This document shows, in pieces, positions 1-64,000 of a stretch of DNA of 64,000 nucleotides. The position numbers and the translations under genes are program-made. The stretch lies in NCBI GenBank assembly GCA_017161655.1, contig JADFCV010000004.1, positions 75,378 to 139,377 of the forward strand, read 5' to 3'. A model generated the notes under the pieces. The model was not told where the DNA came from. It saw only the letters and a list, made by a program, of their open reading frames with translations, and made no database searches. Position 1 is the first letter of the stretch. The number at the start of each line of letters is the position of its first letter. The DNA is from Candidatus Sumerlaeota bacterium (lineage in GTDB: Bacteria; Sumerlaeota; Sumerlaeia; Sumerlaeales; Sumerlaeaceae).

Positions 1-729
1 GAGGTGGCCTTGGGTGGTCCTCTTGATGTCGTGAATCTTCCGCCGCATTCCGATTTTCAACAGTATCGCCTGACGCCTGCGGAAACACGCGAAGCTTTCC
101 GAAAACGAGGGTGGCGACGCATTGTCGGCTTCCAGACCCGTAATCCGATTCACCGCGCTCACGAGTACATGCAGAAGGTCGCCATGGAAATCACCGACGG
201 GCTTTTTCTTCACCCCCTGGTCGGCAAAACAAAAGATGACGACGTTTCCGCCGAGCTGCGCATGCGCACCTACGAGGTCATCGTTGAGAAATACTACCCA
301 CGCGAGCGCGTCCTCATAGCTGTCAACCCCGCAGCCATGCGCTATGCGGGGCCACGCGAGGCGGTTTTCCACGCTCTTGTTCGTAAGAATTACGGGTGTT
401 CCCATTTTATCGTTGGGCGCGATCATGCGGGTGTGGGAAACTATTATGGCACCTTCGACGCGCACTACATCTTCGATAACTTTGATCCCCAGGCCATCGG
501 CATTGTGCCGTTGTTCTTCGATTACACCTTTTATTGCCGAGCCTGCGGCAACATGGCGAGTGTGAAAACCTGTCCACATTCGAAAGAACATCACGTGACG
601 CTCAGCGGCACGAAGGTTCGCGAAATGTTGAGCGCCGGCACCATGCCACCACCTGAGTTCACAAGGCCAGAAGTCGCCCAGATTCTCATTGAGGGCTATG
701 CGGCGCAGCAACAAGGGGCCGGAATCTAA
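1..729 (+). CDS. sat: Sulfate adenylyltransferase (ATP sulfurylase), C-terminal portion; 5' end lies outside the window
   Basis: Open frame continues to position 1. Signature motifs [11 protein letters not shown] and [12 protein letters not shown] are present. The C-terminal region is typical of ATP sulfurylase. Confidence 0.85.
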
Positions 730-776
730 TCTCACAAGCTTCTCCAAACCTTTCTTTCCCTGTCTCCCCACACCGT

Positions 777-804
777 GGCGGGATCCTTCGCACAGGATCC
801 CGCC
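777..804 (+). terminator. Putative rho-independent terminator downstream of sat
   Basis: Perfect 10-bp inverted repeat GGCGGGATCC-N8-GGATCCCGCC followed by TTGGCTTTATG, 48 bp after the sat stop codon. Confidence 0.45.
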
Positions 805-938
805 TTGGCTTTATGTCCAGTACTTCTGGCCGCTTGCAAATCCTTCCCTGGTCTCTCTATTAGTTCAGAAATTACAGAGATCGACCTTGTCGATCGTCCC
901 GGTTTGCGGAGAGCCGACACATTTAGGAGGCGTGGCCT

Positions 939-1733
939 ATGCTCAATCACGTGTTTGCGTTTCTTGTGGTTGTAGGAATTCTCGTGGGGCTGAGTTCCTC
1001 GCTTTATCAGGCGCAGCGAGGTGAGATTCTTTCAAAGGTCGTGGATGGCCGCGAGGTTGTGGAAATCCGGCCCTACACCACTCTCGCCGAAAAGATCAAA
1101 GCGGTTGCTTCTGCCGGTGACAAAATCACACAAGCCGCAATCAATACTGCCGGTTTCCGATATGAGGACCCCGTCACGAAACAGCCGAAGACGGGGGCAG
1201 TTGGCCTGGCCATCGACTATATAGGCATCATGGCGCTGTGGCTTGGCTTCATGAAAATTGCTGAAGCGGCAGGTCTCATTCAGCTCCTCGCCCGCGGCAT
1301 TGCTCCAATCTTTCGTTTTCTTTTTCCGCGTGTGCCAGTCGATCATCCCGCAGCGGGAGCGATGCTCATGAACATCGCCGCCAACGTGTTGGGGCTCGAC
1401 AATGCAGCCACGCCGCTGGGCATCAAAGCCATGAAAGAGCTTCAAGAACTCAACGGCCAGAAGGATACGGCTTCGAACGCCATGTGCATGTTTTTGGCTC
1501 TCAACACCTCAAGCCTGACTTTGTTGCCTGTTTCTGTGATTGGCTGGCGCGTGGCCTCGCATTCCGCCGCCCCAACGACAGTCATTGTCCCCATTCTCAT
1601 CGCAACCTTGTGCGGGAAAATCGCTGCCATTGTGGCTTGCAAGTTGCTCGAACGACTCAGCCCTGACACGCCGAGTACCCTCGAAGCCGTCAGTTCAGAA
1701 TCTGTTCGCACTCAGGAGGAGGAACGCAGATGA
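939..1733 (+). CDS. spmA: Spore maturation protein A-like (nucleoside recognition / Gate domain membrane protein)
   Basis: Strong similarity by eye to B. subtilis SpmA (IMALWLGFMKIAEAAGL, PRVPVDHPAAGAMLMNIAANVLGLDNAATPLGIKAM, FLALNTSSLTLLP). AGGAGG ribosome-binding site lies about 10 nt upstream of the ATG. Confidence 0.8.
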   Translation: MLNHVFAFLVVVGILVGLSSSLYQAQRGEILSKVVDGREVVEIRPYTTLAEKIKAVASAGDKITQAAINTAGFRYEDPVTKQPKTGAVGLAIDYIGIMALWLGFMKIAEAAGLIQLLARGIAPIFRFLFPRVPVDHPAAGAMLMNIAANVLGLDNAATPLGIKAMKELQELNGQKDTASNAMCMFLALNTSSLTLLPVSVIGWRVASHSAAPTTVIVPILIATLCGKIAAIVACKLLERLSPDTPSTLEAVSSESVRTQEEERR

Positions 1734-2269
1734 GAGAGTTTGTCGAACTCATCAATAGCTGGGTGATTCCGTTCATTTTTCTTTTCATCGTCGCCTATGG
1801 ATATGCGCGGCGCGTGAAGGTCTACGAAGTCTTCGTCGATGGAGCCAAGGAAGGTTTCAATGTTGCCGTGATGATCATCCCCTATCTCGTTGTGATCCTT
1901 TGCGCGATCGCCATCTTTCGCGCCAGCGGTGCCATGGACATGTTTGCCCGCGCGATTTCATATTTTCTCCCCCCATCCCTTGTCCCCACCGATGTCATTT
2001 TGCTAGCGCTGGTGAAACCACTCAGTGGTAGCGCAGCCCGCGGTGTCATGCTCGACATTTTCGCGCGCTATGGCGTGGACAGCCTGCCTGGTTTCATGGC
2101 GAGCGTGATTCAGGGGAGCACCGAAACGACGTTCTATGTTGTCGCCGTATATTTTGGAGCCATAGGCGTAAAAAATCCTCGTCACACCGTTGCTGCGGGC
2201 TTGACGGGCGAGTTTACGGGTATAGTAGTCTCCATTATTCTAGCTCACATTTATTTTGCGACCAAGTGA
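1730..2269 (+). CDS. spmB: Spore maturation protein B-like (nucleoside recognition domain membrane protein)
   Basis: 4-bp ATGA overlap with spmA. SpmB-like sequence (LVKPLSGSAARGVMLDIFARYGVDS, GSTETTFYVVAVYFG). Confidence 0.8.
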   Translation: MREFVELINSWVIPFIFLFIVAYGYARRVKVYEVFVDGAKEGFNVAVMIIPYLVVILCAIAIFRASGAMDMFARAISYFLPPSLVPTDVILLALVKPLSGSAARGVMLDIFARYGVDSLPGFMASVIQGSTETTFYVVAVYFGAIGVKNPRHTVAAGLTGEFTGIVVSIILAHIYFATK

Positions 2270-2308
2270 CTGGCATAGGACCATGATTCAGGAGTGGATT
2301 AGGCGAGC

Positions 2309-3205
2309 ATGAAACTGATCGGCCTGGCTTACGCTGCCTACGTTGCGCTCGTTCTCATTTATGGTTTTGCGACGGGGCGGCGCAAAGTGCTGCTCACGCA
2401 TCTCAAGTACAACGTCCTCGTACTTGGTGCCATCATCATGGTGCTTCCGTTTTACTGGATGGTCATCACCTCGTTTAAAGATTACGCAGAGGCGATGGCG
2501 TCTCCTCCCACATGGTGGCCAAGAAAGTTCTTGTGGCAGAATTACATTGAAGCGTGGCGCAAACCTGAAGTGGGGTTTGGCCGATATTTCTTCGTCAGCA
2601 CGTACACCGCTGTCGTATGCACGGTCGGCACCCTGGTCACAAGTGTCCTCGCTGGCTATGCCTTTGCGCGAATGGACTTTCTTGGTAAGGGGCTTTTTTT
2701 CTACATCGTGCTTGCCACGTTGATGGTCCCTGGCGAAGTCCTGCTGATCCCCAAGTACATCATCCTCGCCAATCTCGGCTGGCTCGATACCTACAAAGCT
2801 CTGATTGTGCCCTGGCTTGCCAGTGTGTTTACGATCTTCCTGGTGCGACAGTTCTTCATGACGATCCCGAACGATTTGTGGGATGCTGCACAGATTGACG
2901 GGGCGGGGCGTTGGCGTTTCCTGTGGCTGGTTATGGTGCCATTGTCGAAACCGGTGCTAATCACAAGTGGCATTTTCTCCTTCATCGGCACGTGGAACTC
3001 TCTCTTGTGGCCGATCGTTGTGACCTCGAAACCTGAAATGCGCACTCTCATGGTGGGCTTGCAGGTTATGAACACCGAAGCTGGCAGCGAGTTTCACTTG
3101 CTCATGGCGGCGTCAACTTTCTGCATTCTGCCCATCGTGATCGTCTTCTTTATTCTGCAGCGATTCTTCATCGAAGGCATCGCTCGCAGTGGGCTGAAAT
3201 CGTAA
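2309..3205 (+). CDS. Carbohydrate ABC transporter permease (MalG/AraQ-like), orphan
   Basis: Six predicted TM segments and an EAA loop (DAAQIDGAGRWRFLWLVMVP) typical of sugar ABC permease family 1. No cognate ATPase, substrate-binding protein or second permease is adjacent. Confidence 0.8.
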   Translation: MKLIGLAYAAYVALVLIYGFATGRRKVLLTHLKYNVLVLGAIIMVLPFYWMVITSFKDYAEAMASPPTWWPRKFLWQNYIEAWRKPEVGFGRYFFVSTYTAVVCTVGTLVTSVLAGYAFARMDFLGKGLFFYIVLATLMVPGEVLLIPKYIILANLGWLDTYKALIVPWLASVFTIFLVRQFFMTIPNDLWDAAQIDGAGRWRFLWLVMVPLSKPVLITSGIFSFIGTWNSLLWPIVVTSKPEMRTLMVGLQVMNTEAGSEFHLLMAASTFCILPIVIVFFILQRFFIEGIARSGLKS

Positions 3206-3256
3206 ACGTTCCTCCGGCAGCAAAGAATAGAACATCGTTGGTTCTCTAGCTTACGA

Positions 3257-4342
3257 TTGATGATCATTCGTAATACAACTCAGCTTCTTATGGGCGTGCC
3301 TCCTTGCGACGAAAACGGCCGTCCTCTCATGGTTGGCGGACAAGCCTTGATCGAAGGCGTCATGATGCGGGCTCCGCAGGGTGTGGCTATGGCCGTCCGC
3401 CGCCCCGACGGCTCAATTGTGGTACGGGCAGAACCTTACAAGCCACTCACCAAGCGCCACAAATGGCTTGGCCTTCCGATTATTCGCGGTGCCGTATCGC
3501 TTTTCGAGATGCTCCTCATAGGTTATCGAGCTCTCGAATTTTCTGCTCTTGAGGCCAGTCGCGAAAACTCAGAGGACGCTGTGGATAAGTCTTCCAGCTC
3601 CTCAAAACGCGAACTCGTGTTTTCCATTTTTATCGGTGTTGCGCTTGCGATCGGGCTCTTCGTCGTGCTTCCGAATCTCGCCACTCATTTCAGTGCTCTC
3701 CCATTCGCCGGCCGGGGACAACGTCTTCTCGAAGAGCACTCGCCCGTGCTCTACAACCTCATTTCTGGTGCGATCCGCATCGCGATTTTTGTCGCCTACG
3801 TTTGGCTCATTTCGAGGATGCCAGAGGTGCGACGGATGTTTCAGTATCATGGCGCTGAGCATAAGACCGTGAGCGCTTATGAAGCAGGGCTTCCGCTCAC
3901 TGTGGAGCACGCGAGGCGCTTTTCGACATTTCATCCCCGCTGTGGAACAACCTTTGTCGCAATCGTTTTGCTTGTTGCGGTTTTCGTTTTTGCCGTTTTT
4001 GCGCGCGTGCTGCTTGCCGTGTGGCCAAGCTTTGCCGACCTGCCGTTTGCTGCGCGGAAAGTACTTCTCATCGCAGGCCACATTGTTCTCATGCCGATTG
4101 TCGCAGGCGTATGTTTTGAGCTTCTCCGCCTTGGCGGCCGGTATCCTAACAATCCCTTGGCGAAAGTGTTCCTCGTGCCTGGCTATTGGTTTCAACGCCT
4201 GACCACGAAAGAGCCGGATGATTCCATGCTAGCCGTCGCCATTGTTGCCCTCGAACATGCATTCGCTGTGGCGGAGGAGCCCCTCACGGTGGTCTTGGAC
4301 TCAAAAGCACTAACAGAGGCCGAAGCACTTGCGGTGAGCTGA
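3257..4342 (+). CDS. DUF1385 (YqhQ-like) family membrane-associated protein
   Basis: N-terminal [14 protein letters not shown] motif characteristic of DUF1385/YqhQ. Central hydrophobic region. Confidence 0.75.
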
Positions 4343-4435
4343 AGGGCGCCCAACCGTCAAGGTGCGACAGCAGACAGGAAGCGTTATGCGGTTCTTCACT
4401 CCCACACGCTTCTAACAATGCCGCGAATTTTCGAG

Positions 4436-5785
<1,350 letters not shown>

Positions 5786-6022
5786 TCATTCCTCATGCGG
5801 CTGCTACCCTAGCACCACCGTTGATGATGACAATCCGCAGGAAAACCCCTTACGCAAGAACAATTGTACACAACCGCGTCTGCGTTTTGTCGCAGAGCGC
5901 CAAATCTCGGAGAGTCAGAAAAGTTGCGTGGGCGGCAATATGCTCCCGTCCTCAGCTAGCGCACAGGCCAGGCTCGGGAGTCGCTTGCCCTTTGTGGCAC
6001 ACGAGTGAAAAAACGAAGCAAG

Positions 6023-7066
6023 TTACTCGCGCTCCTTCAACCGCTCCTCGAGTTCTTTGACTTTTTCTGAAAGCTTTGCCACCTCGCTCACCAGGTCAGG
6101 GAGCTTTGCTTCGGCAGCCATGATGCGCGCAGCGAGCCGGAATGGCCGAGCAGGCGTTCCGAGAACCGTTTGACCATCCTCCAGGTGATCCTTCACGCCG
6201 CTACGTGCCATCACACGCACCCCTCTCCCAAGTTTCAAATTGTCCGCAATCCCAACCTGCGCTGCAAGGATACTGCCATCGCCGACAGATGAGCTTCCCG
6301 CAATTCCGACCTGTGCGACGATCACGCAATCGCGCCCAATGGTCACGTTGTGAGCAATCTGGACAAGATTATCGATCTTCGTTCCCGCACCGATGCGTGT
6401 CTCTGTGAAACTTGCACGGTCAATCGTGGTGTTCGCACCGATTTCCACGTCATCCTCAATCACCACGCGTCCCACCTGGGGGATCTTTGTCCATTTTCCG
6501 CCGATGACCTCGAATTTAAAGCCATCTCCTCCGATCACAGCACCGGCCTGGATGATCACCCGATTCCCAATTCGCGTTCCATGTTCTATGACGACATTCG
6601 GATGCAGGTGACAGTTCTGGCCAATTTCAACATCCGGACCAATGACACAACCTGGCTCTACAATGGTTCCGTCCCCAATCTTAGCTCGCGGACCAACCAC
6701 GGCGCGTGGCCCAATCCGGACCCCTTTTCCAACTTCAGCCGTCGCATCGACCACTGCAGCAGGGTCAACTCCTTCGAAGTAAACGGCTGCGTCCGCTGGG
6801 TAGAATCGTTCGAGAAGATAAAGCACGCCTCGCCACGGTTCCTCCAACACCACGCAGGTTTTGCCTGGGATTGCCAAACCTTCAGCCACGATGAGGGCGG
6901 AAGCTTGTGAGTTCCTGGCTGCTGGCAGATAGCGTTCATTTGCTACAAAAGAGACTTGTCCAGGCTTTGCTTGCTCTAACGTTGTCAGCCCCTGGATCTC
7001 GAAATCTTCCTCCAGTCCGACAATTTGCCCGCCAACTGCCTCAGCGAATTCGCGTAGTCGCATCAA
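6023..7066 (-). CDS. lpxD: UDP-3-O-(3-hydroxyacyl)glucosamine N-acyltransferase
   Basis: N-terminal LpxD domain followed by many left-handed beta-helix hexapeptide repeats (IGxxxxIG). C-terminal coiled-coil helix. Confidence 0.88.
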
Positions 7067-7158
7067 AAGGTCCTATTCTTTTGTGAAAGTACTCGAGTCG
7101 TTTTGACTACGTCACGGCCACGTTCGGAACATGCATCTGAGGAATGCACCCTCTGGCG

Positions 7159-8310
7159 TCAACCGCGTTTTTCTGCAGCGAAGTTCTCAATGAGCTCGAT
7201 CATCTTGGACGTGACCTCGCCAAACGGGACCTGCTCGAGAATGAGCCGTCCTTCCCGATAGATTCTCGCCGTCTTACCACTTGCCACCACGCCAAGATCT
7301 GCTTCGGCGGCCTCACCCGGCCCATTTACATAGCAGCCCATCACGGACACTTTGACCGGCGCCGTGATGTGAGCTGTGCGCTGTTCGATTTCGCGAGCAA
7401 TTCGTGTCGTATCGAATCCCTGGTCCTCGCGACCACACGTCGGGCAAGCCACGACCTCCACACCATAGCTTCGCAGCCCCAGAGCCTGCAAAATCCTAAA
7501 TCCTGTCCGGACCTCTTCGATTTTATCCGGCGTCGATCGTGCGGCAATCGAAACGCGCAGCGTGTCGCCGATGCCTTCCAGCAGCAAGGCGCCGATGCCA
7601 ATGCTCGACTTGATATTCGAACTATCCTTGGTTCCGGCCTCAGTCACCCCTAAATGGAGAGGATAATCGCACGCCGCACTAAGCTGCCGGTAGGCCTGCA
7701 CCATGAGCGGAACGTTTGAGCTTTTCACGCTGATAATGATCCGGTAAAAATGGAGCGACTCGAGCATCTCCACGTTGCGCAGAGCGCTTTCTACGAGCGC
7801 CTCAGGCGGGTAGCCTTCTTCCGGTGGGGTGAGAATGTGATCGCGCACGTGGGCTCCGTACTTGAGTGCGATATCACGTTCCAACGAGCCGTTGTTCACA
7901 CCGATGCGAATGGGGAGACCAAATTCATTAGCGCGTTCGACCACAGCTCGCACGTTCTCCATCCCGCCAATGTTCCCAGGATTGATGCGGATTTTATCCA
8001 CATAAGGGGCCGATTCGAGAGCTAGCCTGTGGTTATAATGAATATCAGCAACCAGGGGAATCCCAGCGCAGCGCTTGCGAATCTCCGGTAACGCCCGTGC
8101 TGCCTTGGGTGTATCCACCGTCAATCTCACGATTTCGCAGCCGGCGTTCCAAAGAGCCTGGATCTGATCCACCGTGGCTTCGATATCGGCGGTGTCCGTG
8201 CTTGTCATACTCTGGACCCGAATCGGATGCTCGCCCCCAATGATCCAGGGGCCAACAGCAACCTCGCGGGTCTTGCGACGTTGTGGTAACAGATTGCGCA
8301 TTTTGCTCAT
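7159..8310 (-). CDS. ispG: 4-hydroxy-3-methylbut-2-en-1-yl diphosphate synthase (flavodoxin)
   Basis: GcpE signature (IRVQSMT, RINPGNIG, ACPTCGR, MGCYVNGPGE). 383 aa. Confidence 0.92.
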   Translation of the reverse strand: MSKMRNLLPQRRKTREVAVGPWIIGGEHPIRVQSMTSTDTADIEATVDQIQALWNAGCEIVRLTVDTPKAARALPEIRKRCAGIPLVADIHYNHRLALESAPYVDKIRINPGNIGGMENVRAVVERANEFGLPIRIGVNNGSLERDIALKYGAHVRDHILTPPEEGYPPEALVESALRNVEMLESLHFYRIIISVKSSNVPLMVQAYRQLSAACDYPLHLGVTEAGTKDSSNIKSSIGIGALLLEGIGDTLRVSIAARSTPDKIEEVRTGFRILQALGLRSYGVEVVACPTCGREDQGFDTTRIAREIEQRTAHITAPVKVSVMGCYVNGPGEAAEADLGVVASGKTARIYREGRLILEQVPFGEVTSKMIELIENFAAEKRG

Positions 8311-8361
8311 CGCCTGGCAAATACGGTTGGGAAAAGACTTACTTCAGTCGCGGCTGACTTC

Positions 8362-9621
8362 TCATTGTTGCGAATCAGAGCTTTTGCGATGTCGCCGGGC
8401 TTTCATCCACGCCTCCGGAATATAGACACAGTCCGGTTCCGGCGCCATGGCATCGCCATAAACGGCATAAGCGCGTGCGCGACTTCCCCCGCACACCCCG
8501 CGGTATTCGCACATACCACATTTGCCCTGGAGTTTGTCCGCGTCTCGCAGACTCACAAACACATCGTGCTCCCGATAAACCGTCACGGGCGAGTCCGCAG
8601 GAAATTTCCCGCACATGAGAGGAAGAAAACCGCTGGGGTAAATCTCGCCCGTATGACTCACGAACATGACCCCGCGCCCATCGTTTGTCCCAACAGGCGC
8701 TTGCTTACTCAGACCGTAAATTTGCTGGGGTGCTTCCTCAGGAGAGAGACCGAGCTTCTGCATGACAAAGCGGCGATAGTGTGGCGCCTCAGTGGATTTC
8801 ACCGCGTAAGGGCGCCGGCGCGATTCCGTGAAAAGCAACTCAAAAACACGTTCATACTGGCGTGCGCTTAGCCGACGCGCGTGCCGGGCGCGTCCCACCG
8901 GCACAAGGAAAAAGACCGACCACATCTGAACCGGCAACGTTTCCAACATATCGGCTAGCGGAACAAGCTCTTCCAGATTAGCGGCGAAAACCGTTGTGTT
9001 CACCTGCACGGGCAGGCCCACATCGCCAGCCCATCGGATCATCTCGAGACTCAAAGCGTGACTACCCTCGATGCCGCGGAAAGTATCATGCGTTTTGTGG
9101 CATGCACCGTCCAGGCTTACGCCAAATCCGCACGCACCGGCTTCTTTCATGGCTGCGACGGCCTTCTCGGTCATCAGCGGCGTGGGCGAGGGGGTCACGG
9201 CCATGCGGATTCCCACATGCCGACCGTGGGCAATAAGGTCCAATAGGTCGGGGCGCTTCATCGGATCTCCGCCCGTCAACACGACCATTGGTGGTTTGGG
9301 AAAACGCGACAGCTCTTCCAACAGCGCCGCGCTCTGCGCCGGCGTCAGTTGATCGCGCGCCGGATGGGGCATGGCGCTCGCGCGACAATGCGTGCACACG
9401 AGATCACAAGCGCGAGTGACCTCATAAAAAACGAGAAGAGGCGAGTGGTCAAAATCCTCACGCGAATAACCGTGGGAGGGATGTGACGGCCTTTCTTTTT
9501 TCTCGTTTTGCCTGGGGTCCGGAGTCACAGGCTGGACGTTTCGCGTGTCGCTCCGAGACGTGGTAGGTGTCCCGTCTTTGTGCTCAGGAGGCTCAACGTA
9601 GCTGTCCATGGGGCGATCCAT
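8362..9621 (-). CDS. Radical SAM / SPASM-domain protein with ~70-aa low-complexity N-terminal extension
   Basis: CDLVCTHC (CxxxCxxC) radical SAM motif. C-terminal Cys-rich SPASM-like region (CGKF...CGMCEYRGVCGG). Pro/Arg/Ser/Thr-rich N-terminus. Confidence 0.8.
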   Translation of the reverse strand: MDRPMDSYVEPPEHKDGTPTTSRSDTRNVQPVTPDPRQNEKKERPSHPSHGYSREDFDHSPLLVFYEVTRACDLVCTHCRASAMPHPARDQLTPAQSAALLEELSRFPKPPMVVLTGGDPMKRPDLLDLIAHGRHVGIRMAVTPSPTPLMTEKAVAAMKEAGACGFGVSLDGACHKTHDTFRGIEGSHALSLEMIRWAGDVGLPVQVNTTVFAANLEELVPLADMLETLPVQMWSVFFLVPVGRARHARRLSARQYERVFELLFTESRRRPYAVKSTEAPHYRRFVMQKLGLSPEEAPQQIYGLSKQAPVGTNDGRGVMFVSHTGEIYPSGFLPLMCGKFPADSPVTVYREHDVFVSLRDADKLQGKCGMCEYRGVCGGSRARAYAVYGDAMAPEPDCVYIPEAWMKARRHRKSSDSQQ

Positions 9622-9729
9622 CCTAGAATCTCTACCCGTGGCGCAATCATGCTGTTCGCTTTGTGTTGACCTCTGTCAAAATTTGGTCAAATTGTCCTAT
9701 ACTCGCAAAGAAAGGGAGGGCGTCTTGCC

Positions 9730-10761
9730 ATGCTCAGTCAGCAGTTAGGACGTTTAGCTTTCGTTCCTATTCTCTGTCTCAGTGCGATGACGTGCCTGTC
9801 GCAAACGGCTTATTTCTCCGTGGAGGGCAGGCTTGTCAGCTTTGACGGTCAGGCAATTCGCACCGTAGCGCCTCGCAAATCCACAGGCCAGGCCGCGCGC
9901 GTTGCTCGCGTGTGGGGAACCTATCAAGGGAAAATTGTCGCAACACTCGACTCTGAGCTAACAAGAACGGAAGAAGCCAAGGATGCGTCGGTGCCAGACG
10001 ACTCGCACGATCTCGCGCTTCTCACCTCGGACGGCTCGATAGAAAGAATTGTCGCTTCAAAAGTGGTGCGCGCGTTTCCCTCACGAGCTGGCGATGCTCT
10101 GGCCTACGTGACGAATGAGCGGCGTGCGGTGATTTGTCGCGGCGATTCACTCACCACATTGACCCTCGAAGGCCGAGTAAGCCATCTGGCTTGGTCGCCG
10201 GACTCCACGCGCCTGGCCATTGTCCTTTACCCAGAAGATTGGTCCGTCAATGCCGTGAACAACGCTTCCACCACCGATGAGTTCTTTCGTCTACAGACTT
10301 CTCGGATAGTGCTTCTTGATGCAATCTCGCTCGCGCCACTTGCAACCGTTGTGGAGAACGATGGCACCAACTACAATCCCTTCTTTTCCCCAGATGGCAC
10401 GAAGCTTTACTACATCCATCTTGATTTGATGAATGATCAGGGGGGCGTTCGCGAACTGTCCCTTGCGGATGTCGGGACCACCACCGGGAAACTCATCATT
10501 CCCACCGGGCAACAGACTGGCGGCGTGCCACTCGGCCGTGTTGGCACGTACTTGTGGATAGGGGAGAAGTTGATCCTGGAGGCAGGGACACCTGAAGGCG
10601 GTGGCATTCTTTGGACGGTCAGCCAGGACGGGACCAATCCAAAGGCTCTTGTTGAGGGCCGATTCCCGCAGCTTCTTGGGCCCAGTCGCCTCGCCTATCT
10701 CAAGCACGACGGCACGCCAGCTGTTCTCGAGACCGTTCCAGAGGAGGGTTCTGGAAAATGA
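9730..10761 (+). CDS. Secreted PD40/WD40-like beta-propeller repeat protein (TolB-like fold)
   Basis: Signal peptide (LAFVPILCLSAMTCLSQTA). Repeated W/F-SPDG motifs (LAWSPDSTRLAI, FFSPDGTKLYY). Confidence 0.6.
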   Translation: MLSQQLGRLAFVPILCLSAMTCLSQTAYFSVEGRLVSFDGQAIRTVAPRKSTGQAARVARVWGTYQGKIVATLDSELTRTEEAKDASVPDDSHDLALLTSDGSIERIVASKVVRAFPSRAGDALAYVTNERRAVICRGDSLTTLTLEGRVSHLAWSPDSTRLAIVLYPEDWSVNAVNNASTTDEFFRLQTSRIVLLDAISLAPLATVVENDGTNYNPFFSPDGTKLYYIHLDLMNDQGGVRELSLADVGTTTGKLIIPTGQQTGGVPLGRVGTYLWIGEKLILEAGTPEGGGILWTVSQDGTNPKALVEGRFPQLLGPSRLAYLKHDGTPAVLETVPEEGSGK

Positions 10762-12773
10762 ACAAGCATTTATTCATTAATATGATAACGCCTGTCTTCT
10801 CCTTGATGGCGTTTCTCAGTGCAGCGGCTCCACCGGAGACTCCTCCGCCTTTTGGCTGGCCGATGTCCAGCCCGGAGAATTTCAACATGACAGCAGCGTT
10901 CGACTTGGACAGGACAACAGGCGGGAGAGCCGACTGGACCGGGTGGATACTGGGAGAGCCCACGGCTGGATCCGGCCACGCTTACGATGATCATAGTGGC
11001 ACCGACTGGGGGATGGTCACCAACACGCCTCTCTACGCGGTCGCGAATGGCACTGTGTATGCGCTGCGAGAGTCGGTTCCCAATGATGACCATTCCGACA
11101 CAGGAAACTATCTCATTCTGAATCACAATGGCATCGCAGGACGCAATTATCGTTCGCGTTACTGGCACCTCGCGCAGAACGGGGTCGTGCCAAGCTCTGG
11201 CGCCTCGGTCACGAAGGGCGACCTCGTTGCTTACAGTGATAACACAGGCAATTCCACGGGGCCGCATCTTCACTACGGCATTTCTCTTCTTCCCGACGAT
11301 GTTCAAACATGCCCCTTCTATCACGGCTGGTGGGAAAACGATGAGTTTTACCGCGCGGATGGGTATCCGTGCCTTATCTACCTCACTGTGACGGGCAGCA
11401 CGGTGAATGTGCGGGAGGGGAACTCCACGGCGTATAGCATTCTGACCACCGTCAGTGCTGGCACAAAACTCGTGGCCACTCAGCACAATTCGTGGTATCG
11501 AGTGATGTTGCCCATGCCACCGACTTTTGCGCGCGAAAGCCTCACAGCCTCGGGGACTCTGTCATCGGGCTATTCCGAAACCGGCTCGTGGAGCACCATC
11601 GCGGATAAATCCACCGTGACAGACGATGTCGCAGACGCAAACCGCGTCATCCTTGCCGGCGCGGGCTCTCGAGCCTCAACTTTCCTGACAAGCGGTGACC
11701 CCGCGGACGTGGCAACCTACAGCTGGACGATGCCAAATAACCGCGGACTTTACGACGTTTACCTTACGTGGCCAGCCTCAGCCAATGCTGCGAATGTCGA
11801 ATATCGCATCACACATAGCGCCGGCACAACCACTGGCGTGATTCAGCAGCGAGGCTTGTCTGGCTCAACAGGTAACGGCACAAAAAGCACCCCCTACCGC
11901 ATCGCCCGCAACCCCTATGTCGTCGACCATACGACCGTGGGAGCACCCAGTGAATGGGCGAGCTATTCGCCTTCTGGTTCAGGCATTTCCGAAGGTGGAC
12001 CTGAAAACCTGTATCGCTTCGATCTGCTGACCACGTCCACAGTCTATGTAGAGGTTCAGCACTCCGGTTATCCCACCCTCGATGTAGATATCCATCTTCT
12101 CACTGCTCCTTCGAACAACGCATGTATCCAACGGGCGGATTGGTCGTTCACTTCTCCCGCGCTAGGACCTGGCACGTATTACATCAGCGTGGATACCTAT
12201 CAAAATGCGTCGCGCGCCACGAGCTATAGGCTCATTGTTCGATTCGATGAGGATCAGCCCTTTCCCAATTCTTGGGTCAAGATCGGGCAGTTCTTCTTCG
12301 ATCGCAATGCGCCCGCCGTCTTCGAGCTCCGCGAAGGAACGGTAACGGGCAAACTTGATGCCGCTGCGCCCGGCCTGGTGGTGGCCGATGTTATCAAAAT
12401 CGTGCCTCGCGTCTATCGCCGCACAGGGTGGATCAGCAATACTTTGGTCAGCCGCATCGACACCGGGACCACATCCGTCGGCGTCGTTGGGATCAAAGTG
12501 GATAAGACGACCAACAATGACTCCAATGACATTTCAGATTATGTTGAAGTGCCCATCTATGCTTCGCCTGCACCAGGCCCCACGAATAACTCTGCCATTG
12601 TAGGCAAGGCTGTGACGGGTCAGCGTTTTGTGTGTACTGGCAAAGCAGGCGACTGGTGCAAGGTCTCCCTCTCTAACGCCGCTGCTGCGACGGAAGGTTG
12701 GATTCTCGGCGACTACCTGTTCGGCTACCATCTCGACGCTGTGAGCGACGTCAAAGAGTGGGAAAACTACTGA
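10758..12773 (+). CDS. Secreted M23 family metallopeptidase with two SH3b domains and additional beta-rich domains
   Basis: 4-bp overlap with the upstream gene. LytM motifs HAYDDHSGTDWG, GNYLILNH, STGPHLHYG. SH3b-like segments (VNVREGNSTAYSILTTVSAGTKLV; VTGQRFVCTGKAGDWCKVSL). Confidence 0.8.
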   Translation: MNKHLFINMITPVFSLMAFLSAAAPPETPPPFGWPMSSPENFNMTAAFDLDRTTGGRADWTGWILGEPTAGSGHAYDDHSGTDWGMVTNTPLYAVANGTVYALRESVPNDDHSDTGNYLILNHNGIAGRNYRSRYWHLAQNGVVPSSGASVTKGDLVAYSDNTGNSTGPHLHYGISLLPDDVQTCPFYHGWWENDEFYRADGYPCLIYLTVTGSTVNVREGNSTAYSILTTVSAGTKLVATQHNSWYRVMLPMPPTFARESLTASGTLSSGYSETGSWSTIADKSTVTDDVADANRVILAGAGSRASTFLTSGDPADVATYSWTMPNNRGLYDVYLTWPASANAANVEYRITHSAGTTTGVIQQRGLSGSTGNGTKSTPYRIARNPYVVDHTTVGAPSEWASYSPSGSGISEGGPENLYRFDLLTTSTVYVEVQHSGYPTLDVDIHLLTAPSNNACIQRADWSFTSPALGPGTYYISVDTYQNASRATSYRLIVRFDEDQPFPNSWVKIGQFFFDRNAPAVFELREGTVTGKLDAAAPGLVVADVIKIVPRVYRRTGWISNTLVSRIDTGTTSVGVVGIKVDKTTNNDSNDISDYVEVPIYASPAPGPTNNSAIVGKAVTGQRFVCTGKAGDWCKVSLSNAAAATEGWILGDYLFGYHLDAVSDVKEWENY

Positions 12774-12937
12774 CGCGTTTCGGTTTTTTGCCAGACACGA
12801 CAACCCTGACGCCAAAGAAAGAACGAACGCGGAAACGGGCAGTAGTGCTGCTGCTCATTGCCACGGAGAGCATCAGCACCACTGTTGTTGATTTTGACTT
12901 TCGTAGGGACGCCGTTTTCGACCCGAAAGTGCCGCAG

Positions 12938-14086
12938 CTAACGCCGACGGTTTGCACTTCGGCTTTTCTTTTTGGCGGACGATGACTGCTCTTGCCGTGC
13001 TGCACGCACTTCCTGTTGCGGCGGAGACAGCTCTTCGACGCGCACCTCTCGGCCCAATTCGCTCGAGCGATAGATGCCCTCGATGATCCGCTGCACGTTC
13101 AGGCATTCCTCAGGCTTGACCAGAACTTCAGCCTCGCCGCGCAGACATGCAACCCAGTGCTGAATTTCTTCGATGTGCGGGTGCTTCTCCGGAAACCCGG
13201 ATGGAATGACATCAAGGAGTGCTTCATCGCGTGCGCTTTGAATCCGAACGCCTGCCCCTTCGCCAAAAGGCCGGACCACAACTCCGCCACGATCGCCCAG
13301 GATCAGTTGTGTGAAATCTTCGTTCTCCGCGATGTGTGCTGCCCAACTAGCAGCAAGGCTTAGAGTCGCACCATTCGAGAATCGTACGAACCCTGTGGCA
13401 AAGTCTTCGACATCGAAATCCTCGCGTTTGTAGTCACCCCACGCTGAGAAAAAGCTTTTCCGATTGCCAAACATCGTAAAAGTTTTTCCTGTCACGGTCA
13501 CTGGCTGCGGGCTGCCCATAAGCCACACAATGCAGTCAAGAGCGTGCACTCCGATATCAATGAGAGCACCGCCCCCAGATTTTTCACGAATATGGAATTC
13601 TCCCCAGCCGGGAACGCCGCGCCGCCGCAAGGCGTGGGAGCGACCAAAGTAAATGTCGCCCAGGAGTCCTTCGTCAATTCGCTGCTTAATGAAGCGTATG
13701 AATGGCACAAAGCGGAAATGATGACCAATGGTTAGCATTTTCTTCGAACGTTGTGCCGCCCCCACCATGCGTTCGGCCTCGGCTACGCTCATCGCCATGG
13801 GCTTCTCGCAGAGCACGTGCAGTCCGGCCTCCAGCGCGGCAACTGTCGGCTCACAGTGGGCATAGTTCGGGGTACACACCGAAACGGCATCGAGCTTCTC
13901 GTGTGCGAGCATCGTGCGGTAATCGCTGTAAACTCGTGGCACGTTGAACTCAGCTGCGAATTGCTGAGCCCGTTGCAACGAAATGTCGGCGCATGCGACA
14001 ATCTCCACATCAGGGCATGTGGCATAGCCGCGGGCATGCTGGCCAGCGATCCCCCCACACCCGATAATGCCGATTCGAATACTCAT
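12938..14086 (-). CDS. Gfo/Idh/MocA family NAD(P)-dependent oxidoreductase
   Basis: N-terminal Rossmann IGIIGCGGIAGQHA, central EKP motif, C-terminal alpha/beta domain. Lys/Arg-rich tail. Confidence 0.85.
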   Translation of the reverse strand: MSIRIGIIGCGGIAGQHARGYATCPDVEIVACADISLQRAQQFAAEFNVPRVYSDYRTMLAHEKLDAVSVCTPNYAHCEPTVAALEAGLHVLCEKPMAMSVAEAERMVGAAQRSKKMLTIGHHFRFVPFIRFIKQRIDEGLLGDIYFGRSHALRRRGVPGWGEFHIREKSGGGALIDIGVHALDCIVWLMGSPQPVTVTGKTFTMFGNRKSFFSAWGDYKREDFDVEDFATGFVRFSNGATLSLAASWAAHIAENEDFTQLILGDRGGVVVRPFGEGAGVRIQSARDEALLDVIPSGFPEKHPHIEEIQHWVACLRGEAEVLVKPEECLNVQRIIEGIYRSSELGREVRVEELSPPQQEVRAARQEQSSSAKKKSRSANRRR

Positions 14087-14192
14087 AAAGATGCCGTCCT
14101 TTCCTCAAAACAACACCATGCTGAGTCGGGTTGGTGCCTCTCTTCGTGAAACGATTTTAGCGAAGACTGGTCTTCAATCAGAAAATTCCGTC

Positions 14193-14801
14193 TCACAGGG
14201 GTTCTTTCACCCACTTCTCCAGATGTGGGCGCAATTTGGCAAAAGCCCTTGCCCGGTGGCTGATCGTGTTCTTCACTTCGGCAGGGACCTCTGCCAGGTG
14301 ACAGCCTAGCTCCGCGACAAAGAACACAGGGTCGAAACCAAAGCCGTTTGTCCCCCGCGGGTCTCGTGCGATCCATCCCTCAAGCTCACCACGTTCCAAA
14401 GCCACAACCTGCGGAGTTGGATGAGGCACCGCGAAAGCTGCTGCACACACAAAACGCGCGCTACGGTGGCTGTCCGGAACGTCACGCATTTCCTCTAACA
14501 ATTTGGCGATGCGCTCGGCATCAGTTGGCGCATATCGTGCGGACAGCACACCGGGTCGGCCACCGAGTGCGTCAACGACTAATCCCGAATCGTCCGCGAC
14601 GCATGCGAGTCCCGTGTGCTCAGCGTAGTAAAGCGCCTTAAGTTGAGCATTCTCTTCAAATGTTGTCCCCGTTTCTTCTGGTTCCTGGATATTTGGAAAG
14701 TCCAAGGCCGTTAACAAACGCACTTCGCTTGCTCCACCAAGAAGTTTCTGCAGTTCTAAGAGTTTCCCGCGGTTTTTTGTCGCTAGCAAAAGCTCTCGCA
14801 T
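14193..14801 (-). CDS. rdgB: RdgB/HAM1 family non-canonical purine NTP pyrophosphatase
   Basis: ATKNRGKLLEL, FGFDPVF, and NTISHRARA motifs of the Ham1/RdgB family. Confidence 0.88.
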   Translation of the reverse strand: MRELLLATKNRGKLLELQKLLGGASEVRLLTALDFPNIQEPEETGTTFEENAQLKALYYAEHTGLACVADDSGLVVDALGGRPGVLSARYAPTDAERIAKLLEEMRDVPDSHRSARFVCAAAFAVPHPTPQVVALERGELEGWIARDPRGTNGFGFDPVFFVAELGCHLAEVPAEVKNTISHRARAFAKLRPHLEKWVKEPL

Positions 14802-14892
14802 CGTTTTGTCCTGCGCCTATAACATTAGTTGATCATATAGCTTTGCGTCCTACATGATAATGCAGCACCATTGCAAAGGATACGAAAGAGCG

Positions 14893-16905
14893 ATGAGTGA
14901 TTTTTCCCGGTGTTCGCAATCAGTGCGTTTTCGCGGAGTTGCGGCGATTTGTTTCGTTATCGCTTTAGTTCTGCTATCTGCCTGTAGCCAGCGTGAAAAA
15001 GTGCCGACGGATAATCTTCCCATCCCCCAGGAGAAGCGCGGCTTTATCACGGGACGTGCCCTTCTGGCCGACGCTGCGCCCAATGGCCATCTCGGCATTC
15101 TCGTCTATCTCGCAGGCACATCCTACAATGCTCATACGGACGAAAATGGCGCCTACACAATTGCGGAACTCCCTGCAGGCACCTATACAATTGTGGCCGA
15201 GCGGCAGGGGTACCAGACAGTGACCGTGGACCGAGTGGAGCTCGATCCTTCGATTCACACGCGAGAACAGCCATACATCGCACGCACAGCCATTCTCGAA
15301 CGAGCCGATAGCCCTCTAACTACGGCAGCCAAAAGCCAACGCCCTCAGCGCCGGCTAGGATCCCTCATCGGTTATGTGACTCTCGTGGATGCTCCACGAA
15401 ACGACGGCGTGCTGGTTCGCATCCAGGGAACGCCGCTTGTGACCGTGACCGATGAAGCAGGGATTTATCGCTTTCTCAATGTCGAGCAAGGTGCCTACCG
15501 GCTGACGTTTGAAAAGCCAGGCTATCAAAGCGTTGCCATTGATGCCGTTGTCATTGGAGGCGAGGAAACAAAGGCCGACAGCGTGCTGATGGAGCGCGAA
15601 GAAGCAGCCCAGGAGCGCGCCGTCACAGCTCCCCTCACGCGAGCCGAGCTCGTGGGGGATCGCATGATTCTCGGACGTGTCCGTGTGGTCGATGCGTCCG
15701 GCGTGGAGATCAAGGACTACTCGCGGGTCACGATTGCGTTGGATAACTCTGACTATATTGTCACTCCCGATGAAGACGGCCGCTTTGAATTCTCTCGCCT
15801 TCCCGCGGGTCTTTACACGGTTCTCGCGTCGCTCGACGGCGCCTCCCCTCGGTCTTATCTTGCCGACCTACGTGATAAAAAGGTCACCGACCTGAACATC
15901 GATCTTGCTCCAGCGCCAACAGAAAAACCGCTCCCAGGCACAGTGAAAGGAAAGGTCGAGCTCGAGGCTGAAACAGCGGACCGGCCTGCCGATCCCACCG
16001 GCGTTCAGGTGGCTCTCGCGGGCACACGTCTTCTGGCTACCGTAGGCGCTGACGGTGGTTTCGTCATTGAACAGGTGCCCCCTGGAACCTACGTGCTCAC
16101 TGCCACACGCGATGGTTATGAGCCGGCGCGACTCGACGCAGTGGAAGTGGATGCTGGGCAAACCGTGGACGTTGGCACGATCCGGCTCGAGCTGAAGCGC
16201 GATTATCCCCGCGTGATTTGGACCGACCCGCCGGACGGCGCGCGGAATATCATGGTGAGCTATGAATTAGTCGTAAAGATCAAGTTCTCTAAGCCCATGG
16301 ATGCCAGCGCGGTCGAAAAGGCCATCTCGATCGAGCCAGAGCCCGTTTACACATTTCACATGGGCACGGGCAGTCACCCAGCGGCTGACGATCGCACCGC
16401 CGTAATAGTCTTCTCAAACGACGACGATAATCGCCCGATCAAGTTCAACACTCGCTATCAGATCACTGTGAACCGCAGTGCGAGCGATCAAACCGGACTC
16501 ACGATGAAACAAGATTACACGTTCGGCTTCGTCACGGGCGCTCCCGGCATTATGCGGACAAGCCCGCGCGATGGTGCTGTCGACGCACGCGTCAATGGTC
16601 AGAATATGCCGATTTCTATCTTCTTCAACACGCGCATCCGCACGGAAACATTGAATCTGAATTCGGTCAAGATACGTCCGCGTCTGGACGTTGACCCCAA
16701 TATCGTGTTCGACACTGACCCAAAAACCGGATGGACCATTGCGCGTATTTTTGCGGAATTGGAAGGTGGCAAAGAGTACACGGTGACTATTGATCGGAGC
16801 GTCCGCACGGGCACCAATCAGCCTCTGTCAAACACCCCCTACACTTTCCGTTTCCGCACACTAAAAATCGAAAGAGAATTTGTTGTGCCAGGGCGTATGC
16901 GTTAG
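14893..16905 (+). CDS. Lipoprotein with four carboxypeptidase-regulatory-like (CarboxypepD_reg) domains and C-terminal Ig-like (SbsA-type) domains
   Basis: Lipobox LLSAC after a signal peptide. Four repeats of about 70 aa ending in GxYxL/V...GYQ/E. Start taken at the internal ATG (MSDFSR) rather than the first in-frame ATG. Confidence 0.7.
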   Translation: MSDFSRCSQSVRFRGVAAICFVIALVLLSACSQREKVPTDNLPIPQEKRGFITGRALLADAAPNGHLGILVYLAGTSYNAHTDENGAYTIAELPAGTYTIVAERQGYQTVTVDRVELDPSIHTREQPYIARTAILERADSPLTTAAKSQRPQRRLGSLIGYVTLVDAPRNDGVLVRIQGTPLVTVTDEAGIYRFLNVEQGAYRLTFEKPGYQSVAIDAVVIGGEETKADSVLMEREEAAQERAVTAPLTRAELVGDRMILGRVRVVDASGVEIKDYSRVTIALDNSDYIVTPDEDGRFEFSRLPAGLYTVLASLDGASPRSYLADLRDKKVTDLNIDLAPAPTEKPLPGTVKGKVELEAETADRPADPTGVQVALAGTRLLATVGADGGFVIEQVPPGTYVLTATRDGYEPARLDAVEVDAGQTVDVGTIRLELKRDYPRVIWTDPPDGARNIMVSYELVVKIKFSKPMDASAVEKAISIEPEPVYTFHMGTGSHPAADDRTAVIVFSNDDDNRPIKFNTRYQITVNRSASDQTGLTMKQDYTFGFVTGAPGIMRTSPRDGAVDARVNGQNMPISIFFNTRIRTETLNLNSVKIRPRLDVDPNIVFDTDPKTGWTIARIFAELEGGKEYTVTIDRSVRTGTNQPLSNTPYTFRFRTLKIEREFVVPGRMR

Positions 16906-16975
16906 AAACCCAGGCTAAGCAAGGACATTCCAAAGCAATCTTTCCTACATAAGAACAAGTTAGCAAAAATACTTG

Positions 16976-17500
16976 CTAAGGCTTTGTGGCGTGGACGGAA
17001 GGGTGTTCCTGCTCGTGCCCCAAGAGTTCTTGCAGTACCTCGCGGGCACGAGCGATGAAATGGGGGAGGGCTTTTTCGACAACGGATGACAATCCCTCCT
17101 TTACCGTGAAGGGATCTTCCACCTCGAGTGCCAGGATGCGGATCTCCTTCGGGAAGGCAATTTCAAGTCGCCGAGCAAGATCCAAGACTTCCGGAAGTCC
17201 CGCGTAGTGGGGTGATGGGGCGACCACCCGCGAAAAATCGTCGGGACCAAACTCAAGAATGGTTCCCACTTCGTGACGCATCGTCACGCAGGCATCGAGC
17301 AAAAGAGCTTTTTCATAGCCCTCCAGCAGCTCCACGAGTGCAAGTCCGGCTTCCCCTGTTTCAACAAAATCGACGTGCTCTGGAAAAGCATAGCGAAGCG
17401 CACGGGCTGCCAGTAAGCCCACAGCATCATCCCCAAGGATATCGTTCCCCATCGCTAGAACGACAACCCGCGCGCTTCGCCTTTCCTCTTCTCTACGCAT
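16976..17500 (-). CDS. Hydrogenase maturation protease (HycI/HoxW/FrhD-type endopeptidase)
   Basis: VVVLAMGNDILGDDAVG motif. Last gene after mvhA. Start placed at the internal Met (MRREEERR); the longest ORF extends to 17563. Confidence 0.75.
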   Translation of the reverse strand: MRREEERRSARVVVLAMGNDILGDDAVGLLAARALRYAFPEHVDFVETGEAGLALVELLEGYEKALLLDACVTMRHEVGTILEFGPDDFSRVVAPSPHYAGLPEVLDLARRLEIAFPKEIRILALEVEDPFTVKEGLSSVVEKALPHFIARAREVLQELLGHEQEHPSVHATKP

Positions 17501-17525
17501 CCCTACGCACTTTTCTCCGCTTCTA

Positions 17526-19049
17526 TCATCGGCGAATCTCGCGCACGACTTCACCTGCGGCATTGCGTATGCGTGCGATCAAAGGCATCTCGCCTGGCAA
17601 TGAATGTGTCGCGCAAGCGTGGCAGGGATCGTAGGCGCGGAAAGCCATCTCCACTTTGTTGAGAAGCCCCTCGCTTACCTGGCCGCCGCGGATAAGTGCC
17701 TTTGCAGCTTTTTCCACGCTCATGGCCATCCGCGCAGAGTTGTTCTGCGTGGCAACGATGAGATTCACTTTTGTCAGGATGCCGCGTTCGTCGGTTTCAT
17801 AGTGGTGAATCAGGGTTCCTCGCGGAGCCTCGACAACGCCAATGCCCACACTCGGTCGCTCTGTTGGCAGTCGCCGGATCTCGGTGCTTGTAATTTCTGG
17901 ATCATTGATCAGCTCGACCATGCGTTCTGCCGCGTACACCATCTCAACCACACGAGCCCAATGGTTGGCGAGCGTATGATGAACCGGGTAGCCCAGCGTT
18001 GCGAAGTATTCCTCGCGGGCTTTCTGCGCCTCAGGGGTCGCCATGCGTTCGGATGCGTTCAGGCGTGCCAGCGGTGCAACCGAATAAATTCCGCTCTCTG
18101 GGCCATCCACAAAGCCCTTCCAGCCAACCGGTTTCAAGTAGCAGAATTTTACGTAGCTCCACGGCTCAACGTGCTCGGCGATGACGTCGAGATACTTTTG
18201 CGCGGGAAACTTCACCACTTCTTTGCCCGTCGGATCAACAACGCGAATCATGCCGTCGTAGAAATTCGGACAATTGTTCTCGTCCACGAGGCCCATGTAA
18301 TGCGTGCGATGTGTGTAAGCGTCGGACGTGATGAGTTTCACGTACTCATCGTTTTTGAGCACAATGTCGCGGAAGATCTGGAGAGTGAAGAGAGCGAAGT
18401 CCAGAGCGTCCCGGCAGAGTTCTTGGAATTGCGGCAAATCCTCCTTGGCGATTCCTTTCGCCACCCCTCCCGGCAGTCCCAGCACGGGGTGGATCACCTT
18501 GCCCCCGAGATACGCGATGAACTCGCGTAGCTTGCGCCGCGTAGAAATCACCCGCTTGCCGACTTCCAGACCCGCTTTTTCCACGACGCCGAGAACGTTG
18601 CGCATCGAGGCAGGCGCCTCTGGCCCCACGATAAAATCTGGACCGCCAAGCACGAAAACATGCAGAGCATGATCTTCCAGCATGAAGGTGTTGTAAACCA
18701 GCTCGCGCAATTTCTTAGCAGCCGACGGAGGATCGACCTTGTACAAATCATCGAGCGCCTTTGTCGCAGCCATGTGATGGGCTGTCGGGCACACCCCACA
18801 GATGCGACTCGTAATCTGCGGCATGTCTTCGGCTGGGCGGCCCAGGCTAAAGACTTCGAATCCGCGAAGCTCCGGCACTTGGAAGTATGCGCGCTCGACG
18901 TCACCCTTATCATCGAGGAAAATGTCAATTTTCCCATGACCCTCAAGTCGTGTGATAGGGTCCACCGTGATGCGCCGTCGCGCTGCCGAATATGCCGCGT
19001 TCGCCTGCTTGTGTCCCTCGTTGAAAACATCTTGTACTTGTTTATCCAT
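17526..19049 (-). CDS. mvhA: [NiFe]-hydrogenase large subunit, group 3c (methyl-viologen-reducing type)
   Basis: N-terminal RICGVCPTAHHMA (RxCGxCxxxH) and C-terminal DPCHACATH (DPCxxCxxH) Ni-Fe ligand motifs. Genomic context with mvhDG and hdrABC. Confidence 0.9.
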   Translation of the reverse strand: MDKQVQDVFNEGHKQANAAYSAARRRITVDPITRLEGHGKIDIFLDDKGDVERAYFQVPELRGFEVFSLGRPAEDMPQITSRICGVCPTAHHMAATKALDDLYKVDPPSAAKKLRELVYNTFMLEDHALHVFVLGGPDFIVGPEAPASMRNVLGVVEKAGLEVGKRVISTRRKLREFIAYLGGKVIHPVLGLPGGVAKGIAKEDLPQFQELCRDALDFALFTLQIFRDIVLKNDEYVKLITSDAYTHRTHYMGLVDENNCPNFYDGMIRVVDPTGKEVVKFPAQKYLDVIAEHVEPWSYVKFCYLKPVGWKGFVDGPESGIYSVAPLARLNASERMATPEAQKAREEYFATLGYPVHHTLANHWARVVEMVYAAERMVELINDPEITSTEIRRLPTERPSVGIGVVEAPRGTLIHHYETDERGILTKVNLIVATQNNSARMAMSVEKAAKALIRGGQVSEGLLNKVEMAFRAYDPCHACATHSLPGEMPLIARIRNAAGEVVREIRR

Positions 19050-19070
19050 GGCCTGGAACTCCTCGAATGA

Positions 19071-20042
19071 TTATTTCAGGTCCACACGTCGCCGCAGCAG
19101 CGATCGCGCAAGACTGTAACGGTAAAACGTCCCAACGGGATCGGGAATCGTAGAGAGAATCTTTTCGATTTCTGCCTCATCCTCTGCGGCCACGTTGGCA
19201 CACAGTGATGACAGAATCTTGGCTCCCTGGTCGCGTACCCTCGAGGGTGGGCCATAACACCCGGTGCAGGGCATATTCCCTGTAATACACGCTGCCCCGC
19301 AACCTGAGCGCGTTGCTGGTCCCATGCAAATAAGCCCCTGGGCAAGGAAACACAAATTCGGATCCGCAATGACCTCGTGCGGCCGCTTGAATTCTTTGAA
19401 GCTCACTTCTGTCGGCTTCGATTCCTTGCGCGGACACTCATCGCACAATGCAACGTCTGGCGCGAGAACACTTCCTTTGGGGGGCAGCTCGCCCTTCAGG
19501 AGTGCTCCTACAGCCTGGGCCAAAAGCTTGGGAGATGGGGCGCATCCCGGAAGGTAATAATCCACCTCGATCACTTGATCCAAGGCGCGTACGACATTGC
19601 GGAACTCTGGCAATGTCACTTCATGCCCATTGTCGCTAAATCTGGGCTGTGGTGTCACCCCTTCCGGATTTGTCACGGAAGGCGCCTGTTTGTACACGTA
19701 CTCAAGGATCTGCTCTCGGGAGAACTGGTTTGCCAGTGCAGGAATTCCGCCGAGATGGGCGCAGGAGCCATAAGCGATAATGTACTGACTCTTACGCCGC
19801 AAGAGCCTCGCCATCTCTTCCTGCTCGGAGGTGCGGATGGCACCATTAATCATCGTGGCAAGGATAGATTGGTCTGGCATTGCCTCGACGTCGCTCACCT
19901 TGAAATCCATGGCCACAGGCCAGAAAACAATGTCCACCGCTCCAGCCACATCGAGGATGCTTTCCGCCAGGTCGACGACTGACTCCTCGCAACCACCGCA
20001 CGAGGCGCACCAGTAAAAGGCGATTTTCGGTTTCTCAGGCAT
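19071..20042 (-). CDS. mvhG: [NiFe]-hydrogenase small subunit, group 3c
   Basis: CASCGGCEES proximal-cluster motif and multiple Cys clusters (GCAPSP; CDECP; CTGCYGPP). Confidence 0.85.
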   Translation of the reverse strand: MPEKPKIAFYWCASCGGCEESVVDLAESILDVAGAVDIVFWPVAMDFKVSDVEAMPDQSILATMINGAIRTSEQEEMARLLRRKSQYIIAYGSCAHLGGIPALANQFSREQILEYVYKQAPSVTNPEGVTPQPRFSDNGHEVTLPEFRNVVRALDQVIEVDYYLPGCAPSPKLLAQAVGALLKGELPPKGSVLAPDVALCDECPRKESKPTEVSFKEFKRPHEVIADPNLCFLAQGLICMGPATRSGCGAACITGNMPCTGCYGPPSRVRDQGAKILSSLCANVAAEDEAEIEKILSTIPDPVGTFYRYSLARSLLRRRVDLK

Positions 20043-20544
20043 GGCTGGTCACCTCCTCGCTTTTCTGTTGTTCTTCTGCAGCAGCGACCATATTGTGAAG
20101 TTCCGCGACTTCTTTGTCCCACTCCACAAATCGCTGCGGCAAATTCAGGGGAGGAAGCTCACGAAGCTTCGCGACAAATTCATTCACCACCTGACGCAAT
20201 TTGTCGCCCTCAGATGCGGAAATCCACTCCAGGCGCAAGCGGTCAGGTTCGATACCCATTTGCTCCACCACACGCTTCAGCAGCTTGAAACGCCGCAGAC
20301 ATTTATAGTTGCCGCTGATGTAGTGGCAGTCGCCTGGGTGGCAGCCGCCAATCAGCACCCCATCGGCGCCGCGCGCAAATGCCTCGAGCACAAACTGTGG
20401 GTCCACTCGCCCACTGCACATGACGCGAATCGTGCGCAGATTTGGCGCATATTTCATGCGCGAGACCCCAGCGAGGTCGGCTGCCGCATACGTGCACCAG
20501 TTGCAGAAAAACGCCACGATTTTTGGCTCGTATGTCTCAGACAT
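20035..20544 (-). CDS. mvhD: Methyl-viologen-reducing hydrogenase delta subunit (MvhD/FlpD)
   Basis: KIVAFFCNWCTYAAADLAG ... IRVMCSGRVDP ... GADGVLIGGCHPGDCHY, the canonical MvhD Cys pattern. 8-bp overlap with mvhG. Confidence 0.85.
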   Translation of the reverse strand: MSETYEPKIVAFFCNWCTYAAADLAGVSRMKYAPNLRTIRVMCSGRVDPQFVLEAFARGADGVLIGGCHPGDCHYISGNYKCLRRFKLLKRVVEQMGIEPDRLRLEWISASEGDKLRQVVNEFVAKLRELPPLNLPQRFVEWDKEVAELHNMVAAAEEQQKSEEVTSHA

Positions 20545-22528
20545 GGCTCAACACCTCGTCAATTTCGCTGAAGATCTGATCGTCCTCGAAAAGGTTCTGG
20601 ATAATCGAACCCGACGGACATGCTGCCACACACGTTCCGCATCCCGCGCACAGCGCTTCATCAATGCGCGCTTTTTTGAGTTGTTCGTCGAAACTGATGG
20701 CGTGATACGGGCACAGCGGAATGCAGGATTTACACCCGCTGCAGTGATCCGGGTTGATGTATGCCGTATTTGGTTCGATCTCCACGAACCCTTTGTCGAG
20801 TAGCGCTATTGCGTGTGCCGCAGCCGCACCTGCCTGGGCCACGGTGTCAGGGATGTCTTTTGGTCCCTGGCAGCAGCCCGCGATAAACACGCCAGCCGTG
20901 GCGGTTTCCACGGGTGCAAGTTTGGGGTGCTTCTCGAGGAAGAAACCCTCTTTCGAGCAGGAGATATTAAACATGCGCCGCACCTCGTCCGCCCCAGCAG
21001 CGGGCTCCAGTCCGACCGATAGCACCACCATGTCCACAGGGATGCGTCGCACGTAGGCCGACAGCGTGTCCTCCACGCGGATCACCAGTTTGCCTTCTTC
21101 TTCGGGCGTCATCGTCCAATCGGTCACCTCGGCCGCACGCCCGCGGATCATCTGAATTCCTTCGTCTAGCAAGCGCTCGTAAAACTCATCGTAGCCCTTC
21201 CCTGGGCAGCGCATATCAATGTAGAATTGGTACACGTCAGCCCCTGTGTGCTCGCGCAGCAAGTGAGCAAGCTTGAGCGAGTACATGCAGCACACACGCG
21301 AGCACCAGCGGTTCGTCTTTTTGTCGCGAGAACCAACACAGTGGATGATGCCAATCGACTTTGGCTTGCGGCCATTGCGGCAAACGATCTCGCCGCCCGT
21401 CGGCCCGGAGGAATTCACCAGCCGCTCGACCTCGAGAGACGTGTAAACATTCGCATAGATTCCATAGCCGTATAAGGGCAGCCGCGTCGCATCGAACGTC
21501 TTGAAACCGGTCGCAATAATCACGGCGCCGACTTCGATTTCCTCGATGCGTTCCGTCTGAGAAAAATCCACCGCTTTACGGTCACACACTGTCGCGCAAG
21601 GCGACTTGCACTTCCCTGTCTTGAATTTCAGGCAGGTCTCGGGATCAATCGTCACCACCGGCGGCACCGCCTGCGGGAACGGCATGAAGATCGGCTTACG
21701 CTTGCCCAGCCCCTCATTAAACTCGTCCTCGAATTTGGGCTCTTTGTAGACGCAAGCGCTTACGCACTCCATGCAGCCCACGCAAAGCTCTTCATCAATG
21801 TAACGCGGTTTCCGGCGCACTTTGACCTGGAACTTGCCAACGTGCCCGGCCACCTCCTGCACTTCAGAATAGGTCCACAGAGTGATGTTCGGGTGCTCGC
21901 GCACCTCGCTCATCTTTGGCGTGAGGATACAGGCCGCGCAATCGAGCGTCGGGAAAGTCTTATCATATTTGGCCATGTGGCCACCGATCGACGGCTCGCG
22001 TTCGACAAGATAAACGTGTTTGCCGCTGTTTGCGATCTCGAGTGCCGCCGTAATGCCAGCGATGCCGCCCCCAACCACAAGCACGCTTTGATCAACAGCG
22101 AAACGCTTGCGTTCGAGCGGTTTGTGATACTGGACGCGCGCCACGGCCGCTCGTACTTGGTCCTTCGCCTTTTCCGTTGCCGCCTTGCGATCTTCATGCA
22201 CCCACGAGCCATGCTCGCGGATGTTCACCATCTGGAAATAATACGGGTTGAGCCCAGCGCGTTGCAAAGCGCCCCGGAATGTGGCTTCGTGAAGGTTTGG
22301 CGAACACGCGGCCACCACGATGCGATTCAGGCCGTGCTCGGCAATGTCCGCGATGATCATCTCTTGTCCTGGATCCGAGCACATATACTTGTAAGTCCGT
22401 GCCAAAGCGACGTGTGGCAGCGTCTGTGCGTAATCGCACACGGCTTTCACGTCAATGGTGCCCGCAATATTCAGCCCGCAGTGGCAGATGTAGACCCCAA
22501 TGCGAACCTCTTTTCCGTTGTTTTCCAT
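20537..22528 (-). CDS. hdrA: Heterodisulfide reductase subunit A (FAD, multiple Fe-S)
   Basis: VYICHCGLNIAG N-terminal Cys motif. FAD-binding VVGGGIAGITAALE. Two 4Fe-4S ferredoxin motifs. Start placed at the internal ATG (MENNGKEV) preceded by AAGGAGGTG, 13 nt after the hdrB stop. Confidence 0.9.
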   Translation of the reverse strand: MENNGKEVRIGVYICHCGLNIAGTIDVKAVCDYAQTLPHVALARTYKYMCSDPGQEMIIADIAEHGLNRIVVAACSPNLHEATFRGALQRAGLNPYYFQMVNIREHGSWVHEDRKAATEKAKDQVRAAVARVQYHKPLERKRFAVDQSVLVVGGGIAGITAALEIANSGKHVYLVEREPSIGGHMAKYDKTFPTLDCAACILTPKMSEVREHPNITLWTYSEVQEVAGHVGKFQVKVRRKPRYIDEELCVGCMECVSACVYKEPKFEDEFNEGLGKRKPIFMPFPQAVPPVVTIDPETCLKFKTGKCKSPCATVCDRKAVDFSQTERIEEIEVGAVIIATGFKTFDATRLPLYGYGIYANVYTSLEVERLVNSSGPTGGEIVCRNGRKPKSIGIIHCVGSRDKKTNRWCSRVCCMYSLKLAHLLREHTGADVYQFYIDMRCPGKGYDEFYERLLDEGIQMIRGRAAEVTDWTMTPEEEGKLVIRVEDTLSAYVRRIPVDMVVLSVGLEPAAGADEVRRMFNISCSKEGFFLEKHPKLAPVETATAGVFIAGCCQGPKDIPDTVAQAGAAAAHAIALLDKGFVEIEPNTAYINPDHCSGCKSCIPLCPYHAISFDEQLKKARIDEALCAGCGTCVAACPSGSIIQNLFEDDQIFSEIDEVLSHV

Positions 22529-22541
22529 CGTCGTCACCTCC

Positions 22542-23432
22542 TTATGCTCCCACCGCCGCCGGGGCAAACTGCTTGCGAAGCGCACACCGATCCCAGGTGA
22601 GATTGCGCTGCAGGCCAAGCGTCTTTGGATCTATTCCGAACGCCAACCCCATGAGCTGCGTGTAGTACATGCAGGGAATCGAGACGTCTTCGCCAAATCG
22701 CCGGACGATTTCCGGTTGATAAGAATCGAGATTGAAGTGGCACAGCGGGCACACACTCACGATGAGGTTAGCCCCCTGGCGCTTGGCTTCGCGAAGGATG
22801 GCAAAGACCAAACGTTGAGCCACTGAAGGCAGCGTGCCCATCTGGCTGCCTCCACAGCAGCGTGTCTTCAGGGGGAAGTGCACCGAACGCGCGCCAAGAG
22901 CTTCGCATAACTCGTCAATCTTAGTGGGGAAGTGCTGCTGGTCGAAATCCTTGTAAGGTCTCACGGTTTGGCAGCCATAGTATGCCGCCACTTTCACGTC
23001 TTTCAGAGGGAACTTGACGTGCTTCTTGATTTCGTCGAGCCCGACATCATGGACAAAGATGTCGAGCATGTGGCGCACGCGCACAGTGCCTTGGTAGTTT
23101 AGTCCTGCCTTCCGCAACGAGCCCTTCACACGATTCCCCACCGCCGGGTATTCTTCAATATAATGTTTCGTCTTATTAAGGACGAGGTAGCAGCCGCTGC
23201 ACGGTGTGGTCATCTGTGTGGCCCCCTCTTTTTCCGCCAGCGCGAGATTCCGGGCGGCCAGCGCGAGAGCATTGTGCTCATCCACAGACATGTACGCCGT
23301 GGCCCCGCAGCAGTTCCAGTCATCAATCTCTTTTAGCTCCACACCAAGCTCACGGATGACAGCCTGCGTACTCTCCTCGCAGGCACGTCCAGTGCCCAGC
23401 ACGGAGCAGCCGGGGAAGTAATGGTACCTCAT
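22542..23432 (-). CDS. hdrB: Heterodisulfide reductase subunit B (two CCG domains)
   Basis: CxxCG...CCG repeats (WNCCGATA; PCSGC; KTRCCGGS; CPLCHFNLD). Confidence 0.88.
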   Translation of the reverse strand: MRYHYFPGCSVLGTGRACEESTQAVIRELGVELKEIDDWNCCGATAYMSVDEHNALALAARNLALAEKEGATQMTTPCSGCYLVLNKTKHYIEEYPAVGNRVKGSLRKAGLNYQGTVRVRHMLDIFVHDVGLDEIKKHVKFPLKDVKVAAYYGCQTVRPYKDFDQQHFPTKIDELCEALGARSVHFPLKTRCCGGSQMGTLPSVAQRLVFAILREAKRQGANLIVSVCPLCHFNLDSYQPEIVRRFGEDVSIPCMYYTQLMGLAFGIDPKTLGLQRNLTWDRCALRKQFAPAAVGA

Positions 23433-24028
23433 TGTGTTCGCGCCTCCTTTCCATTGCCATTCTCAGGGTATTCCATGATTTCGCGAATACGCTGCGGATC
23501 TCGCACGCTCTCCGGACGCAAGGAGAAACGCCCACGCCGAATGAGCTCGATGCCAAGCCGCGCCATGCCCAGCATCTTGAGGGGATTGGTTAACAAGTTG
23601 AGGCGCGTTACGAGGTGGATCTCATTCACGCGGCCGCGTGATCGAACCATCTTGTAGAACTCGTTCGCCAGCACGACCATCGCAAAACGCCGCGGATAGG
23701 CTTTCTCGCGGATCGCCATCTGCTTGAGGGCGTACATGATGTCGGTCACCTTGATCTCGCGCGGACACTCCACCGTGCACGCATAGCACGATGAGCACAG
23801 CCAAATCGTGTTCGACGCCATGACCTCCTTCTTGAAGCCATAACGGACAAGGTTCATCACGCGCCGCGGTGTCATATCCATGTAGATACTCAGCGGGCAA
23901 ACGCCTGAGCACGTGCCGCACTGAATGCAGCTGTCCAGCTTTTCACAGCCAGGGATCTTCTTGATCGCGGCAGGAAAGCTTGGGTCGCAATCCGCCTGAT
24001 ATTTGATATGCCTCGTGGTGACATCCAT
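23429..24028 (-). CDS. hdrC: Heterodisulfide reductase subunit C (2x[4Fe-4S])
   Basis: CIQCGTCSGVCP and CSSCYACTVECP ferredoxin motifs. 4-bp overlap with hdrB. Confidence 0.85.
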   Translation of the reverse strand: MDVTTRHIKYQADCDPSFPAAIKKIPGCEKLDSCIQCGTCSGVCPLSIYMDMTPRRVMNLVRYGFKKEVMASNTIWLCSSCYACTVECPREIKVTDIMYALKQMAIREKAYPRRFAMVVLANEFYKMVRSRGRVNEIHLVTRLNLLTNPLKMLGMARLGIELIRRGRFSLRPESVRDPQRIREIMEYPENGNGKEARTQ

Positions 24029-24033
24029 GGTGG

Positions 24034-24630
24034 CTATTTGACCCTCCCTTCTTTGGGAATCGTTGGTCTGCCCAAATGCTCGTCAGCCGATGCATGTTCA
24101 CCTAACTGGTGAGCCACGGCCCCCACGTCCATTCGGGCTACTCTCTGGTCACGGAGATGTCGCGCTGAAGCCACGCAGCGCAGCTCTCCCGCGTCAGCAA
24201 TCGTGGCGCGTTCCAGACCATTGCGAACCATCTCGACGGTTTTGCTCCAAAAGCGCTGGAGCGGGCACGTCGCACTGTCTCCACAGATACGCAGTCCAAG
24301 CAGGCACGGAGCGCTGAAAGGCCGCCCAGTCACCGCTTCTGCGACTTCGAGCAATGGGATCGCACTTGCGGGGCGCGCCAGCGTAACTCCGCCGCGAAAA
24401 CCTCGTCGCGTCGTCACAAAACCTTTGCGTCGAAGACGATAAACAAGCTTCGCCAGATAGGCTCGGGGTATCCCAGTCGCACGGGCGATCTCTTCCACAT
24501 GCAAAGGTTGCCCGTCGGGATCCTCTAAAAGGCCCAGGGTCAGGATCGCATAAGCTGTCGTTTGGTTGAGAGCGAGCATGGTCTTGAGCGATTTGTGAAA
24601 ACTTTCACGATCTTTTGTGATGATTTTCAC
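24034..24630 (-). CDS. Rrf2 family transcriptional regulator with three clustered Cys (possible Fe-S sensing)
   Basis: Rrf2 N-terminal wHTH (YAILTLGLL...HVEEIARATGIPRAYLAKLVYRLRRKGFVTTRRG). Cys triad C-x6-C-x5-C. Stop is 5 nt before the hdrC start. The true start may be the internal Met at 24579. Confidence 0.75.
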   Translation of the reverse strand: MKIITKDRESFHKSLKTMLALNQTTAYAILTLGLLEDPDGQPLHVEEIARATGIPRAYLAKLVYRLRRKGFVTTRRGFRGGVTLARPASAIPLLEVAEAVTGRPFSAPCLLGLRICGDSATCPLQRFWSKTVEMVRNGLERATIADAGELRCVASARHLRDQRVARMDVGAVAHQLGEHASADEHLGRPTIPKEGRVK

Positions 24631-24640
24631 AATATCTTAG

Positions 24641-24675
24641 ACCAAAAGGTCAACATAAAAAGTGACCCCAAGGTC
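24641..24675. promoter_or_regulatory. Two GACC-N4-GGTC palindromes, 23 bp apart, candidate operator upstream of the Rrf2-hdr-mvh operon
   Basis: GACCAAAAGGTC (24641-24652) and GACCCCAAGGTC (24664-24675) lie in the divergent intergenic region between the Rrf2 gene and the ADH gene. Confidence 0.3.
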
Positions 24676-24935
24676 GTGTTTTTAGATGACTAAAAAGACG
24701 TGACTTGTGGCCTTTGTCGGCAAAAGAACGGCCTCTCCGCTGGGTCGCTAAACGATTTTGTCCCGGTATTTTTTGCGATATTTTCCGTTGGATTCCTTAT
24801 GGCGCCGAGAAAATTGTCCTAAAATGGTCCCCCTTCCCCCCCGTCAGGATTCTTTCCGTGAGTCAGGTGTAGTTGCCTTCGAACGTTGTCTGTTTAGCGA
24901 AGGTTCGGCGATGCACCATCACAAAGGAGGTCGTT

Positions 24936-25943
24936 ATGAGTTTTCGTGCTTATGCTGCACCGGCAGCGGGAAAAGAGCTTGAACCCATTCAGCTCGAGCG
25001 TCCTTCCGAGTTAGGGCCGTTTGATGTCGAAATCCTCGTGGAATGTTGCGGGATCTGTCATAGTGACATTCACCTCATCGATAACGATTGGAGAATTAGT
25101 TCCTACCCGCTCATACCTGGCCATGAGGTTGTAGGTAAGATAGTGCGGAAAGGTGCGCTTGTCCAGAACGTCAAGGAGGGCGACCGTGTCGGCGTGGGAT
25201 GGCAATGCGCATCGTGCCTGGCGTGTGAATGGTGCGAGCGAGGGGAGGAGCCCGCTTGCGACCACCATGTTGCTACGTGTGTAGGGCGCCCAGGAGGCTA
25301 TGCCGAATATCTCATTGCCGACAGTCGGTTTGCTTTTCCTATACCTGAGGCATTGCCCTCCGAGAGCGCAGCGCCGCTTCTATGCGGCGGCATCACGGTC
25401 TTCACCCCGCTGAGCCGCTTTGCCTCGCCAAGCGACCGCGTCGGTGTCATTGGGATCGGGGGGCTAGGCCATCTTGCGCTGCAGTTTGCCCGTGCGATGG
25501 GCTGCGAGGTTACCGCTTTCTCAACTTCCCCTTCAAAAGAAGCTGAGGCGAAGCGTTTGGGAGCGCATCACTTCGTCGTTTCGACGGATGAGAAGGCGAT
25601 GAAGGCACTTGCCAATTCGTTCGATCTCATTCTTTCCACGGTTACCGCGGACTTGAACTGGCCGATGTGGCTGAGTCTTGTGCGGAAACACGGTCGGCTG
25701 CAGCTTGTGGGAGCCTCGCCAGGAAATATCAGCGTGCCAGTGATGCAGCTCGTGGGAGGTCAAAAGACGATCAGCGGAACGATCATCGGCGGCCGCGCTG
25801 GCATCCGCAAAATGCTCGCTTTCGCTGCGCGGCATGGGGTGCGAGCTCAGGCGGAAGTGCTGCCACTCGATCGCGTGAATGAGGCCGTTGCGCGTGTTCG
25901 CGCTAATCAGGCTCGCTACCGCATGGTGCTCAAAGTGCAGTAA
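24936..25943 (+). CDS. Zinc-dependent NAD(P)-alcohol dehydrogenase (cinnamyl-alcohol dehydrogenase/YahK-like MDR)
   Basis: CGICHSD catalytic Zn motif, GHE, structural Zn Cys tetrad (CASCLACEWC...C), GIGGLGH Rossmann. AAGGAGG ribosome-binding site before the ATG at 24936. Confidence 0.85.
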   Translation: MSFRAYAAPAAGKELEPIQLERPSELGPFDVEILVECCGICHSDIHLIDNDWRISSYPLIPGHEVVGKIVRKGALVQNVKEGDRVGVGWQCASCLACEWCERGEEPACDHHVATCVGRPGGYAEYLIADSRFAFPIPEALPSESAAPLLCGGITVFTPLSRFASPSDRVGVIGIGGLGHLALQFARAMGCEVTAFSTSPSKEAEAKRLGAHHFVVSTDEKAMKALANSFDLILSTVTADLNWPMWLSLVRKHGRLQLVGASPGNISVPVMQLVGGQKTISGTIIGGRAGIRKMLAFAARHGVRAQAEVLPLDRVNEAVARVRANQARYRMVLKVQ

Positions 25944-25968
25944 CGAAAGACATTTATTAAAAAGAGCA

Positions 25969-26011
25969 AGCCTCGCATGGCAAAGGGCATGCTTCCCTTG
26001 CCGTGCGAGGC
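25969..26011. terminator. Strong bidirectional stem-loop terminator between convergent genes
   Basis: GCCTCGCATGGCAAAGGG-CATGCTT-CCCTTGCCGTGCGAGGC near-perfect inverted repeat. T-tract on the minus-strand side (reverse-complement CTCTTTTTAATAAATG). Confidence 0.5.
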
Positions 26012-26067
26012 TCACGTTGTGCGTGCCCCGTGTTTTTCGGCGACGATTGGAAGACCTTCGCGCCTGG

Positions 26068-26418
26068 TCAGGAGGATTTCTCTGCTGCCCCCGTCAAATC
26101 GTTCTCGTGGGGAGCAGGTGGCTGGGTGGTGCTATTTTCCACCTTTTCCGGCTGGGGTTTTTGCGAGGCGAAGACGAAAGCCATGCGCGCTTCATGCAGG
26201 GCATCAGCCAGCAGTCGCTGTTCGTCATCGCTCAAATTGCCTCTGGTCTTTTCCTGAATGACTTCGAGCAGAGAAATCTCCAACTGCGCCAGCTCAAGGT
26301 TGCGGTCTTCTTTTGAGCTGACCTCTCCGCAAAACCACAGTGCCTGCGTGAGATGTTGCTGCACCAATAAGGCGAAGGTCTTGTGAATTCCGCCCGAGCT
26401 CATCGTTCGTTCCTCCAC
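26068..26418 (-). CDS. Small acidic hypothetical protein (116 aa)
   Basis: ORF co-oriented 41 bp downstream of ldcA and followed by the strong terminator hairpin. No recognisable motif. Confidence 0.4.
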   Translation of the reverse strand: MEERTMSSGGIHKTFALLVQQHLTQALWFCGEVSSKEDRNLELAQLEISLLEVIQEKTRGNLSDDEQRLLADALHEARMAFVFASQKPQPEKVENSTTQPPAPHENDLTGAAEKSS

Positions 26419-26459
26419 CTAATGGAATGACGAATCGGTTCGCTGACGTCATATCTGTA

Positions 26460-27470
26460 TTATTTTACAGCGGGCTCTTCGATCCTGAGTTCCCCTTTGC
26501 GTGTATCCATGCTGCCTTTCACTCCGAACGGAATCGTGGTGTAATCGTCGATGTGGCCGAAGGGTGCTCCGATCATCACCGGAATCCCGAGCGGTTTCAA
26601 TCGGTCCGTGATGACGTCATCAATGATCTGCTCATATTCATGCGACGGTTGGCGTGGGAATCCCTCAGCCTTTCGGGGAACGCCTCCGGCAAAGCGCTCC
26701 GCTTCGATTTTCGCCGTCTCATCGTCGGGCACATTCCTTCCGAAAACAATGCCGGCCGCACGTTGCAATTTCCCAGCGAGCAAGAGCTGGGTGAGCATCC
26801 GATCGATACGATAGGGTTTTTCGTCCACGTCCTCGAGATAAACGATGGCACCAGTCGTTTCGATTTCATAGGGCGTGCCAAGAAGAGCTGTCACCAGACA
26901 GAGGTTCCCTCCCACGAGGCGTCCCTCAGCTCGCCCTTCGCGCACCACGCGGTAATTTCTGTCCGGAGCCCCCTGCCACACAGATCCAGCGGGAAGCGCG
27001 CACATGAGCGTTCGGAGCATGCTTGCCACTGTAAATGCTCGAGGTTCCTCCTTGGCAAACGCACTCAGCAACATCGGCCCATGGAAGGTGACCAGATGGC
27101 AGCGCCGCCAAAACGCAAGATGTAGGGCGGTGATATCGCTGTAACCAATAAGCGGCTTCGGGTTCTTGAGGGCGGCTTCGTAATCAATACCATCGAGCAA
27201 ACGCATCGTGCCATAGCCGCCGCGGATACACATAATCGCATCCACTTTCGGGTCGCGTAACATCGCGTTGAGATCCGCCAGGCGCTCTTTATCCGCAGCG
27301 GCGAGATACCCCAGGCGTTTCCGCGTAAAGCGACCTTCACGTACCTCAAACCCCAGTCTCTTCAAGTTCTCGATGCCTTTGTCTATGGCTTTGAGATCAC
27401 GCGCAGCGCTAGCTGGGGCAACTAGGCCAATCGTCATTCCTTGTTCGAGTCGTCGCGGTTTCAGAACCAT
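26460..27470 (-). CDS. ldcA: LD-carboxypeptidase (peptidase S66, muramoyltetrapeptide carboxypeptidase LdcA-like)
   Basis: IGLVAPAS N-terminal motif, GYSDITAL (catalytic Ser), C-terminal HxxxxPxG region. Start chosen at the internal Met; the longest ORF extends to 27497. Confidence 0.8.
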   Translation of the reverse strand: MVLKPRRLEQGMTIGLVAPASAARDLKAIDKGIENLKRLGFEVREGRFTRKRLGYLAAADKERLADLNAMLRDPKVDAIMCIRGGYGTMRLLDGIDYEAALKNPKPLIGYSDITALHLAFWRRCHLVTFHGPMLLSAFAKEEPRAFTVASMLRTLMCALPAGSVWQGAPDRNYRVVREGRAEGRLVGGNLCLVTALLGTPYEIETTGAIVYLEDVDEKPYRIDRMLTQLLLAGKLQRAAGIVFGRNVPDDETAKIEAERFAGGVPRKAEGFPRQPSHEYEQIIDDVITDRLKPLGIPVMIGAPFGHIDDYTTIPFGVKGSMDTRKGELRIEEPAVK

Positions 27471-27620
27471 AATCCTATCCCTGTGAGCCGCAACCACATC
27501 GACAAAAGTCCGTGATTACAAGTCGGAAAAATGCGCGCCGATAAGAAAAAACCGGAGGAAGAGACAAAAAGAAAAAGGCAGCGGGAAGCCCGCTGCCTGT
27601 CGCCCCATTGGAAGCTTCGT

Positions 27621-28235
27621 TTACGCTTTTGTGGGTTCTTCGCTCGGCTTCTTAGCTACCTTCACGAGTGCCGGACGGATGACACGTCCCTTGAAACGAT
27701 AGGCAGGGCGCAGAACTTCAACGATCTGCCCATCGGGCACGTCCGAGCGTTCCTCAATGCTGAGAGCTTCAGCCAGCGTCGGATCAAACGGTTGTCCCGT
27801 CACATCAACCCGTTCCAGTCCTTCGCTGCCGAGAGTGCTCATCAGCTGGGCAGCAATCATTTCAATTCCCTGGCGGACGCTCTCCACGTCCTGAGCGGTT
27901 TTTGCACTTTCCAGCGCACGCTCAAAGTTGTCTAGTACTGGCAACAACGTAGAAAGCAACGCCTCCTTGGCGGAGTCGCGCAGTTCTTCTTTTTCTTTGA
28001 GCGTCCGTCGCCGAAAATTGTCAAAGTCCGCCTTTTGGCGCTTGAGCGCCTCGCGGAGCTGTTCGTTTTCTGCTGCCATTTGTTGAGCCGCCATATCGAT
28101 TTGACGCACAAGCTCCGGATCGAGTTTCCCTACGCCTTCTTCGGCCAGCAGGCGACCAACATGTTCTCGGTAGAAAGCCCGCCGTAACCGATACCGTTCT
28201 CGTGCACTGTGAGAATTGTTCATCATAGTTCTCAT
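27621..28235 (-). CDS. grpE: Nucleotide exchange factor GrpE
   Basis: Coiled-coil N-terminal half, C-terminal beta-domain (FDPTLAEAL...GRVIRPALVKVAK). Confidence 0.88.
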   Translation of the reverse strand: MRTMMNNSHSARERYRLRRAFYREHVGRLLAEEGVGKLDPELVRQIDMAAQQMAAENEQLREALKRQKADFDNFRRRTLKEKEELRDSAKEALLSTLLPVLDNFERALESAKTAQDVESVRQGIEMIAAQLMSTLGSEGLERVDVTGQPFDPTLAEALSIEERSDVPDGQIVEVLRPAYRFKGRVIRPALVKVAKKPSEEPTKA

Positions 28236-28478
28236 GGGTGTTGTTTGCTGAGTGAATTCCAGCTCTGAACTGTTGTGCCTTTGCTCAACCTATCTACCAT
28301 AACCTTATGCGCAAATTTGTCTTTTGTCTGTCCTTCCTTTTGCCTTGCCTGCCCGCCGTTGCCAGCCTATCGGCATGAATTCAAGCGAGCATCACGAGTC
28401 TCCTGTGCAAAGTGGATGCCGCTGCTTGGCAAAAGAAGTAGCAAGCTAGGAACTCCGAGTTCTGAGTGAGAGAGTCGC

Positions 28479-29297
28479 GTGAAAGAGATGAAATCTTTTT
28501 TCCAGATCATGGCGTGGGTAGCAGCGTTTGGTGTGATGCGTGTGTTTGGGCAGCCCACGGACGTGCCGCCCGCTGATCCCGGAATGCCGCCTCCCGCCCG
28601 ACCCGCGCCAGGTCAACAACCCGTTGACCCTGGACAACCCACTCCAGCCCAACAACCAGGCCAGCCGACTCCCACAGCCACGCCTACGCCCATCGTTTAT
28701 GAAAATATCCCCGTAAAGACACTATGGGATCAGTATCGTGAGGCCGTGAAGAAGATCGAAACCAAAGCTCCCGACGCGTTCGATTCGCTTGTGCGCCTGT
28801 TCAGCTCAGAAGACGAAAGATGGCTGCGGGCCAACACGCCGTTCCTTATAGATCTGCTTAGCTCAGGAACCATTGCATCGAGTTCGACCGAAGAGAAGAA
28901 AGCTTTTGTGGCGGAAGCAATTCTGCGCAACATGCCGCGCGACATCTCTGGCCAGCCTAAGTTTTATCGTCCCGTCGGCAGCCCCTACGGCGTGGCGCTC
29001 GTTACCGATACTTCCAGTGGCCGCCCCCTGGACTACGTTACTCTTGTCTATCAGGAATCTGGCCGATGGGTGCTCTACCATCCTTTCTTTGCACGCGATT
29101 TCGTCTGGGTTCCGCAGCTCGCGTACTATAAGAAACTCAAAGCCATTCCAAATTCTCCGGACGAATTAGAATACTTAAAGAGCGGTTTCGCGCCCTTTAG
29201 CCAATGGGCACGAAGCTTTTTCACATATTGCGGCTATTCGACAGGAGAGGACGCACGTGGCAGGTCATCAGCTCCCACAGGCGCAGCGCGCCGCTGA
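28479..29297 (+). CDS. Secreted hypothetical protein with Pro/Gln-rich linker
   Basis: Signal peptide (MAWVAAFGVMRVFGQPTDV), PxxP/QP-rich segment, C-terminal globular region. No recognisable family. Confidence 0.55.
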   Translation: MKEMKSFFQIMAWVAAFGVMRVFGQPTDVPPADPGMPPPARPAPGQQPVDPGQPTPAQQPGQPTPTATPTPIVYENIPVKTLWDQYREAVKKIETKAPDAFDSLVRLFSSEDERWLRANTPFLIDLLSSGTIASSSTEEKKAFVAEAILRNMPRDISGQPKFYRPVGSPYGVALVTDTSSGRPLDYVTLVYQESGRWVLYHPFFARDFVWVPQLAYYKKLKAIPNSPDELEYLKSGFAPFSQWARSFFTYCGYSTGEDARGRSSAPTGAARR

Positions 29298-29547
29298 ACT
29301 TTTGAAGCGCATTCAAGCCAACGCTCTCGACGAGCGCGCGCACTACGAGCTAGCATGTGAGTTCCTACGCGAGGGGTCATTCCTGCAGGCTGCAGCAGAA
29401 TTTCGTCGCTCTGTGGAGCTTAATCCCGAATTTGTCGCAGCATGGCAGGGGCTCGCTCAAGCCTACCGCTCAGCCGGCATCGAAAAAGAAGCACGTGTCG
29501 CCGAGGAAAAGGTACGTCTCCTGGGTGACCCAGTGTCTTGGTTATAA
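29257..29547 (+). CDS. Small TPR-like repeat protein (GTG start; overlaps the 3' end of the upstream gene)
   Basis: TPR-like helical hairpins (ELACEFLREGSFLQAAAEFRRSVELNPEFVAAWQGLAQAY). 40-bp overlap with the preceding ORF and a non-ATG start lower confidence. Confidence 0.35.
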   Translation: MAGHQLPQAQRAAELLKRIQANALDERAHYELACEFLREGSFLQAAAEFRRSVELNPEFVAAWQGLAQAYRSAGIEKEARVAEEKVRLLGDPVSWL

Positions 29548-29646
29548 TAGACGCCGCACAGGACATGCCTTGCCCACAGCCAGGGTAGCTTCCCCGAAAG
29601 TCTGAGCTATTAGCAATTTAACTTTTTTACAAAAATGTCTTGTGAA

Positions 29647-37189: not shown

Positions 37190-39867
37190 GCCCCTTCACT
37201 TCTCATGACCTGGAAGAAGAGGTCCACCGCGCGAGGATCAAAATGGCTTCCTGATTGCGTGCTGAGGTAAGAGAGCGTTTCGTCACGGGACCAGGCTTTG
37301 CGATAGGGGCGATCACTCATGAGCGCGTCCCATACATCCACCACCGCAAAGAGCCGAGCTGCCCACGGAATCGCTTCGCCTGCCAATCCACGCGGATAGC
37401 CCGTCCCATCCCACTTCTCATGGTGGCAATACGGGATATCGATAGCTGGCCTCAAAAACTCGATTTCCTCAAGCATTCGCTTAGCGAGCGTAGGATGTTG
37501 GCGCATGATTGCCCACTCCTCTTCTGTGAGCGGCCCCGGCTTACAAAGAATGGAATCTGGTATGCCGATTTTCCCGAGGTCATGCAGTAGCGCCCCACGC
37601 TCGATGTGCGGCAATTGCTCTTCGGGCACACCGCTAAGCCTTGCCATCTTGAGGGTGATCGACGTCACGCGCTGGGAATGACCTTCAGTTTCCCGATCAC
37701 GCATTTCGAGTGCCTTGACCCAGCCATGGAGCGTCGCCTCATACGCAAGCCGCAATTCTTCCCCCTGCCGAACAACTTTTTCAACGTGCCAGGCTAGTTC
37801 GAGGCCGATAGCGCCTTGTCCGGCCAGGGTCTCTAACAGTGCAAACCACTCGGATGAAGGATGAAGTACACGGCGCGAATAAAGCTCGAGCAACCCCAGA
37901 ACACGGTCGTGCGTCATGATCGGTTGCCCACAATACCACACAAATCCTTGCGAGAGCCAAAACTCCCCTAATGCGAATTCCTTCCCAGCATGTGGGATGC
38001 TCTCAAGAATCACGCGAGATTTCGTTTCGACAGCTCTATGCCGGATCCCTCCATGCAGCAATGGGAACTCCTCGGGCGGGAATTTTCGAAATCCCATACA
38101 GCAAAGCACTCTTGCGCGCCCCTCTTTGCTTATTGTCACGAACGCTGCGGCATCCACCCCGAGTCCGGCGATTGCTTCGCGCAAAACTTGATCCATCACC
38201 AGCTCAGGCCGAGGTTCCGAAATAATCTGCAAGTCAATGCGGCGAAGCCCTTCCAACTGAGCGAGGCGTTGTTCGGCAACTGCATAAGCAAGCTGCGCGG
38301 ACAACTCGGCTGCAATGAATGGAGAGACTTCTTCCAGCACCCTCTCACGCCAACCGACAAAGTGCCCGCTCTTGTTCGAGTAAAGCGTTACATTGCCCAG
38401 CACCCGGTCTTTGTAAATCAGGGGGATGGCGAGGCCACTGCGTATGTTAGACTGCTGGAGCCGTGGTCGCCAGGGCTCCACGGAGGGATCAACGGCAAAA
38501 TCAGGGAAATTGTGCGGTTGGCCGCTCACCACCGCTCGACCCGTTGGCCCTTTTGAGAGTGGAGTGTTATCCCACCGTACCTGAAGACCCTCAAAAAACG
38601 GGTGTTGTTCAGGCCAACACGTAAGCGGGCGAATGGTCCCGTCAATTTCCTTCACCCCAATCCAGGCAAGAGTCGCCTCCACGATCTCCGCGCATTTCCG
38701 CACGGCTGCCCGTGCCACACCCTCGGGCGTAAGCTCCCCTGCAAACGACAGGCCGAGCTCGCGCATCGTCCTATGTTGGCGGATTTGCTCCTTGAGTAGC
38801 TCTTCGTTGATGACCCGCCGTGTGATGTCGGTCCAAGTTACGAGCACCTCTACGGGGCGCTCGTCGTGCACCAGCGTGACACGAGCAAAATCCTGAATCC
38901 AAACCTCACGTCCCCATTTCGTGCGCACTCGATACTCAAGCTGAAGCTGCCCCTTCGCGAATACCTCTCTGGAGCGCTTGGTCACAATCTCTCGGTCTTC
39001 CGGATTCATGATCTCAGTCCACCACTGGGGCTGAAGCGCCTCTTCGACCGTGTAACCCAGCACCTGTTCAACGTTGGGACTGATCCAGACAGGAACGAAA
39101 TCACCGTAACTCTCGTCGTAGCGCAGCACATGAAGGATGATAGGCGAGCTTTCGAGCACGTGCTCCAGTCTGGCCACCGCCGCACCGAGTTGCTCCTCGC
39201 GCTCGATTAATTCGGTCTGCTCACAGATAGAACACGCCACATCCGCCTTCTGCGTGAGGAGAAGGGATATATCAAAATAGCGGCCGGCGAAGATTTCTGA
39301 TTGTCCCACGAACCTTTCTGGCTCGCCCGTGCGCCAAACCTTTTCAATGCGGCTGAGCCATTCCTTCTCGAAATCAGGCAATGCCTCGCTCAGCGTGCGG
39401 CCAAGTAATCCCTGCTTCTCATGGCCGAACAGTGCACAAGCGCCCAAGTTCGCAGTTCGGACGATGAAGTCGACGGGGCGGCGGTTTGCGTCCAGAACCG
39501 GACGCAGGATAAGAAGTGCAGCTGGAAGAGCGTCGAGATCACTTTCCCGCAGCGAAGGCTCATGGCGCAGCACAAGAAACCAATGATTCGTAGGAAGATC
39601 CCCTCCCGCAACGATAGCTCCCTCCAGCGCGGGGCTTTCAGGACTCCCTGGCGACTCCTCTTCAAGCCTCATCCATGTGACGCGTGGTAACTCTCCTCCG
39701 CTCCGCACCTTGCGAAGAAATTTCACGCACTCGACAGGAAACAGGTCACTTAGCTCGTACCCGACAAGTTCCTTCTCACAGCGGCCCAGCACCTCCTTCA
39801 CTTCGCCGTTGGCGCCGACGACTAGCTCGTCTTGCAATGTGAGAATAGCCACATAGGCAACGCTCAT
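37186..39867 (-). CDS. Multi-domain signalling protein: PAS and GAF sensor domains fused to a C-terminal HD-GYP phosphodiesterase
   Basis: C-terminal HD-GYP (HSQRV...LLHDLGKIGIP...HHEKWDGTGYP). Upstream PAS-like (WTDITRR) and GAF-like segments. 893 aa. Confidence 0.8.
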   Translation of the reverse strand: MSVAYVAILTLQDELVVGANGEVKEVLGRCEKELVGYELSDLFPVECVKFLRKVRSGGELPRVTWMRLEEESPGSPESPALEGAIVAGGDLPTNHWFLVLRHEPSLRESDLDALPAALLILRPVLDANRRPVDFIVRTANLGACALFGHEKQGLLGRTLSEALPDFEKEWLSRIEKVWRTGEPERFVGQSEIFAGRYFDISLLLTQKADVACSICEQTELIEREEQLGAAVARLEHVLESSPIILHVLRYDESYGDFVPVWISPNVEQVLGYTVEEALQPQWWTEIMNPEDREIVTKRSREVFAKGQLQLEYRVRTKWGREVWIQDFARVTLVHDERPVEVLVTWTDITRRVINEELLKEQIRQHRTMRELGLSFAGELTPEGVARAAVRKCAEIVEATLAWIGVKEIDGTIRPLTCWPEQHPFFEGLQVRWDNTPLSKGPTGRAVVSGQPHNFPDFAVDPSVEPWRPRLQQSNIRSGLAIPLIYKDRVLGNVTLYSNKSGHFVGWRERVLEEVSPFIAAELSAQLAYAVAEQRLAQLEGLRRIDLQIISEPRPELVMDQVLREAIAGLGVDAAAFVTISKEGRARVLCCMGFRKFPPEEFPLLHGGIRHRAVETKSRVILESIPHAGKEFALGEFWLSQGFVWYCGQPIMTHDRVLGLLELYSRRVLHPSSEWFALLETLAGQGAIGLELAWHVEKVVRQGEELRLAYEATLHGWVKALEMRDRETEGHSQRVTSITLKMARLSGVPEEQLPHIERGALLHDLGKIGIPDSILCKPGPLTEEEWAIMRQHPTLAKRMLEEIEFLRPAIDIPYCHHEKWDGTGYPRGLAGEAIPWAARLFAVVDVWDALMSDRPYRKAWSRDETLSYLSTQSGSHFDPRAVDLFFQVMRSEGA

Positions 39868-40129
39868 TGCGCTCTCCGCCGCCGTTTCTTATTTCGAGGT
39901 TTTGGCGTTGTCTCGCTGGAAAACGAGAGCATAACCGTGCTCCCCATTCTCTCGTCTCGACCCCTTGCTCCCTGTGTCGTCTTCTCCAAACTGTCTTTAT
40001 CGTATCAATGTTATTTGATGCTGTTCACCATCTCCTCTTCTCTCAAGCTGAAAAAATCAAGCTCCGCTCTTCTTAAATGGGGACACAGCACGAGCTCGCG
40101 TCATTTCAAAAGGCGCTAAGCTTACCATT

Positions 40130-43100
40130 CTAGCGCTTGTACCGAATCCAGGGTGCCCAACCGCCCACGAGACCCAGAAACAAAGCAATTAGCCATCCTG
40201 CGGCGCTTAAGGGGGCTCCCACCCACAGCCACGGCGTTGCATACCTCAGTTCCACTAAGTGCTCGCCCTCGGGCACCGCCAGCGCAGTGAAAGAGCCGTT
40301 TGCACGCACTGGCGGCACCTCTCGGCCATCGACGATTCCTCGCCATCCTCGATACCAGGTCTTGGAGATGACAAGCCAACCTCGGTCATTGCTCTTGGTG
40401 CGGATTCTCCAGAGTTCCGGATATGGATGTTCGATTTCGACCTTTCCATGGAAATTGTCCACCTGTCGCGCATTTTGTGCTGTAACCGTTTCTGTCGTCT
40501 CGAACCCTTTCTTATCCACCAAAACAGTGCGTTGGGGGTCCCACGTAGGGGAGTCCAAAAGCTCGCGGACAAACCGAAGGTCTGATTTATAGCTCACAGG
40601 AAGTGCTTCCGGGACAAGCCAAGCCCATCCCAGGGGGCGAGGGCGTCGAAAATAGAGCCACTTAGCAGGATCGCGCGAAGGCGCCGGCTCGTAGCCAAGA
40701 GCCTCGACCGCGGGATGGGCAAGGACTCCGTGATCTTTGGACACTTCAATCACGTGGGACACTGAAAACCAACGTGGGGCATCAAGTTGCGACTGAATTC
40801 GGATAGCGCAAATGGGGGCGGTTGTGGGCGCAAGCTCAAATCGTGCTAAAAAGTACGTGGTTGGGGTACTGCTGAAATCGCAAGTCTCCGTATAAGCGAC
40901 CGGCGGTGCGCTGTGAGCCGGCTTGGGGTTCAGCTCAGGAGCAAAGTACACCCATTCCGCAGTCTCCTGCCCGAGGCGAAGGGGGAAGCTTGTGATTTCC
41001 CCTCCACTGGGGCTGAGCAGGCTCAAGAGTCCCACCGTAGTTCCGTCGACTTCGGCGACCACTCCCATGGCGCTTGTCACAAGCACCACTGCTGCCAGCT
41101 CCTTGCTTCGCACTCGGAAATGCGCAGCAGAACTCAACTGATCGCTTCCCCTGGCAAGATACACGCCGCCCATCCCGGCAACAAGTTCGAGGTCGTGTTC
41201 AAATCCGGGGGCGCGCACGAGAGCTCTGGAAGTGGGCACGGCTACATGGCTGACATTCCACACATCGAGCACATTCTCGCGAGAACGCCATCCGTGTGTG
41301 GGTTCCTCAGGCGGAAATGAGCGATGGGTCCAGCGAAGAATCATGGGATTGTATCCCCAAGTCATTGGGATTCCTGAAACTTCTCCCGTGTTCTTCTCCC
41401 ACGGTCCAGGGCTCCACGCGTGAAGCCGTCCGGATATTGATTCCCCGAGCAGCGCATGCATGGGAGTCACAGCTGAGTCAAATCCTGCGCTATCCGTCCG
41501 AATGTTCTTGTAAAGGCCGTAAATCGTCAGTTCGCCCGTTAGAAGCACAAGAGCGATCGGCCCCAAAACCCAGGAGCGCGAACGAAGACGACCGGCAAGC
41601 CAGAGCCAAATCATCGCGCAGGCCAGGAACCCGCCTCCCACAAAGGCCTGGGCGCGGATATCACCAAGAAACTCTTCCAGACTCCGATGAACCCCAATGC
41701 GGTAATTCGGGTTGATCACGAGGAGCATTTCGAGAGCTGAAGCCCAGTCCCCCGTGAGAAAGAGCGACCATGCCACGATGTACGCGAGTATTCCGACGAG
41801 TGCAACGAGCACACTCAGGGTTCCAATGCTTCCCCATTTGCGCCAGGGCCAGCGTGGCAAGGAAGCAACACTCGCAATCCCTCGTCCGAGAAGGAGCGCT
41901 GCCGCAAGATAGCCAACCCAAAGCATACGCGGCGGGATGCGGATCTGTCGGAAACCCGGCACATGGAAAAAGAGCCAGCGGTAAAGACCAAAATCCTCGC
42001 CCATCGAGGCGATGAGCGTAAAGACAAGAGCACCTGCCAGACACCATGACGAGGGACGCTTGGCTGTTGTAAAAAGGCCGAATAACATGAAGGCAACAGC
42101 CACAATCCCAACCCAGAAATGGAACTCCCATCCGCCGTCAATTCCCCAGGTTCGCCAGCAGAGTTCCCACCGATTTTCGGGCGGAATGCGCCAGAAAAGC
42201 GGTTGATAAAGACCTGGCATAAGGAGTCCCGTGATCTGCTTGAGCGGTAGAGAGTAAACTAAGGCATCACTTAGACCAAGCTTTTCACGAGTGGAATGCT
42301 GAAGAAATTCAAGCGTGGGGAGGACCTGGACGAGCGAAACCAGTGCAGCAACGGAAAAGACAACCCCACACCCGATGAGAGCTTCCAACCCTGATTTCAG
42401 GGAGCGAGCACGCCATGCTTTGGTTATGGCGAGGTAAAGGCCAAGCACAGCCGTGGCGTACCACCCAAACATCGCCGTCTGCCAATGGCCAGCCAGGACA
42501 GACGCCCCCAAACACAGGGCTGCGGCCCACCACGCGCGGCGCATTTCGTGGCGAATTGCCAGAACCAAAAAAAACATTCCCCACACCAAGGCGGCGATGG
42601 CACTTGTGATCACAGTGTGCGACAAATGATTCACCATGTACCCATTGAGCGCAAAGAAAACACCTGCCGCTATCGCACCCACTCGCGCCACACCCACCGC
42701 GCGAGCCAGAGCTGTTGCCCCTAAACCGGCAAAGAGCACGAAACCTAAAGCAACTGCATCAAATCGTTTTGAGGTGTCGGGAATCCAGCCAGCGAGTTCC
42801 ATCAACGCGTAGGGCGGGAAGAACACAGCAGTTTGAGGATCGCTGAGGAAGGGATAGCCGCCGAAGGTCATATCCGACCATTCCGGCAGATGCCCCTGCT
42901 GGATTCGCAAAGTTGCATAAACCCGATGCGGGACATTCTGCTCGAGCCCGTCGCCCAAAACGAAGCTCGCATGAGGCGAGAAGCGCGGCGCATAGAATCC
43001 AAGTATAATAACCGACGTCATCAGCAGACTGAGTGAGTCGAGCAGTAAGCTTCGAAGAATTCGTATTCGCGCATTGGAATCCCTAGCTTGGTCTGGCATG

Positions 43101-43135
43101 AGGCCAGGAGTGTCAGCTGAAAAACGCCATGTCAA
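40130..43135 (-). CDS. Large polytopic membrane protein, YfhO-like (putative glycosyl-carrier-lipid-dependent glycosyltransferase)
   Basis: About 13 N-terminal TM segments, central and C-terminal extracytoplasmic beta-rich region, C-terminal TM anchor. Topology resembles YfhO. 1001 aa. Confidence 0.65.
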   Translation of the reverse strand: MTWRFSADTPGLMPDQARDSNARIRILRSLLLDSLSLLMTSVIILGFYAPRFSPHASFVLGDGLEQNVPHRVYATLRIQQGHLPEWSDMTFGGYPFLSDPQTAVFFPPYALMELAGWIPDTSKRFDAVALGFVLFAGLGATALARAVGVARVGAIAAGVFFALNGYMVNHLSHTVITSAIAALVWGMFFLVLAIRHEMRRAWWAAALCLGASVLAGHWQTAMFGWYATAVLGLYLAITKAWRARSLKSGLEALIGCGVVFSVAALVSLVQVLPTLEFLQHSTREKLGLSDALVYSLPLKQITGLLMPGLYQPLFWRIPPENRWELCWRTWGIDGGWEFHFWVGIVAVAFMLFGLFTTAKRPSSWCLAGALVFTLIASMGEDFGLYRWLFFHVPGFRQIRIPPRMLWVGYLAAALLLGRGIASVASLPRWPWRKWGSIGTLSVLVALVGILAYIVAWSLFLTGDWASALEMLLVINPNYRIGVHRSLEEFLGDIRAQAFVGGGFLACAMIWLWLAGRLRSRSWVLGPIALVLLTGELTIYGLYKNIRTDSAGFDSAVTPMHALLGESISGRLHAWSPGPWEKNTGEVSGIPMTWGYNPMILRWTHRSFPPEEPTHGWRSRENVLDVWNVSHVAVPTSRALVRAPGFEHDLELVAGMGGVYLARGSDQLSSAAHFRVRSKELAAVVLVTSAMGVVAEVDGTTVGLLSLLSPSGGEITSFPLRLGQETAEWVYFAPELNPKPAHSAPPVAYTETCDFSSTPTTYFLARFELAPTTAPICAIRIQSQLDAPRWFSVSHVIEVSKDHGVLAHPAVEALGYEPAPSRDPAKWLYFRRPRPLGWAWLVPEALPVSYKSDLRFVRELLDSPTWDPQRTVLVDKKGFETTETVTAQNARQVDNFHGKVEIEHPYPELWRIRTKSNDRGWLVISKTWYRGWRGIVDGREVPPVRANGSFTALAVPEGEHLVELRYATPWLWVGAPLSAAGWLIALFLGLVGGWAPWIRYKR

Positions 43136-43677
43136 CCCGCCAGCTATGAAATCGGGAGTGCATCATTTTCCGAACCTCACCCAGAGGCAGAAAAACAGAC
43201 GCGTTTAGGGCGTGTAACGCTTGTTCTCTGACAAAGCGCGCAAAACCACAAGAAACTTTTCTTCTCACCTCATGATGGTCCTACAGAGAAATTCTGAGCC
43301 AACGACGCATCGCCTTACGGGGCGAAACGGCTCTCTCTCGGGCGTTTAAAATTTTGGGGCGCTGCCTCTCTCCTGAGGTAGTTCCAGGTACAGGGAGAAG
43401 ACTGGACGCGCTCTCAGCCCCGCCGGGAGTGCCTTAAGAAAACCTCTGACCTCGTGTTTCTCTCGTTTCCTGTCTGCCTTGACTTTGTTCCTGCCATTAG
43501 AGAAATTTGTCTCTAGGTTTGGTTGCGGGCGCGTCCCTTATCGCCCAACGCCCCGCTGCTCCTGCCACACTGTTGAATGAAACACGGTGGCGTGGGACCA
43601 GGCCACGAGCGAGACTAGCCCAGGGCATCGGAGCCAGTCTCGGTGGAGCGCAACCTCAACTCGAAAGGAGATTATCC

Positions 43678-44337
43678 ATGAACCTCCTCAAAGAAATAGC
43701 CGACCTTGTGGCGATGGGGCATCCCGATTCTCAGTCGAAGTATCCGCCTTCGCTGGCAGGTCAGCCCGGCGTTGCCGAGAAAGTGTCGCAGGCACTTTCC
43801 GAAGGCATCGAGCCTCAATGCATTCTCACCCAGGGGCTCATGGCCGGGATGGAAGTTGTTGGACGTCGTTTCGGTGCAGGAGAAATCTTTGTGCCGGAAG
43901 TATTGATGGCGTCGAAAGCCATGAAAGCTGGGGTAGAACTTCTCAAGCCGCACTTAGCAAGTGCCAGCGTTAGTCGGCGAGGGGTTTTCGTCCTCGGCAC
44001 TGTGCAGGGCGACGTCCATGACATCGGGAAGAATCTTGTGAAAATTCTCACCGAGGGTGCCGGCTGGGATGTGGTGGACCTGGGAACCTGTGTTCCGGCA
44101 GAGAAGTTCGTCGAAGCCGTGCGGCAGTATCGACCAGTTGCGGTAGGTCTCTCTGCACTTCTTACCACCACAATGCAAGAAATGCCTAAGGTGATCGAAT
44201 CCTTGCGGCAATCTGATCTAGACGTGCCGGTCATAGTTGGCGGTGCCCCCGTCAACGAATCCTTTGCGCGAAGCATAGGAGCAGAATATGGCCGGGATCC
44301 ACAAGCAGCTGTAGAATTCCTCAGCGCGCTAAATTAG
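43678..44337 (+). CDS. Standalone cobalamin (B12)-binding protein (B12-binding_2 cap plus Rossmann B12-binding domain)
   Basis: DxHxxG motif (GDVHDIGKN), SxL (LSALL), GG (IVGGAP). AAAGGAG ribosome-binding site before the ATG at 43678. 219 aa. Confidence 0.8.
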   Translation: MNLLKEIADLVAMGHPDSQSKYPPSLAGQPGVAEKVSQALSEGIEPQCILTQGLMAGMEVVGRRFGAGEIFVPEVLMASKAMKAGVELLKPHLASASVSRRGVFVLGTVQGDVHDIGKNLVKILTEGAGWDVVDLGTCVPAEKFVEAVRQYRPVAVGLSALLTTTMQEMPKVIESLRQSDLDVPVIVGGAPVNESFARSIGAEYGRDPQAAVEFLSALN

Positions 44338-44461
44338 AGAAATCATTCTCTAATTTCTCCGCAAAATTTGCGTGTTTCTGTGAGGCCATTGCCGGGTTGA
44401 GGCAAGAAAATTGTCAGAAATTGAGATAAATCGCGAATAATTTCTCTATTGGAGGATTATA

Positions 44462-45223
44462 ATGAGTGCGAAACGAGAAAAAATTCTCGAATCAAAGGCG
44501 AGAAAGAGCCAGGAAGAACTGATGGGAGCCGTCACACTCGAAAACATCACGAGCGACCCAAGAAGCCAGACGGTGCCCACGCCTTCTCTCCGGCGCCTCC
44601 CGCTCTATCTCCGGCTCCTCAGGGACTACCAAGCCCAGGGCCGCACGGTTGTCTCATGCACGCAACTCGCATCGGACCTGCGCTTCGACCCCACTCAGGT
44701 GCGAAAAGACCTCGCCCTCACGAAGGTCGGTGGTCGGCCCAAAGTTGGCTACCCCATTGCGGAGCTTATCGCTGCCATCGAAGACTTCCTCGGGTGGCGC
44801 CGGACTATCGAGGCGGTTCTTGTCGGAGTGGGCAGTCTGGGGACGGCACTCCTGGGTTACAACTTCTCGCTCTATGGTTTGAGCATTGTCGGAGCCTTCG
44901 ACTCTGCACCGGACAAGGTCGGGCAGGTTGTCCATGGCCGCGAAATCATGCCCATTGGCTACCTCACCAACTTTATCCGACAGCGCGGGATCCCGATGGG
45001 CATTCTCACTGTGCCCGCAAGCGCCGCGCAAAGCGTGGCGGAAATGATGGTGGCCGGCGGCGTAAAAGCGATTTGGAACTTCACAAGCGCCGCTTTGCAG
45101 TTACCTGACCACGTTCTGGTCGAACGTGCAGATTTCTCCGCCAGCCTGGCTGTGCTCACCCGTGCCCTTGCTCACGGTGCGCGATCCTTGGCCCCGACTA
45201 TCCCTAAAAAGGAGGTCACCTAG
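44462..45223 (+). CDS. rex: Redox-sensing transcriptional repressor Rex
   Basis: Rex wHTH (LPLYLRLLRDY) plus CoA/NAD-binding Rossmann (VLVGVGSLGTALLGY). Stop is 8 bp before hydC. Confidence 0.88.
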   Translation: MSAKREKILESKARKSQEELMGAVTLENITSDPRSQTVPTPSLRRLPLYLRLLRDYQAQGRTVVSCTQLASDLRFDPTQVRKDLALTKVGGRPKVGYPIAELIAAIEDFLGWRRTIEAVLVGVGSLGTALLGYNFSLYGLSIVGAFDSAPDKVGQVVHGREIMPIGYLTNFIRQRGIPMGILTVPASAAQSVAEMMVAGGVKAIWNFTSAALQLPDHVLVERADFSASLAVLTRALAHGARSLAPTIPKKEVT

Positions 45224-45231
45224 GACCAGCT

Positions 45232-45750
45232 ATGGCTCCATGCCTTTGCGAAGCAACCCGCACATCGGATAAAGTCCGTTTTCAGCAAGTCTGCGAAATC
45301 CTCGAACGTTTCGAGCGCAACCCGAATCTCCTGGTACCCATCCTTCAGCAAGTTCAACAGGTTTATCGGTACCTTCCTCCCGAAATCCTTGAGTTTGTTG
45401 CGACCTCTCTAAATCTTCCCGCCGCCCATGTCTATGGGGTGGCCACGTTCTATGCTCATTTTACCCTCGAACCCAAAGGCAAGCACCTCATCAAAGTCTG
45501 CGACGGAACAGCGTGCCATGTGAAAGGATCCACCCAGATCCTTGAAGCCTTGCGCCAGCATCTTCAGCTAAAAGATTCGGCCAACACCACCGAGGATATG
45601 CAGTTCACCGTTGAAACGGTTTCGTGCCTTGGTGCGTGTGGTCTCGCCCCTGTCGTTGTCATCGACGACGACGTTCACGGGAATCTCTCTCCGGCCCAGG
45701 CAGTGCAACTCGTGGACCAAACCGCTTGCGAAAAGGAGGAAGAGCAATGA
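45232..45750 (+). CDS. hydC: [FeFe]-hydrogenase NuoE-like subunit (thioredoxin-like [2Fe-2S] ferredoxin)
   Basis: NuoE/HndA family Cys pattern (CDGTAC...CLGACGLAPVV). Confidence 0.85.
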   Translation: MAPCLCEATRTSDKVRFQQVCEILERFERNPNLLVPILQQVQQVYRYLPPEILEFVATSLNLPAAHVYGVATFYAHFTLEPKGKHLIKVCDGTACHVKGSTQILEALRQHLQLKDSANTTEDMQFTVETVSCLGACGLAPVVVIDDDVHGNLSPAQAVQLVDQTACEKEEEQ

Positions 45751-47678
45751 CGAGCACTGTCCAGGTCGATTTAGAAACTTTCGTCGAACAATATCAAAAG
45801 GCGGCCGCACAGATTCGACAGCGAATCATTGTCTGCGCTGGAACGGGGTGCGTCGCGAGTGGGTCGCTCAAAGTCTACGAAAGATTTGTTCGAGAGCTCC
45901 AGCTGTGGGGGCTCGACGTCGATGTTGAGCTACGCGTGGAAGCGAATGAAGAAGCGCCAGACCATGCGCAGCCGAGTCCGTCGAAGTACCTGGTCACTCG
46001 CAGCGGGTGCCAAGGGTTTTGCCAGATGGGACCGCTGGTCTCGATCCTTCCTCAAAAGGTCTTCTATGTCCGCGTCAAACCTGAAGACGTTCCTGAAATT
46101 GTCCAGAAAACGCTCCTCGGCGGCGAAACGGTGGACCGCCTACTCTATCAGGACCCAAAGACGAAGAAACGCGCGGTCAACACAGATCACATCGACTTTT
46201 ACAAAAAGCAACATCGCTTAGTGTTAGCCCAGTGCGGGGTTATTGATCCCGAAAACATCGATGAGTATCTTGGGATTGGCGGATACCAGGCTGCACGGCG
46301 CGCATTTACCCAAATGTCGCCCGAGCAGATCTGCAAAATCATCACCGACTCTGGTTTGCGCGGCCGTGGTGGCGGAGGCTTCCCCACCGGCGTGAAGTGG
46401 GATGCTGCACGCAAACAACCGGGCGACACAAAGTATGTGATTTGCAACGGTGACGAGGGCGACCCGGGAGCTTTCATGGACCGCAGCGTGATGGAGGGCA
46501 ACCCCCATGCCGTGCTCGAAGGGATGATGATTGCCGCCCGAGCAATTGGGGCTCACGCCGGCTACATCTACGTACGAGCCGAATATCCCCTCGCTGTGCA
46601 GCGCCTACGCCGAGCCATCCAGGATGCTTATGAGCTGGGTTTGCTCGGTGAGGATCTCTTCGAAACGGGTTACGCTTTCGACATTGAGCTTATGGAAGGT
46701 GCTGGGGCTTTCGTGTGCGGCGAGGAAACGGCGCTCATCGCCTCCATCGAGGGCCAGCGCGGTATGCCTAGACCCAAACCTCCTTTTCCAGCCCAAGCTG
46801 GACTCTGGGGGAAGCCGACCGTGATCAACAACGTGGAGACTCTTGCCACCGTTCCCCTTATCCTGCGCCATGGCCCCGAGAAATTCCGTGCCCTCGGCAC
46901 GCCTTCCAGCCCAGGGACCAAGACCTTTGCCCTCACCGGGCACGTGCCTAATACGGGGCTCATCGAGGTGCCTTTTGGTGCCACACTGCGCCAGATTATT
47001 TTCGATATTGGAGGAGGCGTCACTGACGCCAGAGGACGCATCCGCGAGGACGCTTTCAAGGCCGTGCAAATTGGCGGACCTTCGGGCGGATGTCTGACTC
47101 GCGAGCACCTCGACCTGCCGCTCGATTTCGATAGCCTCAAAAGCGTTGGGGCGATGGTGGGCTCCGGTGGACTCGTTGTCATGAATTCGCAAACCTGCAT
47201 GGTGCAGGTGGCGCGCTTCTTCATGCAATTCACTCAGAACGAAAGCTGTGGCAAATGCGTTCTCTGCCGTGAAGGCACAAAGCAGATGCTCGCCTTGCTG
47301 GACGAGATCATCGAAGGTCGCGGCACGCAGCAGACCCTCGAGTTGCTCGAAATAGTCGCTCGTACGGTCCAAAAGGGCTCGCTTTGCGGTCTCGGCAAGA
47401 CTGCGCCAAATCCGGTCCTCTCGACACTGCGTTACTTCCGGAAGGAATACGAGGCCCACATCGAGTTCAAACGCTGTCCCGCGGGGCAGTGCAAAGCGCT
47501 GGCTGTTCCCACGATCCTAGCAGAGCGTTGCCGTGGCTGCGGCCTCTGCATTCGTGCGTGCCCCGTCGGCGCCATCACAGGTGAGCGCAAAAAACCGCAT
47601 GTGATTGACCAAGATCGCTGCATACGCTGCGGGGCCTGCTTCACCGCCTGCAAACTCGACGCCATAACCTATGCCTAA
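45747..47678 (+). CDS. hydB: [FeFe]-hydrogenase NuoF-like subunit (NADH/FMN-binding, Fe-S)
   Basis: N-terminal [2Fe-2S] domain, FMN/NADH site (GRGGGGFPTGVKW), SLBB, NuoF 4Fe-4S, two C-terminal ferredoxin motifs. ATGA overlap with hydC. Confidence 0.9.
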   Translation: MTSTVQVDLETFVEQYQKAAAQIRQRIIVCAGTGCVASGSLKVYERFVRELQLWGLDVDVELRVEANEEAPDHAQPSPSKYLVTRSGCQGFCQMGPLVSILPQKVFYVRVKPEDVPEIVQKTLLGGETVDRLLYQDPKTKKRAVNTDHIDFYKKQHRLVLAQCGVIDPENIDEYLGIGGYQAARRAFTQMSPEQICKIITDSGLRGRGGGGFPTGVKWDAARKQPGDTKYVICNGDEGDPGAFMDRSVMEGNPHAVLEGMMIAARAIGAHAGYIYVRAEYPLAVQRLRRAIQDAYELGLLGEDLFETGYAFDIELMEGAGAFVCGEETALIASIEGQRGMPRPKPPFPAQAGLWGKPTVINNVETLATVPLILRHGPEKFRALGTPSSPGTKTFALTGHVPNTGLIEVPFGATLRQIIFDIGGGVTDARGRIREDAFKAVQIGGPSGGCLTREHLDLPLDFDSLKSVGAMVGSGGLVVMNSQTCMVQVARFFMQFTQNESCGKCVLCREGTKQMLALLDEIIEGRGTQQTLELLEIVARTVQKGSLCGLGKTAPNPVLSTLRYFRKEYEAHIEFKRCPAGQCKALAVPTILAERCRGCGLCIRACPVGAITGERKKPHVIDQDRCIRCGACFTACKLDAITYA

Positions 47679-47702
47679 GCCAAACAGTCAGGAGTGTGAG
47701 TC

Positions 47703-49739
47703 ATGACTCCCCAAGTGCACCAAAACAAACTTCTCATAGACGGACGAGAAGTCACCTTTAGTCGCGAACGCAATCTGCTCGAAGTTTGCCGTAAGGCAGA
47801 CATCGACATCCCCACATTTTGCTATCACTCCCACCTCAGCATTTACGGAGCTTGCCGCTTGTGCCTCGTGGAAGTGGAGGGACTCGGCATTGTCACTTCT
47901 TGCACCACTGTGCCCAAGCCCGACATGCGCGTGCGAACCACCTCGCCGGAAATCCGCGAAATGCGTCGTGTCGCTGTCGAACTCTTGCTAGCCAGCCACG
48001 ACCGCGACTGTCCGACCTGCCCCAAAAACGCCACTTGTAAATTGCAATCCATAGCACGCCGCCTTGGCGTCCGCGAAGTGCGTTTCAAAACAACTGTGCA
48101 AGGCATGCCTCTGGATAAATCCTCTCCGGCTATCGAACGGAATCCAAACCGCTGTATCCTGTGCGGCGACTGTGTCCGCGTTTGTCGAGAGATTCAGTCC
48201 GTCGGAGCAATCGATTTTGCTTTCCGCGGCAGCAAGACTGTGGTCGCGCCTGCCCTTGGCCGTCCGCTTGGCGCCAGTGAGTGTGTGCATTGCGGCCAAT
48301 GTGCTGCTGTTTGCCCCACTGGCGCGATTGTACCCAAGAGTGAAATCGAAGAAGTGTGGCAGGCTTTGGCCGACCCTGAGAAAAAGGTCATTGCCCAAAT
48401 TGCACCCGCAGTGCGCGTCGCGATCGGTGAGGCGTTTGGGCTGCCTAGCGGCACCGTGGCCACAGGGCAAATCGCAGCCGCGCTGCGAAGGCTTGGCTTC
48501 GTCCAGGTTTACGACACCTCTTTTGCAGCTGATCTTACGGTAATCGAAGAGGGCACAGAGTTTCTCAACCGCAAGCAACGCGGCGGAAATCTGCCGATGT
48601 TCACATCCTGTTGTCCGGCGTGGGTGAAATTCGCTGAGCAATACTATCCCTCCCTGCTTGGGAATCTCAGTTCTTGCCGTTCCCCGCAGCAAATGTTTGG
48701 TTCTCTCGCGAAGGCAACCTTGCCGGCTGCGCTCGGCATCAAGCCCGAGCAGCTTGTTTGCGTCTCGATTATGCCTTGCACCGCGAAGAAGTTTGAGGCG
48801 CGCCGACCAGAATTCGAGCGAGACGGAATCCGGGACGTCGACTATGTTTTGACCACTCAAGAGCTCATTGCCATGATTGAGGCACAGGGGTTTGATCTCG
48901 CCAGCCTGCGTCCTGAGCCGATGGACCTTCCCTTTGGTCAAAAATCTGGAGCCGGAATCATCTTCGGAACGTCAGGCGGCGTCGCTGAGGCCGTCCTTCG
49001 CTACGTTCTCTCCAAGACTTATGCCACTGATCTTGCCCGCATCGAATTCCAGGAAGTGCGAGGTTCCGAAGGGACTCGTGAGGCGACGGTCGAAATTGGG
49101 GGCGCTCCCATCCGTATTGCTGTGGTGCATGGACTTGCTCAGGCGCGCCGCCTTGCGGAAAAAGTCATCGCTGGCGAAACTTCTTACGACCTTGTCGAAG
49201 TCATGGCATGTCCGATGGGCTGTGTGGGCGGGGCTGGTCAACCAGTTGCCACGCGCCGCAACACTCTGGCAAAGCGGGCGGCTGCACTCTATGACATTGA
49301 CCGGTGCGTCGAAATCCACACTCCCCAGCAGAATCCAGCGATCGTGGAGTGCTACCGCGACGTCCTCAAGGCTCCGGCTAGTCCGAAAGCGCACGAACTG
49401 CTGCACACTCACTACGTCAGCCGTCGACGTGTCATCGCCGAGCCACTAGAAATTGCATGCCCCAAAGAAGCGCGAATCGAGGTTACGGTTTGTGTGGGAA
49501 CAAACTGTTTTCTGCGCGGGAGCCGACAGCTTCTCGACGAAATTGTGCGAGCTGTACAGGCCCGTGGCTGGGCAGAAAAAGTAGCAGTCAAAGGAACGTT
49601 CTGCTTTGAGAATTGCCGCAAAGGGCCAAACGTGGCCGTGGGCAAAAAGCTGATCAGCGAGGCAACAGCAGATGTGGTTCTCCAGGAAATCGAGAACCAG
49701 CTGCCCCAAAAAGAAAACCGCGAACTGGCCGTGAGGTAG
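47703..49739 (+). CDS. hydA: [FeFe]-hydrogenase catalytic subunit HydA (group A3-type; C-terminal small-subunit-like and [2Fe-2S] domains)
   Basis: Canonical H-cluster motifs L1 FTSCCPAW, L2 MPCTAKKFE, L3 EVMACPMGCVGGAGQP. N-terminal [2Fe-2S] and 4Fe-4S domains. C-terminal NuoE-like [2Fe-2S] domain. Confidence 0.9.
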   Translation: MTPQVHQNKLLIDGREVTFSRERNLLEVCRKADIDIPTFCYHSHLSIYGACRLCLVEVEGLGIVTSCTTVPKPDMRVRTTSPEIREMRRVAVELLLASHDRDCPTCPKNATCKLQSIARRLGVREVRFKTTVQGMPLDKSSPAIERNPNRCILCGDCVRVCREIQSVGAIDFAFRGSKTVVAPALGRPLGASECVHCGQCAAVCPTGAIVPKSEIEEVWQALADPEKKVIAQIAPAVRVAIGEAFGLPSGTVATGQIAAALRRLGFVQVYDTSFAADLTVIEEGTEFLNRKQRGGNLPMFTSCCPAWVKFAEQYYPSLLGNLSSCRSPQQMFGSLAKATLPAALGIKPEQLVCVSIMPCTAKKFEARRPEFERDGIRDVDYVLTTQELIAMIEAQGFDLASLRPEPMDLPFGQKSGAGIIFGTSGGVAEAVLRYVLSKTYATDLARIEFQEVRGSEGTREATVEIGGAPIRIAVVHGLAQARRLAEKVIAGETSYDLVEVMACPMGCVGGAGQPVATRRNTLAKRAAALYDIDRCVEIHTPQQNPAIVECYRDVLKAPASPKAHELLHTHYVSRRRVIAEPLEIACPKEARIEVTVCVGTNCFLRGSRQLLDEIVRAVQARGWAEKVAVKGTFCFENCRKGPNVAVGKKLISEATADVVLQEIENQLPQKENRELAVR

Positions 49740-49745
49740 CTCACC

Positions 49746-51530
49746 ATGGTCCCGCAAGCGCTCCAGAAACCGCCGCTCATATCCACAAATCGCGCCAAGT
49801 GTCGCGACTGTTACCGTTGCGTCCGGATGTGCCCCGTTAAGGCTATTCGGATGAAGGACGGCCAGGCACAGGTGGTGGAGGAGCGGTGCCTCTTCTGTGG
49901 CACCTGTGTGCGGGAGTGCCCTCAAAAGGCTAAAACCATTCGCGACGACACGACGTGGGCCATGGAGCTCCTGGCGCAACGCAAGAAGGTCGCCGCCAGC
50001 GTCGCTCCGACCTATCCAGCAGCCTTTGCAGAGCACGAGGTTCGTCGCCTTGCCAGCGCGCTGCGAAAGCTTGGCTTCGCCTACGTGGGCGAGACGTCTG
50101 TGGGTGCCGATGCTGTGGCTGTGGCCACATCCCGGTGGCTTGCAGAAAACCGCGAGCGCCAGCCGTTGGCTGTGACCAGTGCATGTCCTACCGCCATCCG
50201 CTACATCGAGCTTTACGCACCCGAATCTGTTAGCAGCGTCGTGCCTCTCGTCTCGCCCATGATTGCCCATGCGAAGCATTTGCGGCAGGAAATCGGCGCC
50301 GATGCTGTTGTGTTCATTGGCCCTTGTATCGCCAAGAAATTTGAAGCACAGCGGCCAGAGCATGCTGGACTTGTGGACTGCGTGCTCACCTTTGCGGAGT
50401 TGCGCTCCTGGCTCGAACGCGAAGGTATAGTCTTCGAGCAACTGGAAGAAAGTCGGTTTGATGAAGAAGGTTCCCCGCGCGGGCGTCGCTTTCCTTTGGC
50501 AGGTGGACACCTCCACGCGTCCGAACTTCCCAGCGACCTGCTTCAGCCCGAGGTCTGTGCCGTGACCGGTGTCGAGGCTTTACGGGAATGCTTATCGTTA
50601 GGCGTGCCAGAGCACCCAACAGTTGTTGAGCCTCTTTTCTGTGATGGCGGTTGCATAGGTGGTCCGGGAATCGGATGGGAGGAAAACCATTTTCGACGCA
50701 GACTGCGCGTGTTAGCCCATGCGGCTCGCGCTGCACGGACAAACGGAAAAACCCAAGTACCAGCGCCCACTCCGAAGCTGCTTCAGGGACTGAAAACCAC
50801 TTACCAGCCCCAACCTGTTGACCGCACTTCCCCCAGCGAGGACGCAATTCGCCGCGCCCTTGCCCAGATCGGAAAAATTGATCCACGTGATCAGCTCGAT
50901 TGCGGGGCGTGCGGTTATCGTTCCTGCCGCGAGAAAGCCATCGCCGTGGTACGCGGGCTTGCTGAGCCTGAAATGTGCATGCCTCGTATGCGACTGCTTG
51001 CTGAGCGGCGCATGGATCGCATTATGGAAACGAGCCCCAACGGGATCGTGATTCTCGATCACGAGTTGCGTATCATTGCCATGAATCCGGCGTTCCAAAA
51101 AATGTTCCTGTGTTCTCACCTCGTCCTCGGTCGGCACATCTCATATCTTACAGACGCAACCCCCTTCGAGCAATTGCTTGCCAGTCGTTGCGGCAAGCTG
51201 GAGCGAACAGCGTCGGAACCACGCTACGGCAGAATCTTCCACCAAATCGTTTACGCCCTGGAAGAAGACCAGCAAATCGTCGGGATCTTCGTTGATATCA
51301 CAGAAAGTAGCTTGAACCGCGAAAAGCTGGCGATTGTGCACCGAGAGGCTCTCGATCGTAGCAGGCAACTTCTTGAGCACCAAGTTCGTATGGCCCAGGA
51401 CATCACTCGACTCCTTGCCGAACACACGGCGCACGGCGAGGAGCTCGTGAAAAGCTTGCTTGAAGCAGCACTCGTCGAACCCCACGCCAGCGTTGCCTCA
51501 CACATGGCACTGGCACACAAAGATGCTTAG
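49746..51530 (+). CDS. hydS: HydS-like putative sensory [FeFe]-hydrogenase with C-terminal PAS domain
   Basis: N-terminal 2x[4Fe-4S] ferredoxin. H-domain with degenerate motifs TSACPTA (Cys to Ala), IGPCIAKKFEA (Met to Gly), EPLFCDGGCIGGPGI (Met to Leu). C-terminal PAS-like region. Confidence 0.8.
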   Translation: MVPQALQKPPLISTNRAKCRDCYRCVRMCPVKAIRMKDGQAQVVEERCLFCGTCVRECPQKAKTIRDDTTWAMELLAQRKKVAASVAPTYPAAFAEHEVRRLASALRKLGFAYVGETSVGADAVAVATSRWLAENRERQPLAVTSACPTAIRYIELYAPESVSSVVPLVSPMIAHAKHLRQEIGADAVVFIGPCIAKKFEAQRPEHAGLVDCVLTFAELRSWLEREGIVFEQLEESRFDEEGSPRGRRFPLAGGHLHASELPSDLLQPEVCAVTGVEALRECLSLGVPEHPTVVEPLFCDGGCIGGPGIGWEENHFRRRLRVLAHAARAARTNGKTQVPAPTPKLLQGLKTTYQPQPVDRTSPSEDAIRRALAQIGKIDPRDQLDCGACGYRSCREKAIAVVRGLAEPEMCMPRMRLLAERRMDRIMETSPNGIVILDHELRIIAMNPAFQKMFLCSHLVLGRHISYLTDATPFEQLLASRCGKLERTASEPRYGRIFHQIVYALEEDQQIVGIFVDITESSLNREKLAIVHREALDRSRQLLEHQVRMAQDITRLLAEHTAHGEELVKSLLEAALVEPHASVASHMALAHKDA

Positions 51531-52668
51531 TCTTTACGCAGAAATAGAGGCAGCCGATATCCCGAAAGTCGCCAACGGGATTAGCGGCGACGTCCTCGTA
51601 ACGTTGCGCTATCCCGAGTCCACCTACGTCATGTTAGCTGACGGGCTTAAGAGCGGTATCCACGCCAATCTCGCTGCTCAGTTTGCGTTGGCACGTCTGC
51701 AGGCAAAACTCGAGTGCGGCGCCCCACTCAGCCATGCACTTGCGGACATTCTAACCACTCTCGAGGAAAACCGGCGGAAACTTTCTCTATGGAGTGCGCT
51801 CAGCATTGCCCACATCTTGCCCTCAGGAGCGACGACGGTCTACGCATACGAGATGCCGGATCCTCTTGCTCTCATGCGACGCCGGCTTCACCCCGTTCCT
51901 GCAGAGCACCTCAATCTCGGTGGCGCACTCATTGCCAAATACAACCTGGAACTCAACGAAAACGACGGGCTTCTGCTTTTCTCCGATGGCGTCACACAAG
52001 CGGGTGTTGGAAATGGCCTGACCTGGGGGTGGGGCATCGATGGAATTCGCCGCGAAGGAGAGTTTTTCATCGCCAGCGATTCACTGCGCCGTCTGCCGCA
52101 TTTCCTCGTGCAGCGAGCCAGACAACTTTCAAGTGAGGAGCAATCCGATGATGCCACAGCGGTTTTGGTGCTCCTGCGGCGCGCCAAGCGCGTTGTCGTG
52201 TTCACGGGTCCACCTTCTGATCCCGCTAAGGACTCAGAAATTGTCCAGCAGTTCCTTTCATCTGAAGGCACAAAGATTGTTTGCGGAGGAACAACTGCCG
52301 GCATCGTGGCGCGTGTTCTGGGCACAGAGGCAATTGTCGATCCGAAATCGCTTCACCCATATTGCCCTCCTCGTCTCATTCTCGATGGTGTGGACTATGC
52401 CACCGAGGGAGCCGTGTGCTTAAATCAGCTCTACAATCTCCTCGATGCCGCCCCCACCGCCGTAGAAGAGCGCAACATCGTTGTTCAGCTTTACGAGGAA
52501 TTCATCCGTGCGGACCACATCACGTTCTTGGTGGGGAAATCAGAAAACCCGGCAACAGCTTCTCAGCCCTTTTTTCAAATGGGCATTCTCCGACGCCAGC
52601 AGATTGTCCCTCTCCTCGCGGACAAACTGCGCACGTTGGGGAAGCTCGTCACTATAGAATGGGTCTAA
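51523..52668 (+). CDS. PP2C-type (SpoIIE/RsbU-like) Ser/Thr phosphatase with uncharacterised ~180-aa C-terminal alpha/beta domain
   Basis: PPM motifs (GISGDVL...ADGLKSGIHANLAAQ...DGLLLFSDGV). 8-bp overlap with the hydS stop. C-terminal half (IVCGGTTAGIVARVLG) has no assignable family. Confidence 0.7.
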   Translation: MLSLYAEIEAADIPKVANGISGDVLVTLRYPESTYVMLADGLKSGIHANLAAQFALARLQAKLECGAPLSHALADILTTLEENRRKLSLWSALSIAHILPSGATTVYAYEMPDPLALMRRRLHPVPAEHLNLGGALIAKYNLELNENDGLLLFSDGVTQAGVGNGLTWGWGIDGIRREGEFFIASDSLRRLPHFLVQRARQLSSEEQSDDATAVLVLLRRAKRVVVFTGPPSDPAKDSEIVQQFLSSEGTKIVCGGTTAGIVARVLGTEAIVDPKSLHPYCPPRLILDGVDYATEGAVCLNQLYNLLDAAPTAVEERNIVVQLYEEFIRADHITFLVGKSENPATASQPFFQMGILRRQQIVPLLADKLRTLGKLVTIEWV

Positions 52669-52680
52669 AAGATAAGAAAA

Positions 52681-52756
52681 TGGAGCTGGCGGTCGGATTC
52701 GAACCGACGACCTGCTGATTACAAGTCAGCTGCTCTGCCAGCTGAGCTACGCCAGC
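52681..52756 (-). tRNA. tRNA-Thr (anticodon UGU), CCA-encoded
   Basis: Cloverleaf folds by hand: 7-bp acceptor, GCTC/GAGC D-stem, anticodon loop CTTGTAA, TTCGAAT T-loop. 76 nt including CCA. Confidence 0.85.
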
Positions 52757-52799
52757 ATCCTTAAGAGTTCCGCCAAAGCGTACCGAGAAAAGCCGAAGT

Positions 52800-53390
52800 T
52801 TATTTTTGCCCGGAGGATTTCCCTTCTGCGTTCAGAGCTTCGGGCAATCGGCACAAGACCACGCGATCTTCGCCATCCACTTCCGTCAGGCGCACCTGCA
52901 CAACTTGCGAGTAGTCCGTTTCAATGCGGCGCGCGACGTAATCTGGTTGGATCGGATATTCGCGCAGCCCACGGTCCACAATCACAAGAAGTCGAATCAG
53001 GCGCGGACGCCCAAAATCCACAATTTCATCCAGCCCTGCGCGGATTGTGCGACCGGTGAAAATCACGTCGTCAATCAGGACGATTTTTTTGTCCGTCACA
53101 TCAAAATCGATAGCTGTCTTGCCGACGACCGGTTGCGGCCCAAGCGTTGACAGGTCATCGCGATACAATGTGATGTCAATCTCGCCCGTTTGCACCTTCT
53201 GTCCGTGGTTCTCCTCCAGGAGGCGTGCGATTCGCTGACAAAGATAAATGCCACGGGTCTTGATTCCCAGAAGTACCAGCTGCGGATCATGAGGAAAATC
53301 GCGGTGGAGCGTAGCGGCCAGCAGCGCGAGCTCGCGCGCCAGGTCGTCCGCTTCCATAATGACACGTTCTATTGGAAAATTCTCAGCCAA
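52800..53390 (-). CDS. pyrR: Bifunctional pyrimidine operon regulatory protein / uracil phosphoribosyltransferase
   Basis: PRTase motif KIVLIDDVIFTGRTIRA. PyrR-like length and N-terminus. Confidence 0.88.
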   Translation of the reverse strand: MAENFPIERVIMEADDLARELALLAATLHRDFPHDPQLVLLGIKTRGIYLCQRIARLLEENHGQKVQTGEIDITLYRDDLSTLGPQPVVGKTAIDFDVTDKKIVLIDDVIFTGRTIRAGLDEIVDFGRPRLIRLLVIVDRGLREYPIQPDYVARRIETDYSQVVQVRLTEVDGEDRVVLCRLPEALNAEGKSSGQK

Positions 53391-53551
53391 GGCAGCTCAC
53401 CTTTCCCTAAGTTTTTTGTGCCGTGTTCGCCATGCCGCAACACAGCCGCATGAGCCGTACGCTTTGCTCGGAATCATCCGATCCAAACGCAAGAACAAAG
53501 TGCATCATGACGTCTTTCTGGCTTGTCCTTCGTCTCCGCTGACCCCAAGCG

Positions 53552-54460
53552 TCACTTCAGAAGATCGCTGAGAGCCACATCCAGTGTGGGATGTACGAAC
53601 GCATAGTTTGTTGTCTGGAGTCGCACAGGAATGACGCGTGAGCTGGCCAAAAGCATCTCTTCCGCCATTTCACCCATGAGCAGCCGCAGGATAAAGCCAG
53701 GTGCATGGAAAAATGCTGGTCGATGGAGCGCCCGCGCCAGCAAGCGTGTGAACTCAGCATTACGCACAGGCTCCGGTGCAGTGAAATTCACTGGCCCCTG
53801 CAGCTCATCGTGAGACAGAGTGTGGAGAATGCCGCCGACCACATCGCGAATCGAGATCCAGCTCCACCATTGCTGACCGGACCCTAAACGTCCGCCAAGC
53901 CCCGCGCGAAAAATCGGCAGCATTTGGGCAAGCGCACCGCCTTCGCGCCCCAGCACGATGCCAAAGCGCAGATTCACCACCCGTGTTCCAAGCTCTGTGG
54001 CTTTCTGCGCAGCCGCTTCCCATTCGCGAGCCACCTCGACAAGAAAACCACGGGACCCTGGAGTGCTTTCCTCGGTTAGCAGCTCTTCGCCGCGGTTGCC
54101 GTAATAACCAATGGCCGATGCGCAAAGAAATACTCGCGGCGGCCGTTCGAGCCGACGCAAGGATTCAACAAGGTTGCGTGTCCCCTGAATGCGACTGGTC
54201 CGGATACGTTCCTTTTTTGCCGAAGTCCAGCGCAAGCTTCCAGCAATGCTTTCTCCCGCCAGGTGGACCACCGCATCGCATCCTTCAAGCCGGGAGACGT
54301 CGGAAACACCTTCTTCGACTGACCAGGCCAGTTCGTTTGCTGCGCCAGTAGTCCGGCGGACAAGCCGCAGCACTTCTGCGTGTTGTTCTTCAAGCGCTGC
54401 TGCCACCGCTCGCCCTATGAACCCTGTTGCTCCTGTCATGGCAATACGCATCAGTGCCAC
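53552..54460 (-). CDS. TIGR01777/YfcH-like SDR (NAD-dependent epimerase fold with C-terminal DUF1731)
   Basis: N-terminal GATGFIG Rossmann. C-terminal DUF1731-like segment (RLLMGEMAEEMLLASSRV). Confidence 0.8.
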   Translation of the reverse strand: MALMRIAMTGATGFIGRAVAAALEEQHAEVLRLVRRTTGAANELAWSVEEGVSDVSRLEGCDAVVHLAGESIAGSLRWTSAKKERIRTSRIQGTRNLVESLRRLERPPRVFLCASAIGYYGNRGEELLTEESTPGSRGFLVEVAREWEAAAQKATELGTRVVNLRFGIVLGREGGALAQMLPIFRAGLGGRLGSGQQWWSWISIRDVVGGILHTLSHDELQGPVNFTAPEPVRNAEFTRLLARALHRPAFFHAPGFILRLLMGEMAEEMLLASSRVIPVRLQTTNYAFVHPTLDVALSDLLK

Positions 54461-54495
54461 TCCGTTATCATGTTAGCAAAATCATCCCGATGATG

Positions 54496-56736
54496 TTATT
54501 GTGCTCCGATCACCGCGATGGCTGTGAGGTTAATAATATCTTTCACCTCGTCCCCGCGCTGCAAGATATGCACAGGTTTTCGCATTCCCACCAGAATGGG
54601 TCCAACAAGCTCTGCGTCAGCCAGGCGTGCCACCAGCTTGTATCCAATGTTGCCAGCCTCTAGGTTCGGGAAGATCAGGACATTCGCCTCGCCACCGAGC
54701 ACGTTAAAGGGATAGGTTTCGTTCAAGTGATCCGCGTTGAGCGCGGTGTTCGCCTGCATTTCGCCGTCGACGTGCAAGTCGGGATCCAGTTGACGCGCAA
54801 TTTGCACCGCTTCCTGAACCATCTGAGTCCGAGCATGTCGGACACTTCCGAAATTTGAAAAGCTAAGCATGGCCACGCGCGGCTCCACGCCAAAACTGCG
54901 AGCCAGGTTCGCCGTCAAAACAGCAACACGCGCCATTTGCTCTGCGTCCAGCTCTATATTGACCGTCGTGTCTGCGAAGAACAAAACACGCTGCTTCGTG
55001 ATGATCAGGTAAACACCCGCTGCAGTCTTGTACTTGGGATCTACCCCAATGATCCGCATAGGCGGGCGTAGGCCATCAGGGTAGTGATATTCGATGCCAG
55101 AGATCATCACATCAGCATCGCCCAGCTCCACCATAGCCGATGCATAATAGTTCGGGTGCCGCACGAGCTCAAACGCCTCGCTTAACGTCACACCTTTCCG
55201 GCAGCGCAGTTCATAAATACGCCGCGCATAACGCTCACAGTTTGGAGAGCTGGAGATATCCTCGATTTTCATCCCCTCAACGCTGAGTTTAAGCTTGGCG
55301 GCCTGTTCCTGGATCAAAGTCGGATTGCCTAGAAGGATGGGGATAGCAATCTGTTGCTCAACAAGCTGGCGAGCAGCCTGGAGAATCTTCGGATGGCTCC
55401 CTTCGGCGAAAACGACTCGCTTGGGTGCGGTGCGCGCTTTGTGGAACACAATGCGCATGATCTCGCGCGAACGTCCCAGCCGACTCTCTAGCGATTCTCG
55501 ATACTTCTCCACATCCAGAACGTGCCGTGCCACGCCGGACTCAATAGCAGCCTGAGCGACTGCGGGTGCTACCCACATGAGCACCCTAGGATCGAGTGGC
55601 TTGGGAATGAGATAGTCCGGCCCGAACGAGAGCGATTCCATCCCATAGGCCTTCGCTACAGTTTCGGGAACGCTCTCGCGTGCCAGCGCCGCTAGTGCTT
55701 TTGCTGCGGCCACTTTCATCTGCTCGCTGATCTGGCGCGCGCGCACGTCAAGTGCTCCCCGGAAGATAAAGGGGAAGCCCAGGACGTTGTTGACTTGATT
55801 CGGATAGTCTGATCGCCCGGTGGCTACGATGGCATCCGGCCGCACCGCTTTCGCGACGTCGTATGGAATCTCTGGGTCAGGATTTGCCAGTGCAAAAACA
55901 ATTGGTTTCGGCGCCATACTGAGCAGCATAGCTTCTGTCACGAGTCCTGCCACGGATAGCCCAACGAAAACGTCCGCATCTCGCATAGCATCCGCAAGCG
56001 TGCGTGCCTGCGTCTCAGCAGCAAACTCCTGTTTCCACTTGTTCATCCCCACCTCGCGTCCGGCATAGATCACCCCTTTCGAGTCTACGATGACGATATT
56101 CTCTTTGCGAGCGCCGAGCAGGCAGTAGAAGCGAGCCGTTGCGATGGCAGCTGCTCCTGCTCCGCTGAAGACAATTCTCACGTCCTCGATCCGCTTGCCG
56201 ACCAATTCGAGGGCGTTGAGCAGCGCTGCACCGGAAATAATGGCTGTCCCATGCTGATCGTCGTGAAACACGGGAATCTGCATCGTTGCGCGCAGTGCCT
56301 CTTCGATCTCGAAACACTCCGGCGCTTTGATGTCTTCCAGGTTGATCCCCCCAAAGGTTGGTTCAAGAAGTTGCACCGTACGGATGACTTCGGCTGGATC
56401 CTTCGTCGCCAGCTCGACGTCAACGGCATCAATATCAGCAAAGCGTTTGAATAAGAGGGCTTTCCCCTCCATCACCGGTTTTCCCGCGAGGGGGCCGATG
56501 TCGCCCAAACCTAGCACCGCTGTACCATTGCTCACGACTGCCACCAGGTTGCCGCGCGCCGTGTATTTGAACACATTCTCAGGGTTCGCCTCGATTTCCC
56601 GGCACGGCTCAGCCACTCCTGGCGTATATGCCAATGCGAGGTCACGCTGCGTCAAACATGGCTTCGTCGGGCGGATTTCAATTTTTCCCGCTGGCGGTCT
56701 GCTGTGATAGGATAACGAATCATCGCGTAGTGTCAT
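54496..56736 (-). CDS. maeB: NADP-dependent malic enzyme (malic enzyme fused to phosphotransacetylase-like domain)
   Basis: Malic enzyme N-terminal and NAD(P) domains ([10 protein letters not shown]) followed by a ~330-aa PTA-like C-terminal domain. 746 aa. Confidence 0.9.
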
Positions 56737-56780
56737 GGCTCCGAACCTCCTCGCCGGGCGTAAGGCTTCATTCTCTTCTC

Positions 56781-58778
56781 ATGAACAGAGTGTCCCCCTC
56801 TGCACCCTTCACATGCAAGAGCAGCTTCGACGTGACGCAGGTATCTGTCTATTTTCTTGCCATGCCGGCTTCACCAATCCGCAAATTTGGCAGCGTGAGC
56901 CACCACGAAGTGCTAAAAATCAATCGGACCGATCTGACCGTTATTCTTCTCGATGTTTTTGCTTTATTGTGCTTCGGTGCGGCATTGGTTCTCTTGGGGC
57001 TTAGTGATGCTCCCCTCGGTTTTCAGCCCATGCTTGCGCACACGCTGCTTGCTGCCGCAGTCGTCGGCAGTATTGCAGCTCACAACCTTGTCGGGCGTCT
57101 TTCGCTTTATTGGTCCCATTTTGATTTTCTCGTGGCTGTGTTTTTCGCCTACCTCTTTGCTACTCTTTACTATAGCGAGGCGCGGGGGGCCACCGCTACC
57201 TCTCTGACTTGGATGGTCGACGGTGTGTGGGCTTTCCTGTTAGGCCGCTACCTTCTGTTTCGTCGCCTCGGAAGCTTCACCATCGTGGCGTTTTGTGTGT
57301 GCCTGGGGCTGTGGGCAGTTGCGGAGAGTCTACTTTCCCGCGCTGGACCTTCGAATGAAATGGCACAGTCAGCACTGGCGTCGCTCGAGTCCACGCAAAG
57401 CCTGGCCTTCACCTTCGGATTAGTGATTTTGTTGGCTCAGCCTTTTTTTGTCCTGCGAAAACCTGCGAATCTCGTTTTTGTCTTGTGGGCTGGAGCTCTC
57501 CTTATCGGAGTGACCGTTTGGTGTGTTCACTCCCTGCTCGCTTTAATCGAATCCTATCGTCTCGGCTTACTTGGAAATTGGACTTTCGCGCAAACCGTCC
57601 TCTTTGCGACGGCGCGACGGCTTTTTCTCGCCTACCCCGTGACTGGCGGCGGCGCAGGAACCTGGCCATGGATGGCCCCCGCATTTCGTCCCGTAGGGTA
57701 CGTAGAGCTTCCTGCCATTGTTCCAGCGGCGATTCGCATTCTCTGCGAGTGGGGAGCGGTGGGAACCTTCTTTTTCCTCGCGGCGTGGCTGCGCGTGCCA
57801 TGGTTTGTGGTTCGTCGGTGGGAGTTATTTCCCAATCGCCGTTTGCGTCTCAGCGTCTTCGTTTTTCTCTCACTCATGCTGTTGGCATTCGTGCGGCTTT
57901 TCGTCGCTGATGATTTTGGCCAGCCATGGGGATGGGTCTTCCTCTGGGCACTTTTCGGAACATTTGTGAGTCTTGTCGCAGTGCGGGATCCCATGCGCAT
58001 ATTTTACGAGAAGTGGGCTCTGGCAGAGCAGCAGGCCTTAACTATGCCGCGTGCTGCCGGCGCCAAAAGCTCCGCCCTTATGCGGCGACCACCATCGCGC
58101 TTAGCCATTGTGTTGCGCACAGCGATGGCTGCTGTGACAGCACTTGTCCTCCTCACGCTTCAGGCCATGCCCCACCGCGCAGCTGCCCTTGCGCAGCGCC
58201 AGCAAGGAGAATCGCTTTCTGCAATGTCGTATGGTGAGCGCCTCGAACGGGCGGTTTTCATCTTTCCCTATTATGCCGACGGATGGGCACGACTGGCTCA
58301 GCATTACCAGGAACGAGCCGCAGGAGATTCGCTGGCGCTTCTCGCCCTCGCACCACGCGTGGAAACGGCGTATCGCCGCGCAATTGATGCAAACCCCTAC
58401 GTGCCAACTTTCTATGAACAGCTTGCGCTGTTTTACAACGACACCAATGCCCCCGCCCGTTCTTTGGAAGTCTTGCGTCTGGGAGTGGCCAACAACCCCA
58501 ATCATCTTGTGGTGCGGCTGTTGCTTGTCCGCGAACTGGAACGTGCTCAGTCCTATGCGCTTGCCACGTGGCATTTGCGCCAGGCCCTCTTCAGAATTGC
58601 TCCGCTACAAGCAGAACTGTTTGTACGACTTGCCGAGCTTTACGAGTACCGTGGAATGCGAACAGCGGCCATCCGCTCGTGCCAATATGCGCGCCAGGGT
58701 TTGCCAAGCACGTCCAGCGCCCTCATGAGGTTACGCCGAATCGCGGAGAGACTCGGTATCAGCAAAATCCTGATATGA
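56781..58778 (+). CDS. Polytopic membrane protein (O-antigen ligase/Wzy_C-like) with C-terminal TPR repeats
   Basis: About 10-12 TM segments then TPR-like helical repeats (WARLAQHYQERAAGD...YRRAIDANP...). Start uncertain: the longest ORF begins at 56628 and overlaps maeB. Confidence 0.55.
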   Translation: MNRVSPSAPFTCKSSFDVTQVSVYFLAMPASPIRKFGSVSHHEVLKINRTDLTVILLDVFALLCFGAALVLLGLSDAPLGFQPMLAHTLLAAAVVGSIAAHNLVGRLSLYWSHFDFLVAVFFAYLFATLYYSEARGATATSLTWMVDGVWAFLLGRYLLFRRLGSFTIVAFCVCLGLWAVAESLLSRAGPSNEMAQSALASLESTQSLAFTFGLVILLAQPFFVLRKPANLVFVLWAGALLIGVTVWCVHSLLALIESYRLGLLGNWTFAQTVLFATARRLFLAYPVTGGGAGTWPWMAPAFRPVGYVELPAIVPAAIRILCEWGAVGTFFFLAAWLRVPWFVVRRWELFPNRRLRLSVFVFLSLMLLAFVRLFVADDFGQPWGWVFLWALFGTFVSLVAVRDPMRIFYEKWALAEQQALTMPRAAGAKSSALMRRPPSRLAIVLRTAMAAVTALVLLTLQAMPHRAAALAQRQQGESLSAMSYGERLERAVFIFPYYADGWARLAQHYQERAAGDSLALLALAPRVETAYRRAIDANPYVPTFYEQLALFYNDTNAPARSLEVLRLGVANNPNHLVVRLLLVRELERAQSYALATWHLRQALFRIAPLQAELFVRLAELYEYRGMRTAAIRSCQYARQGLPSTSSALMRLRRIAERLGISKILI

Positions 58779-58832
58779 CGCTGCTCCTTAGCAGCGATCA
58801 TTGCCGATGCGCACGTGGGGGCAGAAACAATT

Positions 58833-59429
58833 TCAGGATTCTTCGAGCAGATACATAGCAGCTTCAGCGCGCAAATTAGGAAGCCACTTCACCATTTTCC
58901 CACAACTCACGAAAGCGCGGTCCAGTGTGCGCCAGCCTTCCGTCTTCACAAATTCCTCCCAGTCGAGCACCGTGAGGTAATGTCGGTTTGGTGTCTCGTA
59001 CCAAGTGTAAGGAAGACAGGGAGTGCTCGGGGCGCGTCCCAGCACACCGAGTTGCCAACGCGCCTGCCAATGACCAAAATTCGGAAAAGTCACAATGAGC
59101 TGGCGACCCACTCGAAATGCCTCGCGCAGGAGGCGCTGCGGATGGCCGAGCTCCTGAATTGTGAGGCTGAAAATGACAATGTCGAAACCGTCGTCCGCGT
59201 AATGTCCCAGTCCCTCTTCAGCGTCCCCATGGTGGACGCTCAGACCGCGCTGTATGGCCTGGCGAACGTTTGCTTCGTTGAGCTCGATGCCTGTTCCACG
59301 AGCGTTTTTTTCTTTAACCAGTCGCTCCAGCAAACGTCCATCACCACACCCCACGTCCAACACTCTCGATCTTGCGGGGGTCTTGGCTACTATCCAATCT
59401 TCGATGAACTTTATGTTAGATTCCCTCAC
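58833..59429 (-). CDS. metW: Methionine biosynthesis protein MetW
   Basis: SAM-MTase-like VLDVGCGDG motif. MetW-like length. 14-bp overlap with metX. Confidence 0.85.
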
Positions 59430-60615
59430 CGCCGTCTCCTTCGAAGACCTGGGCCTTGGCTCGTTCGAGGAACGATGCGATCAGCGGGGCCTGCGCTGCA
59501 TGCTCCAGCAGAAAAGCGTCGTGTCCATAATCGCTATTGATCTCGCAGTAGGTGGCATCGCCTCCCACACGTCGCACGGCTTGTGCAACTTCTTTCAATT
59601 GCTGGGGCGGATACAGCCAGTCGGAGGAAAACGTGATGAACAAAAACAGCGTTTTCGTTCCCAAAAAGACTTCACGCAGCTCGCCCGTGCCCTGAGTCAG
59701 ATCAAAATAATCGAGAGCTTTTGTTAGATAGAGCAGAGAATTCGCATCGAAGCGTTCGACAAAGCTCTGGCCTTGATAGCGCAGGTAGCTCTCCACTTCA
59801 AAATCAATGGAGGTAAAGTCGAAGCCGTAGCGCTCGCGATTGCGTAACCGGCGACCAAATTTCCGCTCCATGCTCGCATCCGAGAGATACGTAATGTGGC
59901 CAATCATGCGAGCTACAGCCAGCCCCATGCGTGGCCCTTCGCCATCGTAGTAATCGCCCTTGTTCCAGGCCGGATCTGCCATGATTGCTTGACGAGCCAC
60001 TTCGTTGAAAGCGATCTGCTGGGCGGAGTGTCGCCAGGTCGTTGCGATAGCGATGACTGATTGCACACGTTCCGGACGCGACGCTGCCCATTGAAGCGCC
60101 TGCATCCCTCCCATGGAGCCACCCGTCACGCACAGCACACGGTGAATTCCCAAATAATCGAGCAACCGCGCCTGCACGTTCACCATATCCCGAATAGTGA
60201 CGACGGGGAAACGCAACCCATACGGTTTGCCGGTCTGCGGATCAATCGAGCTTGGCCCCGTCGTGCCATAGCAGCTGCCGAGCACATTCGAACAGATTAC
60301 GAAATACTTGTTTGTGTCGAATGCCTTTCCAGGGCCAATCATGATATCCCACCAGCCGGGCTTCTTTTGGCCCGGGAGCCAGCCTGCCGCATGTGCCCCG
60401 CCGGAAAGCGCGTGGCAAACAAGAATGACATTGTCGCGCGCTGGCGAGAGTTCGCCGTACGTCTCGTAGGCCACGGTGATCGGACCAAAGCGAACACCGC
60501 TCTCTAATTCGAGTCCTTCTTGAAAGAGTTCAACGTACTTCGTTTCTACCAGCCCCAACCCTTCGTGGGCTTGCGGTGCTGCGCTCTCGCTCTCTCGATC
60601 AACGTTCATTGTCAT
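59416..60615 (-). CDS. metX: Homoserine O-acetyltransferase
   Basis: alpha/beta hydrolase GGSMGG nucleophile motif, [10 protein letters not shown]-terminal signature. Start at the internal ATG (MTMNV) with GAGG ribosome-binding site, 19 nt after the metY stop. Confidence 0.88.
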
Positions 60616-60634
60616 CGTCTTTGCCTCATTTGGG

Positions 60635-61963
<1,329 letters not shown>

Positions 61964-62095
61964 TCAAATCACGTTGTCACATCTACTCATTACTAAACCC
62001 GCGCTGTTCAGAGAAGCCCGTGCTTCCTTGCATTCTACAACCCGTAGCGAACTGAATTGCTATTCTGCGAAGCTGTATCAAAAAACTGCGAATGC

Positions 62096-62171
62096 TGGGG
62101 AGTCGCCAAGTGGCTAAGGCACGGGTCTTTGGAACCCGCATTCGAAGGTTCGAATCCTTCCTCCCCAGCCA
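62096..62171 (+). tRNA. tRNA-Gln (anticodon UUG), CCA-encoded
   Basis: Near-identical by eye to E. coli tRNA-Gln (TGGGG...CGCCAAG..GGCTAAGGCAC...TTCGAATCC). Anticodon loop CTTTGGA. 76 nt. Confidence 0.85.
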
Positions 62172-63920
62172 CTATTGTTTTATGCCTGGCTGCGTTGTCA
62201 CCTCCAGCGGCGAGCTCGTGCTTGCATCGCGTATGTAGACGTCAAAAGCCGCTCCTGTCTCAACTTTCTTCCAAGTTTTCGTCACGTAGAACGCGACCGT
62301 TGAGTTGATGCCACCGAACTCGAAATAGGGGAGTAGCTCGGATTCCATAAGCTCCTTGCGCAGGAAGACGACCGCGCCGCTGTGATCCAGCTGCCGGGCC
62401 ACATCCCGCCACTCGCCGGGAAGCTCGTAGTCCTCAACCCAATCCACGGGAATCGGAGGCAGCGTATTTGTCAGATAATTGGCCAGGGGAACATTCGGTA
62501 ACGTCTTAAAATTCGTGCCGTAGCGTTCGACGAGTTTCTTTAGCTCCGAGTAACACTGCCACGAACGCTCATCGGCCCAGATGTAGGAAGCCTTCTTGAA
62601 GAGTTCACCCATGGGGTGCACGCATCGCCACATCGGTTTTGATTGGTAGGGGAAACAATTCGCAAAAGAGTAAACGGCCAGCCCACCCCAGAGAAGGGTT
62701 TGCGCGATGATTTTCGCCATGCGCTGTGAAAGGTGAGGATAAGTGGCATGGAAAAGAGCGAAGACGAGTGGCCCCGAGCACAGAGCTGGTGTCGGATACC
62801 CGTTCGTCGCGGAGCAGGACCAGGCGAGGGCAAGTCCATAGAGCGGAAAAATCGAAGCTGGGACACGCCGAATCTGCAGCGTTGCAAAGGTCGCCGCTAA
62901 GCCAAGCCAGAACAGGCTCCGGACGCCGTGATAGGGAATATTGAAGCCCATTCCGCCTTCGGCCCACCCCGGATGATTTACGAATTCGTGCCAGATCTCG
63001 GCGAAACTCTTACCAGCATAGTTGCGAAGAATGAGGCCCAGCGAGAGTTTTGCAGCCAGCCGCCGAAAGAGGACCTGCGGAGCCAAATAATTATCAAGTG
63101 TTTCGAAGAGAAGCGCCACGGAGCACGCGAGCGCTACTGCGAAAAGCCCCCTCTTCGCCCACGTGGGCCATTTCGGAGCCGCCACACGCAGGATCCCAAT
63201 AGCAACGATAGGAAGAAAGTAGCCCAGTCGCTCGAAGTACACGAACAACCCACTGTACACGAAAACGTTTCCGCGTGCAGTCGTGTCCGTTGTTTGTTGG
63301 ATCATCGGAGTCAAAACCCCGGTTGCGGCACCCCATGCCAATAATGTGAGAGAAATCCCTGCAAGAGCGATCACAGAACGGAGCAACGCTTTTCGCCCGT
63401 AAAGTGTCGCCACGACGACAAGGGCGAGCGGGGGCATCGCGATAAAAGATTGTTTTGTTAGCTGCCCTGCTACGACGGCGGCCATCCCGGGAATGATCCA
63501 CCGCCAGTCAGAACCTCTCGCCAGACAGTAGAGAGCCAGGGAGAAATAGAAGACTCCATCTGTTGTTGTCCACGCCATTGGCGGAAAATTGTGCATCGAG
63601 TAGATGAACCCGATTGCTGCCATCACGTAGGTGTTCAGCCCAAAGTTTCTCAGTGGTAGCCACCGGTTTATCGCAGCAAACAGGAAAAAGCTTGCCGCCG
63701 CCATCTCGGCATAACTGAGCAAGCGATCGAAGATCATCTCGAACGCTTCCGGCATGAGCAGCAGCGAGAGTGCGTGATCGTAGGCCGACATCACAGGGCG
63801 GACACTGATAAAATCCCGGTGCGGAAGCTGACCGTTGATGATGCGCCACGACTGCGCGAGCACAAAACCATCGTCGCGTTCCCCAAGTCCAAAGCGCCCA
63901 AAAGCAAGCCAGTAATACAC
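62172..63920 (-). CDS. Polytopic membrane protein, possible GT-C-type (ArnT/PMT-like) glycosyltransferase
   Basis: About 12 TM helices over the first 400 aa, soluble C-terminal ~150 aa. Stop codon directly abuts the tRNA-Gln 3' end. Assignment is weak. Confidence 0.5.
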   Translation of the reverse strand: MYYWLAFGRFGLGERDDGFVLAQSWRIINGQLPHRDFISVRPVMSAYDHALSLLLMPEAFEMIFDRLLSYAEMAAASFFLFAAINRWLPLRNFGLNTYVMAAIGFIYSMHNFPPMAWTTTDGVFYFSLALYCLARGSDWRWIIPGMAAVVAGQLTKQSFIAMPPLALVVVATLYGRKALLRSVIALAGISLTLLAWGAATGVLTPMIQQTTDTTARGNVFVYSGLFVYFERLGYFLPIVAIGILRVAAPKWPTWAKRGLFAVALACSVALLFETLDNYLAPQVLFRRLAAKLSLGLILRNYAGKSFAEIWHEFVNHPGWAEGGMGFNIPYHGVRSLFWLGLAATFATLQIRRVPASIFPLYGLALAWSCSATNGYPTPALCSGPLVFALFHATYPHLSQRMAKIIAQTLLWGGLAVYSFANCFPYQSKPMWRCVHPMGELFKKASYIWADERSWQCYSELKKLVERYGTNFKTLPNVPLANYLTNTLPPIPVDWVEDYELPGEWRDVARQLDHSGAVVFLRKELMESELLPYFEFGGINSTVAFYVTKTWKKVETGAAFDVYIRDASTSSPLEVTTQPGIKQ

Positions 63921-64000
63921 CGGCAGAACAATAAGAAGTGCCTTCCAGAACCAATGTGTTCGGTCAGTGTCCTGCGATGCCGTTTGGGCAGTTTCCAGCG

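What the first reader, a model, noticed from the sequence alone, without database searches (positions are those of the whole stretch)
16976..24630. Eight-gene Rrf2-hdrCBA-mvhDGA-protease operon: a complete bifurcating Hdr/Mvh module under a putative Fe-S regulator
All junctions are -8 to +26 bp. The Rrf2 stop is 5 nt from the hdrC start, so the regulator is translationally coupled to the complex it probably controls. MvhA has intact Ni-Fe ligand motifs and MvhD the canonical Cys pattern. The dedicated C-terminal processing protease is the terminal gene. A full HdrABC-MvhADG set in a bacterium that also encodes ATP sulfurylase and a NADH-linked [FeFe]-hydrogenase points to flavin-based electron bifurcation feeding an unknown disulfide or sulfur acceptor. 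An Rrf2 regulator with a C-x6-C-x5-C triad embedded in the operon has not, to my knowledge, been characterised for Hdr/Mvh.
Basis: partly seen in the sequence, partly recalled or inferred. Interest (0 to 1): 0.6.

Follow-up and report, generated by a model that had tools for sequence, protein, structure and literature searches.

The report
Rex- and Rrf2-controlled Hdr/Mvh hydrogenase operon

Summary
Eight co-directional minus-strand genes (Rrf2, hdrC, hdrB, hdrA, mvhD, mvhG, mvhA, maturation protease) lie at 16976-24579, with junctions of +5, -4, +13, -8, -8, +21 and +25 nt and all cofactor motifs intact.

The source is a Candidatus Sumerlaeota bacterium. Group 3c mvhADG plus hdrABC has already been published for this phylum. 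The seven-gene hdrCBA-mvhDGA-protease cassette, in the same order, occurs in about 30 of 80 loci from many other phyla, and none of the 80 carries an Rrf2 gene.

The Rrf2 gene is therefore a Sumerlaeota-specific addition. It is conserved in every relative down to 53% identity.

It belongs to a large uncharacterised Rrf2 subfamily. Its named members are mostly Planctomycetota, where it heads molybdoenzyme or cytochrome operons. The subfamily carries its own tandem TGACC-N4-GGTCA sites over the -35 region.

They are the only such sites in 64 kb. A rex gene lies 20 kb away.

The likely control is dual: NADH/NAD+ through Rex and Fe-S/O2 status through Rrf2. The link to sulfur metabolism is weak. 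Interest is modest.

The parts
24663..24676 (-). Distal TGACC-N4-GGTCA palindrome (CGACCTTGGGGTCA). Candidate operator of the operon's own Rrf2.
   Evidence: one of only 3 matches with up to 1 mismatch in 64 kb, and 24 bp from the next one; the motif is enriched upstream of this Rrf2 subfamily.
24639..24652 (-). Proximal TGACC-N4-GGTCA palindrome (TGACCTTTTGGTCT). It overlaps the conserved TTGACC -35-like hexamer (24648-24653).
   Evidence: TTGACC is invariant in all Sumerlaeota-clade loci, including L017, which lacks Rex boxes. In paralogues a TAnnnT -10 follows 17 bp later.
24615..24632 (.). Rex operator-like box 1 (TTGTGAAAATCATCACAA on the minus strand). Its centre is 44 nt upstream of the Rrf2 ATG, and it covers the expected -10 position.
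   Evidence: 1 mismatch; 0.21 sites expected per window. (same position in 10 of 11 loci, which include the window itself and some near-duplicate contigs). The consensus is quoted in PMC5317091.
24593..24610 (.). Rex operator-like box 2 (TCGTGAAAGTTTTCACAA). Its centre is 22 nt upstream of the Rrf2 ATG and 22 bp from box 1.
   Evidence: present in 8 of 11 loci, which include the window and near-duplicate contigs. (such boxes occur almost nowhere else in 673 kb of related loci).
24034..24579 (-). Rrf2-family regulator, 181 aa. It has a winged-helix domain, C92-x6-C99-x5-C105, a clade-specific Cys135 and a disordered tail.
23429..24028 (-). HdrC-like subunit with two CX2CX2CX3C motifs. The start is 5 nt after the Rrf2 stop, and its GGGAGGG Shine-Dalgarno sequence lies inside the end of the Rrf2 gene.
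22542..23432 (-). HdrB-like subunit with two complete CCG motifs (the ligands of the non-cubane clusters in the solved complex).
   Evidence: (2e-51 to 8RVU_b; 2.8e-51 to 5ODC_B).
20537..22528 (-). HdrA flavoprotein, 663 aa. It has GGGIAG, CVGSRD and the ferredoxin-type Cys motifs.
   Evidence: (1.4e-215 to 5ODC_A over the full length).
20035..20544 (-). MvhD, the [2Fe-2S] connector subunit.
19071..20042 (-). MvhG, the [NiFe]-hydrogenase small subunit.
17526..19049 (-). MvhA, the [NiFe]-hydrogenase large subunit. It has RICGVC and DPCHACATH motifs plus a 25-residue C-terminal extension.
16976..17500 (-). Hydrogenase maturation endopeptidase (HycI/HybD type), the terminal gene.
16951..16979 (-). 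A/U-rich hairpin (16960-16979) followed by CTTGTTCTT. Weak intrinsic-terminator candidate at the operon end, facing a convergent gene.
   Evidence: The fold is not better than shuffled sequence, so this is tentative.
44462..45223 (+). rex gene, the inferred trans-acting repressor for the two boxes. It heads the NuoE/NuoF/[FeFe]-HydA cluster.
   Evidence: NF003994, 261.7 bits against a cutoff of 130.
24936..25943 (+). Divergent Ahr-like NADPH aldehyde reductase. It is a conserved neighbour that shares the intergenic region.
   Evidence: 416 bits against a cutoff of 470.

Best explanation
The locus is one operon of a Candidatus Sumerlaeota bacterium. It encodes a cytoplasmic group-3c-type [NiFe]-hydrogenase (MvhADG) with its HdrABC partner and the protease that trims MvhA.

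By homology to the solved methanogen complex, it couples H2 with ferredoxin and a still unknown disulfide-type acceptor through the HdrA flavin. It may run in either direction.

Transcription starts at a single promoter upstream of the Rrf2 gene and integrates two signals.

1. Rex. Two tandem Rex operators, 22 bp apart, cover the -10 region and the leader. Rex (gene at 44462) would block the promoter when NADH/NAD+ is low and release it when the cell is over-reduced. This is how Rex controls hydrogenases in other anaerobes.

2. Rrf2. The first gene product is an IscR/NsrR-like Rrf2 dimer with a three-Cys Fe-S site. It would bind two tandem TGACC-N4-GGTCA sites, 24 bp apart, with the proximal one over the -35 hexamer. 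It would thereby autoregulate the operon and make expression of this Fe-S-rich, O2-sensitive complex depend on cluster status (O2, redox or Fe-S supply).

Shown: gene content, motifs, spacing, conservation of synteny and of both site types.

Inferred: binding of each protein to its sites, the sign of regulation, the cluster type, the signal, bifurcation and the substrate.
For: Enzyme identity:
- Family hits for all eight genes.
- Solved-structure matches: HdrA 1.4e-215 and HdrB 2.8e-51 to 5ODC; MvhA 1.6e-105 to 5ODC_F.
- All Cys and Ni-Fe motifs are intact.

Single operon:
- Junctions run from -8 to +25 nt, with Shine-Dalgarno sequences.
- Internal promoter-like and terminator-like sites are not above the shuffle expectation: 4 against 3.5, and 12 against 9.5.
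- A divergent gene lies upstream and a convergent gene downstream.

Synteny:
- ADH<->Rrf2-hdrCBA-mvhDGA-protease is conserved in all relatives with Rrf2 at 53% identity or more, including loci whose outer flanks differ.

Rex:
- The only two matches with up to 2 mismatches in 64 kb are adjacent in this promoter (0.21 expected).
- They keep fixed positions, -44 and -22, in 10 and 8 of 11 loci (the window and some near-duplicate contigs included), with perfect 14/14 matches in L006.
- In 673 kb of other fetched loci, such boxes occur only here, plus one elsewhere.
- The window encodes a Rex equivalog.
- The consensus, and Rex control of hydrogenases, are documented (PMC5317091, PMC6391272).
- Rex boxes also precede hdrC in two Chloroflexota loci.

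Rrf2:
- C92, C99 and C105 are invariant.
- The nearest solved relatives are IscR, NsrR and RsrR.
- TGACC-N4-GGTCA sites are enriched roughly 30-fold or more upstream of subfamily members that head different operons: 5/10 and 6/28, against 0.66% of control windows.
- The same two-site, 24-bp arrangement appears in an independent Planctomycetota locus.
Against: - There are no expression, footprint or biochemical data.
- No convincing -10 hexamer can be named in the window's promoter. If TTGACC is the -35, the position 17 bp downstream reads GTGAAA.
- The TGACC motif is degenerate in several members (L154, L155, L001), and the motif was defined on the same set of loci used for most of the enrichment test.
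- The most distant hdr-linked locus (L017) has no Rex box, and the L001 type has only one.
- No Rex box was found upstream of rex itself.
- TGTGA-N6-TCACA is also the CRP-type core.
- The His that most subfamily members carry at the IscR His107-equivalent position is Gln in this protein, so cluster binding is less certain here than in the relatives.
- A repressor that binds in its holo form would switch the operon on under cluster-damaging conditions, which makes little physiological sense. The sign of regulation is therefore open.
- Hdr and Mvh scores are all below the methanogen equivalog cutoffs, and the acceptor is unknown.
Confidence: 0.6

Rival explanations
1. One reading: the Rrf2 Fe-S protein is the regulator of the operon, acting alone on the intergenic DNA. 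The complex feeds a sulfur-compound acceptor linked to ATP sulfurylase.
For: The Rrf2 gene is the first gene and is conserved with the operon. The three-Cys motif is invariant. Candidate sites lie over the -35 region. ATP sulfurylase is present in the window.
Against: The sat gene is a truncated ORF at the window edge, 16 kb away, with unrelated neighbours. No dsr, apr, qmo, DsrC or TusA gene appears among the window ORFs scanned.
Confidence: 0.15
2. The TTGTGA-N6-TCACAA palindromes are bound not by Rex but by a CRP/FNR-family protein, or by the Rrf2 protein itself. The TGACC element is only the -35 box with chance symmetry.
For: TGTGA-N6-TCACA is also the CRP core (my own knowledge). The right half of the proximal TGACC palindrome is poorly conserved among hdr-linked loci. 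No Rex box lies upstream of rex.
Against: The sites match the extended Rex consensus, including the outer TT/AA and inner A/T positions, with 14 of 14 in L006. Paralogous Rrf2 genes that head molybdoenzyme operons lack these boxes but keep the TGACC sites, so the boxes do not travel with the Rrf2 gene. L017 keeps a perfect TGACCTTATGGTCA and has no box.
Confidence: 0.15
3. The Rrf2 protein is a cluster-less thiol-switch or ligand-binding regulator, like CymR or SaiR. Alternatively it is a general IscR-type housekeeping regulator that merely sits next to the operon.
For: All IscR, NsrR, RirA and CymR equivalog models score far below their cutoffs. The His108-equivalent residue is lost here. A clade-specific Cys135 could form a disulfide.
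Against: The three Cys have the IscR/NsrR spacing and are invariant over a subfamily of at least 787 proteins. Members are almost always the first gene of a specific redox-enzyme operon rather than of isc or suf genes.
Confidence: 0.1

Closest known systems
MvhADG-HdrABC of Methanothermococcus thermolithotrophicus and other methanogens (PDB 5ODC, 8RVU)
   Same: It has the same six subunits. HdrA matches at full length (1.4e-215), HdrB at 2.8e-51 and MvhA at 1.6e-105. All cluster, flavin and Ni-Fe motifs are present.
   Different: The host is a bacterium, and CoM/CoB biosynthesis was not found in the phylum (PMC8092238), so the acceptor is unknown. All subunits score below the methanogen equivalog cutoffs. 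All genes lie in one operon in the order hdrCBA-mvhDGA-protease. MvhA's best solved match is actually the Acetomicrobium-type NiFe hydrogenase 7T2R_D.
Bacterial group 3c hdr/mvh clusters, including those already reported for Sumerlaeota (Fang et al. 2021, PMC8092238)
   Same: The gene set is the same. The cassette order is the same in about 30 loci from Verrucomicrobiota, Elusimicrobia, Acidobacteriota, Gemmatimonadota, Planctomycetota and Chloroflexota, with HdrA up to 71% identical.
   Different: None of those 80 loci has an Rrf2 gene. Some have two-component system genes or hyp genes upstream instead. Only two (Chloroflexota) have Rex boxes.
Rrf2 of the Desulfovibrio vulgaris hmc operon, and TmcR of the tmc operon
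   Same: In both cases an Rrf2-family regulator is encoded inside the operon of a hydrogen-linked redox complex. That those complexes contain an Hdr-related (CCG-domain) subunit is my own recollection and was not checked here.
   Different: Those genes lie at the downstream end or elsewhere in membrane-complex operons of sulfate reducers. No sequence comparison with them was made here.
IscR, NsrR, RsrR and RirA (characterised Fe-S Rrf2 regulators)
   Same: The fold is the same, and the three-Cys spacing resembles the IscR and NsrR spacing as I recall it. Most subfamily members have a His three residues after the third Cys; I recall this as the position of the IscR His107 ligand. Apo-IscR bound to the E. 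coli hydrogenase-1 (hya) operator has been crystallised.
   Different: Scores are well below every equivalog cutoff. There is no Asp8 (NsrR) and no Glu8/His12 (RsrR). His108 is Gln here. The protein has an extra helix carrying Cys135 and a disordered tail of about 35 residues. The candidate operator differs: TGACC-N4-GGTCA, of the TGA-N8-TCA type.
Rex regulons that include hydrogenases (Caldicellulosiruptor, Caldithrix, Clostridia)
   Same: The operator consensus is the same, and the location at the promoter or leader is comparable. A rex gene sits next to a NuoEF-type [FeFe]-hydrogenase.
   Different: The target here is an Hdr/Mvh operon, which does not use NAD(H) directly, and it carries a second, operon-encoded regulator.

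Membership tests
Rrf2 family transcription factors | Match to the family models above the curated cutoffs, and the winged-helix plus dimerisation-helix fold | tested here: met
   PF02082: 89.8 bits (cutoff 30). TIGR00738: 86.8 bits (cutoff 73.3). The AlphaFold model has pLDDT above 85 across most of residues 11-90 and 111-130 (lower over 91-110) and the expected helices and strands.
Fe-S-binding Rrf2 regulators (IscR/NsrR type) | Three conserved Cys with about x5-6 / x5 spacing after the wing | tested here: met
   C92-x6-C99-x5-C105. These are invariant in 14 homologues and in about 45 translated relatives.
Fe-S-binding Rrf2 regulators (IscR/NsrR type) | An identifiable fourth ligand (His107 in IscR, Asp8 in NsrR, Glu8/His12 in RsrR) | tested here: not met
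   Positions 8 and 12 are Thr and Ile. Position 108 is Gln, whereas it is His in most subfamily members. Cys135 is a clade-specific candidate only.
Fe-S-binding Rrf2 regulators (IscR/NsrR type) | Actual cluster binding, and cluster-dependent DNA binding | not testable with these tools
   This needs anaerobic purification, spectroscopy and EMSA.
IscR / NsrR / RirA / CymR / SUF-regulator equivalogs | Score above the NCBIfam equivalog cutoff | tested here: not met
   Bits against cutoff: IscR 45.7 vs 207.6; NsrR 40.5 vs 182; RirA 50.5 vs 193; CymR 33.8 vs 195; suf_reg 60.4 vs 110.7.
HdrABC heterodisulfide reductase | HdrB with two CCG motifs; HdrC with two CX2CX2CX3C motifs; HdrA with an FAD-binding GxGxxG, CxGxRD and ferredoxin domains | tested here: met
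   motif list; searches give full-length matches to 5ODC_A and 5ODC_B.
HdrABC heterodisulfide reductase | Equivalog-level similarity to the CoB-CoM reductases, and presence of the CoM-S-S-CoB substrate | tested here: not met
   Bits against cutoff: HdrA 862.5 vs 1100; HdrB 215.9 vs 345; HdrC 84.2 vs 160. CoM biosynthesis is reported absent from Sumerlaeota (PMC8092238).
Group 3c (Mvh-type) [NiFe]-hydrogenase | Large subunit with an N-terminal RxCGxC and a C-terminal DPCxxCxxH plus cleavable extension; small subunit; MvhD encoded adjacent to hdrA | tested here: met
   The gene order mvhD-G-A directly follows hdrA.
Group 3c (Mvh-type) [NiFe]-hydrogenase | Phylogenetic or HydDB placement in subgroup 3c rather than 3b or 3d | not tested
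   The best NCBIfam hit is VhuA (397.8 bits, cutoff 800). The best PDB hit is 7T2R_D, ahead of MvhA 5ODC_F. No tree was built.
Flavin-based electron-bifurcating complex | H2-dependent, coupled reduction of ferredoxin and a high-potential acceptor | not testable with these tools
   This is inferred only from homology to 5ODC.
Rex regulon member | An operator matching TTGTGAAnnnnTTCACAA in the promoter region, conserved in orthologous loci | tested here: met
   Two sites with 1 mismatch each; 0.21 expected per window. They are conserved at fixed positions in 10 of 11 loci, the window and near-duplicate contigs included.
Rex regulon member | A rex gene in the same genome | tested here: met
   44462-45223: NF003994, 261.7 bits against a cutoff of 130.
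Rex regulon member | NADH-sensitive binding of Rex to the sites, and derepression in vivo | not testable with these tools
   This needs EMSA with and without NADH, or transcriptomics.
Single operon | Co-directional genes with short or overlapping junctions and no internal signals above chance | tested here: met
   Junctions of -8 to +25 nt. Promoter-like sites 4 against 3.5 expected; terminator-like sites 12 against 9.5 expected. Co-transcription itself was not tested.

The most novel reading that the evidence does not exclude
The Rrf2 gene belongs to a large, uncharacterised, IscR-like subfamily with the signature C-LLG[LM]-x2-C-x5-CP-x-H-x-FW. At least 787 proteins match it, and the named ones are mostly Planctomycetota. 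The subfamily acts as an operon-leading, autoregulated Fe-S sensor for anaerobic redox-enzyme operons: Psr-like molybdoenzymes, multihaem cytochromes and, in Sumerlaeota, Hdr/Mvh. It would act through tandem TGACC-N4-GGTCA operators placed over the -35 region. In the Sumerlaeaceae branch the His ligand was replaced (H108 to Q/N) while a new Cys135 appeared, which suggests a changed cluster ligation or signal. The promoter also acquired Rex boxes in place of a normal -10, so Fe-S/O2 status and NADH/NAD+ are combined at one promoter.
Probability: 0.35. Interest if true: 0.45.

Novelty: new member of a known kind. Interest (0 to 1): 0.3.

Why it matters
The physiological role and the substrate of bacterial Hdr/Mvh complexes remain open questions, and this locus does not resolve them.

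What it adds is regulatory context. If the operon is released by Rex at high NADH/NAD+, the complex probably serves redox balancing in a fermentative organism. That could mean acting as an H2-evolving sink, or as a way to regenerate ferredoxin. It would argue against a dedicated sulfur-respiration module.

The Rrf2 subfamily and its candidate operator give a concrete, testable handle on how Planctomycetota and Sumerlaeota gate anaerobic respiratory enzymes. Both are incremental gains.

Tried and rejected
1. A 17-sequence HdrA alignment was too diverse for the genome scan.

2. The Rex-box search around rex and the [FeFe]-hydrogenase cluster found nothing with up to 3 mismatches in intergenic DNA. 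Autoregulation of rex is therefore not supported here.

3. The simple sigma-70 scan found no promoter in the Rrf2 upstream region and nothing above chance inside the cluster. I could not assign a -10 hexamer.

4. Rfam (gathering threshold) found only two tRNAs in the window and no leader RNA.

5. The terminator-like hairpin after the protease gene folds no better than shuffled sequence, so it stays tentative.

6. I considered a DsrC, TusA or dsr/apr/qmo link. None of the roughly 45 window ORFs scanned belongs to those families. The rest of the genome could not be searched.

7. Ravcheev et al. 2012 could not be read. The consensus is cited through papers that quote it.

8. The literature search for Rex together with heterodisulfide reductase regulons gave only one unrelated genome paper.

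9. The structure model of Rrf2 was not used for distances, because no coordinates are returned. Whether Cys135 lies near the cluster site is unknown.

Full report
**1. The observation**

The eight ORFs lie head to tail on the minus strand between 16976 and 24630. Pfam and NCBIfam assign them, in order, as follows:
- an Rrf2-family regulator;
- an HdrC-like di-cluster ferredoxin;
- an HdrB with two CCG domains;
- an HdrA flavoprotein;
- MvhD;
- a [NiFe]-hydrogenase small subunit (VhuG-like);
- a large subunit (VhuA-like);
- a HycI/HybD-type maturation endopeptidase.

I chose start codons by their Shine-Dalgarno sequences and by the lengths called in relatives.

The hdrC ribosome-binding site (GGGAGGG) lies inside the last codons of the Rrf2 gene.

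All diagnostic motifs are present:
- MvhA has RICGVC and DPCHACATH, followed by a 25-residue extension that the protease would remove.
- MvhD has six Cys.
- HdrB has two C...CC...CxxC motifs.
- HdrC has two CX2CX2CX3C motifs.
- HdrA has GGGIAG, CVGSRD and three ferredoxin-type motifs.
- Rrf2 has C92-x6-C99-x5-C105.

Promoter-like and terminator-like sites inside the cluster are not more frequent than in shuffled sequence. The upstream neighbour is divergent and the downstream neighbour is convergent.

One correction is needed. The Rrf2 gene starts at the ATG at 24579 (181 aa), not at the GTG at 24630. An identical 181-aa protein is on record (P0001). Every homologue begins MLALNQ. The 51 nt in between are conserved as DNA palindromes.

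**2. Source and prior knowledge**

The closest Rrf2 homologues come from Candidatus Sumerlaeaceae assemblies and related metagenome-assembled genomes.

Fang et al. 2021 (PMC8092238) already reported group 3c mvhADG together with hdrABC in Sumerlaeota. [quoted passage not shown] The enzyme part of the finding is therefore known.

HdrA, HdrB and MvhA match the solved methanogen complex over their full lengths: 1.4e-215, 2.8e-51 and 1.6e-105 to 5ODC. All subunits nevertheless score below the NCBIfam equivalog cutoffs for the methanogen enzymes. MvhA's best solved match is 7T2R_D, deposited as 'NiFe hydrogenase large subunit'; I recall it as the bacterial electron-bifurcating NiFe hydrogenase of Acetomicrobium.

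**3. How common the arrangement is**

I scanned one genome per species with a small HdrA alignment and kept 80 loci, with HdrA 46-71% identical.

About 30 loci carry hdrC-hdrB-hdrA-mvhD-mvhG-mvhA-protease in exactly this order. They come from Verrucomicrobiota, Elusimicrobia, Acidobacteriota, Gemmatimonadota, Planctomycetota, Chloroflexota and others. The seven-gene cassette is therefore widespread.

An HMM built from the Rrf2 alignment found no Rrf2 ORF in any of the 80 loci. Upstream of hdrC, those genomes have unrelated genes, hyp maturation genes or, in some Chloroflexota, two-component system genes.

Within the Sumerlaeota clade the picture is the opposite. Every Rrf2 relative of 53-83% identity is followed by hdrC and the rest of the cluster wherever the contig extends far enough. 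All but one of the loci that reach far enough upstream (L017 is the exception) also have the divergent Ahr-like aldehyde reductase, including L006, whose outer flanks are different.

The Rrf2 gene is thus a lineage-specific and stable addition to a common cassette.

**4. What kind of Rrf2 it is**

All equivalog models (IscR, NsrR, RirA, CymR, SUF regulator) score far below their cutoffs. The nearest solved proteins are IscR, NsrR and RsrR, at E-values around 1e-7.

Relatives of 40-51% identity are not next to hdr genes. They are the first gene of other operons:
- operons encoding a 4Fe-4S subunit, an NrfD-type membrane subunit and a molybdopterin oxidoreductase of about 1,050-1,090 residues;
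- operons encoding multihaem cytochromes.

Three named examples from Thermogutta, Phycisphaeraceae and another Planctomycetota genome show the same Rrf2-FeS-NrfD-molybdopterin order.

A profile search found at least 787 subfamily proteins. The named ones are mostly Planctomycetota, and none has a specific annotation.

More distant relatives (36-43% identity) precede hemerythrin/PAS, CMD and flavodiiron genes.

The subfamily shares C-LLG[LM]-x2-C-x5-CP-x-H-x-FW. The His sits where IscR has its His107 ligand.

In the window's protein and its closest relatives that His is Gln or Asn, and a Cys at position 135 is conserved instead. L006 has both the His and the Cys. L017 has only the His.

The structure model shows the canonical fold, an extra helix at 134-144 carrying Cys135, and a disordered tail.

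**5. Cis-elements**

Aligning the regions upstream of Rrf2 showed two kinds of conserved palindrome.

(a) Rex boxes. Two 18-bp sites lie at 24615-24632 and 24593-24610. Their centres are 44 and 22 nt upstream of the ATG.
- They match the Rex operator consensus TTGTGAAnnnnTTCACAA with one mismatch each. The consensus is quoted from Ravcheev et al. 2012 in PMC5317091.
- They are the only matches with up to 2 mismatches in the whole window (0.21 expected).
- They hold the same positions in the related loci. L006 has two perfect sites. The L001 type has one site, and L017 has none.
- In 673 kb of the other fetched loci, such boxes occur only upstream of hdr-linked Rrf2 genes, apart from one elsewhere.
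- The window encodes a Rex equivalog at 44462-45223, in front of NuoE/NuoF/[FeFe]-HydA genes.
- Rex control of [NiFe]- and [FeFe]-hydrogenase genes is documented in Caldicellulosiruptor (PMC6391272).
- Two Chloroflexota hdrCBA-mvhDGA loci (L092, L106) also carry Rex boxes upstream of the cluster (36 bp before hdrC in L106; about 370-435 bp before it, ahead of a small unannotated ORF, in L092).

(b) TGACC sites. Upstream of the boxes lie two copies of TGACC-N4-GGTCA, 24 bp apart, at 24663-24676 and 24639-24652.
- These are two of only three matches with up to 1 mismatch in 64 kb.
- The proximal copy contains the invariant TTGACC.
- The same two-site arrangement precedes many of the paralogous Rrf2 genes. 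There the proximal copy overlaps a TTGAC -35, and a TAnnnT -10 follows 17 bp later.
- A site with up to 1 mismatch occurs in the 150 bp upstream of 5 of 10 hdr-linked members and 6 of 28 other members, against 0.66% of control windows.
- An independent Planctomycetota locus shows two sites 24 bp apart. Two other independent loci show only degenerate versions.

Because this motif accompanies the Rrf2 gene whatever the downstream operon is, it is the best candidate for the subfamily's own operator. In the hdr-linked promoters the first Rex box lies where the paralogues have their -10.

**6. Most likely mechanism**

The operon is transcribed from one promoter.

Rex would occupy the two boxes over the -10 and leader when NADH/NAD+ is low, and leave when the cell is over-reduced.

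The Rrf2 dimer would occupy the two sites at and upstream of the -35, depending on the state of its presumed Fe-S cluster, and would autoregulate.

Two known precedents support this reading:
- Apo-IscR has been crystallised bound to the E. coli hydrogenase-1 (hya) operator; that IscR represses hya under aerobic conditions is my own recollection, not checked here.
- The founding Rrf2 is encoded in the D. vulgaris hmc operon, and TmcR in the tmc operon.

The following are inferences: which form of the protein binds, the cluster type, and the signal (O2, redox potential, NO or Fe-S supply). I rate them as follows:
- enzyme identity, about 0.9;
- Rex control, about 0.65;
- Rrf2 autoregulation through the TGACC sites, about 0.5;
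- any specific signal, about 0.3.

Rex gating suggests that the complex belongs to the redox-balancing machinery of a fermentative organism, together with the NADH-linked [FeFe]-hydrogenase. It does not suggest a sulfur-respiratory module.

No dsr, apr, qmo, DsrC or TusA gene is in the window.

**7. Novelty and verdict**

- The Hdr/Mvh set is already known, in this phylum and beyond.
- An operon-embedded Rrf2 regulator of a redox complex is a known kind.
- This particular pairing is new as far as the searched literature goes, and it is restricted to Sumerlaeota.
- The tandem Rex boxes and the subfamily operator are small new details.

I file the finding as a new member of a known kind, with modest interest (0.3). 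The most novel reading still open is that an uncharacterised IscR-like subfamily gates anaerobic respiratory operons, with a ligand swap in the hdr-linked branch.

Noticed in passing
window 44462-52668: This cluster holds rex, NuoE-like, NuoF-like and [FeFe]-hydrogenase genes (group A6-like, 738 bits against a cutoff of 765). They are followed by a second hydrogenase-like protein with a PAS domain (sensory HydS type) and a SpoIIE/PP2C phosphatase. No Rex box lies upstream of rex with up to 3 mismatches.
   Followed up: partly
window 24936-25943 (+); L001-L007, L012-L016: An Ahr-like NADPH aldehyde reductase (416 bits against a cutoff of 470) is divergently transcribed from the Rrf2 gene in all but one (L017) of the Sumerlaeota-clade loci that extend far enough upstream, even where the outer flanks differ. 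A distant Rrf2 relative (L008) also has a zinc ADH in its operon. It may be co-regulated, but no conserved site was found near its start.
   Followed up: partly
L008, L009, L058-L063, L073: Rrf2 relatives of 36-43% identity head operons with a DUF438-hemerythrin-PAS protein, a CMD (AhpD-like) protein and a flavodiiron protein. This is a context typical of O2/NO stress.
   Followed up: partly
L093 4718-8375; L105 2702-4261: In some Chloroflexota, hdrCBA-mvhDGA is directly preceded by a Cache-domain histidine kinase, a hybrid kinase and a stand-alone receiver protein. The same cassette has thus acquired a different regulator.
   Followed up: no
L092 8027-8108 and 15599-15616; L106 8189-8383: Rex-type boxes lie upstream of hdrC in two Chloroflexota loci. 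In L106 one box is next to a divergent hypA and one is 36 bp before hdrC. In L092 a 99-aa ORF without any Pfam match lies between the boxes and hdrC.
   Followed up: no
window 56628-58778 (+) and 62172-63920 (-): Two long ORFs (716 and 582 aa) have no Pfam match. The first is a polytopic membrane protein with a TPR-like C-terminus, in a stretch of strong negative AT skew (-0.285).
   Followed up: partly
window 43507-44337 (+): A B12-binding-domain protein lies immediately upstream of rex. Its function here is unknown.
   Followed up: no
window 29647-33636 (-): A ZnuA/ABC-3-type metal uptake operon lies next to a second zinc-type dehydrogenase (33633-34661). The same neighbourhood is found in L004 and L005.
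   Followed up: no
one search hit list (P0015-P0048): Many of the best-scoring HdrA relatives in the representative library are proteins of 1,000-1,500 residues with two to six HdrA-like stretches (tandem or fused HdrA).
   Followed up: no

What the first reader, a model, noticed from the sequence alone, without database searches (positions are those of the whole stretch)
44462..52668. Rex-controlled trimeric [FeFe]-hydrogenase cluster with an embedded sensory hydrogenase and phosphatase
Five genes run head-to-tail with 8 bp to -8 bp junctions: rex, hydC (NuoE-like), hydB (NuoF-like), hydA, a HydS-like sensory hydrogenase, and a PP2C phosphatase. HydA carries the full catalytic H-cluster signature. 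HydB carries FMN/NADH-binding and Fe-S motifs. The architecture matches NADH- or ferredoxin-dependent (electron-confurcating/bifurcating) hydrogenases. Rex lies immediately upstream and suggests NADH/NAD+ control. HydS-PP2C couples the enzyme to a putative H2-sensing phosphorelay. This combination has been described only in a handful of Thermotogae and Firmicutes, and here it sits in a high-GC diderm genome. The downstream signalling partner (kinase or anti-sigma antagonist) is missing from the cluster, which ends at a tRNA.
Basis: partly seen in the sequence, partly recalled or inferred. Interest (0 to 1): 0.7.

Follow-up and report, generated by a model that had tools for sequence, protein, structure and literature searches.

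The report
Hydrogenase operon with sensor and phosphatase
This is a normal, intact copy of a six-gene hydrogenase cassette (Rex repressor, three-subunit NADH/ferredoxin [FeFe]-hydrogenase, hydrogen-sensor-like hydrogenase, protein phosphatase); the cassette is common in many bacterial phyla rather than rare, and how its sensor signals is still unknown.

Summary
Six co-directional genes (the finding says five) fill 44462-52668: rex, hydC, hydB, hydA, hydS and a PP2C phosphatase. Junctions are +8, -4, +24, +6 and -8 bp. HydA has intact H-cluster motifs. HydB and HydC match solved electron-bifurcating HydABC enzymes over their full length. HydS has the group C (M2f, TmHydS-like) architecture.

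The rarity claim fails. HydS relatives occur in at least 563 species genomes. In the top 84 loci, from more than 10 mostly diderm phyla, hydS-pp2c adjacency is 84/84. The exact six-gene order is found in 46 of 63 loci with enough upstream DNA. The window is probably from Sumerlaeota.

The "missing partner" is the rule, not a peculiarity. No kinase or STAS gene lies next to any cassette examined, including hfs-type Firmicute loci.

Rex control is supported only through a non-canonical operator. No canonical Rex box lies upstream. Three TNGAGAA-N4-TTCTCNA palindromes sit at -125, -29 and +13 of rex. They are conserved as footprints, and the motif is enriched upstream of rex across phyla (21 observed, 0.14 expected).

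The phosphatase carries an unannotated Rossmann-like C-terminal domain that, among its 150 best matches, occurs only in this ~380-aa architecture.

Verdict: a new member of a known kind, of moderate interest.

The parts
44335..44352 (.). Operator-like palindrome 1, TAGAGAAATCATTCTCTA, centred about -120 of the rex ATG and overlapping the stop of the upstream corrinoid-protein gene
   Evidence: Perfect 7-4-7 palindrome. Conserved at the same position in L002, L003 and L004 while the flanking intergenic DNA has diverged.
44431..44448 (.). Operator-like palindrome 2, TCGCGAATAATTTCTCTA, immediately 5' of the rex ribosome-binding site
   Evidence: Orthologous sites are TAGAGAATAATTTCTCTA (L002), TCGAGAATAATTTCTCTA (L003) and TCGAGAATAAATTCTCCA (L004).
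44473..44490 (.). Operator-like palindrome 3, ACGAGAAAAAATTCTCGA, within codons 4-10 of rex
   Evidence: zero mismatches to GWGAA-N4-TTCWC. Identical in L002 and near-identical in L003.
44462..45223 (+). rex: NAD(H)-sensing winged-helix repressor (253 aa, with a ~35-aa N-terminal extension). It belongs to a hyd-linked subfamily with the recognition helix/wing sequence VRKDLALTKVGGRPKVG.
   Evidence: NF003994, 261.7 bits, cutoff 130; aligns with B. subtilis, T. maritima and T. aquaticus Rex; GVGSLG Rossmann motif present; subfamily signature.
45232..45750 (+). hydC: NuoE-like [2Fe-2S] subunit (172 aa)
   Evidence: PF01257, 1.2e-50. (HoxE/NuoE models).
45747..47678 (+). hydB: NuoF-like FMN/NADH subunit (643 aa) with an N-terminal [2Fe-2S] domain and a C-terminal 2x[4Fe-4S] domain. 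Its start overlaps the hydC stop by 4 bp.
   Evidence: full-length alignment to the B subunits of solved bifurcating enzymes 7t2r_B, 8a6t_B (residues 8-640), 7p5h_B and 7q4v_B.
47703..49739 (+). hydA: catalytic [FeFe]-hydrogenase subunit (678 aa). Order of parts: N-terminal 2Fe-2S, 4Fe-4S clusters, H-domain with intact L1-L3, SSU-like segment, then a C-terminal thioredoxin-like [2Fe-2S] domain as in T. maritima HydA.
   Evidence: TIGR02512, 498.8 bits, cutoff 405.95; NF040763 'group A6', 738 bits, just below its cutoff of 765; 8a6t_A 3.9e-174; 7p5h_A aligned across residues 9-664.
49746..51530 (+). hydS: group C (M2f)-type putative sensory [FeFe]-hydrogenase (594 aa). Order of parts: 2x[4Fe-4S], H-domain (TSACP, GPC, LFCDGGC), 4-Cys PF04060 cluster, PAS, helical tail.
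   Evidence: A146 aligns with the proton-transfer Cys, G192 with CpI M353 and L297 with M497; the cluster-ligand Cys residues are kept; these residues are invariant in 23 relatives; published group C criteria.
51523..52185 (+). PP2C (SpoIIE/RsbU-type) phosphatase domain of the 381-aa protein. Its start overlaps the hydS stop by 8 bp.
52183..52668 (+). C-terminal ~160-aa Rossmann-like domain of the phosphatase. It is unannotated. Its motifs are FTGPP..D, KIVCGGTTA and TEGA.
52681..52756 (-). tRNA-Thr(TGT), convergent; it marks the 3' boundary of the cassette

Best explanation
The region is one operon-like cassette from a probable Sumerlaeota genome.

- HydABC. It encodes a T. maritima-type HydABC [FeFe]-hydrogenase. 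That enzyme type couples NADH and reduced ferredoxin to H2 by electron confurcation or bifurcation. The architecture is shown here; the bifurcating activity is inferred from full-length homology to solved bifurcating enzymes.
- Rex. The first gene is a Rex repressor. Rex most likely binds the three T-N-G-A-G-A-A-N4-T-T-C-T-C-N-A palindromes around its own start and releases them when NADH/NAD+ rises. The hydrogenase would then be made when reducing equivalents must be disposed of. The operators are shown as conserved, enriched footprints; their binding by Rex and the NADH response are inferred.
- HydS. The last two genes form a translationally coupled pair. HydS is a slow, group C sensor-type hydrogenase. 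Its proton-transfer Cys is replaced by Ala, and it has a C-terminal 4-Cys cluster and a PAS domain. It is inferred to report H2 partial pressure.
- The phosphatase. HydS is inferred to pass its signal, probably by direct contact, to a catalytically competent PP2C phosphatase. This phosphatase has no N-terminal regulatory domain. Instead it carries a dedicated Rossmann-like C-terminal domain, which is a likely docking or small-ligand module (inferred).
- The target. The phosphatase then changes the phosphorylation state of a target encoded elsewhere in the genome or within the cassette. This would give H2 feedback on hydrogenase expression or activity and on fermentation balance. The target and the sign of the response are unknown.
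For: - Gene content, order and junctions.
- HydA H-cluster motifs, and HydA/HydB full-length alignment to bifurcating HydABC structures 8a6t, 7p5h, 7q4v and 7t2r.
- HydS substitutions A146, G192 and L297 with all four cluster Cys retained, plus PF04060 and PAS. These match the published description of group C (M2f) sensors.
- PP2C catalytic Asp residues are invariant, and the fold matches SpoIIE.
- hydS-pp2c are adjacent in 84/84 loci. The gene calls of hydS and pp2c overlap in all eight related contexts examined, and in the window's own copy L001. The exact six-gene order occurs in 46/63 loci with enough upstream DNA, across more than 10 phyla.
- Operators: three sites at conserved positions in four genomes that share 70-85% protein identity, inside otherwise diverged intergenic DNA. 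There are 21 exact GWGAA-N4-TTCWC matches in 54 rex-upstream regions, against 0.14 in dinucleotide shuffles. The rate is 2.16 per kb upstream against 0.097 per kb elsewhere in the same loci. Hybrid GAGAA/GTGAA half-sites within single palindromes link the motif to the canonical Rex box.
- Genetics in T. saccharolyticum: deleting the HydS homologue hfsB changes ethanol yield and hydrogenase activity only if hfsC (the PP2C homologue) and hfsD are intact. This supports a regulatory role.
Against: - No experiment anywhere has shown H2 sensing by a group C enzyme in vivo; reviews call the role putative.
- In the related group D enzyme TamHydS, the C-terminal [4Fe-4S] cluster is not reduced by H2. 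This argues against a simple redox relay through that cluster.
- No kinase, STAS or RsbW partner is present in the window or next to any cassette examined, so the phosphatase substrate is unknown.
- The operator differs from the canonical Rex box at two positions per half-site. Canonical boxes occur elsewhere in the same window (24593, 24615). A different regulator could therefore bind one of the two site types.
- Some trimeric HydABC-like enzymes are NADH-only and do not bifurcate. Sequence cannot settle this.
- HydA scores just below the NCBIfam 'group A6' cutoff (738 against 765).
- No hydEFG maturase genes are in the window.
Confidence: 0.7

Rival explanations
1. HydS and the PP2C-like protein are not a signalling pair. 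Instead they are accessory or structural parts of the hydrogenase: an extra low-activity H2-activating or electron-input module, with an assembly or maturation factor.
For: - The pair always sits beside a catalytic hydrogenase: HydABC here, and a group-B-like enzyme in hfs-type Firmicute loci.
- No kinase or transcription-factor partner is linked other than Rex.
- In T. saccharolyticum, deleting the whole hfs operon lowers hydrogenase activity.
- The phosphatase's C-terminal domain most resembles cofactor-binding domains of redox enzymes.
Against: - PAS domain in HydS.
- The proton-transfer Cys is lost, as in the slow TmHydS.
- All PP2C metal ligands are invariant across 43 homologues, which argues for real phosphatase chemistry.
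- Deleting hfsB alone raises hydrogenase activity rather than lowering it.
Confidence: 0.12
2. The GAGAA-type palindromes are bound by a regulator other than the adjacent Rex, for example a CRP/FNR-type or unknown factor. In that case Rex acts only at canonical boxes elsewhere, or is itself merely a regulated gene.
For: - No canonical Rex box with 3 or fewer mismatches lies upstream of rex or hydC.
- Canonical TTGTGAA-type boxes do exist in the same window in front of Rrf2-hdrCBA-mvhDGA.
- Only 27 of 54 rex-upstream regions have a site at one mismatch or fewer.
Against: - The motif has the same 7-4-7 geometry and the same GAA-N4-TTC core as Rex boxes.
- Single sites in several phyla mix GAGAA and GTGAA halves.
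- The motif tracks rex as the first gene of the cassette in unrelated flanking contexts.
- The hyd-linked Rex proteins share an altered recognition helix/wing, which fits an altered half-site.
- Rex autoregulation is well known.
Confidence: 0.15
3. The HydABC enzyme is a non-bifurcating NADH-dependent hydrogenase, like those of Syntrophomonas wolfei and Syntrophus aciditrophicus, rather than a ferredoxin-plus-NADH confurcating one.
For: - Such enzymes look similar overall.
- The best NCBIfam name for HydA is 'NADH-dependent [FeFe] hydrogenase, group A6'.
Against: - HydB retains the N-terminal [2Fe-2S] domain and the C-terminal 2x[4Fe-4S] domain. It aligns end to end with B subunits of structurally characterised bifurcating complexes.
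- HydA carries the T. maritima-type C-terminal [2Fe-2S] domain.
- The published remark that non-bifurcating HydB differs in the flavin subunit was not tested here residue by residue.
Confidence: 0.15

Closest known systems
Thermotoga maritima HydABC (PDB 7P5H) with HydS (TmHydS, group C/M2f) in the same operon
   Same: - Trimeric NuoE/NuoF/HydA architecture, including the fused C-terminal [2Fe-2S] domain of HydA (aligned to residue 664) and full-length HydB.
- HydS has N-terminal clusters, an H-domain lacking the proton-transfer Cys, Gly at the CpI M353 position, a C-terminal 4-Cys cluster and PAS.
   Different: - Leu rather than Ser at the CpI M497 position (compared).
- Here the gene order is rex-hydCBA-hydS-pp2c as one compact block, in a diderm phylum. 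The exact gene order of the T. maritima operon was not examined here.
hfsABCD operon of Thermoanaerobacterium saccharolyticum; equivalent loci L088 and L089 were examined here
   Same: - A HydS-like protein is followed, with overlapping gene calls, by a ~380-aa PP2C carrying the same C-terminal domain (31-33% identity over 96-99% of its length).
- Rex is nearby in L088.
- No kinase is in the operon.
- Genetic evidence supports a regulatory role.
   Different: - hfs loci pair the sensor and phosphatase with small 2Fe-2S proteins and a monomeric group-B-like hydrogenase, not with HydABC.
- Those small 2Fe-2S genes are absent from the window.
Rex regulons that include hydrogenase genes (Thermotogales, Clostridia, Caldicellulosiruptor)
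   Same: - rex lies next to, and probably autoregulates with, [FeFe]-hydrogenase genes.
- The operators are 18-bp palindromes with a GAA-N4-TTC core.
   Different: - The half-site is T-N-G-A-G-A-A instead of T-T-G-T-G-A-A.
- The Rex recognition helix/wing reads VRKDLAxTGIxGKPKVG instead of the canonical ...SYFG..G(K/R)(K/R)G.GY.
SpoIIE/RsbU/RsbP partner-switching PP2C phosphatases
   Different: - No N-terminal regulatory domain.
- A unique C-terminal Rossmann-like domain.
- No linked STAS substrate or RsbW-type kinase.
Group D (M2e) putative sensory hydrogenase TamHydS
   Same: N-terminal clusters, a modified H-cluster environment and a C-terminal [4Fe-4S] cluster.
   Different: Group D lacks the PAS domain that is present here.

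Membership tests
[FeFe]-hydrogenase group A3 (trimeric HydABC, bifurcating type) | HydA H-domain with intact L1 (TSCCP), L2 (MPCxxKxxE) and L3 (ExMxCxxGCxxGxGQP) motifs | tested here: met
   FTSCCPAW, MPCTAKKFEA and EVMACPMGCVGGAGQP align with 8a6t_A and 7p5h_A. Fe_hyd_lg_C 2.7e-95. TIGR02512 scores above its cutoff.
[FeFe]-hydrogenase group A3 (trimeric HydABC, bifurcating type) | Adjacent NuoF-like HydB (FMN/NADH site, N-terminal 2Fe-2S, C-terminal 2x4Fe-4S) and NuoE-like HydC | tested here: met
   Pfam domains. HydB aligns across residues 8-640 with 8a6t_B and equally with 7p5h_B, 7q4v_B and 7t2r_B. hydC and hydB overlap by 4 bp.
[FeFe]-hydrogenase group A3 (trimeric HydABC, bifurcating type) | Synergistic use of NADH and ferredoxin (electron bifurcation/confurcation) | not testable with these tools
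   This needs an enzyme assay. Non-bifurcating look-alikes exist.
[FeFe]-hydrogenase group A3 (trimeric HydABC, bifurcating type) | NCBIfam exception model NF040763 'NADH-dependent [FeFe] hydrogenase, group A6' scored above its cutoff | tested here: not met
   738.1 bits against a cutoff of 765. This is a near miss over model positions 2-571. The broader group A model TIGR02512 is passed.
Group C (M2f) putative sensory [FeFe]-hydrogenase (TmHydS type) | H-cluster-ligand Cys residues kept, but the proton-transfer Cys (CpI C299) replaced, and a small residue at the CpI M353 position | tested here: met
   TSACP (A146) and GPC (G192); C147, C194, C299 and C303 are retained.
Group C (M2f) putative sensory [FeFe]-hydrogenase (TmHydS type) | N-terminal 2x[4Fe-4S], C-terminal 4-Cys cluster and a PAS domain | tested here: met
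   Fer4 pairs, PF04060 at residues 383-413 and PAS_8/PAS at residues 422-520. C386, C389, C394 and C411 are invariant. Definition.
Group C (M2f) putative sensory [FeFe]-hydrogenase (TmHydS type) | Low turnover and H2-dependent signalling | not testable with these tools
   The role is putative even for the model enzymes.
Rex (redox-sensing repressor) | Winged-helix N-domain plus NAD(H)-binding Rossmann domain; curated equivalog model passed | tested here: met
   PF06971 + PF02629. NF003994 scores 261.7 against 130. GVGSLG motif and alignment to 2vt2, 5zz5 and 3ikt.
Rex (redox-sensing repressor) | Canonical operator TTGTGAA-N4-TTCACAA in the controlled promoter | tested here: not met
   No match with 3 or fewer mismatches in the rex/hydC upstream region. 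The variant TNGAGAA-N4-TTCTCNA is present three times and is conserved.
Rex (redox-sensing repressor) | NADH-sensitive DNA binding | not testable with these tools
   This needs EMSA with NADH and NAD+.
PP2C/SpoIIE-family Ser/Thr phosphatase | PPM fold with conserved metal-binding aspartates | tested here: met
PP2C/SpoIIE-family Ser/Thr phosphatase | Linked partner-switching substrate (STAS) and kinase (RsbW type) | tested here: not met
   None in the 64-kb window. None next to the eight related cassettes examined.
hfsABCD-type operon | Small 2Fe-2S proteins and a monomeric group-B-like hydrogenase flanking HydS-PP2C | tested here: not met
   These are present in L088 and L089. They are absent here, where HydABC takes that place.

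The most novel reading that the evidence does not exclude
The six-gene block may be a self-contained sense-and-respond module with two inputs, conserved across more than 10 phyla.

- Rex reads NADH/NAD+ through a subfamily-specific operator (GAGAA type).
- HydS reads H2 and controls a kinase-independent or cassette-internal phosphatase circuit.
- The phosphatase's dedicated, so far undescribed Rossmann-like C-terminal domain would bind a nucleotide-type ligand or dock onto HydS, Rex or HydB.
- The phosphatase target would therefore be one of the cassette's own proteins. One candidate is the hyd-linked Rex, whose recognition helix/wing carries a subfamily-specific but not invariant Thr. Another is a HydABC subunit.

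If so, this would finally give a defined output for group C 'sensory' hydrogenases.
Probability: 0.2. Interest if true: 0.65.

Novelty: new member of a known kind. Interest (0 to 1): 0.4.

Why it matters
For the locus itself, this is a routine annotation. It gives a Sumerlaeota-like genome a group A3 [FeFe]-hydrogenase with its regulator genes. A published survey of that phylum found group A3 in only one genome.

The wider value lies in what the comparison shows. The output pathway of 'sensory' [FeFe]-hydrogenases is an open question. Three observations narrow the search for the signalling target and give concrete experiments:
- HydS is always coupled to one particular two-domain phosphatase.
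- No kinase travels with the pair.
- The whole block usually starts with a distinctive Rex that has its own operator variant.

Tried and rejected
- **Canonical Rex box.** A search in the promoter found no match with 3 or fewer mismatches there. The only match near it, at 44036, lies inside the corrinoid-protein gene and is consistent with chance.
- **Promoter and terminator scan of 43000-53600.** Counts were no higher than in shuffles, so the scan says nothing about co-transcription.
- **Rfam scan of the window.** It returned only the two tRNAs. There is no riboswitch in the 540-bp region upstream of the corrinoid-protein gene.
- **AFDB Foldseek search.** The library was unavailable.
- **hydEFG maturases and Ser/Thr kinase, STAS or RsbW partners in the window.** None were found. 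The radical-SAM gene at 8362-9621 is a TIGR04053/AhbD-like SPASM protein, not HydE or HydG.
- **Naming the source organism by exact protein look-up.** The sequences are on an unnamed 363-kb NCBI contig and on Logan contigs. Taxonomy therefore rests on 70-85% identity and shared flanks with Candidatus Sumerlaeaceae-like contigs.
- **Rex as the phosphatase target via a conserved Thr.** The Thr in the recognition helix/wing is common but not invariant, so this stays speculative.
- **Literature.** The Rex regulon paper (Ravcheev 2012) and the Greening 2016 paper are not held in the library. The HydDB sub-grouping into C1-C3 could therefore not be verified and is not used.

Full report
**1. What is in the sequence**

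Six ORFs lie head to tail on the + strand at exactly the coordinates given:

| Gene | Coordinates |
|---|---|
| rex | 44462-45223 |
| hydC | 45232-45750 |
| hydB | 45747-47678 |
| hydA | 47703-49739 |
| hydS | 49746-51530 |
| PP2C phosphatase | 51523-52668 |

The junctions are +8, -4, +24, +6 and -8 bp. A convergent tRNA-Thr(TGT) follows 12 bp after the last stop. The finding says "five genes" but lists six, and the hydB-hydA gap of 24 bp is outside its stated range.

Pfam and NCBIfam confirm every assignment:
- Rex passes a curated equivalog model (261.7 bits, cutoff 130).
- HydC is a NuoE-type [2Fe-2S] protein.
- HydB has the FMN/NADH module, the NuoF 4Fe-4S site, a C-terminal double 4Fe-4S domain and a weak N-terminal thioredoxin-like 2Fe-2S domain.
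- HydA has Fe_hyd_lg_C (2.7e-95), the small-subunit segment, the N-terminal cluster domains and an extra C-terminal thioredoxin-like 2Fe-2S domain.
- HydS has two Fer4 motifs, Fe_hyd_lg_C (3.4e-49), the PF04060 4-Cys motif and a PAS domain.
- The last protein has a SpoIIE-type PP2C domain at residues 33-216 and nothing annotated in residues ~220-381.

**2. The catalytic enzyme**

HydA aligns over its full length with the A subunits of solved electron-bifurcating HydABC complexes:
- T. kivui 8a6t, E = 3.9e-174.
- T. maritima 7p5h, aligned across residues 9-664, which includes the C-terminal [2Fe-2S] domain.
- A. woodii 7q4v.

The three H-cluster motifs are intact. HydB aligns end to end (residues 8-640) with the B subunits of the same complexes and of the bifurcating NiFe-HydABCSL 7t2r. 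This is therefore a T. maritima-type group A3 enzyme. Bifurcation itself cannot be read from sequence, and non-bifurcating NADH-dependent look-alikes exist. I give that rival about 0.15.

**3. The sensor**

In the alignment to HydA structures, HydS keeps the four cluster-ligand cysteines: C147, C194, C299 and C303. It differs at three other positions:
- Ala (A146) where catalytic enzymes have the proton-transfer Cys.
- Gly (G192) at the CpI M353 position.
- Leu (L297) at the M497 position.

These residues and the four Cys of the C-terminal cluster are invariant in 23 relatives. The literature defines group C (M2f, TmHydS) by N-terminal clusters, a C-terminal [4Fe-4S] and a PAS domain, whereas group D (TamHydS) lacks PAS. 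It also reports Gly at the M353 position as typical of sensory enzymes. The window's HydS meets the group C criteria. The sensing role is still called putative in the field. In group D the C-terminal cluster does not respond to H2.

**4. The phosphatase**

The protein has no N-terminal regulatory domain. Instead, residues ~222-381 form a separate, well-conserved domain with the motifs FTGPP..D, KIVCGGTTA and TEGA. What is known about this domain:
- It has no Pfam, NCBIfam or PDB sequence match.
- Modelled alone (pLDDT 92.2), it is a Rossmann-like alpha/beta fold.
- A profile search of 1.84 billion representative proteins finds 1089 clusters. The best 150 are almost all ~380-aa proteins with this domain in the same C-terminal position.

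The domain is therefore dedicated to this phosphatase family. Its ligand or partner is unknown.

**5. How common is the arrangement?**

The exact HydS sequence is known only from a Logan assembly; the exact phosphatase and Rex sequences also lie on an unnamed 363-kb NCBI contig. The nearest relatives share 70-85% protein identity and have the same flanking genes: YfhO, corrinoid protein, then the cassette, then tRNA, phosphoribosyltransferase, epimerase and malic enzyme. They include a Candidatus Sumerlaeaceae MAG. An LpxD gene in the window fits a diderm.

The 80 best came from these groups:
- Sumerlaeota
- Armatimonadota
- Planctomycetota
- Hydrogenedentota
- Riflebacteria
- Synergistia
- Syntrophorhabdaceae and other 'Deltaproteobacteria'
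- Delongbacteria
- Kiritimatiellia and Verrucomicrobiota
- Bacteroidota, Ignavibacteria and Melioribacteraceae
- Bacillota

tblastn with the six window proteins gave three results:
- The phosphatase gene lies directly after hydS in 84 of 84 non-duplicate loci.
- The exact order rex-hydC-hydB-hydA-hydS-pp2c occurs in 46 of 63 loci with enough upstream DNA.
- Four more loci lack only rex.

The flanks differ between phyla, so the block behaves as a conserved module. The claim that the combination is confined to a handful of Thermotogae and Firmicutes is not supported. A published study had already noted group C next to trimeric group A hydrogenases with Rex in Elusimicrobia, Ignavibacterium and Caldithrix. 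A Sumerlaeota survey reported a group A3 enzyme in only one genome, so this locus adds modestly to that phylum.

**6. The "missing" partner**

None of the eight annotated contexts has a kinase, STAS or RsbW gene beside the cassette. Neither does the 64-kb window.

The Firmicute relatives of the phosphatase (L088, L089) sit in hfs-type operons. Their order is: small 2Fe-2S protein, HydS, PP2C with the same C-terminal domain, small 2Fe-2S protein, monomeric hydrogenase, and Rex in L088. These also lack a kinase.

The called hydS and pp2c genes overlap in all of these contexts, by 4 to 31 bp. This suggests translational coupling and a stoichiometric pair. Genetics in T. saccharolyticum show that the effect of deleting hfsB (the HydS homologue) depends on hfsC and hfsD, and that rex expression co-varies. 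The absent partner is therefore a general open question rather than a feature of this locus.

**7. Rex control**

A canonical Rex box (TTGTGAA-N4-TTCACAA) is not present upstream of rex or hydC at 3 or fewer mismatches. The intergenic region instead carries a perfect palindrome, TAGAGAAATCATTCTCTA (44335), and two related ones at 44431 and 44473 (6 hits in the window, 1.18 expected, 0 of 100 shuffles).

In three Sumerlaeaceae-like relatives, sites 1 and 2 lie at the same positions; site 3 is found in L002 and L003 but was not detected in L004 at one mismatch. The positions are about -125 to -137, -29 to -32 and +10 to +13 of the rex ATG. The sites are conserved islands in otherwise diverged DNA.

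Across 54 rex-upstream regions from many phyla:

| Measure | Observed | Control |
|---|---|---|
| Exact GWGAA-N4-TTCWC matches | 21 | 0.14 in dinucleotide shuffles |
| Matches with one mismatch allowed | 50 | 2.46 in dinucleotide shuffles |
| Sites per kb (one mismatch allowed) | 2.16 upstream of rex | 0.097 in the rest of the same loci |

Single sites in Synergistia, Melioribacteraceae and other loci mix GAGAA and GTGAA halves. GATAA and GTTAA variants also occur. The motif is thus a variant of the Rex box with the same 7-4-7 geometry.

The hyd-linked Rex proteins share a distinctive recognition helix/wing, VRKDLAxTGIxGKPKVG. B. subtilis Rex has IRRDFSYFGALGKKGYGY, and T. aquaticus Rex, from my recollection of its sequence, has IRKDLSYFG..G.RGVGY (for the subfamily signature). 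I conclude that Rex autoregulation of the cassette is likely (about 0.7-0.8), but through a non-canonical operator. Binding was not tested. Related loci are not fully independent, so the shuffle statistics overstate the significance somewhat.

**8. Elsewhere in the window**

A second hydrogenase locus lies on the minus strand at 16976-24582. It reads Rrf2 regulator, HdrC-, HdrB- and HdrA-like proteins, MvhD, [NiFe] small and large subunits, and a maturation protease. This is a group 3c Mvh/Hdr type.

Two tandem canonical TTGTGAA-type boxes sit immediately upstream, at 24593 and 24615, facing a divergent Zn-alcohol dehydrogenase gene. Whether the cassette's Rex, another Rex or a CRP/FNR-type factor binds them is unresolved.

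**9. Verdict**

The locus is a new member of a known kind: group A3 HydABC, a group C HydS, an HfsC-like phosphatase and Rex. Three things in it are still worth a specialist's attention:
- The invariant HydS-phosphatase coupling without any kinase.
- The unannotated C-terminal domain of that phosphatase.
- The variant Rex operator and Rex subfamily.

Interest is 0.4.

Noticed in passing
window 16976-24582 (minus strand) and 24593-24632: There is a second hydrogenase locus: Rrf2 regulator, HdrC/HdrB/HdrA-like proteins, MvhD, [NiFe] small and large subunits (VhuA-like) and a HycI-like protease. This is a group 3c Mvh/Hdr type. Two tandem near-canonical Rex/CRP-type boxes, TTGTGAAAACTTTCACGA and TTGTGATGATTTTCACAA, lie directly upstream of the Rrf2 start. 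They face a divergent Zn-dependent alcohol dehydrogenase gene (24873-25943).
   Followed up: partly
window 43678-44337 and 43498-43515; L005 3605-4678 and 12982-14067: A corrinoid (B12-binding, MtgC/MtbC-like) protein gene lies immediately upstream of rex and is syntenic in all Sumerlaeaceae-like relatives. In the window only, a fourth GAGAA-type palindrome (TAGAGAAATTTGTCTCTA) lies ~180 bp upstream of it. In an Armatimonadota genome the cassette is flanked on both sides by URO-D/MtaA-like methyltransferase genes. This hints at a link between corrinoid methyltransferase systems and this hydrogenase.
   Followed up: partly
L024, L049, L057, L030 (Riflebacteria/Ozemobacteraceae-like and Erysipelotrichia MAGs): These loci carry two hydS-pp2c pairs in tandem. 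The second pair is only 25-31% identical to the window proteins. An additional HydA-like segment precedes the main hydS.
   Followed up: no
window 52183-52668 (C-terminal domain of the phosphatase): This is a conserved ~160-aa Rossmann-like domain with no Pfam or NCBIfam family. It is found in 1089 protein clusters, and the 150 best matches are almost all ~380-aa PP2C proteins of this architecture. It is a candidate for a new domain family definition.
   Followed up: yes
window 37186-39867 (minus strand): An 893-aa multidomain signalling protein with several PAS domains, GAF and an HD-GYP-type HD_5 domain (a likely cyclic-di-GMP phosphodiesterase). It lies about 4.6 kb upstream of the cassette and is not syntenic in other phyla.
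   Followed up: no
window 56628-58778 (+) and 62172-63920 (-): Two long ORFs (716 and 582 aa) have no Pfam or NCBIfam match. The first overlaps the start of the malic-enzyme/PTA-domain gene by about 100 bp, so its true start is probably further downstream. Its homologue in L003 has only a faint TPR hit.
   Followed up: no
window 44462-44566 (first ~35 codons of rex): The Sumerlaeaceae-type Rex proteins are 246-253 aa and carry a ~35-residue N-terminal extension that is absent from the 213-226-aa hyd-linked Rex proteins of other phyla. Operator-like site 3 lies inside this extension's coding sequence.
   Followed up: partly

What the first reader, a model, noticed from the sequence alone, without database searches (positions are those of the whole stretch)
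50175..50675. HydS H-cluster motifs: proton-relay Cys replaced by Ala, both Met positions substituted
In the HydS-like ORF the three H-cluster motifs read TSACPTA (canonical TSCCPxW), IGPCIAKKFEA (canonical MPCxxKxxE) and EPLFCDGGCIGGPGI (canonical ExMxCxxGCxxGGGQP). The [4Fe-4S]- and [2Fe]H-ligating Cys residues are kept. The Cys that starts the proton-transfer pathway is Ala, and the two Met flanking the [2Fe] subcluster are Gly and Leu. This is the substitution pattern reported for the slow, sensory hydrogenase HydS of Thermotoga maritima. The ORF also has a C-terminal PAS-like domain. The Met to Leu substitution in L3 (rather than Ser) may be a lineage-specific variant.
Basis: partly seen in the sequence, partly recalled or inferred. 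Interest (0 to 1): 0.6.

Follow-up and report, generated by a model that had tools for sequence, protein, structure and literature searches.

The report
Putative hydrogen-sensing [FeFe] hydrogenase HydS
This gene encodes an ordinary member of the already described "sensory" (group C, phosphatase-linked) [FeFe] hydrogenases; it sits behind an electron-bifurcating hydrogenase operon, and its active-site substitutions, the Met-to-Leu change included, are the commonest pattern in this family, not a lineage-specific oddity.

Summary
ORF 49746-51530 (+, 594 aa) carries TSACPTA, IGPCIAKKFEA and EPLFCDGGCIGGPGI at exactly the stated coordinates. Alignment to solved HydA structures and to the canonical HydA encoded just upstream shows these are the L1-L3 H-cluster motifs. 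All four cluster-ligating Cys are kept. The proton-relay Cys is Ala146, and the two flanking Met are Gly192 and Leu297. The other four canonical proton-pathway residues are also replaced.

The architecture is 2x[4Fe-4S], H-domain, Cx2Cx4Cx16C, PAS, then a long helix. The gene closes a rex-hydC-hydB-hydA-hydS operon and overlaps by 8 nt a PP2C/SpoIIE phosphatase gene. That cassette recurs in about 30 of 49 related genome loci from many phyla. This matches the published group C (M2f) / HydDB C3 "phosphatase-linked" putative H2 sensor.

The suggestion that Leu in L3 is lineage-specific is wrong. Leu occurs in 120/120 close homologs and 86/150 diverse representatives. Ala/Gly/Leu is the commonest combination (61/150), whereas the T. 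maritima Ala/Gly/Ser type is rare (4/150). Leu is also published for TamHydS.

Verdict: a new member of a known kind, of low interest. The sensing mechanism and the phosphatase target remain unknown for the whole family.

The parts
49746..51530 (+). hydS: group C (M2f-type) putative sensory [FeFe] hydrogenase, 594 aa
   Evidence: ORF. Pfam finds Fer4 x2, Fe_hyd_lg_C, FeS (PF04060) and PAS. AF2 model has pLDDT 89. Foldseek top hits are [FeFe] hydrogenases with E of 1e-23 to 1e-18. The same 594-aa gene call is on record in a public assembly.
49800..49922 (+). N-terminal two [4Fe-4S] (F-cluster) motifs, C19xxC22xxC25xxxC29P and C48xxC51xxC54xxxC58P
   Evidence: Cys positions. Fer4 family hits over aa 13-62.
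50175..50195 (+). L1 motif TSACPTA: Ala146 replaces the proton-relay Cys (CpI C299); Cys147 is a [4Fe-4S]H ligand
50316..50348 (+). L2 motif IGPCIAKKFEA: Gly192 replaces CpI M353; Cys194 is a ligand; Lys197 and Glu200 are kept
50628..50672 (+). L3 motif EPLFCDGGCIGGPGI: Leu297 replaces CpI M497; Cys299 and Cys303 are ligands
50901..50978 (+). C-terminal [4Fe-4S] motif C386x2C389x4C394x16C411 (Pfam FeS, PF04060)
   Evidence: Cys positions. PF04060 E=9e-11. The four Cys are present in 149/150 representatives. The motif is the one described for M2e/M2f enzymes (PMC8163306).
51009..51305 (+). PAS domain (aa 422-520)
   Evidence: Pfam PAS_8/PAS/PAS_9. AF2 strands 433-437, 442-446, 484-491, 496-505 and 510-517.
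51300..51473 (+). Long C-terminal helix (aa 519-576), possibly a coiled-coil or partner-binding element
   Evidence: AF2 secondary structure H519-576 with pLDDT 73-85. Its function is inferred.
51523..52668 (+). PP2C/SpoIIE-family Ser/Thr phosphatase (381 aa) with an unannotated C-terminal alpha/beta domain. Its ATG overlaps the hydS stop (ATGCTTAG).
47703..49739 (+). hydA: catalytic group A (bifurcating-type) [FeFe] hydrogenase with canonical TSCCPAW / MPCTAKKFEA / EVMACPMGCVGGAGQP
   Evidence: NF040763 at 738 bits, TIGR02512 at 499 bits
45747..47678 (+). hydB: NuoF-like flavoprotein subunit
   Evidence: Pfam Complex1_51K and NADH_4Fe-4S. TIGR01959.
45232..45750 (+). hydC: NuoE/HoxE-like [2Fe-2S] subunit. 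Its stop overlaps the hydB start (ATGA).
44462..45223 (+). rex: redox-sensing transcriptional repressor, first gene of the cassette
   Evidence: NCBIfam NF003994 E=4e-78, above its cutoff. Conserved upstream of hydC in related loci.

Best explanation
The ORF is a group C (M2f architecture, HydDB subtype C3 'phosphatase-linked') [FeFe] hydrogenase, that is, a HydS-type putative H2 sensor. It most likely binds a complete H-cluster through Cys147/194/299/303. It has lost the whole group-A proton-transfer pathway, so it should activate H2 only slowly. [quoted passage not shown] That change would pass through the C-terminal [4Fe-4S] module, the PAS domain and the long C-terminal helix to the translationally coupled PP2C phosphatase. 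The phosphatase would then change the phosphorylation state of an unidentified target and so adjust expression or activity of the co-encoded bifurcating HydABC hydrogenase. Rex would add an NADH/NAD+ input to the same operon. Shown here: motif identity, domain architecture, fold, conservation, operon structure and synteny. Inferred from characterised homologs (TmHydS, TamHydS) and from genetics in R. albus and Thermoanaerobacterium: slow turnover, H2 sensing, the signalling route and the phosphatase target.
For: Motifs and ligand Cys are at the stated sites. All five canonical proton-pathway residues are replaced: E279 to A127, E282 to R130, R286 to E134, C299 to A146 and S319 to V166. This matches what is published for TmHydS (PMC10055695 Fig. 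S5 legend; PMC10407848). H-cluster environment residues K197, E200 and P171 are invariant in 120 homologs. The domain order Fer4x2, H-domain, Cx2Cx4Cx16C, PAS equals the published M2f description (PMC8163306; PMC13104023). The AF2 model is confident (pLDDT 89) and its best structural matches are [FeFe] hydrogenases. The rex-hydC-hydB-hydA-hydS-PP2C order recurs in about 30 of 49 loci from Planctomycetota, Bacillota, Omnitrophota, Spirochaetota, Bacteroidota and others. There is an 8-nt overlap between hydS and the PP2C gene. The PP2C is of the partner-switching SpoIIE/RsbU type and keeps its catalytic Asp residues. HydDB defines C3 as phosphatase-linked (PMC5037454). PAS-bearing C3 genes next to A3 hydrogenases are described in Hydrogenedentota (PMC11406978). 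A PAS-containing HydS plus a Ser/Thr phosphatase is proposed as an H2 sensor in R. albus (PMC6776011).
Against: No group C enzyme has been shown in vivo to sense H2; the literature calls the role 'putative' (PMC8924675). In TamHydS the C-terminal [4Fe-4S] cluster is not reduced by H2, which argues against a simple redox relay through that cluster (PMC13104023). CpI M497L fails to hold the [2Fe] subcluster properly (cited in PMC10055695), although TamHydS, which has Leu there, does hold it. No HydE/F/G maturase genes were recognised in the window. No kinase, STAS protein or other candidate substrate is conserved downstream of the PP2C gene. No canonical Rex operator was found near the operon. 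Formal phylogenetic or HydDB placement was not done.
Confidence: 0.85

Rival explanations
1. HydS is a working, slow catalytic or electron-transfer subunit of the HydABC complex (a fourth 'T' subunit) that contributes to H2 turnover or bias control, and is not a signalling protein.
For: It keeps all H-cluster ligands and both F-clusters. It is co-transcribed 6 nt behind hydA. TmHydS and TamHydS have measurable H2 oxidation and evolution activity (PMC10055695, PMC8163306). The Hydrogenedentota study names the adjacent C3 gene a BfuT subunit.
Against: The PAS domain, the long helix and the translationally coupled PP2C phosphatase are signalling hardware and are conserved across phyla. The proton pathway is lost. 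Solved HydABC complexes contain no such subunit; the top PDB hits are HydA chains only.
Confidence: 0.08
2. It senses the cellular redox state (ferredoxin pool or another reductant) through its Fe-S clusters and PAS domain. The H-cluster site would be vestigial or structural, so H2 is not the physiological signal.
For: There are three accessory [4Fe-4S] sites plus a PAS domain. In TamHydS the C-terminal cluster does not respond to H2. The cassette already carries the redox sensor Rex. No maturase genes were seen in the window.
Against: The four H-cluster Cys are kept in 148-150 of 150 diverse representatives and Lys197 in 145 of 150. In the 120 nearest homologs the four Cys, Lys197, Glu200 and Pro171 are all invariant. 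This indicates selection for [2Fe]H binding. Homologs TmHydS and TamHydS assemble an H-cluster and react with H2. Maturase genes are often unlinked, and the window covers only 64 kb of a 363-kb contig.
Confidence: 0.05
3. One reading: Leu297 in L3 marks a lineage-specific, functionally distinct HydS subtype.
For: TmHydS, the best-studied group C enzyme, has Ser at this site, and that Ser tunes the [4Fe-4S]H potential. No PAS-bearing Ala/Gly/Leu enzyme was found among the characterised enzymes in the papers read.
Against: Leu is found in 120/120 close homologs, in at least 45 of 49 loci across about ten phyla and in 86/150 diverse representatives. Ala/Gly/Leu is the commonest combination at 61/150. 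Leu at this site is published for TamHydS, and the site is reported as poorly conserved in groups C and D.
Confidence: 0.02

Closest known systems
TmHydS, Thermotoga maritima group C (M2f) putative sensory [FeFe] hydrogenase (Chongdar et al. 2018; PMC10055695)
   Same: Same domain order: 2x[4Fe-4S], H-domain, C-terminal 4-Cys cluster, PAS. Ala at the relay Cys and Gly at M353. The canonical proton-pathway residues are all changed and the ligand Cys are kept. Local motifs are similar, as reconstructed from the published primers: TTACPVV, VGPCIAKKS.
   Different: L3 is EPLFC here, with Leu297, against EASAC with Ser267 in TmHydS. That Ser is proposed to H-bond to and raise the potential of [4Fe-4S]H; Leu cannot do so. 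The Tyr223 of TmHydS is Phe249 here, as in CpI F417. No full-length sequence comparison was possible because the TmHydS sequence was not retrievable with these tools.
TamHydS, Thermoanaerobacter mathranii group D (M2e) putative sensory [FeFe] hydrogenase (PMC8163306)
   Same: Ala at the relay Cys, Leu at M497, the Cx2Cx4Cx16C cluster, and a gene next to a bifurcating HydABC.
   Different: TamHydS lacks the PAS domain and has Ser, not Gly, at M353. [quoted passage not shown] Its Glu252/Glu289 alternative proton path is reported as specific to group D.
HydDB [FeFe] group C3 'phosphatase-linked', e.g. R. albus HydS and the Hydrogenedentota 'BfuT' (PMC5037454, PMC6776011, PMC11406978)
   Same: A PAS-bearing H-cluster protein encoded with a Ser/Thr phosphatase and beside a group A hydrogenase. 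The proposed role is H2 sensing.
   Different: In R. albus the sensor is co-transcribed with a ferredoxin-only A1 hydrogenase and an alcohol dehydrogenase. Here it follows the bifurcating A3-type HydCBA, and no adhE lies in the cassette (an adhE is present in related locus L024). Subtype assignment here rests on gene context, not on HydDB's own classifier.
Regulatory [NiFe] hydrogenase HoxBC-HoxJ-HoxA of Cupriavidus necator (group 2b)
   Same: The same logic: a slow, sensor-grade hydrogenase coupled through a PAS-containing element to a phosphorylation switch that controls hydrogenase genes (as summarised in PMC5707799).
   Different: A different metal site and an unrelated protein family. The output there is a histidine kinase and response regulator, not a PP2C phosphatase. 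This is an analogy only.

Membership tests
[FeFe] hydrogenase (H-domain proteins) | Fe_hyd_lg_C H-domain with the four H-cluster Cys in motifs L1-L3 | tested here: met
   PF02906 E=3.4e-49. C147, C194, C299 and C303 align to the ligand Cys of solved HydA chains and of the window's HydA. Foldseek top hits are [FeFe] hydrogenases.
[FeFe] hydrogenase group C/D (putative sensory, HydS) | Loss of the proton-relay Cys (CpI C299) and of the other group-A proton-pathway residues | tested here: met
   A146, A127, R130, E134 and V166 stand at the C299, E279, E282, R286 and S319 positions. The published criterion is in PMC8163306 and PMC10407848.
[FeFe] hydrogenase group C/D (putative sensory, HydS) | Substitution of the Met residues that frame the [2Fe] subsite (M353, M497) | tested here: met
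   G192 and L297. Literature: Gly is about 51% at M353, and M497 is not conserved.
[FeFe] hydrogenase group C/D (putative sensory, HydS) | N-terminal 2x[4Fe-4S] domain and C-terminal Cx2Cx4Cx16C cluster motif | tested here: met
   The eight N-terminal Cys and C386/C389/C394/C411 have the exact spacing. PF04060 hit.
Group C (M2f) as opposed to group D (M2e) | PAS domain after the C-terminal cluster | tested here: met
   Pfam PAS_8 and PAS are above their gathering scores. The PAS fold is present in the AF2 model.
HydDB subtype C3 (phosphatase-linked) | Encoded with a Ser/Thr phosphatase | tested here: met
   A PP2C/SpoIIE gene overlaps the hydS stop. The pairing is conserved in 34 of 49 loci.
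HydDB subtype C3 (phosphatase-linked) | Clusters with C3 reference sequences in HydDB's sequence-similarity network or k-NN classifier | not testable with these tools
NCBIfam has no group C model; the best hit, TIGR04105, scores 203 bits against a cutoff of 450.
Group C sensory hydrogenase (function) | Low turnover, an unusual positive Hox/Hred potential, and H2-dependent signalling | not testable with these tools
   This needs biochemistry and genetics. It is only inferred from TmHydS and TamHydS.
PP2C/PPM phosphatase (partner protein) | PPM fold with conserved metal-binding Asp residues | tested here: met
   [not shown]

The most novel reading that the evidence does not exclude
Ala/Gly/Leu PAS-HydS proteins are the numerically dominant active-site type of sensory [FeFe] hydrogenases. 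None appeared among the characterised enzymes in the papers read (TmHydS is Ala/Gly/Ser; TamHydS is Ala/Ser/Leu and lacks PAS). Each is paired with a dedicated 381-383-aa PP2C whose roughly 160-aa C-terminal alpha/beta domain matches no Pfam family, and no kinase or substrate is encoded nearby. The module might therefore act directly on HydABC, Rex or HydS itself through a new docking domain, and not through a classical partner-switching cascade.
Probability: 0.15. Interest if true: 0.5.

Novelty: new member of a known kind. Interest (0 to 1): 0.2.

Why it matters
For this window it matters little. The gene is a textbook group C3 HydS in a widely conserved cassette, and the same protein is already in public assemblies. 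Two points may help the field. First, in the 150 most similar cluster representatives the Leu variant is the majority state (86/150) and the TmHydS Ser is rare (13/150). Conclusions from TmHydS about Ser267 tuning the [4Fe-4S]H potential may therefore not transfer to most family members. Second, the strict pairing with a two-domain PP2C, with no linked substrate, marks where the unknown signalling step lies. The organism, whose closest named relative is in Candidatus Sumerlaeaceae, also encodes a [NiFe]/Hdr-like system in the same window, so it could be used to study how several hydrogenases are regulated together.

Tried and rejected
1. I tried to obtain the full TmHydS and TamHydS sequences for a direct alignment. 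They were not among the listed hits, and the single genome-contig scan returned only MAG relatives. I therefore used the residue identities and mutagenesis-primer fragments published in PMC10055695.

2. Zheng et al. 2014 on R. albus HydS (PMC4248817) is not held. I used secondary descriptions instead.

3. A search for a canonical Rex operator (TTGTGAAn6TTCACAA, up to 3 mismatches) gave 3 hits in the window. None is near the operon, and the count is at chance level. The promoter and terminator scans were also at chance level.

4. I looked for a conserved gene downstream of the PP2C gene, such as a kinase, STAS protein or regulator, in 34 loci. None is shared by more than 2 loci.

6. I looked for HydE/F/G in the window. 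Only a generic radical-SAM protein (8362-9621) turned up, with no maturase-specific domains.

7. I considered that the motifs might be chance or non-equivalent segments. The Pfam, PDB and HydA alignments reject this.

8. The AlphaFold coordinates are not exposed to the script tool, so I could not dock the H-cluster or measure distances.

Full report
**Observation**

The window contains an ORF at 49746-51530 on the + strand, 594 aa long. Translation places the three motifs as follows:
- TSACPTA at aa 144-150 (nt 50175-50195)
- IGPCIAKKFEA at aa 191-201 (nt 50316-50348)
- EPLFCDGGCIGGPGI at aa 295-309 (nt 50628-50672)

The segment is not a chance resemblance. Pfam Fe_hyd_lg_C matches aa 80-307 with E=3.4e-49. 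phmmer against the PDB aligns TSACP with TSCCP, GPCIAKKFEA with MPCIGKKFEA, and EPLFCDGGC with EVMACPGGC of the HydA subunits of the T. kivui and T. maritima HydABC complexes.

The gene immediately upstream (47703-49739) is a canonical group A HydA carrying TSCCPAW, MPCTAKKFEA and EVMACPMGCVGGAGQP, so it serves as an internal reference. In a MAFFT alignment, Ala146 falls on the proton-relay Cys (CpI C299), Gly192 on M353 and Leu297 on M497. Cys147, Cys194, Cys299 and Cys303 fall on the four H-cluster ligands.

**Anatomy of the protein**

- Eight N-terminal Cys form two CxxCxxCxxxCP ferredoxin motifs (C19-C29 and C48-C58).
- After the H-domain there is a C386x2C389x4C394x16C411 motif (Pfam FeS PF04060, E=9e-11). 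This is the spacing described for the C-terminal [4Fe-4S] cluster of M2e/M2f enzymes (PMC8163306).
- A PAS domain follows at aa 422-520.
- A long helix at aa 519-576 closes the protein (AlphaFold2 model, mean pLDDT 89, pTM 0.74).
- Foldseek against the PDB returns only [FeFe] hydrogenases at the top (CbA5H, HydA of HydABC, DdH, CpI), with E of 1e-23 to 1e-18 over about 430 columns. None of the 50 listed hits is a group C or D enzyme.

Beyond the relay Cys, the remaining group-A proton-pathway residues are also replaced: E279 to Ala127, E282 to Arg130, R286 to Glu134 and S319 to Val166. Residues that contact the H-cluster (Lys197, Glu200, Pro171) are invariant in 120 homologs. The same profile is published for TmHydS, where all proton-channel residues are altered (PMC10055695 SI; PMC10407848).

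**Genomic context**

The gene is the fifth in a tight + strand cassette:

| Gene | Coordinates | Evidence |
|---|---|---|
| rex | 44462-45223 | NCBIfam Rex equivalog, E=4e-78 |
| hydC | 45232-45750 | NuoE/HoxE-like |
| hydB | 45747-47678 | NuoF-like; ATGA overlap with hydC |
| hydA | 47703-49739 | canonical group A HydA |
| hydS | 49746-51530 | 6 nt after hydA; GAGG Shine-Dalgarno 9 nt upstream of the ATG |
| PP2C/SpoIIE phosphatase | 51523-52668 | ATG lies inside the last codons of hydS (ATGCTTAG, 8-nt overlap) |

These assignments rest. A tRNA-Thr on the opposite strand (52681-52756) ends the unit.

In 49 related loci taken from one genome per species, hydS is followed by this phosphatase in 34. 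The full rex-hydC-hydB-hydA-hydS-PP2C order recurs in about 30, across Planctomycetota, Bacillota, Omnitrophota, Spirochaetota, Bacteroidota and Deltaproteobacteria MAGs. Nothing is conserved downstream of the phosphatase, so the phosphatase target is not encoded next to it.

**How common is the substitution pattern?**

| Set | Relay site | M353 site | M497 site |
|---|---|---|---|
| 120 nearest database homologs (48-78% identity) | Ala 105, Ser 13, Cys 2 | Gly 120 | Leu 120 |
| 49 genome loci (three-site combination) | Ala/Gly/Leu in 36, Ser/Gly/Leu in 6 | | |
| 150 best-scoring 50%-identity cluster representatives (31-64% identity) | Ala 81, Ser 29, Cys 27 | Gly 142 | Leu 86, Met 19, Asn 18, Ser 13, Phe 5 |

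In the exhaustive HMMER search behind the third row, 148-150 of the 150 representatives keep the four ligand Cys, and 149 keep each Cys of the C-terminal motif. Ala/Gly/Leu is the commonest combination (61/150). The TmHydS combination Ala/Gly/Ser occurs in 4/150. The search counted 6036 proteins at E<=1e-3 and 905 at E<=1e-30.

The literature already records Leu at this site in TamHydS and notes that M497 is poorly conserved in groups C and D (PMC8163306; PMC10055695).

**Comparison with what is known**

The architecture equals the M2f / group C definition. Group D (TamHydS) lacks the PAS domain. [quoted passage not shown] PAS-bearing C3 genes adjacent to A3 bifurcating hydrogenases were catalogued in Hydrogenedentota as "BfuT" (PMC11406978). 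For R. albus, an H-cluster/PAS protein plus a Ser/Thr phosphatase has been proposed as the H2 sensor that controls hydrogenase and alcohol dehydrogenase expression (PMC6776011; PMC5707799).

Every sequence- or context-based defining feature I could test is met. Placement by HydDB's own classifier and all biochemical properties could not be tested. The nearest named relative is a Candidatus Sumerlaeaceae MAG protein at 70% identity. The identical protein is on record on a 363-kb NCBI contig and in a Logan assembly.

**Mechanism**

The best-supported reading is a slow, sensor-grade hydrogenase. H2 is activated at a normal H-cluster that lacks the fast proton exit. The resulting redox or conformational change is passed through the C-terminal cluster, PAS domain and helix to the co-translated PP2C. 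The PP2C changes the phosphorylation of an unknown target and thereby tunes HydABC, while Rex supplies NADH/NAD+ information to the same operon.

Only the parts list and its conservation are shown here; each signalling step is inferred. The field itself has no mechanism. No group C or D structure appeared in the PDB searches. The group C proton path is unknown. In TamHydS the C-terminal cluster is not reduced by H2, which argues against a simple electron relay (PMC13104023).

Rival readings:
- A catalytic "T" subunit of HydABC. I give this low weight because the signalling hardware is conserved across phyla.
- An Fe-S/PAS redox sensor with a vestigial H-site. I give this low weight because the H-cluster ligands and second-sphere Lys, Glu and Pro are under strong conservation.

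**Verdict**

The finding is real and correctly read as a HydS-type sensory [FeFe] hydrogenase. It is an ordinary new member of a known, very widespread kind. The one feature flagged as possibly special, Leu297, is the family norm. Interest is low. A residual point of interest is that I found no characterised PAS-bearing Ala/Gly/Leu enzyme in the papers read, and the partner PP2C carries an unannotated C-terminal domain with no linked substrate.

Noticed in passing
window 17526-23432 (- strand): A second, unrelated hydrogenase system: a [NiFe] large subunit (17526-19049, PF00374), a small subunit (19071-20042, PF01058), an HdrA-like flavoprotein with 2x[4Fe-4S] (20537-22618) and a CCG-domain HdrB-like protein (22542-23432). 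This looks like an Mvh/Hdr-type cluster.
   Followed up: no
[not shown]
   Followed up: partly
window 44334-44353 and 44418-44445 (rex upstream region): A perfect 8-4-8 palindrome, TTAGAGAA-ATCA-TTCTCTAA, lies at the end of the upstream gene. A second inverted repeat, AGAAATT...AATTTCT, lies just before the rex start. No canonical Rex box (TTGTGAAn6TTCACAA) is found anywhere near the operon.
   Followed up: partly
HydS aa 172 (window 50259-50261): The CpI Gln325 position, in the SPQQ motif next to the [2Fe] CN ligand, is Met here. It is Met in 117/120 close homologs and 105/150 diverse representatives. This further conserved active-site substitution was not mentioned in the passages I read.
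   Followed up: partly
L041:1643-3343 (Deltaproteobacteria MAG JAITKT010000180.1): A HydS homolog in the same hydA-hydS-PP2C context keeps both the relay Cys and the L3 Met (CTCCPVV, ESMFC). Among the 150 diverse representatives, 27 keep the relay Cys and 19 keep the Met. Loss of these residues is therefore not universal in PAS-bearing relatives.
   Followed up: partly
L024:962-3568 (also the gaps between rex and hydC in L022, L028, L035): In L024, from an Oscillospiraceae MAG, a bifunctional alcohol/aldehyde dehydrogenase (AdhE-like, 868 aa; identified by eye from the translation, not by a domain search) lies between rex and hydC. This recalls the R. albus HydS/ADH cluster. The Clostridia-class loci L022, L028 and L035 show a gap of similar size between rex and hydC, but it was not inspected. 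This window has no adhE in the cassette.
   Followed up: partly
L009:6042-9710: An orphan hydS copy (Anaerovoracaceae MAG) has no hydABC and no PP2C. It lies next to a 481-aa ORF whose translation looks like an IS-type transposase (judged by eye, no domain search). Several other loci likewise hold hydS alone.
   Followed up: no
window 37186-39867 (-) and 43507-44337 (+): A large PAS-GAF-HD(HD_5) signalling protein lies upstream of the cassette. A B12-binding-domain protein (PF02310/PF02607) lies directly in front of rex. No link between either protein and the hydrogenase operon is evident.
   Followed up: no
window 56628-58778 (+), 62172-63920 (-), 28479-29297 (+), 58815-59540 (+): Long ORFs (716, 582, 272 and 241 aa) have no Pfam family at E<=1e-6. 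The 56-58 kb stretch also has a strong negative AT skew (-0.285), and 30-32 kb has a positive one (+0.195).
   Followed up: no
window 51300-51473 (HydS aa 519-576): A predicted single helix of about 58 residues follows the PAS domain (pLDDT 73-85), and then a disordered tail. It resembles the signalling helices that normally link PAS domains to a fused output domain, but here the output (the PP2C) is a separate polypeptide.
   Followed up: no

What the first reader, a model, noticed from the sequence alone, without database searches (positions are those of the whole stretch)
51523..52668. PP2C phosphatase translationally coupled to HydS carries an unassigned C-terminal domain and has no obvious substrate in the cluster
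The ORF start (ATGCTTAG) overlaps the hydS stop by 8 bp, which implies stoichiometric co-expression. Its N-terminal ~220 aa is a SpoIIE/RsbU-type PPM phosphatase. The C-terminal ~180 aa (VVVFTGPPSDP...IVCGGTTAGIVARVLGTEAIVDP...) resembles an alpha/beta nucleotide-binding-like fold but matches no motif I can name. Described HydS clusters include a histidine kinase or partner-switching proteins. Here the cluster is terminated by a tRNA-Thr on the opposite strand. The C-terminal domain may therefore be the missing partner or output module.
Basis: partly seen in the sequence, partly recalled or inferred. Interest (0 to 1): 0.55.

Follow-up and report, generated by a model that had tools for sequence, protein, structure and literature searches.

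The report
Hydrogen-sensor phosphatase with an unnamed extra domain
This gene encodes the protein phosphatase that many anaerobic bacteria make together with their hydrogen-sensing hydrogenase, a known pairing, but its tail is a very well conserved, self-contained domain that no database names and that may matter for how the hydrogen signal is passed on.

Summary
ATG 51523 overlaps the hydS stop (TAG 51528-51530) by 8 nt. The product is 381 aa, not 402. Residues 1-220 are a catalytically intact SpoIIE-type PP2C. Residues 221-381 match no Pfam or NCBIfam model and no PDB sequence.

The locus is ordinary as a system. The order rex-hydC-hydB-hydA-hydS-PP2C matches the published "phosphatase-linked" group C3 sensory [FeFe]-hydrogenase. 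In 74 of 77 evaluable loci from more than ten phyla, a HydS or PAS-only gene ends next to the phosphatase start, and 55 overlap it. No kinase, STAS or anti-sigma gene recurs nearby, so a missing substrate is normal for this family.

My best reading is a PAS-controlled output phosphatase whose tail is a regulatory ligand- or partner-binding module. Its function and the phosphatase's substrate remain unknown.

The parts
44462..45223 (+). rex (redox-sensing repressor), first gene of the operon
   Evidence: Pfam Put_DNA-bind_N plus CoA_binding. A rex gene is present in most related loci.
45232..45750 (+). hydC (NuoE-like [2Fe-2S] subunit)
   Evidence: Pfam 2Fe-2S_thioredx, E 1.2e-50.
45744..47678 (+). 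hydB (NuoF-like flavin/NADH subunit). The start is taken as ATG 45744, which overlaps the hydC stop.
   Evidence: Pfam Complex1_51K, NADH_4Fe-4S and Fer4.
47703..49739 (+). hydA, the catalytic [FeFe]-hydrogenase (group A3/A6 type). It carries an extra C-terminal thioredoxin-like [2Fe-2S] domain (residues 590-663, nt 49470-49691).
   Evidence: NCBIfam FeFe_hydrog_A6 at 738 bits, just under its curated cut-off of 765. Pfam Fe_hyd_lg_C, Fe_hyd_SSU and 2Fe-2S_thioredx. The TSCCP motif is intact.
49746..51530 (+). hydS, the putative sensory group C [FeFe]-hydrogenase. Parts: 2x[4Fe-4S] N-terminus; H-cluster domain (nt 49983-50666); C-terminal FeS motif (nt 50892-50984); PAS domain (nt 51009-51305); tail of about 74 aa (nt 51306-51527).
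   Evidence: Pfam Fe_hyd_lg_C residues 80-307, FeS 383-413, PAS 422-520. The proton-relay Cys is replaced (TSACP in place of TSCCP, read from the translation).
51523..51530 (+). 8-nt overlap of the PP2C start with the hydS stop (ATGCTTAG)
   Evidence: The equivalent junction is conserved in 73 of 74 loci.
51523..52182 (+). PPM/PP2C (SpoIIE-type) catalytic domain, residues 1-220. It has no N-terminal regulatory domain.
52183..52665 (+). Unannotated C-terminal Rossmann-like domain ('CTD'), residues 221-381. Conserved motifs: T228-G-P-P231, D237, C254-G-G-T-T258, P282-P283, E295-G296, D331, G338, R358, K374.
52681..52756 (-). tRNA-Thr(TGT) on the opposite strand, marking the end of the operon
   Evidence: ARAGORN.

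Best explanation
Identity. The gene encodes the HfsC-type PP2C phosphatase that is the conserved output partner of the PAS domain of the putative H2-sensing [FeFe]-hydrogenase HydS (group C3, 'phosphatase-linked').

What is shown.
- The protein is a catalytically intact, minimal PPM domain fused through a two-residue turn to an unannotated Rossmann-like domain of about 160 aa.
- Its start codon overlaps or abuts the end of a HydS or PAS-only gene in nearly every genome examined.
- No kinase or substrate gene travels with it.

What is inferred.
- HydS and the phosphatase are made together and form a complex.
- The redox state of the H-cluster and the C-terminal [4Fe-4S] cluster changes the PAS domain and its tail.
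- That change switches the Mn/Mg-dependent phospho-Ser/Thr hydrolase on or off.
- The phosphatase acts on a target encoded elsewhere, which feeds into control of the hydrogenase/Rex regulon.

The C-terminal domain. I read it as a cis-acting regulatory module, not as the substrate. Its invariant polar and glycine motifs sit at the C-terminal ends of the beta-strands, the usual ligand site of Rossmann-like folds. It therefore most likely binds a small phosphate-bearing or nucleotide-type ligand, giving a second metabolic input. Alternatively it binds a protein partner. Either way it would gate the adjoining catalytic domain.
For: Identity and domains:
- The metal-binding Asp motifs are conserved at 99-100%.

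Operon and HydS features:
- Domain content of the operon genes.
- HydDB defines group C3 as phosphatase-linked (PMC5037454).

Conserved pairing:
- 74 of 77 evaluable loci have a HydS or PAS ORF ending at the phosphatase start; 55 overlap it.
- In Okeania (cyanobacteria, beside NiFe hox genes) and in an Isosphaeraceae genome, the upstream partner is a PAS-only protein of 167-175 aa, homologous to HydS residues 420-578. This points to PAS as the minimal partner.
- The CTD motifs are retained in those genomes.

C-terminal domain:
- Confident models, with a two-residue junction (strand 211-220, then strand 223-228).
- It is more conserved than the catalytic domain in 68 of 68 homologues (46% against 33% identity to the window).
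- 1,094 clusters at 50% identity match its profile, and at least 590 species carry it.
- Its structural neighbours are nucleotide- or flavin-binding Rossmann-like domains.

Genetics from the literature:
- In T. saccharolyticum, the high-ethanol phenotype of the hfsB (sensor) deletion needs intact hfsC and hfsD. The authors took this to suggest a regulatory mechanism within the hfs operon (PMC5707799).
Against: - Nothing here shows that HydS and the phosphatase actually bind each other.
- No substrate and no kinase were found within 10 kb on either side in about 80 loci, nor among the window ORFs I checked.
- No ligand is identified. The domain cannot be assigned to any superfamily: hhalign to methylglyoxal synthase gives 5-13% probability, and the best Foldseek hit has E 0.012.
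- Stand-alone copies sit in CODH/NuoEF-type and hydrogenase operons where no PP2C was seen on the short contigs available. The domain's role is therefore not limited to gating a fused phosphatase.
- The canonical mechanism for sensor-controlled bacterial PPMs uses an N-terminal coiled-coil linker (PMC12143880). This protein lacks one.
- I could not inspect model coordinates or predicted aligned error, so the interface between the two domains is unknown.
Confidence: 0.55

Rival explanations
1. Docking adaptor. The C-terminal domain is a protein-protein module that binds NuoE/NuoF-type (HydC/HydB) or ferredoxin-like subunits. The phosphatase would then be parked on the bifurcating hydrogenase and would regulate one of its subunits directly, after translation.
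For: - Stand-alone copies lie between cooF and nuoE-nuoF-like genes (L092-L094).
- One lies directly upstream of nuoE/nuoF-like genes (L090).
- One overlaps by 4 nt the end of a gene with a hydrogenase small-subunit domain (L091).
- One follows a ferredoxin gene.
- In Bacillota and Thermotogota loci, hydC follows directly after the phosphatase gene.
Against: - The invariant residues are glycine and polar loop motifs, which is typical of ligand sites and not of interfaces.
- The stand-alone examples are few and sit on short metagenomic contigs.
- The gene adjacency could be left over from a deletion within an ancestral hydS-PP2C-hydC arrangement.
- I know of no evidence that HydABC is phosphorylated (own knowledge).
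Confidence: 0.2
2. Substrate or partner-switch module. The C-terminal domain is itself the phospho-acceptor, for example at the near-invariant T257/T258 at a helix N-terminus. That would be analogous to the phospho-Ser of STAS proteins. Its phosphorylation state would be the output.
For: - A stand-alone copy lies 137 nt downstream of a canonical GAF-PAS-PAS-GAF-PP2C protein (L089). That is the arrangement expected for a phosphatase and its substrate.
- The CGG(T/S)T motif is conserved in every architecture.
- M. tuberculosis Rv1364c is a solved precedent for a PP2C (RsbU) domain fused to a partner-switching (RsbW) domain in one chain (3ke6). That it also carries a STAS substrate domain is from my own knowledge.
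Against: - No kinase recurs near about 80 loci.
- The domain is joined to the catalytic domain by only two residues, which leaves little freedom to reach the active site in cis.
- The L089 adjacency is a single contig.
Confidence: 0.1
3. Second enzyme. The C-terminal domain has its own catalytic activity, for example a kinase or phosphotransferase. The protein would then be bifunctional and need no separate kinase.
For: - The domain is more conserved than the phosphatase domain.
- It has invariant Asp, Glu, Arg, Lys and Thr residues, plus Cys at 97%.
- No kinase is found in any operon.
Against: - It has no P-loop and no known kinase motif.
- No family match of any kind was found.
- Cys254 is replaced by Ala, Ser or Val in some members.
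Confidence: 0.07
4. Artefact. The long ORF is a frameshifted fusion of two genes, or the tail is a structural extension with no function.
For: None beyond the lack of annotation.
Against: - The ORF is uninterrupted.
- The same architecture of about 381 aa appears in nearly all of 110 homologues and in the top 150 profile hits.
- The tail is the better-conserved half.
- The overlaps of different loci fall in both relative reading frames, so no conserved frameshift fusion with hydS exists.
Confidence: 0.01

Closest known systems
HfsC of the Thermoanaerobacterium saccharolyticum hfsABCD operon; the phosphatase linked to group C3 'phosphatase-linked' sensory [FeFe]-hydrogenases (HydDB; R. albus HydS cluster)
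   Same: - A serine/threonine phosphatase gene lies immediately after a PAS-containing HydS/HfsB gene, in an operon with a catalytic [FeFe]-hydrogenase, small [2Fe-2S] proteins and rex (PMC5037454, PMC5707799, PMC11837493).
- Clostridial relatives found here have the hfs-like order 2Fe2S-hydS-PP2C-2Fe2S-hydrogenase-rex.
   Different: - Here the module follows a trimeric hydCBA in a Sumerlaeota-like genome, and the [2Fe-2S] module is fused to the HydA C-terminus.
- I could not retrieve HfsC itself, so direct orthology, and the presence of the C-terminal domain in HfsC, were not tested.
- The papers I read call HfsC only a 'serine phosphatase' and do not mention a second domain.
- For R. albus, an adjacent Ser/Thr kinase has been proposed as the relay (Zheng et al. 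2014, as cited in PMC5707799). No such kinase recurs here.
RsbP / RsbU-type sensor-controlled PPM phosphatases of the general stress response
   Same: A PAS (or other sensor) module controls a SpoIIE-family PP2C. The order PAS, then helical segment, then PP2C is kept across the hydS/PP2C gene junction (PMC3183031, PMC12143880).
   Different: - The sensor and the phosphatase are separate polypeptides.
- The PPM domain starts at about residue 3, with no N-terminal coiled-coil linker.
- No RsbV/RsbW-type substrate-kinase pair is encoded nearby.
- An extra C-terminal domain is present.
HoxBC-HoxJ-HoxA H2-sensing system of Ralstonia eutropha (regulatory [NiFe]-hydrogenase plus histidine kinase)
   Same: A low-activity hydrogenase serves as an H2 sensor, is coupled to a phospho-signalling enzyme, and controls hydrogenase expression (described in PMC5707799).
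   Different: A different hydrogenase class, a histidine kinase/response regulator in place of a Ser/Thr phosphatase, and no sequence relationship.
Rossmann-like nucleotide-binding domains of Mo/W-bisPGD enzymes (FdhF, FwdB/FhcB, NuoG C-terminal part)
   Different: - Identity is only 9-15%, and no Pfam Molybdopterin match was found.
- Foldseek E-values are not significant.
Methylglyoxal synthase-like (MGS-like) phosphate-binding domains
   Same: - Both have a beta1-alpha1-beta2 start.
- The motif KIVCGGTTAGIVARVLG resembles ATGTTGNLISRATG of E. coli MgsA. My typed MgsA sequence matched PDB 1b93 over its full length at E 6.7e-102.
- Foldseek gives probability 0.92 to T. maritima MGS.
   Different: - hhalign probability is only 5.5% against the single sequence and 13% against an enterobacterial profile.
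- TM is 0.40, and there is no Pfam PF02142 match.
- Homology is unproven.

Membership tests
PPM / PP2C phosphatases, SpoIIE subfamily (PF07228) | Sequence match to the family model above the curated threshold | tested here: met
   PF07228 matches residues 33-216 at 40.8 bits against a cut-off of 25, E 2.9e-10.
PPM / PP2C phosphatases, SpoIIE subfamily (PF07228) | PPM beta-sandwich fold | tested here: met
PPM / PP2C phosphatases, SpoIIE subfamily (PF07228) | Conserved metal-coordinating aspartates (GD, DGxG, (S/T)DG and DD motifs) | tested here: met
   G22 and D23 are 99% conserved, and D40-G41, D155-G156 and D209-D210 are invariant, in 69 family members. Mapping them to the canonical motifs is by motif position, not by superposition.
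PPM / PP2C phosphatases, SpoIIE subfamily (PF07228) | Mn2+/Mg2+-dependent phospho-Ser/Thr hydrolysis | not testable with these tools
   This needs an enzyme assay.
Group C3 'phosphatase-linked' sensory [FeFe]-hydrogenase module (HydS plus phosphatase) | HydS with an H-cluster domain, a C-terminal FeS motif and a PAS domain | tested here: met
   Fe_hyd_lg_C residues 80-307, FeS 383-413, PAS 422-520 in the upstream gene.
Group C3 'phosphatase-linked' sensory [FeFe]-hydrogenase module (HydS plus phosphatase) | Loss of the proton-relay cysteine near the H-cluster (TSCCP becomes TSxCP) | tested here: met
   HydS reads TSACP, whereas HydA in the same operon reads TSCCP (translations). This trait of sensory enzymes is noted in PMC8924675.
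Group C3 'phosphatase-linked' sensory [FeFe]-hydrogenase module (HydS plus phosphatase) | Co-transcription or adjacency with a Ser/Thr phosphatase | tested here: met
   8-nt overlap in the window. The same junction occurs in 73 of 74 related loci. The class is defined in PMC5037454.
Group C3 'phosphatase-linked' sensory [FeFe]-hydrogenase module (HydS plus phosphatase) | Assignment of the HydS sequence to subgroup C3 by the HydDB classifier or by phylogeny | not tested
   No classifier or reference set was available here.
Group C3 'phosphatase-linked' sensory [FeFe]-hydrogenase module (HydS plus phosphatase) | H2-dependent signalling | not testable with these tools
   Still putative for the whole class. 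The signal transduction mechanism is described as unknown in PMC11376134.
Partner-switching PP2C systems (RsbU/RsbP/SpoIIE with STAS substrate and anti-sigma kinase) | STAS-domain substrate and RsbW/SpoIIAB-type kinase encoded with the phosphatase | tested here: not met
   Clustering all ORFs within 10 kb on either side in about 80 loci gave no recurrent kinase, STAS or anti-sigma family. None was found among the window ORFs I checked. Genome-wide absence could not be tested.
Partner-switching PP2C systems (RsbU/RsbP/SpoIIE with STAS substrate and anti-sigma kinase) | N-terminal regulatory domain joined to the PPM domain by a coiled-coil linker | tested here: not met
   The first PPM strand starts at residue 4. 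The family alignment has no N-terminal extension. The mechanism is described in PMC12143880.
MGS-like domain (PF02142), considered for the C-terminal domain | Profile or HMM-HMM match to the family | tested here: inconclusive
   No Pfam hit. hhalign probability is 5.5% and 13%, aligning only the GTT motif region. The MGS profile I could build was shallow, made of enterobacterial sequences only.
MGS-like domain (PF02142), considered for the C-terminal domain | Fold match | tested here: inconclusive
Mo/W-bisPGD oxidoreductase nucleotide-binding domain, considered for the C-terminal domain | Sequence-family membership (Pfam Molybdopterin / Molydop_binding) | tested here: not met

The most novel reading that the evidence does not exclude
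The C-terminal domain is a previously undescribed, autonomous domain family associated with redox enzyme complexes, and it is the real transducer of the [FeFe]-hydrogenase H2 sensor. One version has it binding a redox nucleotide or flavin, so that the phosphatase integrates H2 (through HydS-PAS) with cellular redox state. The other has it docking onto NuoE/NuoF-type modules, so that electron-bifurcating hydrogenases and CODH-linked complexes are regulated directly by reversible phosphorylation or by a partner-switch-like small protein.
Probability: 0.2. Interest if true: 0.8.

Novelty: new member of a known kind. Interest (0 to 1): 0.5.

Why it matters
How group C 'sensory' [FeFe]-hydrogenases pass on their signal is an acknowledged open question. 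[quoted passage not shown]

This analysis shows three things about the only conserved signalling enzyme next to HydS:
- It is tied to the PAS module, not to the H-cluster.
- It travels without any kinase or substrate gene.
- It carries a second, unnamed domain that is more conserved than its catalytic domain and that can live on its own in hydrogenase and CO-dehydrogenase operons.

That gives experimenters a concrete handle. They can test the isolated domain for ligands, use it as bait for partners, and mutate its invariant loops. Deleting the sensor gene hfsB raises ethanol yield in several thermophilic anaerobes (PMC5707799), so the results also bear on engineering of fermentative H2 and ethanol metabolism.

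The locus itself is an ordinary member of a widespread system.

Tried and rejected
1. Homology of the C-terminal domain to methylglyoxal synthase-like domains. The GTT motif and Foldseek probability (0.92) looked promising. hhalign gave only 5.5-13% probability. The database search meant to build an MGS profile returned only near-identical enterobacterial proteins, so the test is weak and inconclusive.

2. A PDB profile hit to the eIF2-alpha C-terminal domain. The summed whole-sequence E is 4.4e-05, because that chain holds the same motif twice. Each 43-residue stretch scores E of about 1 on its own. I treated it as chance.

3. Close structural homologues. Foldseek against the PDB found nothing below E 0.01. 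The AFDB50 library was not available.

4. Kinase, STAS or anti-sigma partners. I clustered neighbourhood ORFs in about 80 loci and ran Pfam on candidate regulators in the window. These turned out to be a PAS-GAF-HD protein, a YfhO-like membrane protein and a B12-binding protein. None qualified.

5. Fusion of HydS and the phosphatase by programmed frameshift. Overlap lengths fall in both relative frames, and no fused protein appears among the homologues, all of which are 435 aa or shorter.

6. Rex operator sites near the operon. The consensus TTGTGAAN6TTCACAA with up to 3 mismatches gave 3 hits in the window, at chance level and none near 44-45 kb.

7. Short profile hits as stand-alone domains. 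Most are contig-edge fragments of the fused protein. Only P0186, P0199, P0236, P0239 and P0255 were confirmed by context as stand-alone. P0377 and P0379 look complete from their N-termini only.

8. One literature search was badly specified and uninformative. The R. albus paper (Zheng et al. 2014) is not held in the library.
Full report
**Observation.** The sequence around 51520 reads AAG ATG CTT AG. ATG 51523 starts an uninterrupted ORF that ends at TAA 52666-52668. The upstream hydS ORF (49746-51530) stops at TAG 51528-51530, so the two genes overlap by 8 nt. A tRNA-Thr(TGT) lies 12 nt downstream on the opposite strand. The mechanical ORF list gives 402 aa from TTG 51460, which lies inside hydS. 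The family alignment and an identical 381-aa database entry support ATG 51523. Its length and residue numbers are about 21 residues too long.

**The operon.** Pfam and NCBIfam identify the genes in this order:
- rex (44462-45223)
- hydC, NuoE-like (45232-45750)
- hydB, NuoF-like (45744-47678)
- hydA, close to the NADH-dependent group A6 model at 738 bits (just under its cut-off of 765), with an added C-terminal thioredoxin-like [2Fe-2S] domain (47703-49739)
- hydS, which has 2x[4Fe-4S], an H-cluster domain, a C-terminal FeS motif and a PAS domain (49746-51530)

HydS reads TSACP where HydA reads TSCCP. Loss of that cysteine is characteristic of the putative sensory enzymes (PMC8924675). HydDB already defines group C3 as 'phosphatase-linked (putative)' (PMC5037454). 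The pairing of HydS with a phosphatase is therefore known.

**The C-terminal half (residues 221-381).**
- It has no Pfam hit at E up to 10, either for the window sequence or for any consistent family among 34 members scanned individually.
- NCBIfam gives nothing.
- A profile search of PDB sequences finds only a repeated 43-residue motif in eIF2-alpha, which I regard as chance.
- Modelled alone it folds confidently (pLDDT 90.5) as an alternating beta/alpha domain.
- Foldseek against the PDB finds nothing below E 0.01, and TM scores are at most 0.49.
- The motif KIVCGGTTAGIVARVLG resembles the phosphate-binding ATGTTGNLISRATG of methylglyoxal synthase. HMM-HMM comparison gives only 5-13% probability.

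The domain cannot be placed in a superfamily with the tools I had.

**How common and how constrained it is.**
- 110 homologues were found, and nearly all are about 381 aa at 93-100% coverage. They come from Sumerlaeota, Ignavibacteriota, Planctomycetota, Elusimicrobiota, Bacillota and others.
- A profile of the C-terminal domain alone finds 1,094 clusters (at 50% identity) with E at or below 1e-3. The top 150 are almost all the fused form of about 380 aa.
They include Thermotogota, Fibrobacterota, Spirochaetota and Cyanobacteriota.
- The C-terminal domain is more conserved than the catalytic domain in all 68 comparisons (mean 46% against 33% identity to the window).
- Its invariant or near-invariant residues are T228-G-P-P231, D237, C254-G-G-T-T258, P282-P283, E295-G296, D331, G338, R358 and K374.
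- Most of these motifs (TGPP, CGGTT, E295-G296, G338) fall at the C-terminal ends of strands or at helix N-termini in the model. That is where Rossmann-like folds bind ligands.
- Only residues 221-222 separate the last PP2C strand (211-220) from the first strand of the domain (223-228). The two halves are therefore likely to form one rigid unit.

**Genomic context.** I called ORFs in 88 related loci and annotated them against the window's operon proteins.
- In 74 of 77 evaluable cases, a HydS or PAS-only ORF ends within 400 nt of the phosphatase start. Fifty-five overlap it (modes at 4 and 25 nt), 18 leave 0-25 nt, and one leaves 68 nt.
- Overlaps occur in both relative frames, so no frameshift fusion is conserved.
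- rex, hydCBA and small thioredoxin-like [2Fe-2S] proteins are the only other recurrent neighbours.
- Clustering all remaining ORFs found no recurrent Ser/Thr kinase, STAS or anti-sigma family.
- Nothing of that kind was found among the regulators I checked in the window.

The absence of a substrate is therefore the rule for this family, not a peculiarity of this locus.

**Two informative exceptions.**
- In two Okeania (cyanobacterial) genomes, the phosphatase lies downstream of an 88-aa [2Fe-2S] protein and a 175-aa PAS-only protein homologous to HydS residues 420-562. The group sits beside the NiFe hox genes.
- In an Isosphaeraceae genome, a 167-aa PAS-only gene overlaps the phosphatase start by 4 nt.

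All the C-terminal domain motifs are kept in these genomes. The minimal conserved couple is therefore PAS plus phosphatase, not H-cluster plus phosphatase.

**Stand-alone copies.** Among short profile hits, most are contig-edge fragments. Five are confirmed by context as separate small proteins of 161-181 aa:
- One lies 137 nt downstream of a 930-aa GAF-PAS-PAS-GAF-PP2C protein of the canonical type (L089).
- One lies between cooS-cooF and nuoE-nuoF-like genes, followed by an acetyl-CoA synthase gene. It is seen on three contigs, L092-L094.
- One lies directly upstream of nuoE- and nuoF-like genes (L090).
- One overlaps by 4 nt the end of a gene that terminates in a hydrogenase small-subunit domain (L091).
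- One follows a small ferredoxin gene.

The domain is therefore autonomous, and it is not restricted to regulating a fused phosphatase. These examples are few and come from short metagenomic contigs, so I treat them as leads.

**Mechanism.**
- *Shown:* the domain content, the conserved tight gene junction with PAS, and the absence of kinase or substrate genes nearby.
- *Inferred:* HydS and the phosphatase are co-produced and form a complex. The redox state of the H-cluster and the C-terminal cluster is relayed through the PAS domain and tail to the phosphatase. The phosphatase acts on a target encoded elsewhere.

Published genetics fit a sensor-upstream-of-phosphatase order. In T. saccharolyticum, deleting hfsB (the sensor) raises ethanol yield and adhE and rex expression. 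Deleting the whole hfsABCD operon does not give the high-ethanol phenotype, and the authors concluded that intact hfsC and hfsD are needed for it (PMC5707799).

For the C-terminal domain I favour a cis-acting regulatory module that binds a small phosphate-bearing or nucleotide-type ligand, or a protein partner. The reasons are its rigid attachment, its loop-centred invariant residues and its Rossmann-like neighbours. I rank three alternatives lower:
- a docking adaptor for NuoE/NuoF-type or ferredoxin-like subunits
- a second enzyme

None of these is excluded.

**Comparison and novelty.** The system works like a PAS-controlled PP2C such as RsbP, but it is split across two genes. It fails two defining features of partner-switching systems: it has no N-terminal linker, and no STAS/kinase genes accompany it. 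As a locus it is another member of the known group C3 HydS-phosphatase kind. The papers I could read did not describe the second domain of that phosphatase, its exceptional conservation, its PAS-only and NiFe-associated variants, or its stand-alone copies. Reviews state that HydS signal transduction is unknown (PMC11376134). I score interest as moderate. The locus is ordinary, but the family-wide unnamed domain is a concrete and testable handle on an open question.

Noticed in passing
L084 7893-10504 and L088 7981-10504 (Okeania sp., Cyanobacteriota); L076 8832-10501 (Isosphaeraceae): The phosphatase with its C-terminal domain also occurs without any [FeFe]-hydrogenase. In Okeania it lies downstream of an 88-aa thioredoxin-like [2Fe-2S] protein and a 175-aa PAS-only protein, right beside the NiFe hoxF/U/Y/H genes. 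In Isosphaeraceae a 167-aa PAS-only gene overlaps its start by 4 nt.
   Followed up: partly
L089 4785-5309; L090 3204-3722; L091 138-635; L092 2-487, L093 519-1004, L094 2243-2728: Stand-alone copies of the C-terminal domain (161-181 aa) occur in four settings: downstream of a GAF-PAS-PAS-GAF-PP2C protein; between cooS-cooF and nuoE/nuoF-like genes next to acetyl-CoA synthase; upstream of nuoE/nuoF-like genes; and overlapping the end of a gene with a hydrogenase small-subunit domain.
   Followed up: partly
window 49470-49691 (HydA residues 590-663): The catalytic HydA carries a C-terminal thioredoxin-like [2Fe-2S] domain directly before hydS. In many other loci a separate 80-97-aa [2Fe-2S] protein (HfsA-like) occupies that position. 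The [2Fe-2S] module thus seems to be a third conserved element of the sensor unit.
   Followed up: partly
window 16976-24630, minus strand: A second hydrogen-metabolism cluster contains an Rrf2-family regulator, HdrC-like, HdrB-like (CCG domains) and HdrA-like flavoprotein genes, NiFe hydrogenase small and large subunits, and a HycI-type maturation protease. It is an Mvh/Hdr-like set.
   Followed up: partly
window 37186-39867, minus strand: An 893-aa PAS-PAS-GAF-GAF-HD(HD_5, HD-GYP-like) signalling protein lies about 4.5 kb upstream of the hyd operon. I found no evidence that links it to the operon.
   Followed up: no
window 43507-44337, plus strand: A B12-binding-domain protein (B12-binding_2 plus B12-binding) lies directly upstream of rex. 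The same arrangement is conserved in the two Sumerlaeaceae relatives (L009, L010).
   Followed up: no
window 51997-52029 (residues 159-169): The PP2C domain has a family-specific glycine-rich insertion after the SDG motif, consensus TQAGxGxGxxxGW(G), with Q159, A160, G161, G163 and G169 at 93-100% conservation. It lies in a loop region after the SDG metal-binding motif. By analogy with the PP2C 'flap' (my inference) it could shape substrate choice.
   Followed up: no
L031 7482-9332 (Candidatus Wallbacteria): A 616-aa gene of unknown type is inserted between hydS and the phosphatase and overlaps the phosphatase start by 4 nt. It is the only locus with an intervening gene.
   Followed up: no
L017 and L019 (Ozemobacteraceae / Riflebacteria): Two tandem hydS-phosphatase pairs lie in the same 10-kb stretch, which suggests duplication of the sensor module.
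   Followed up: no
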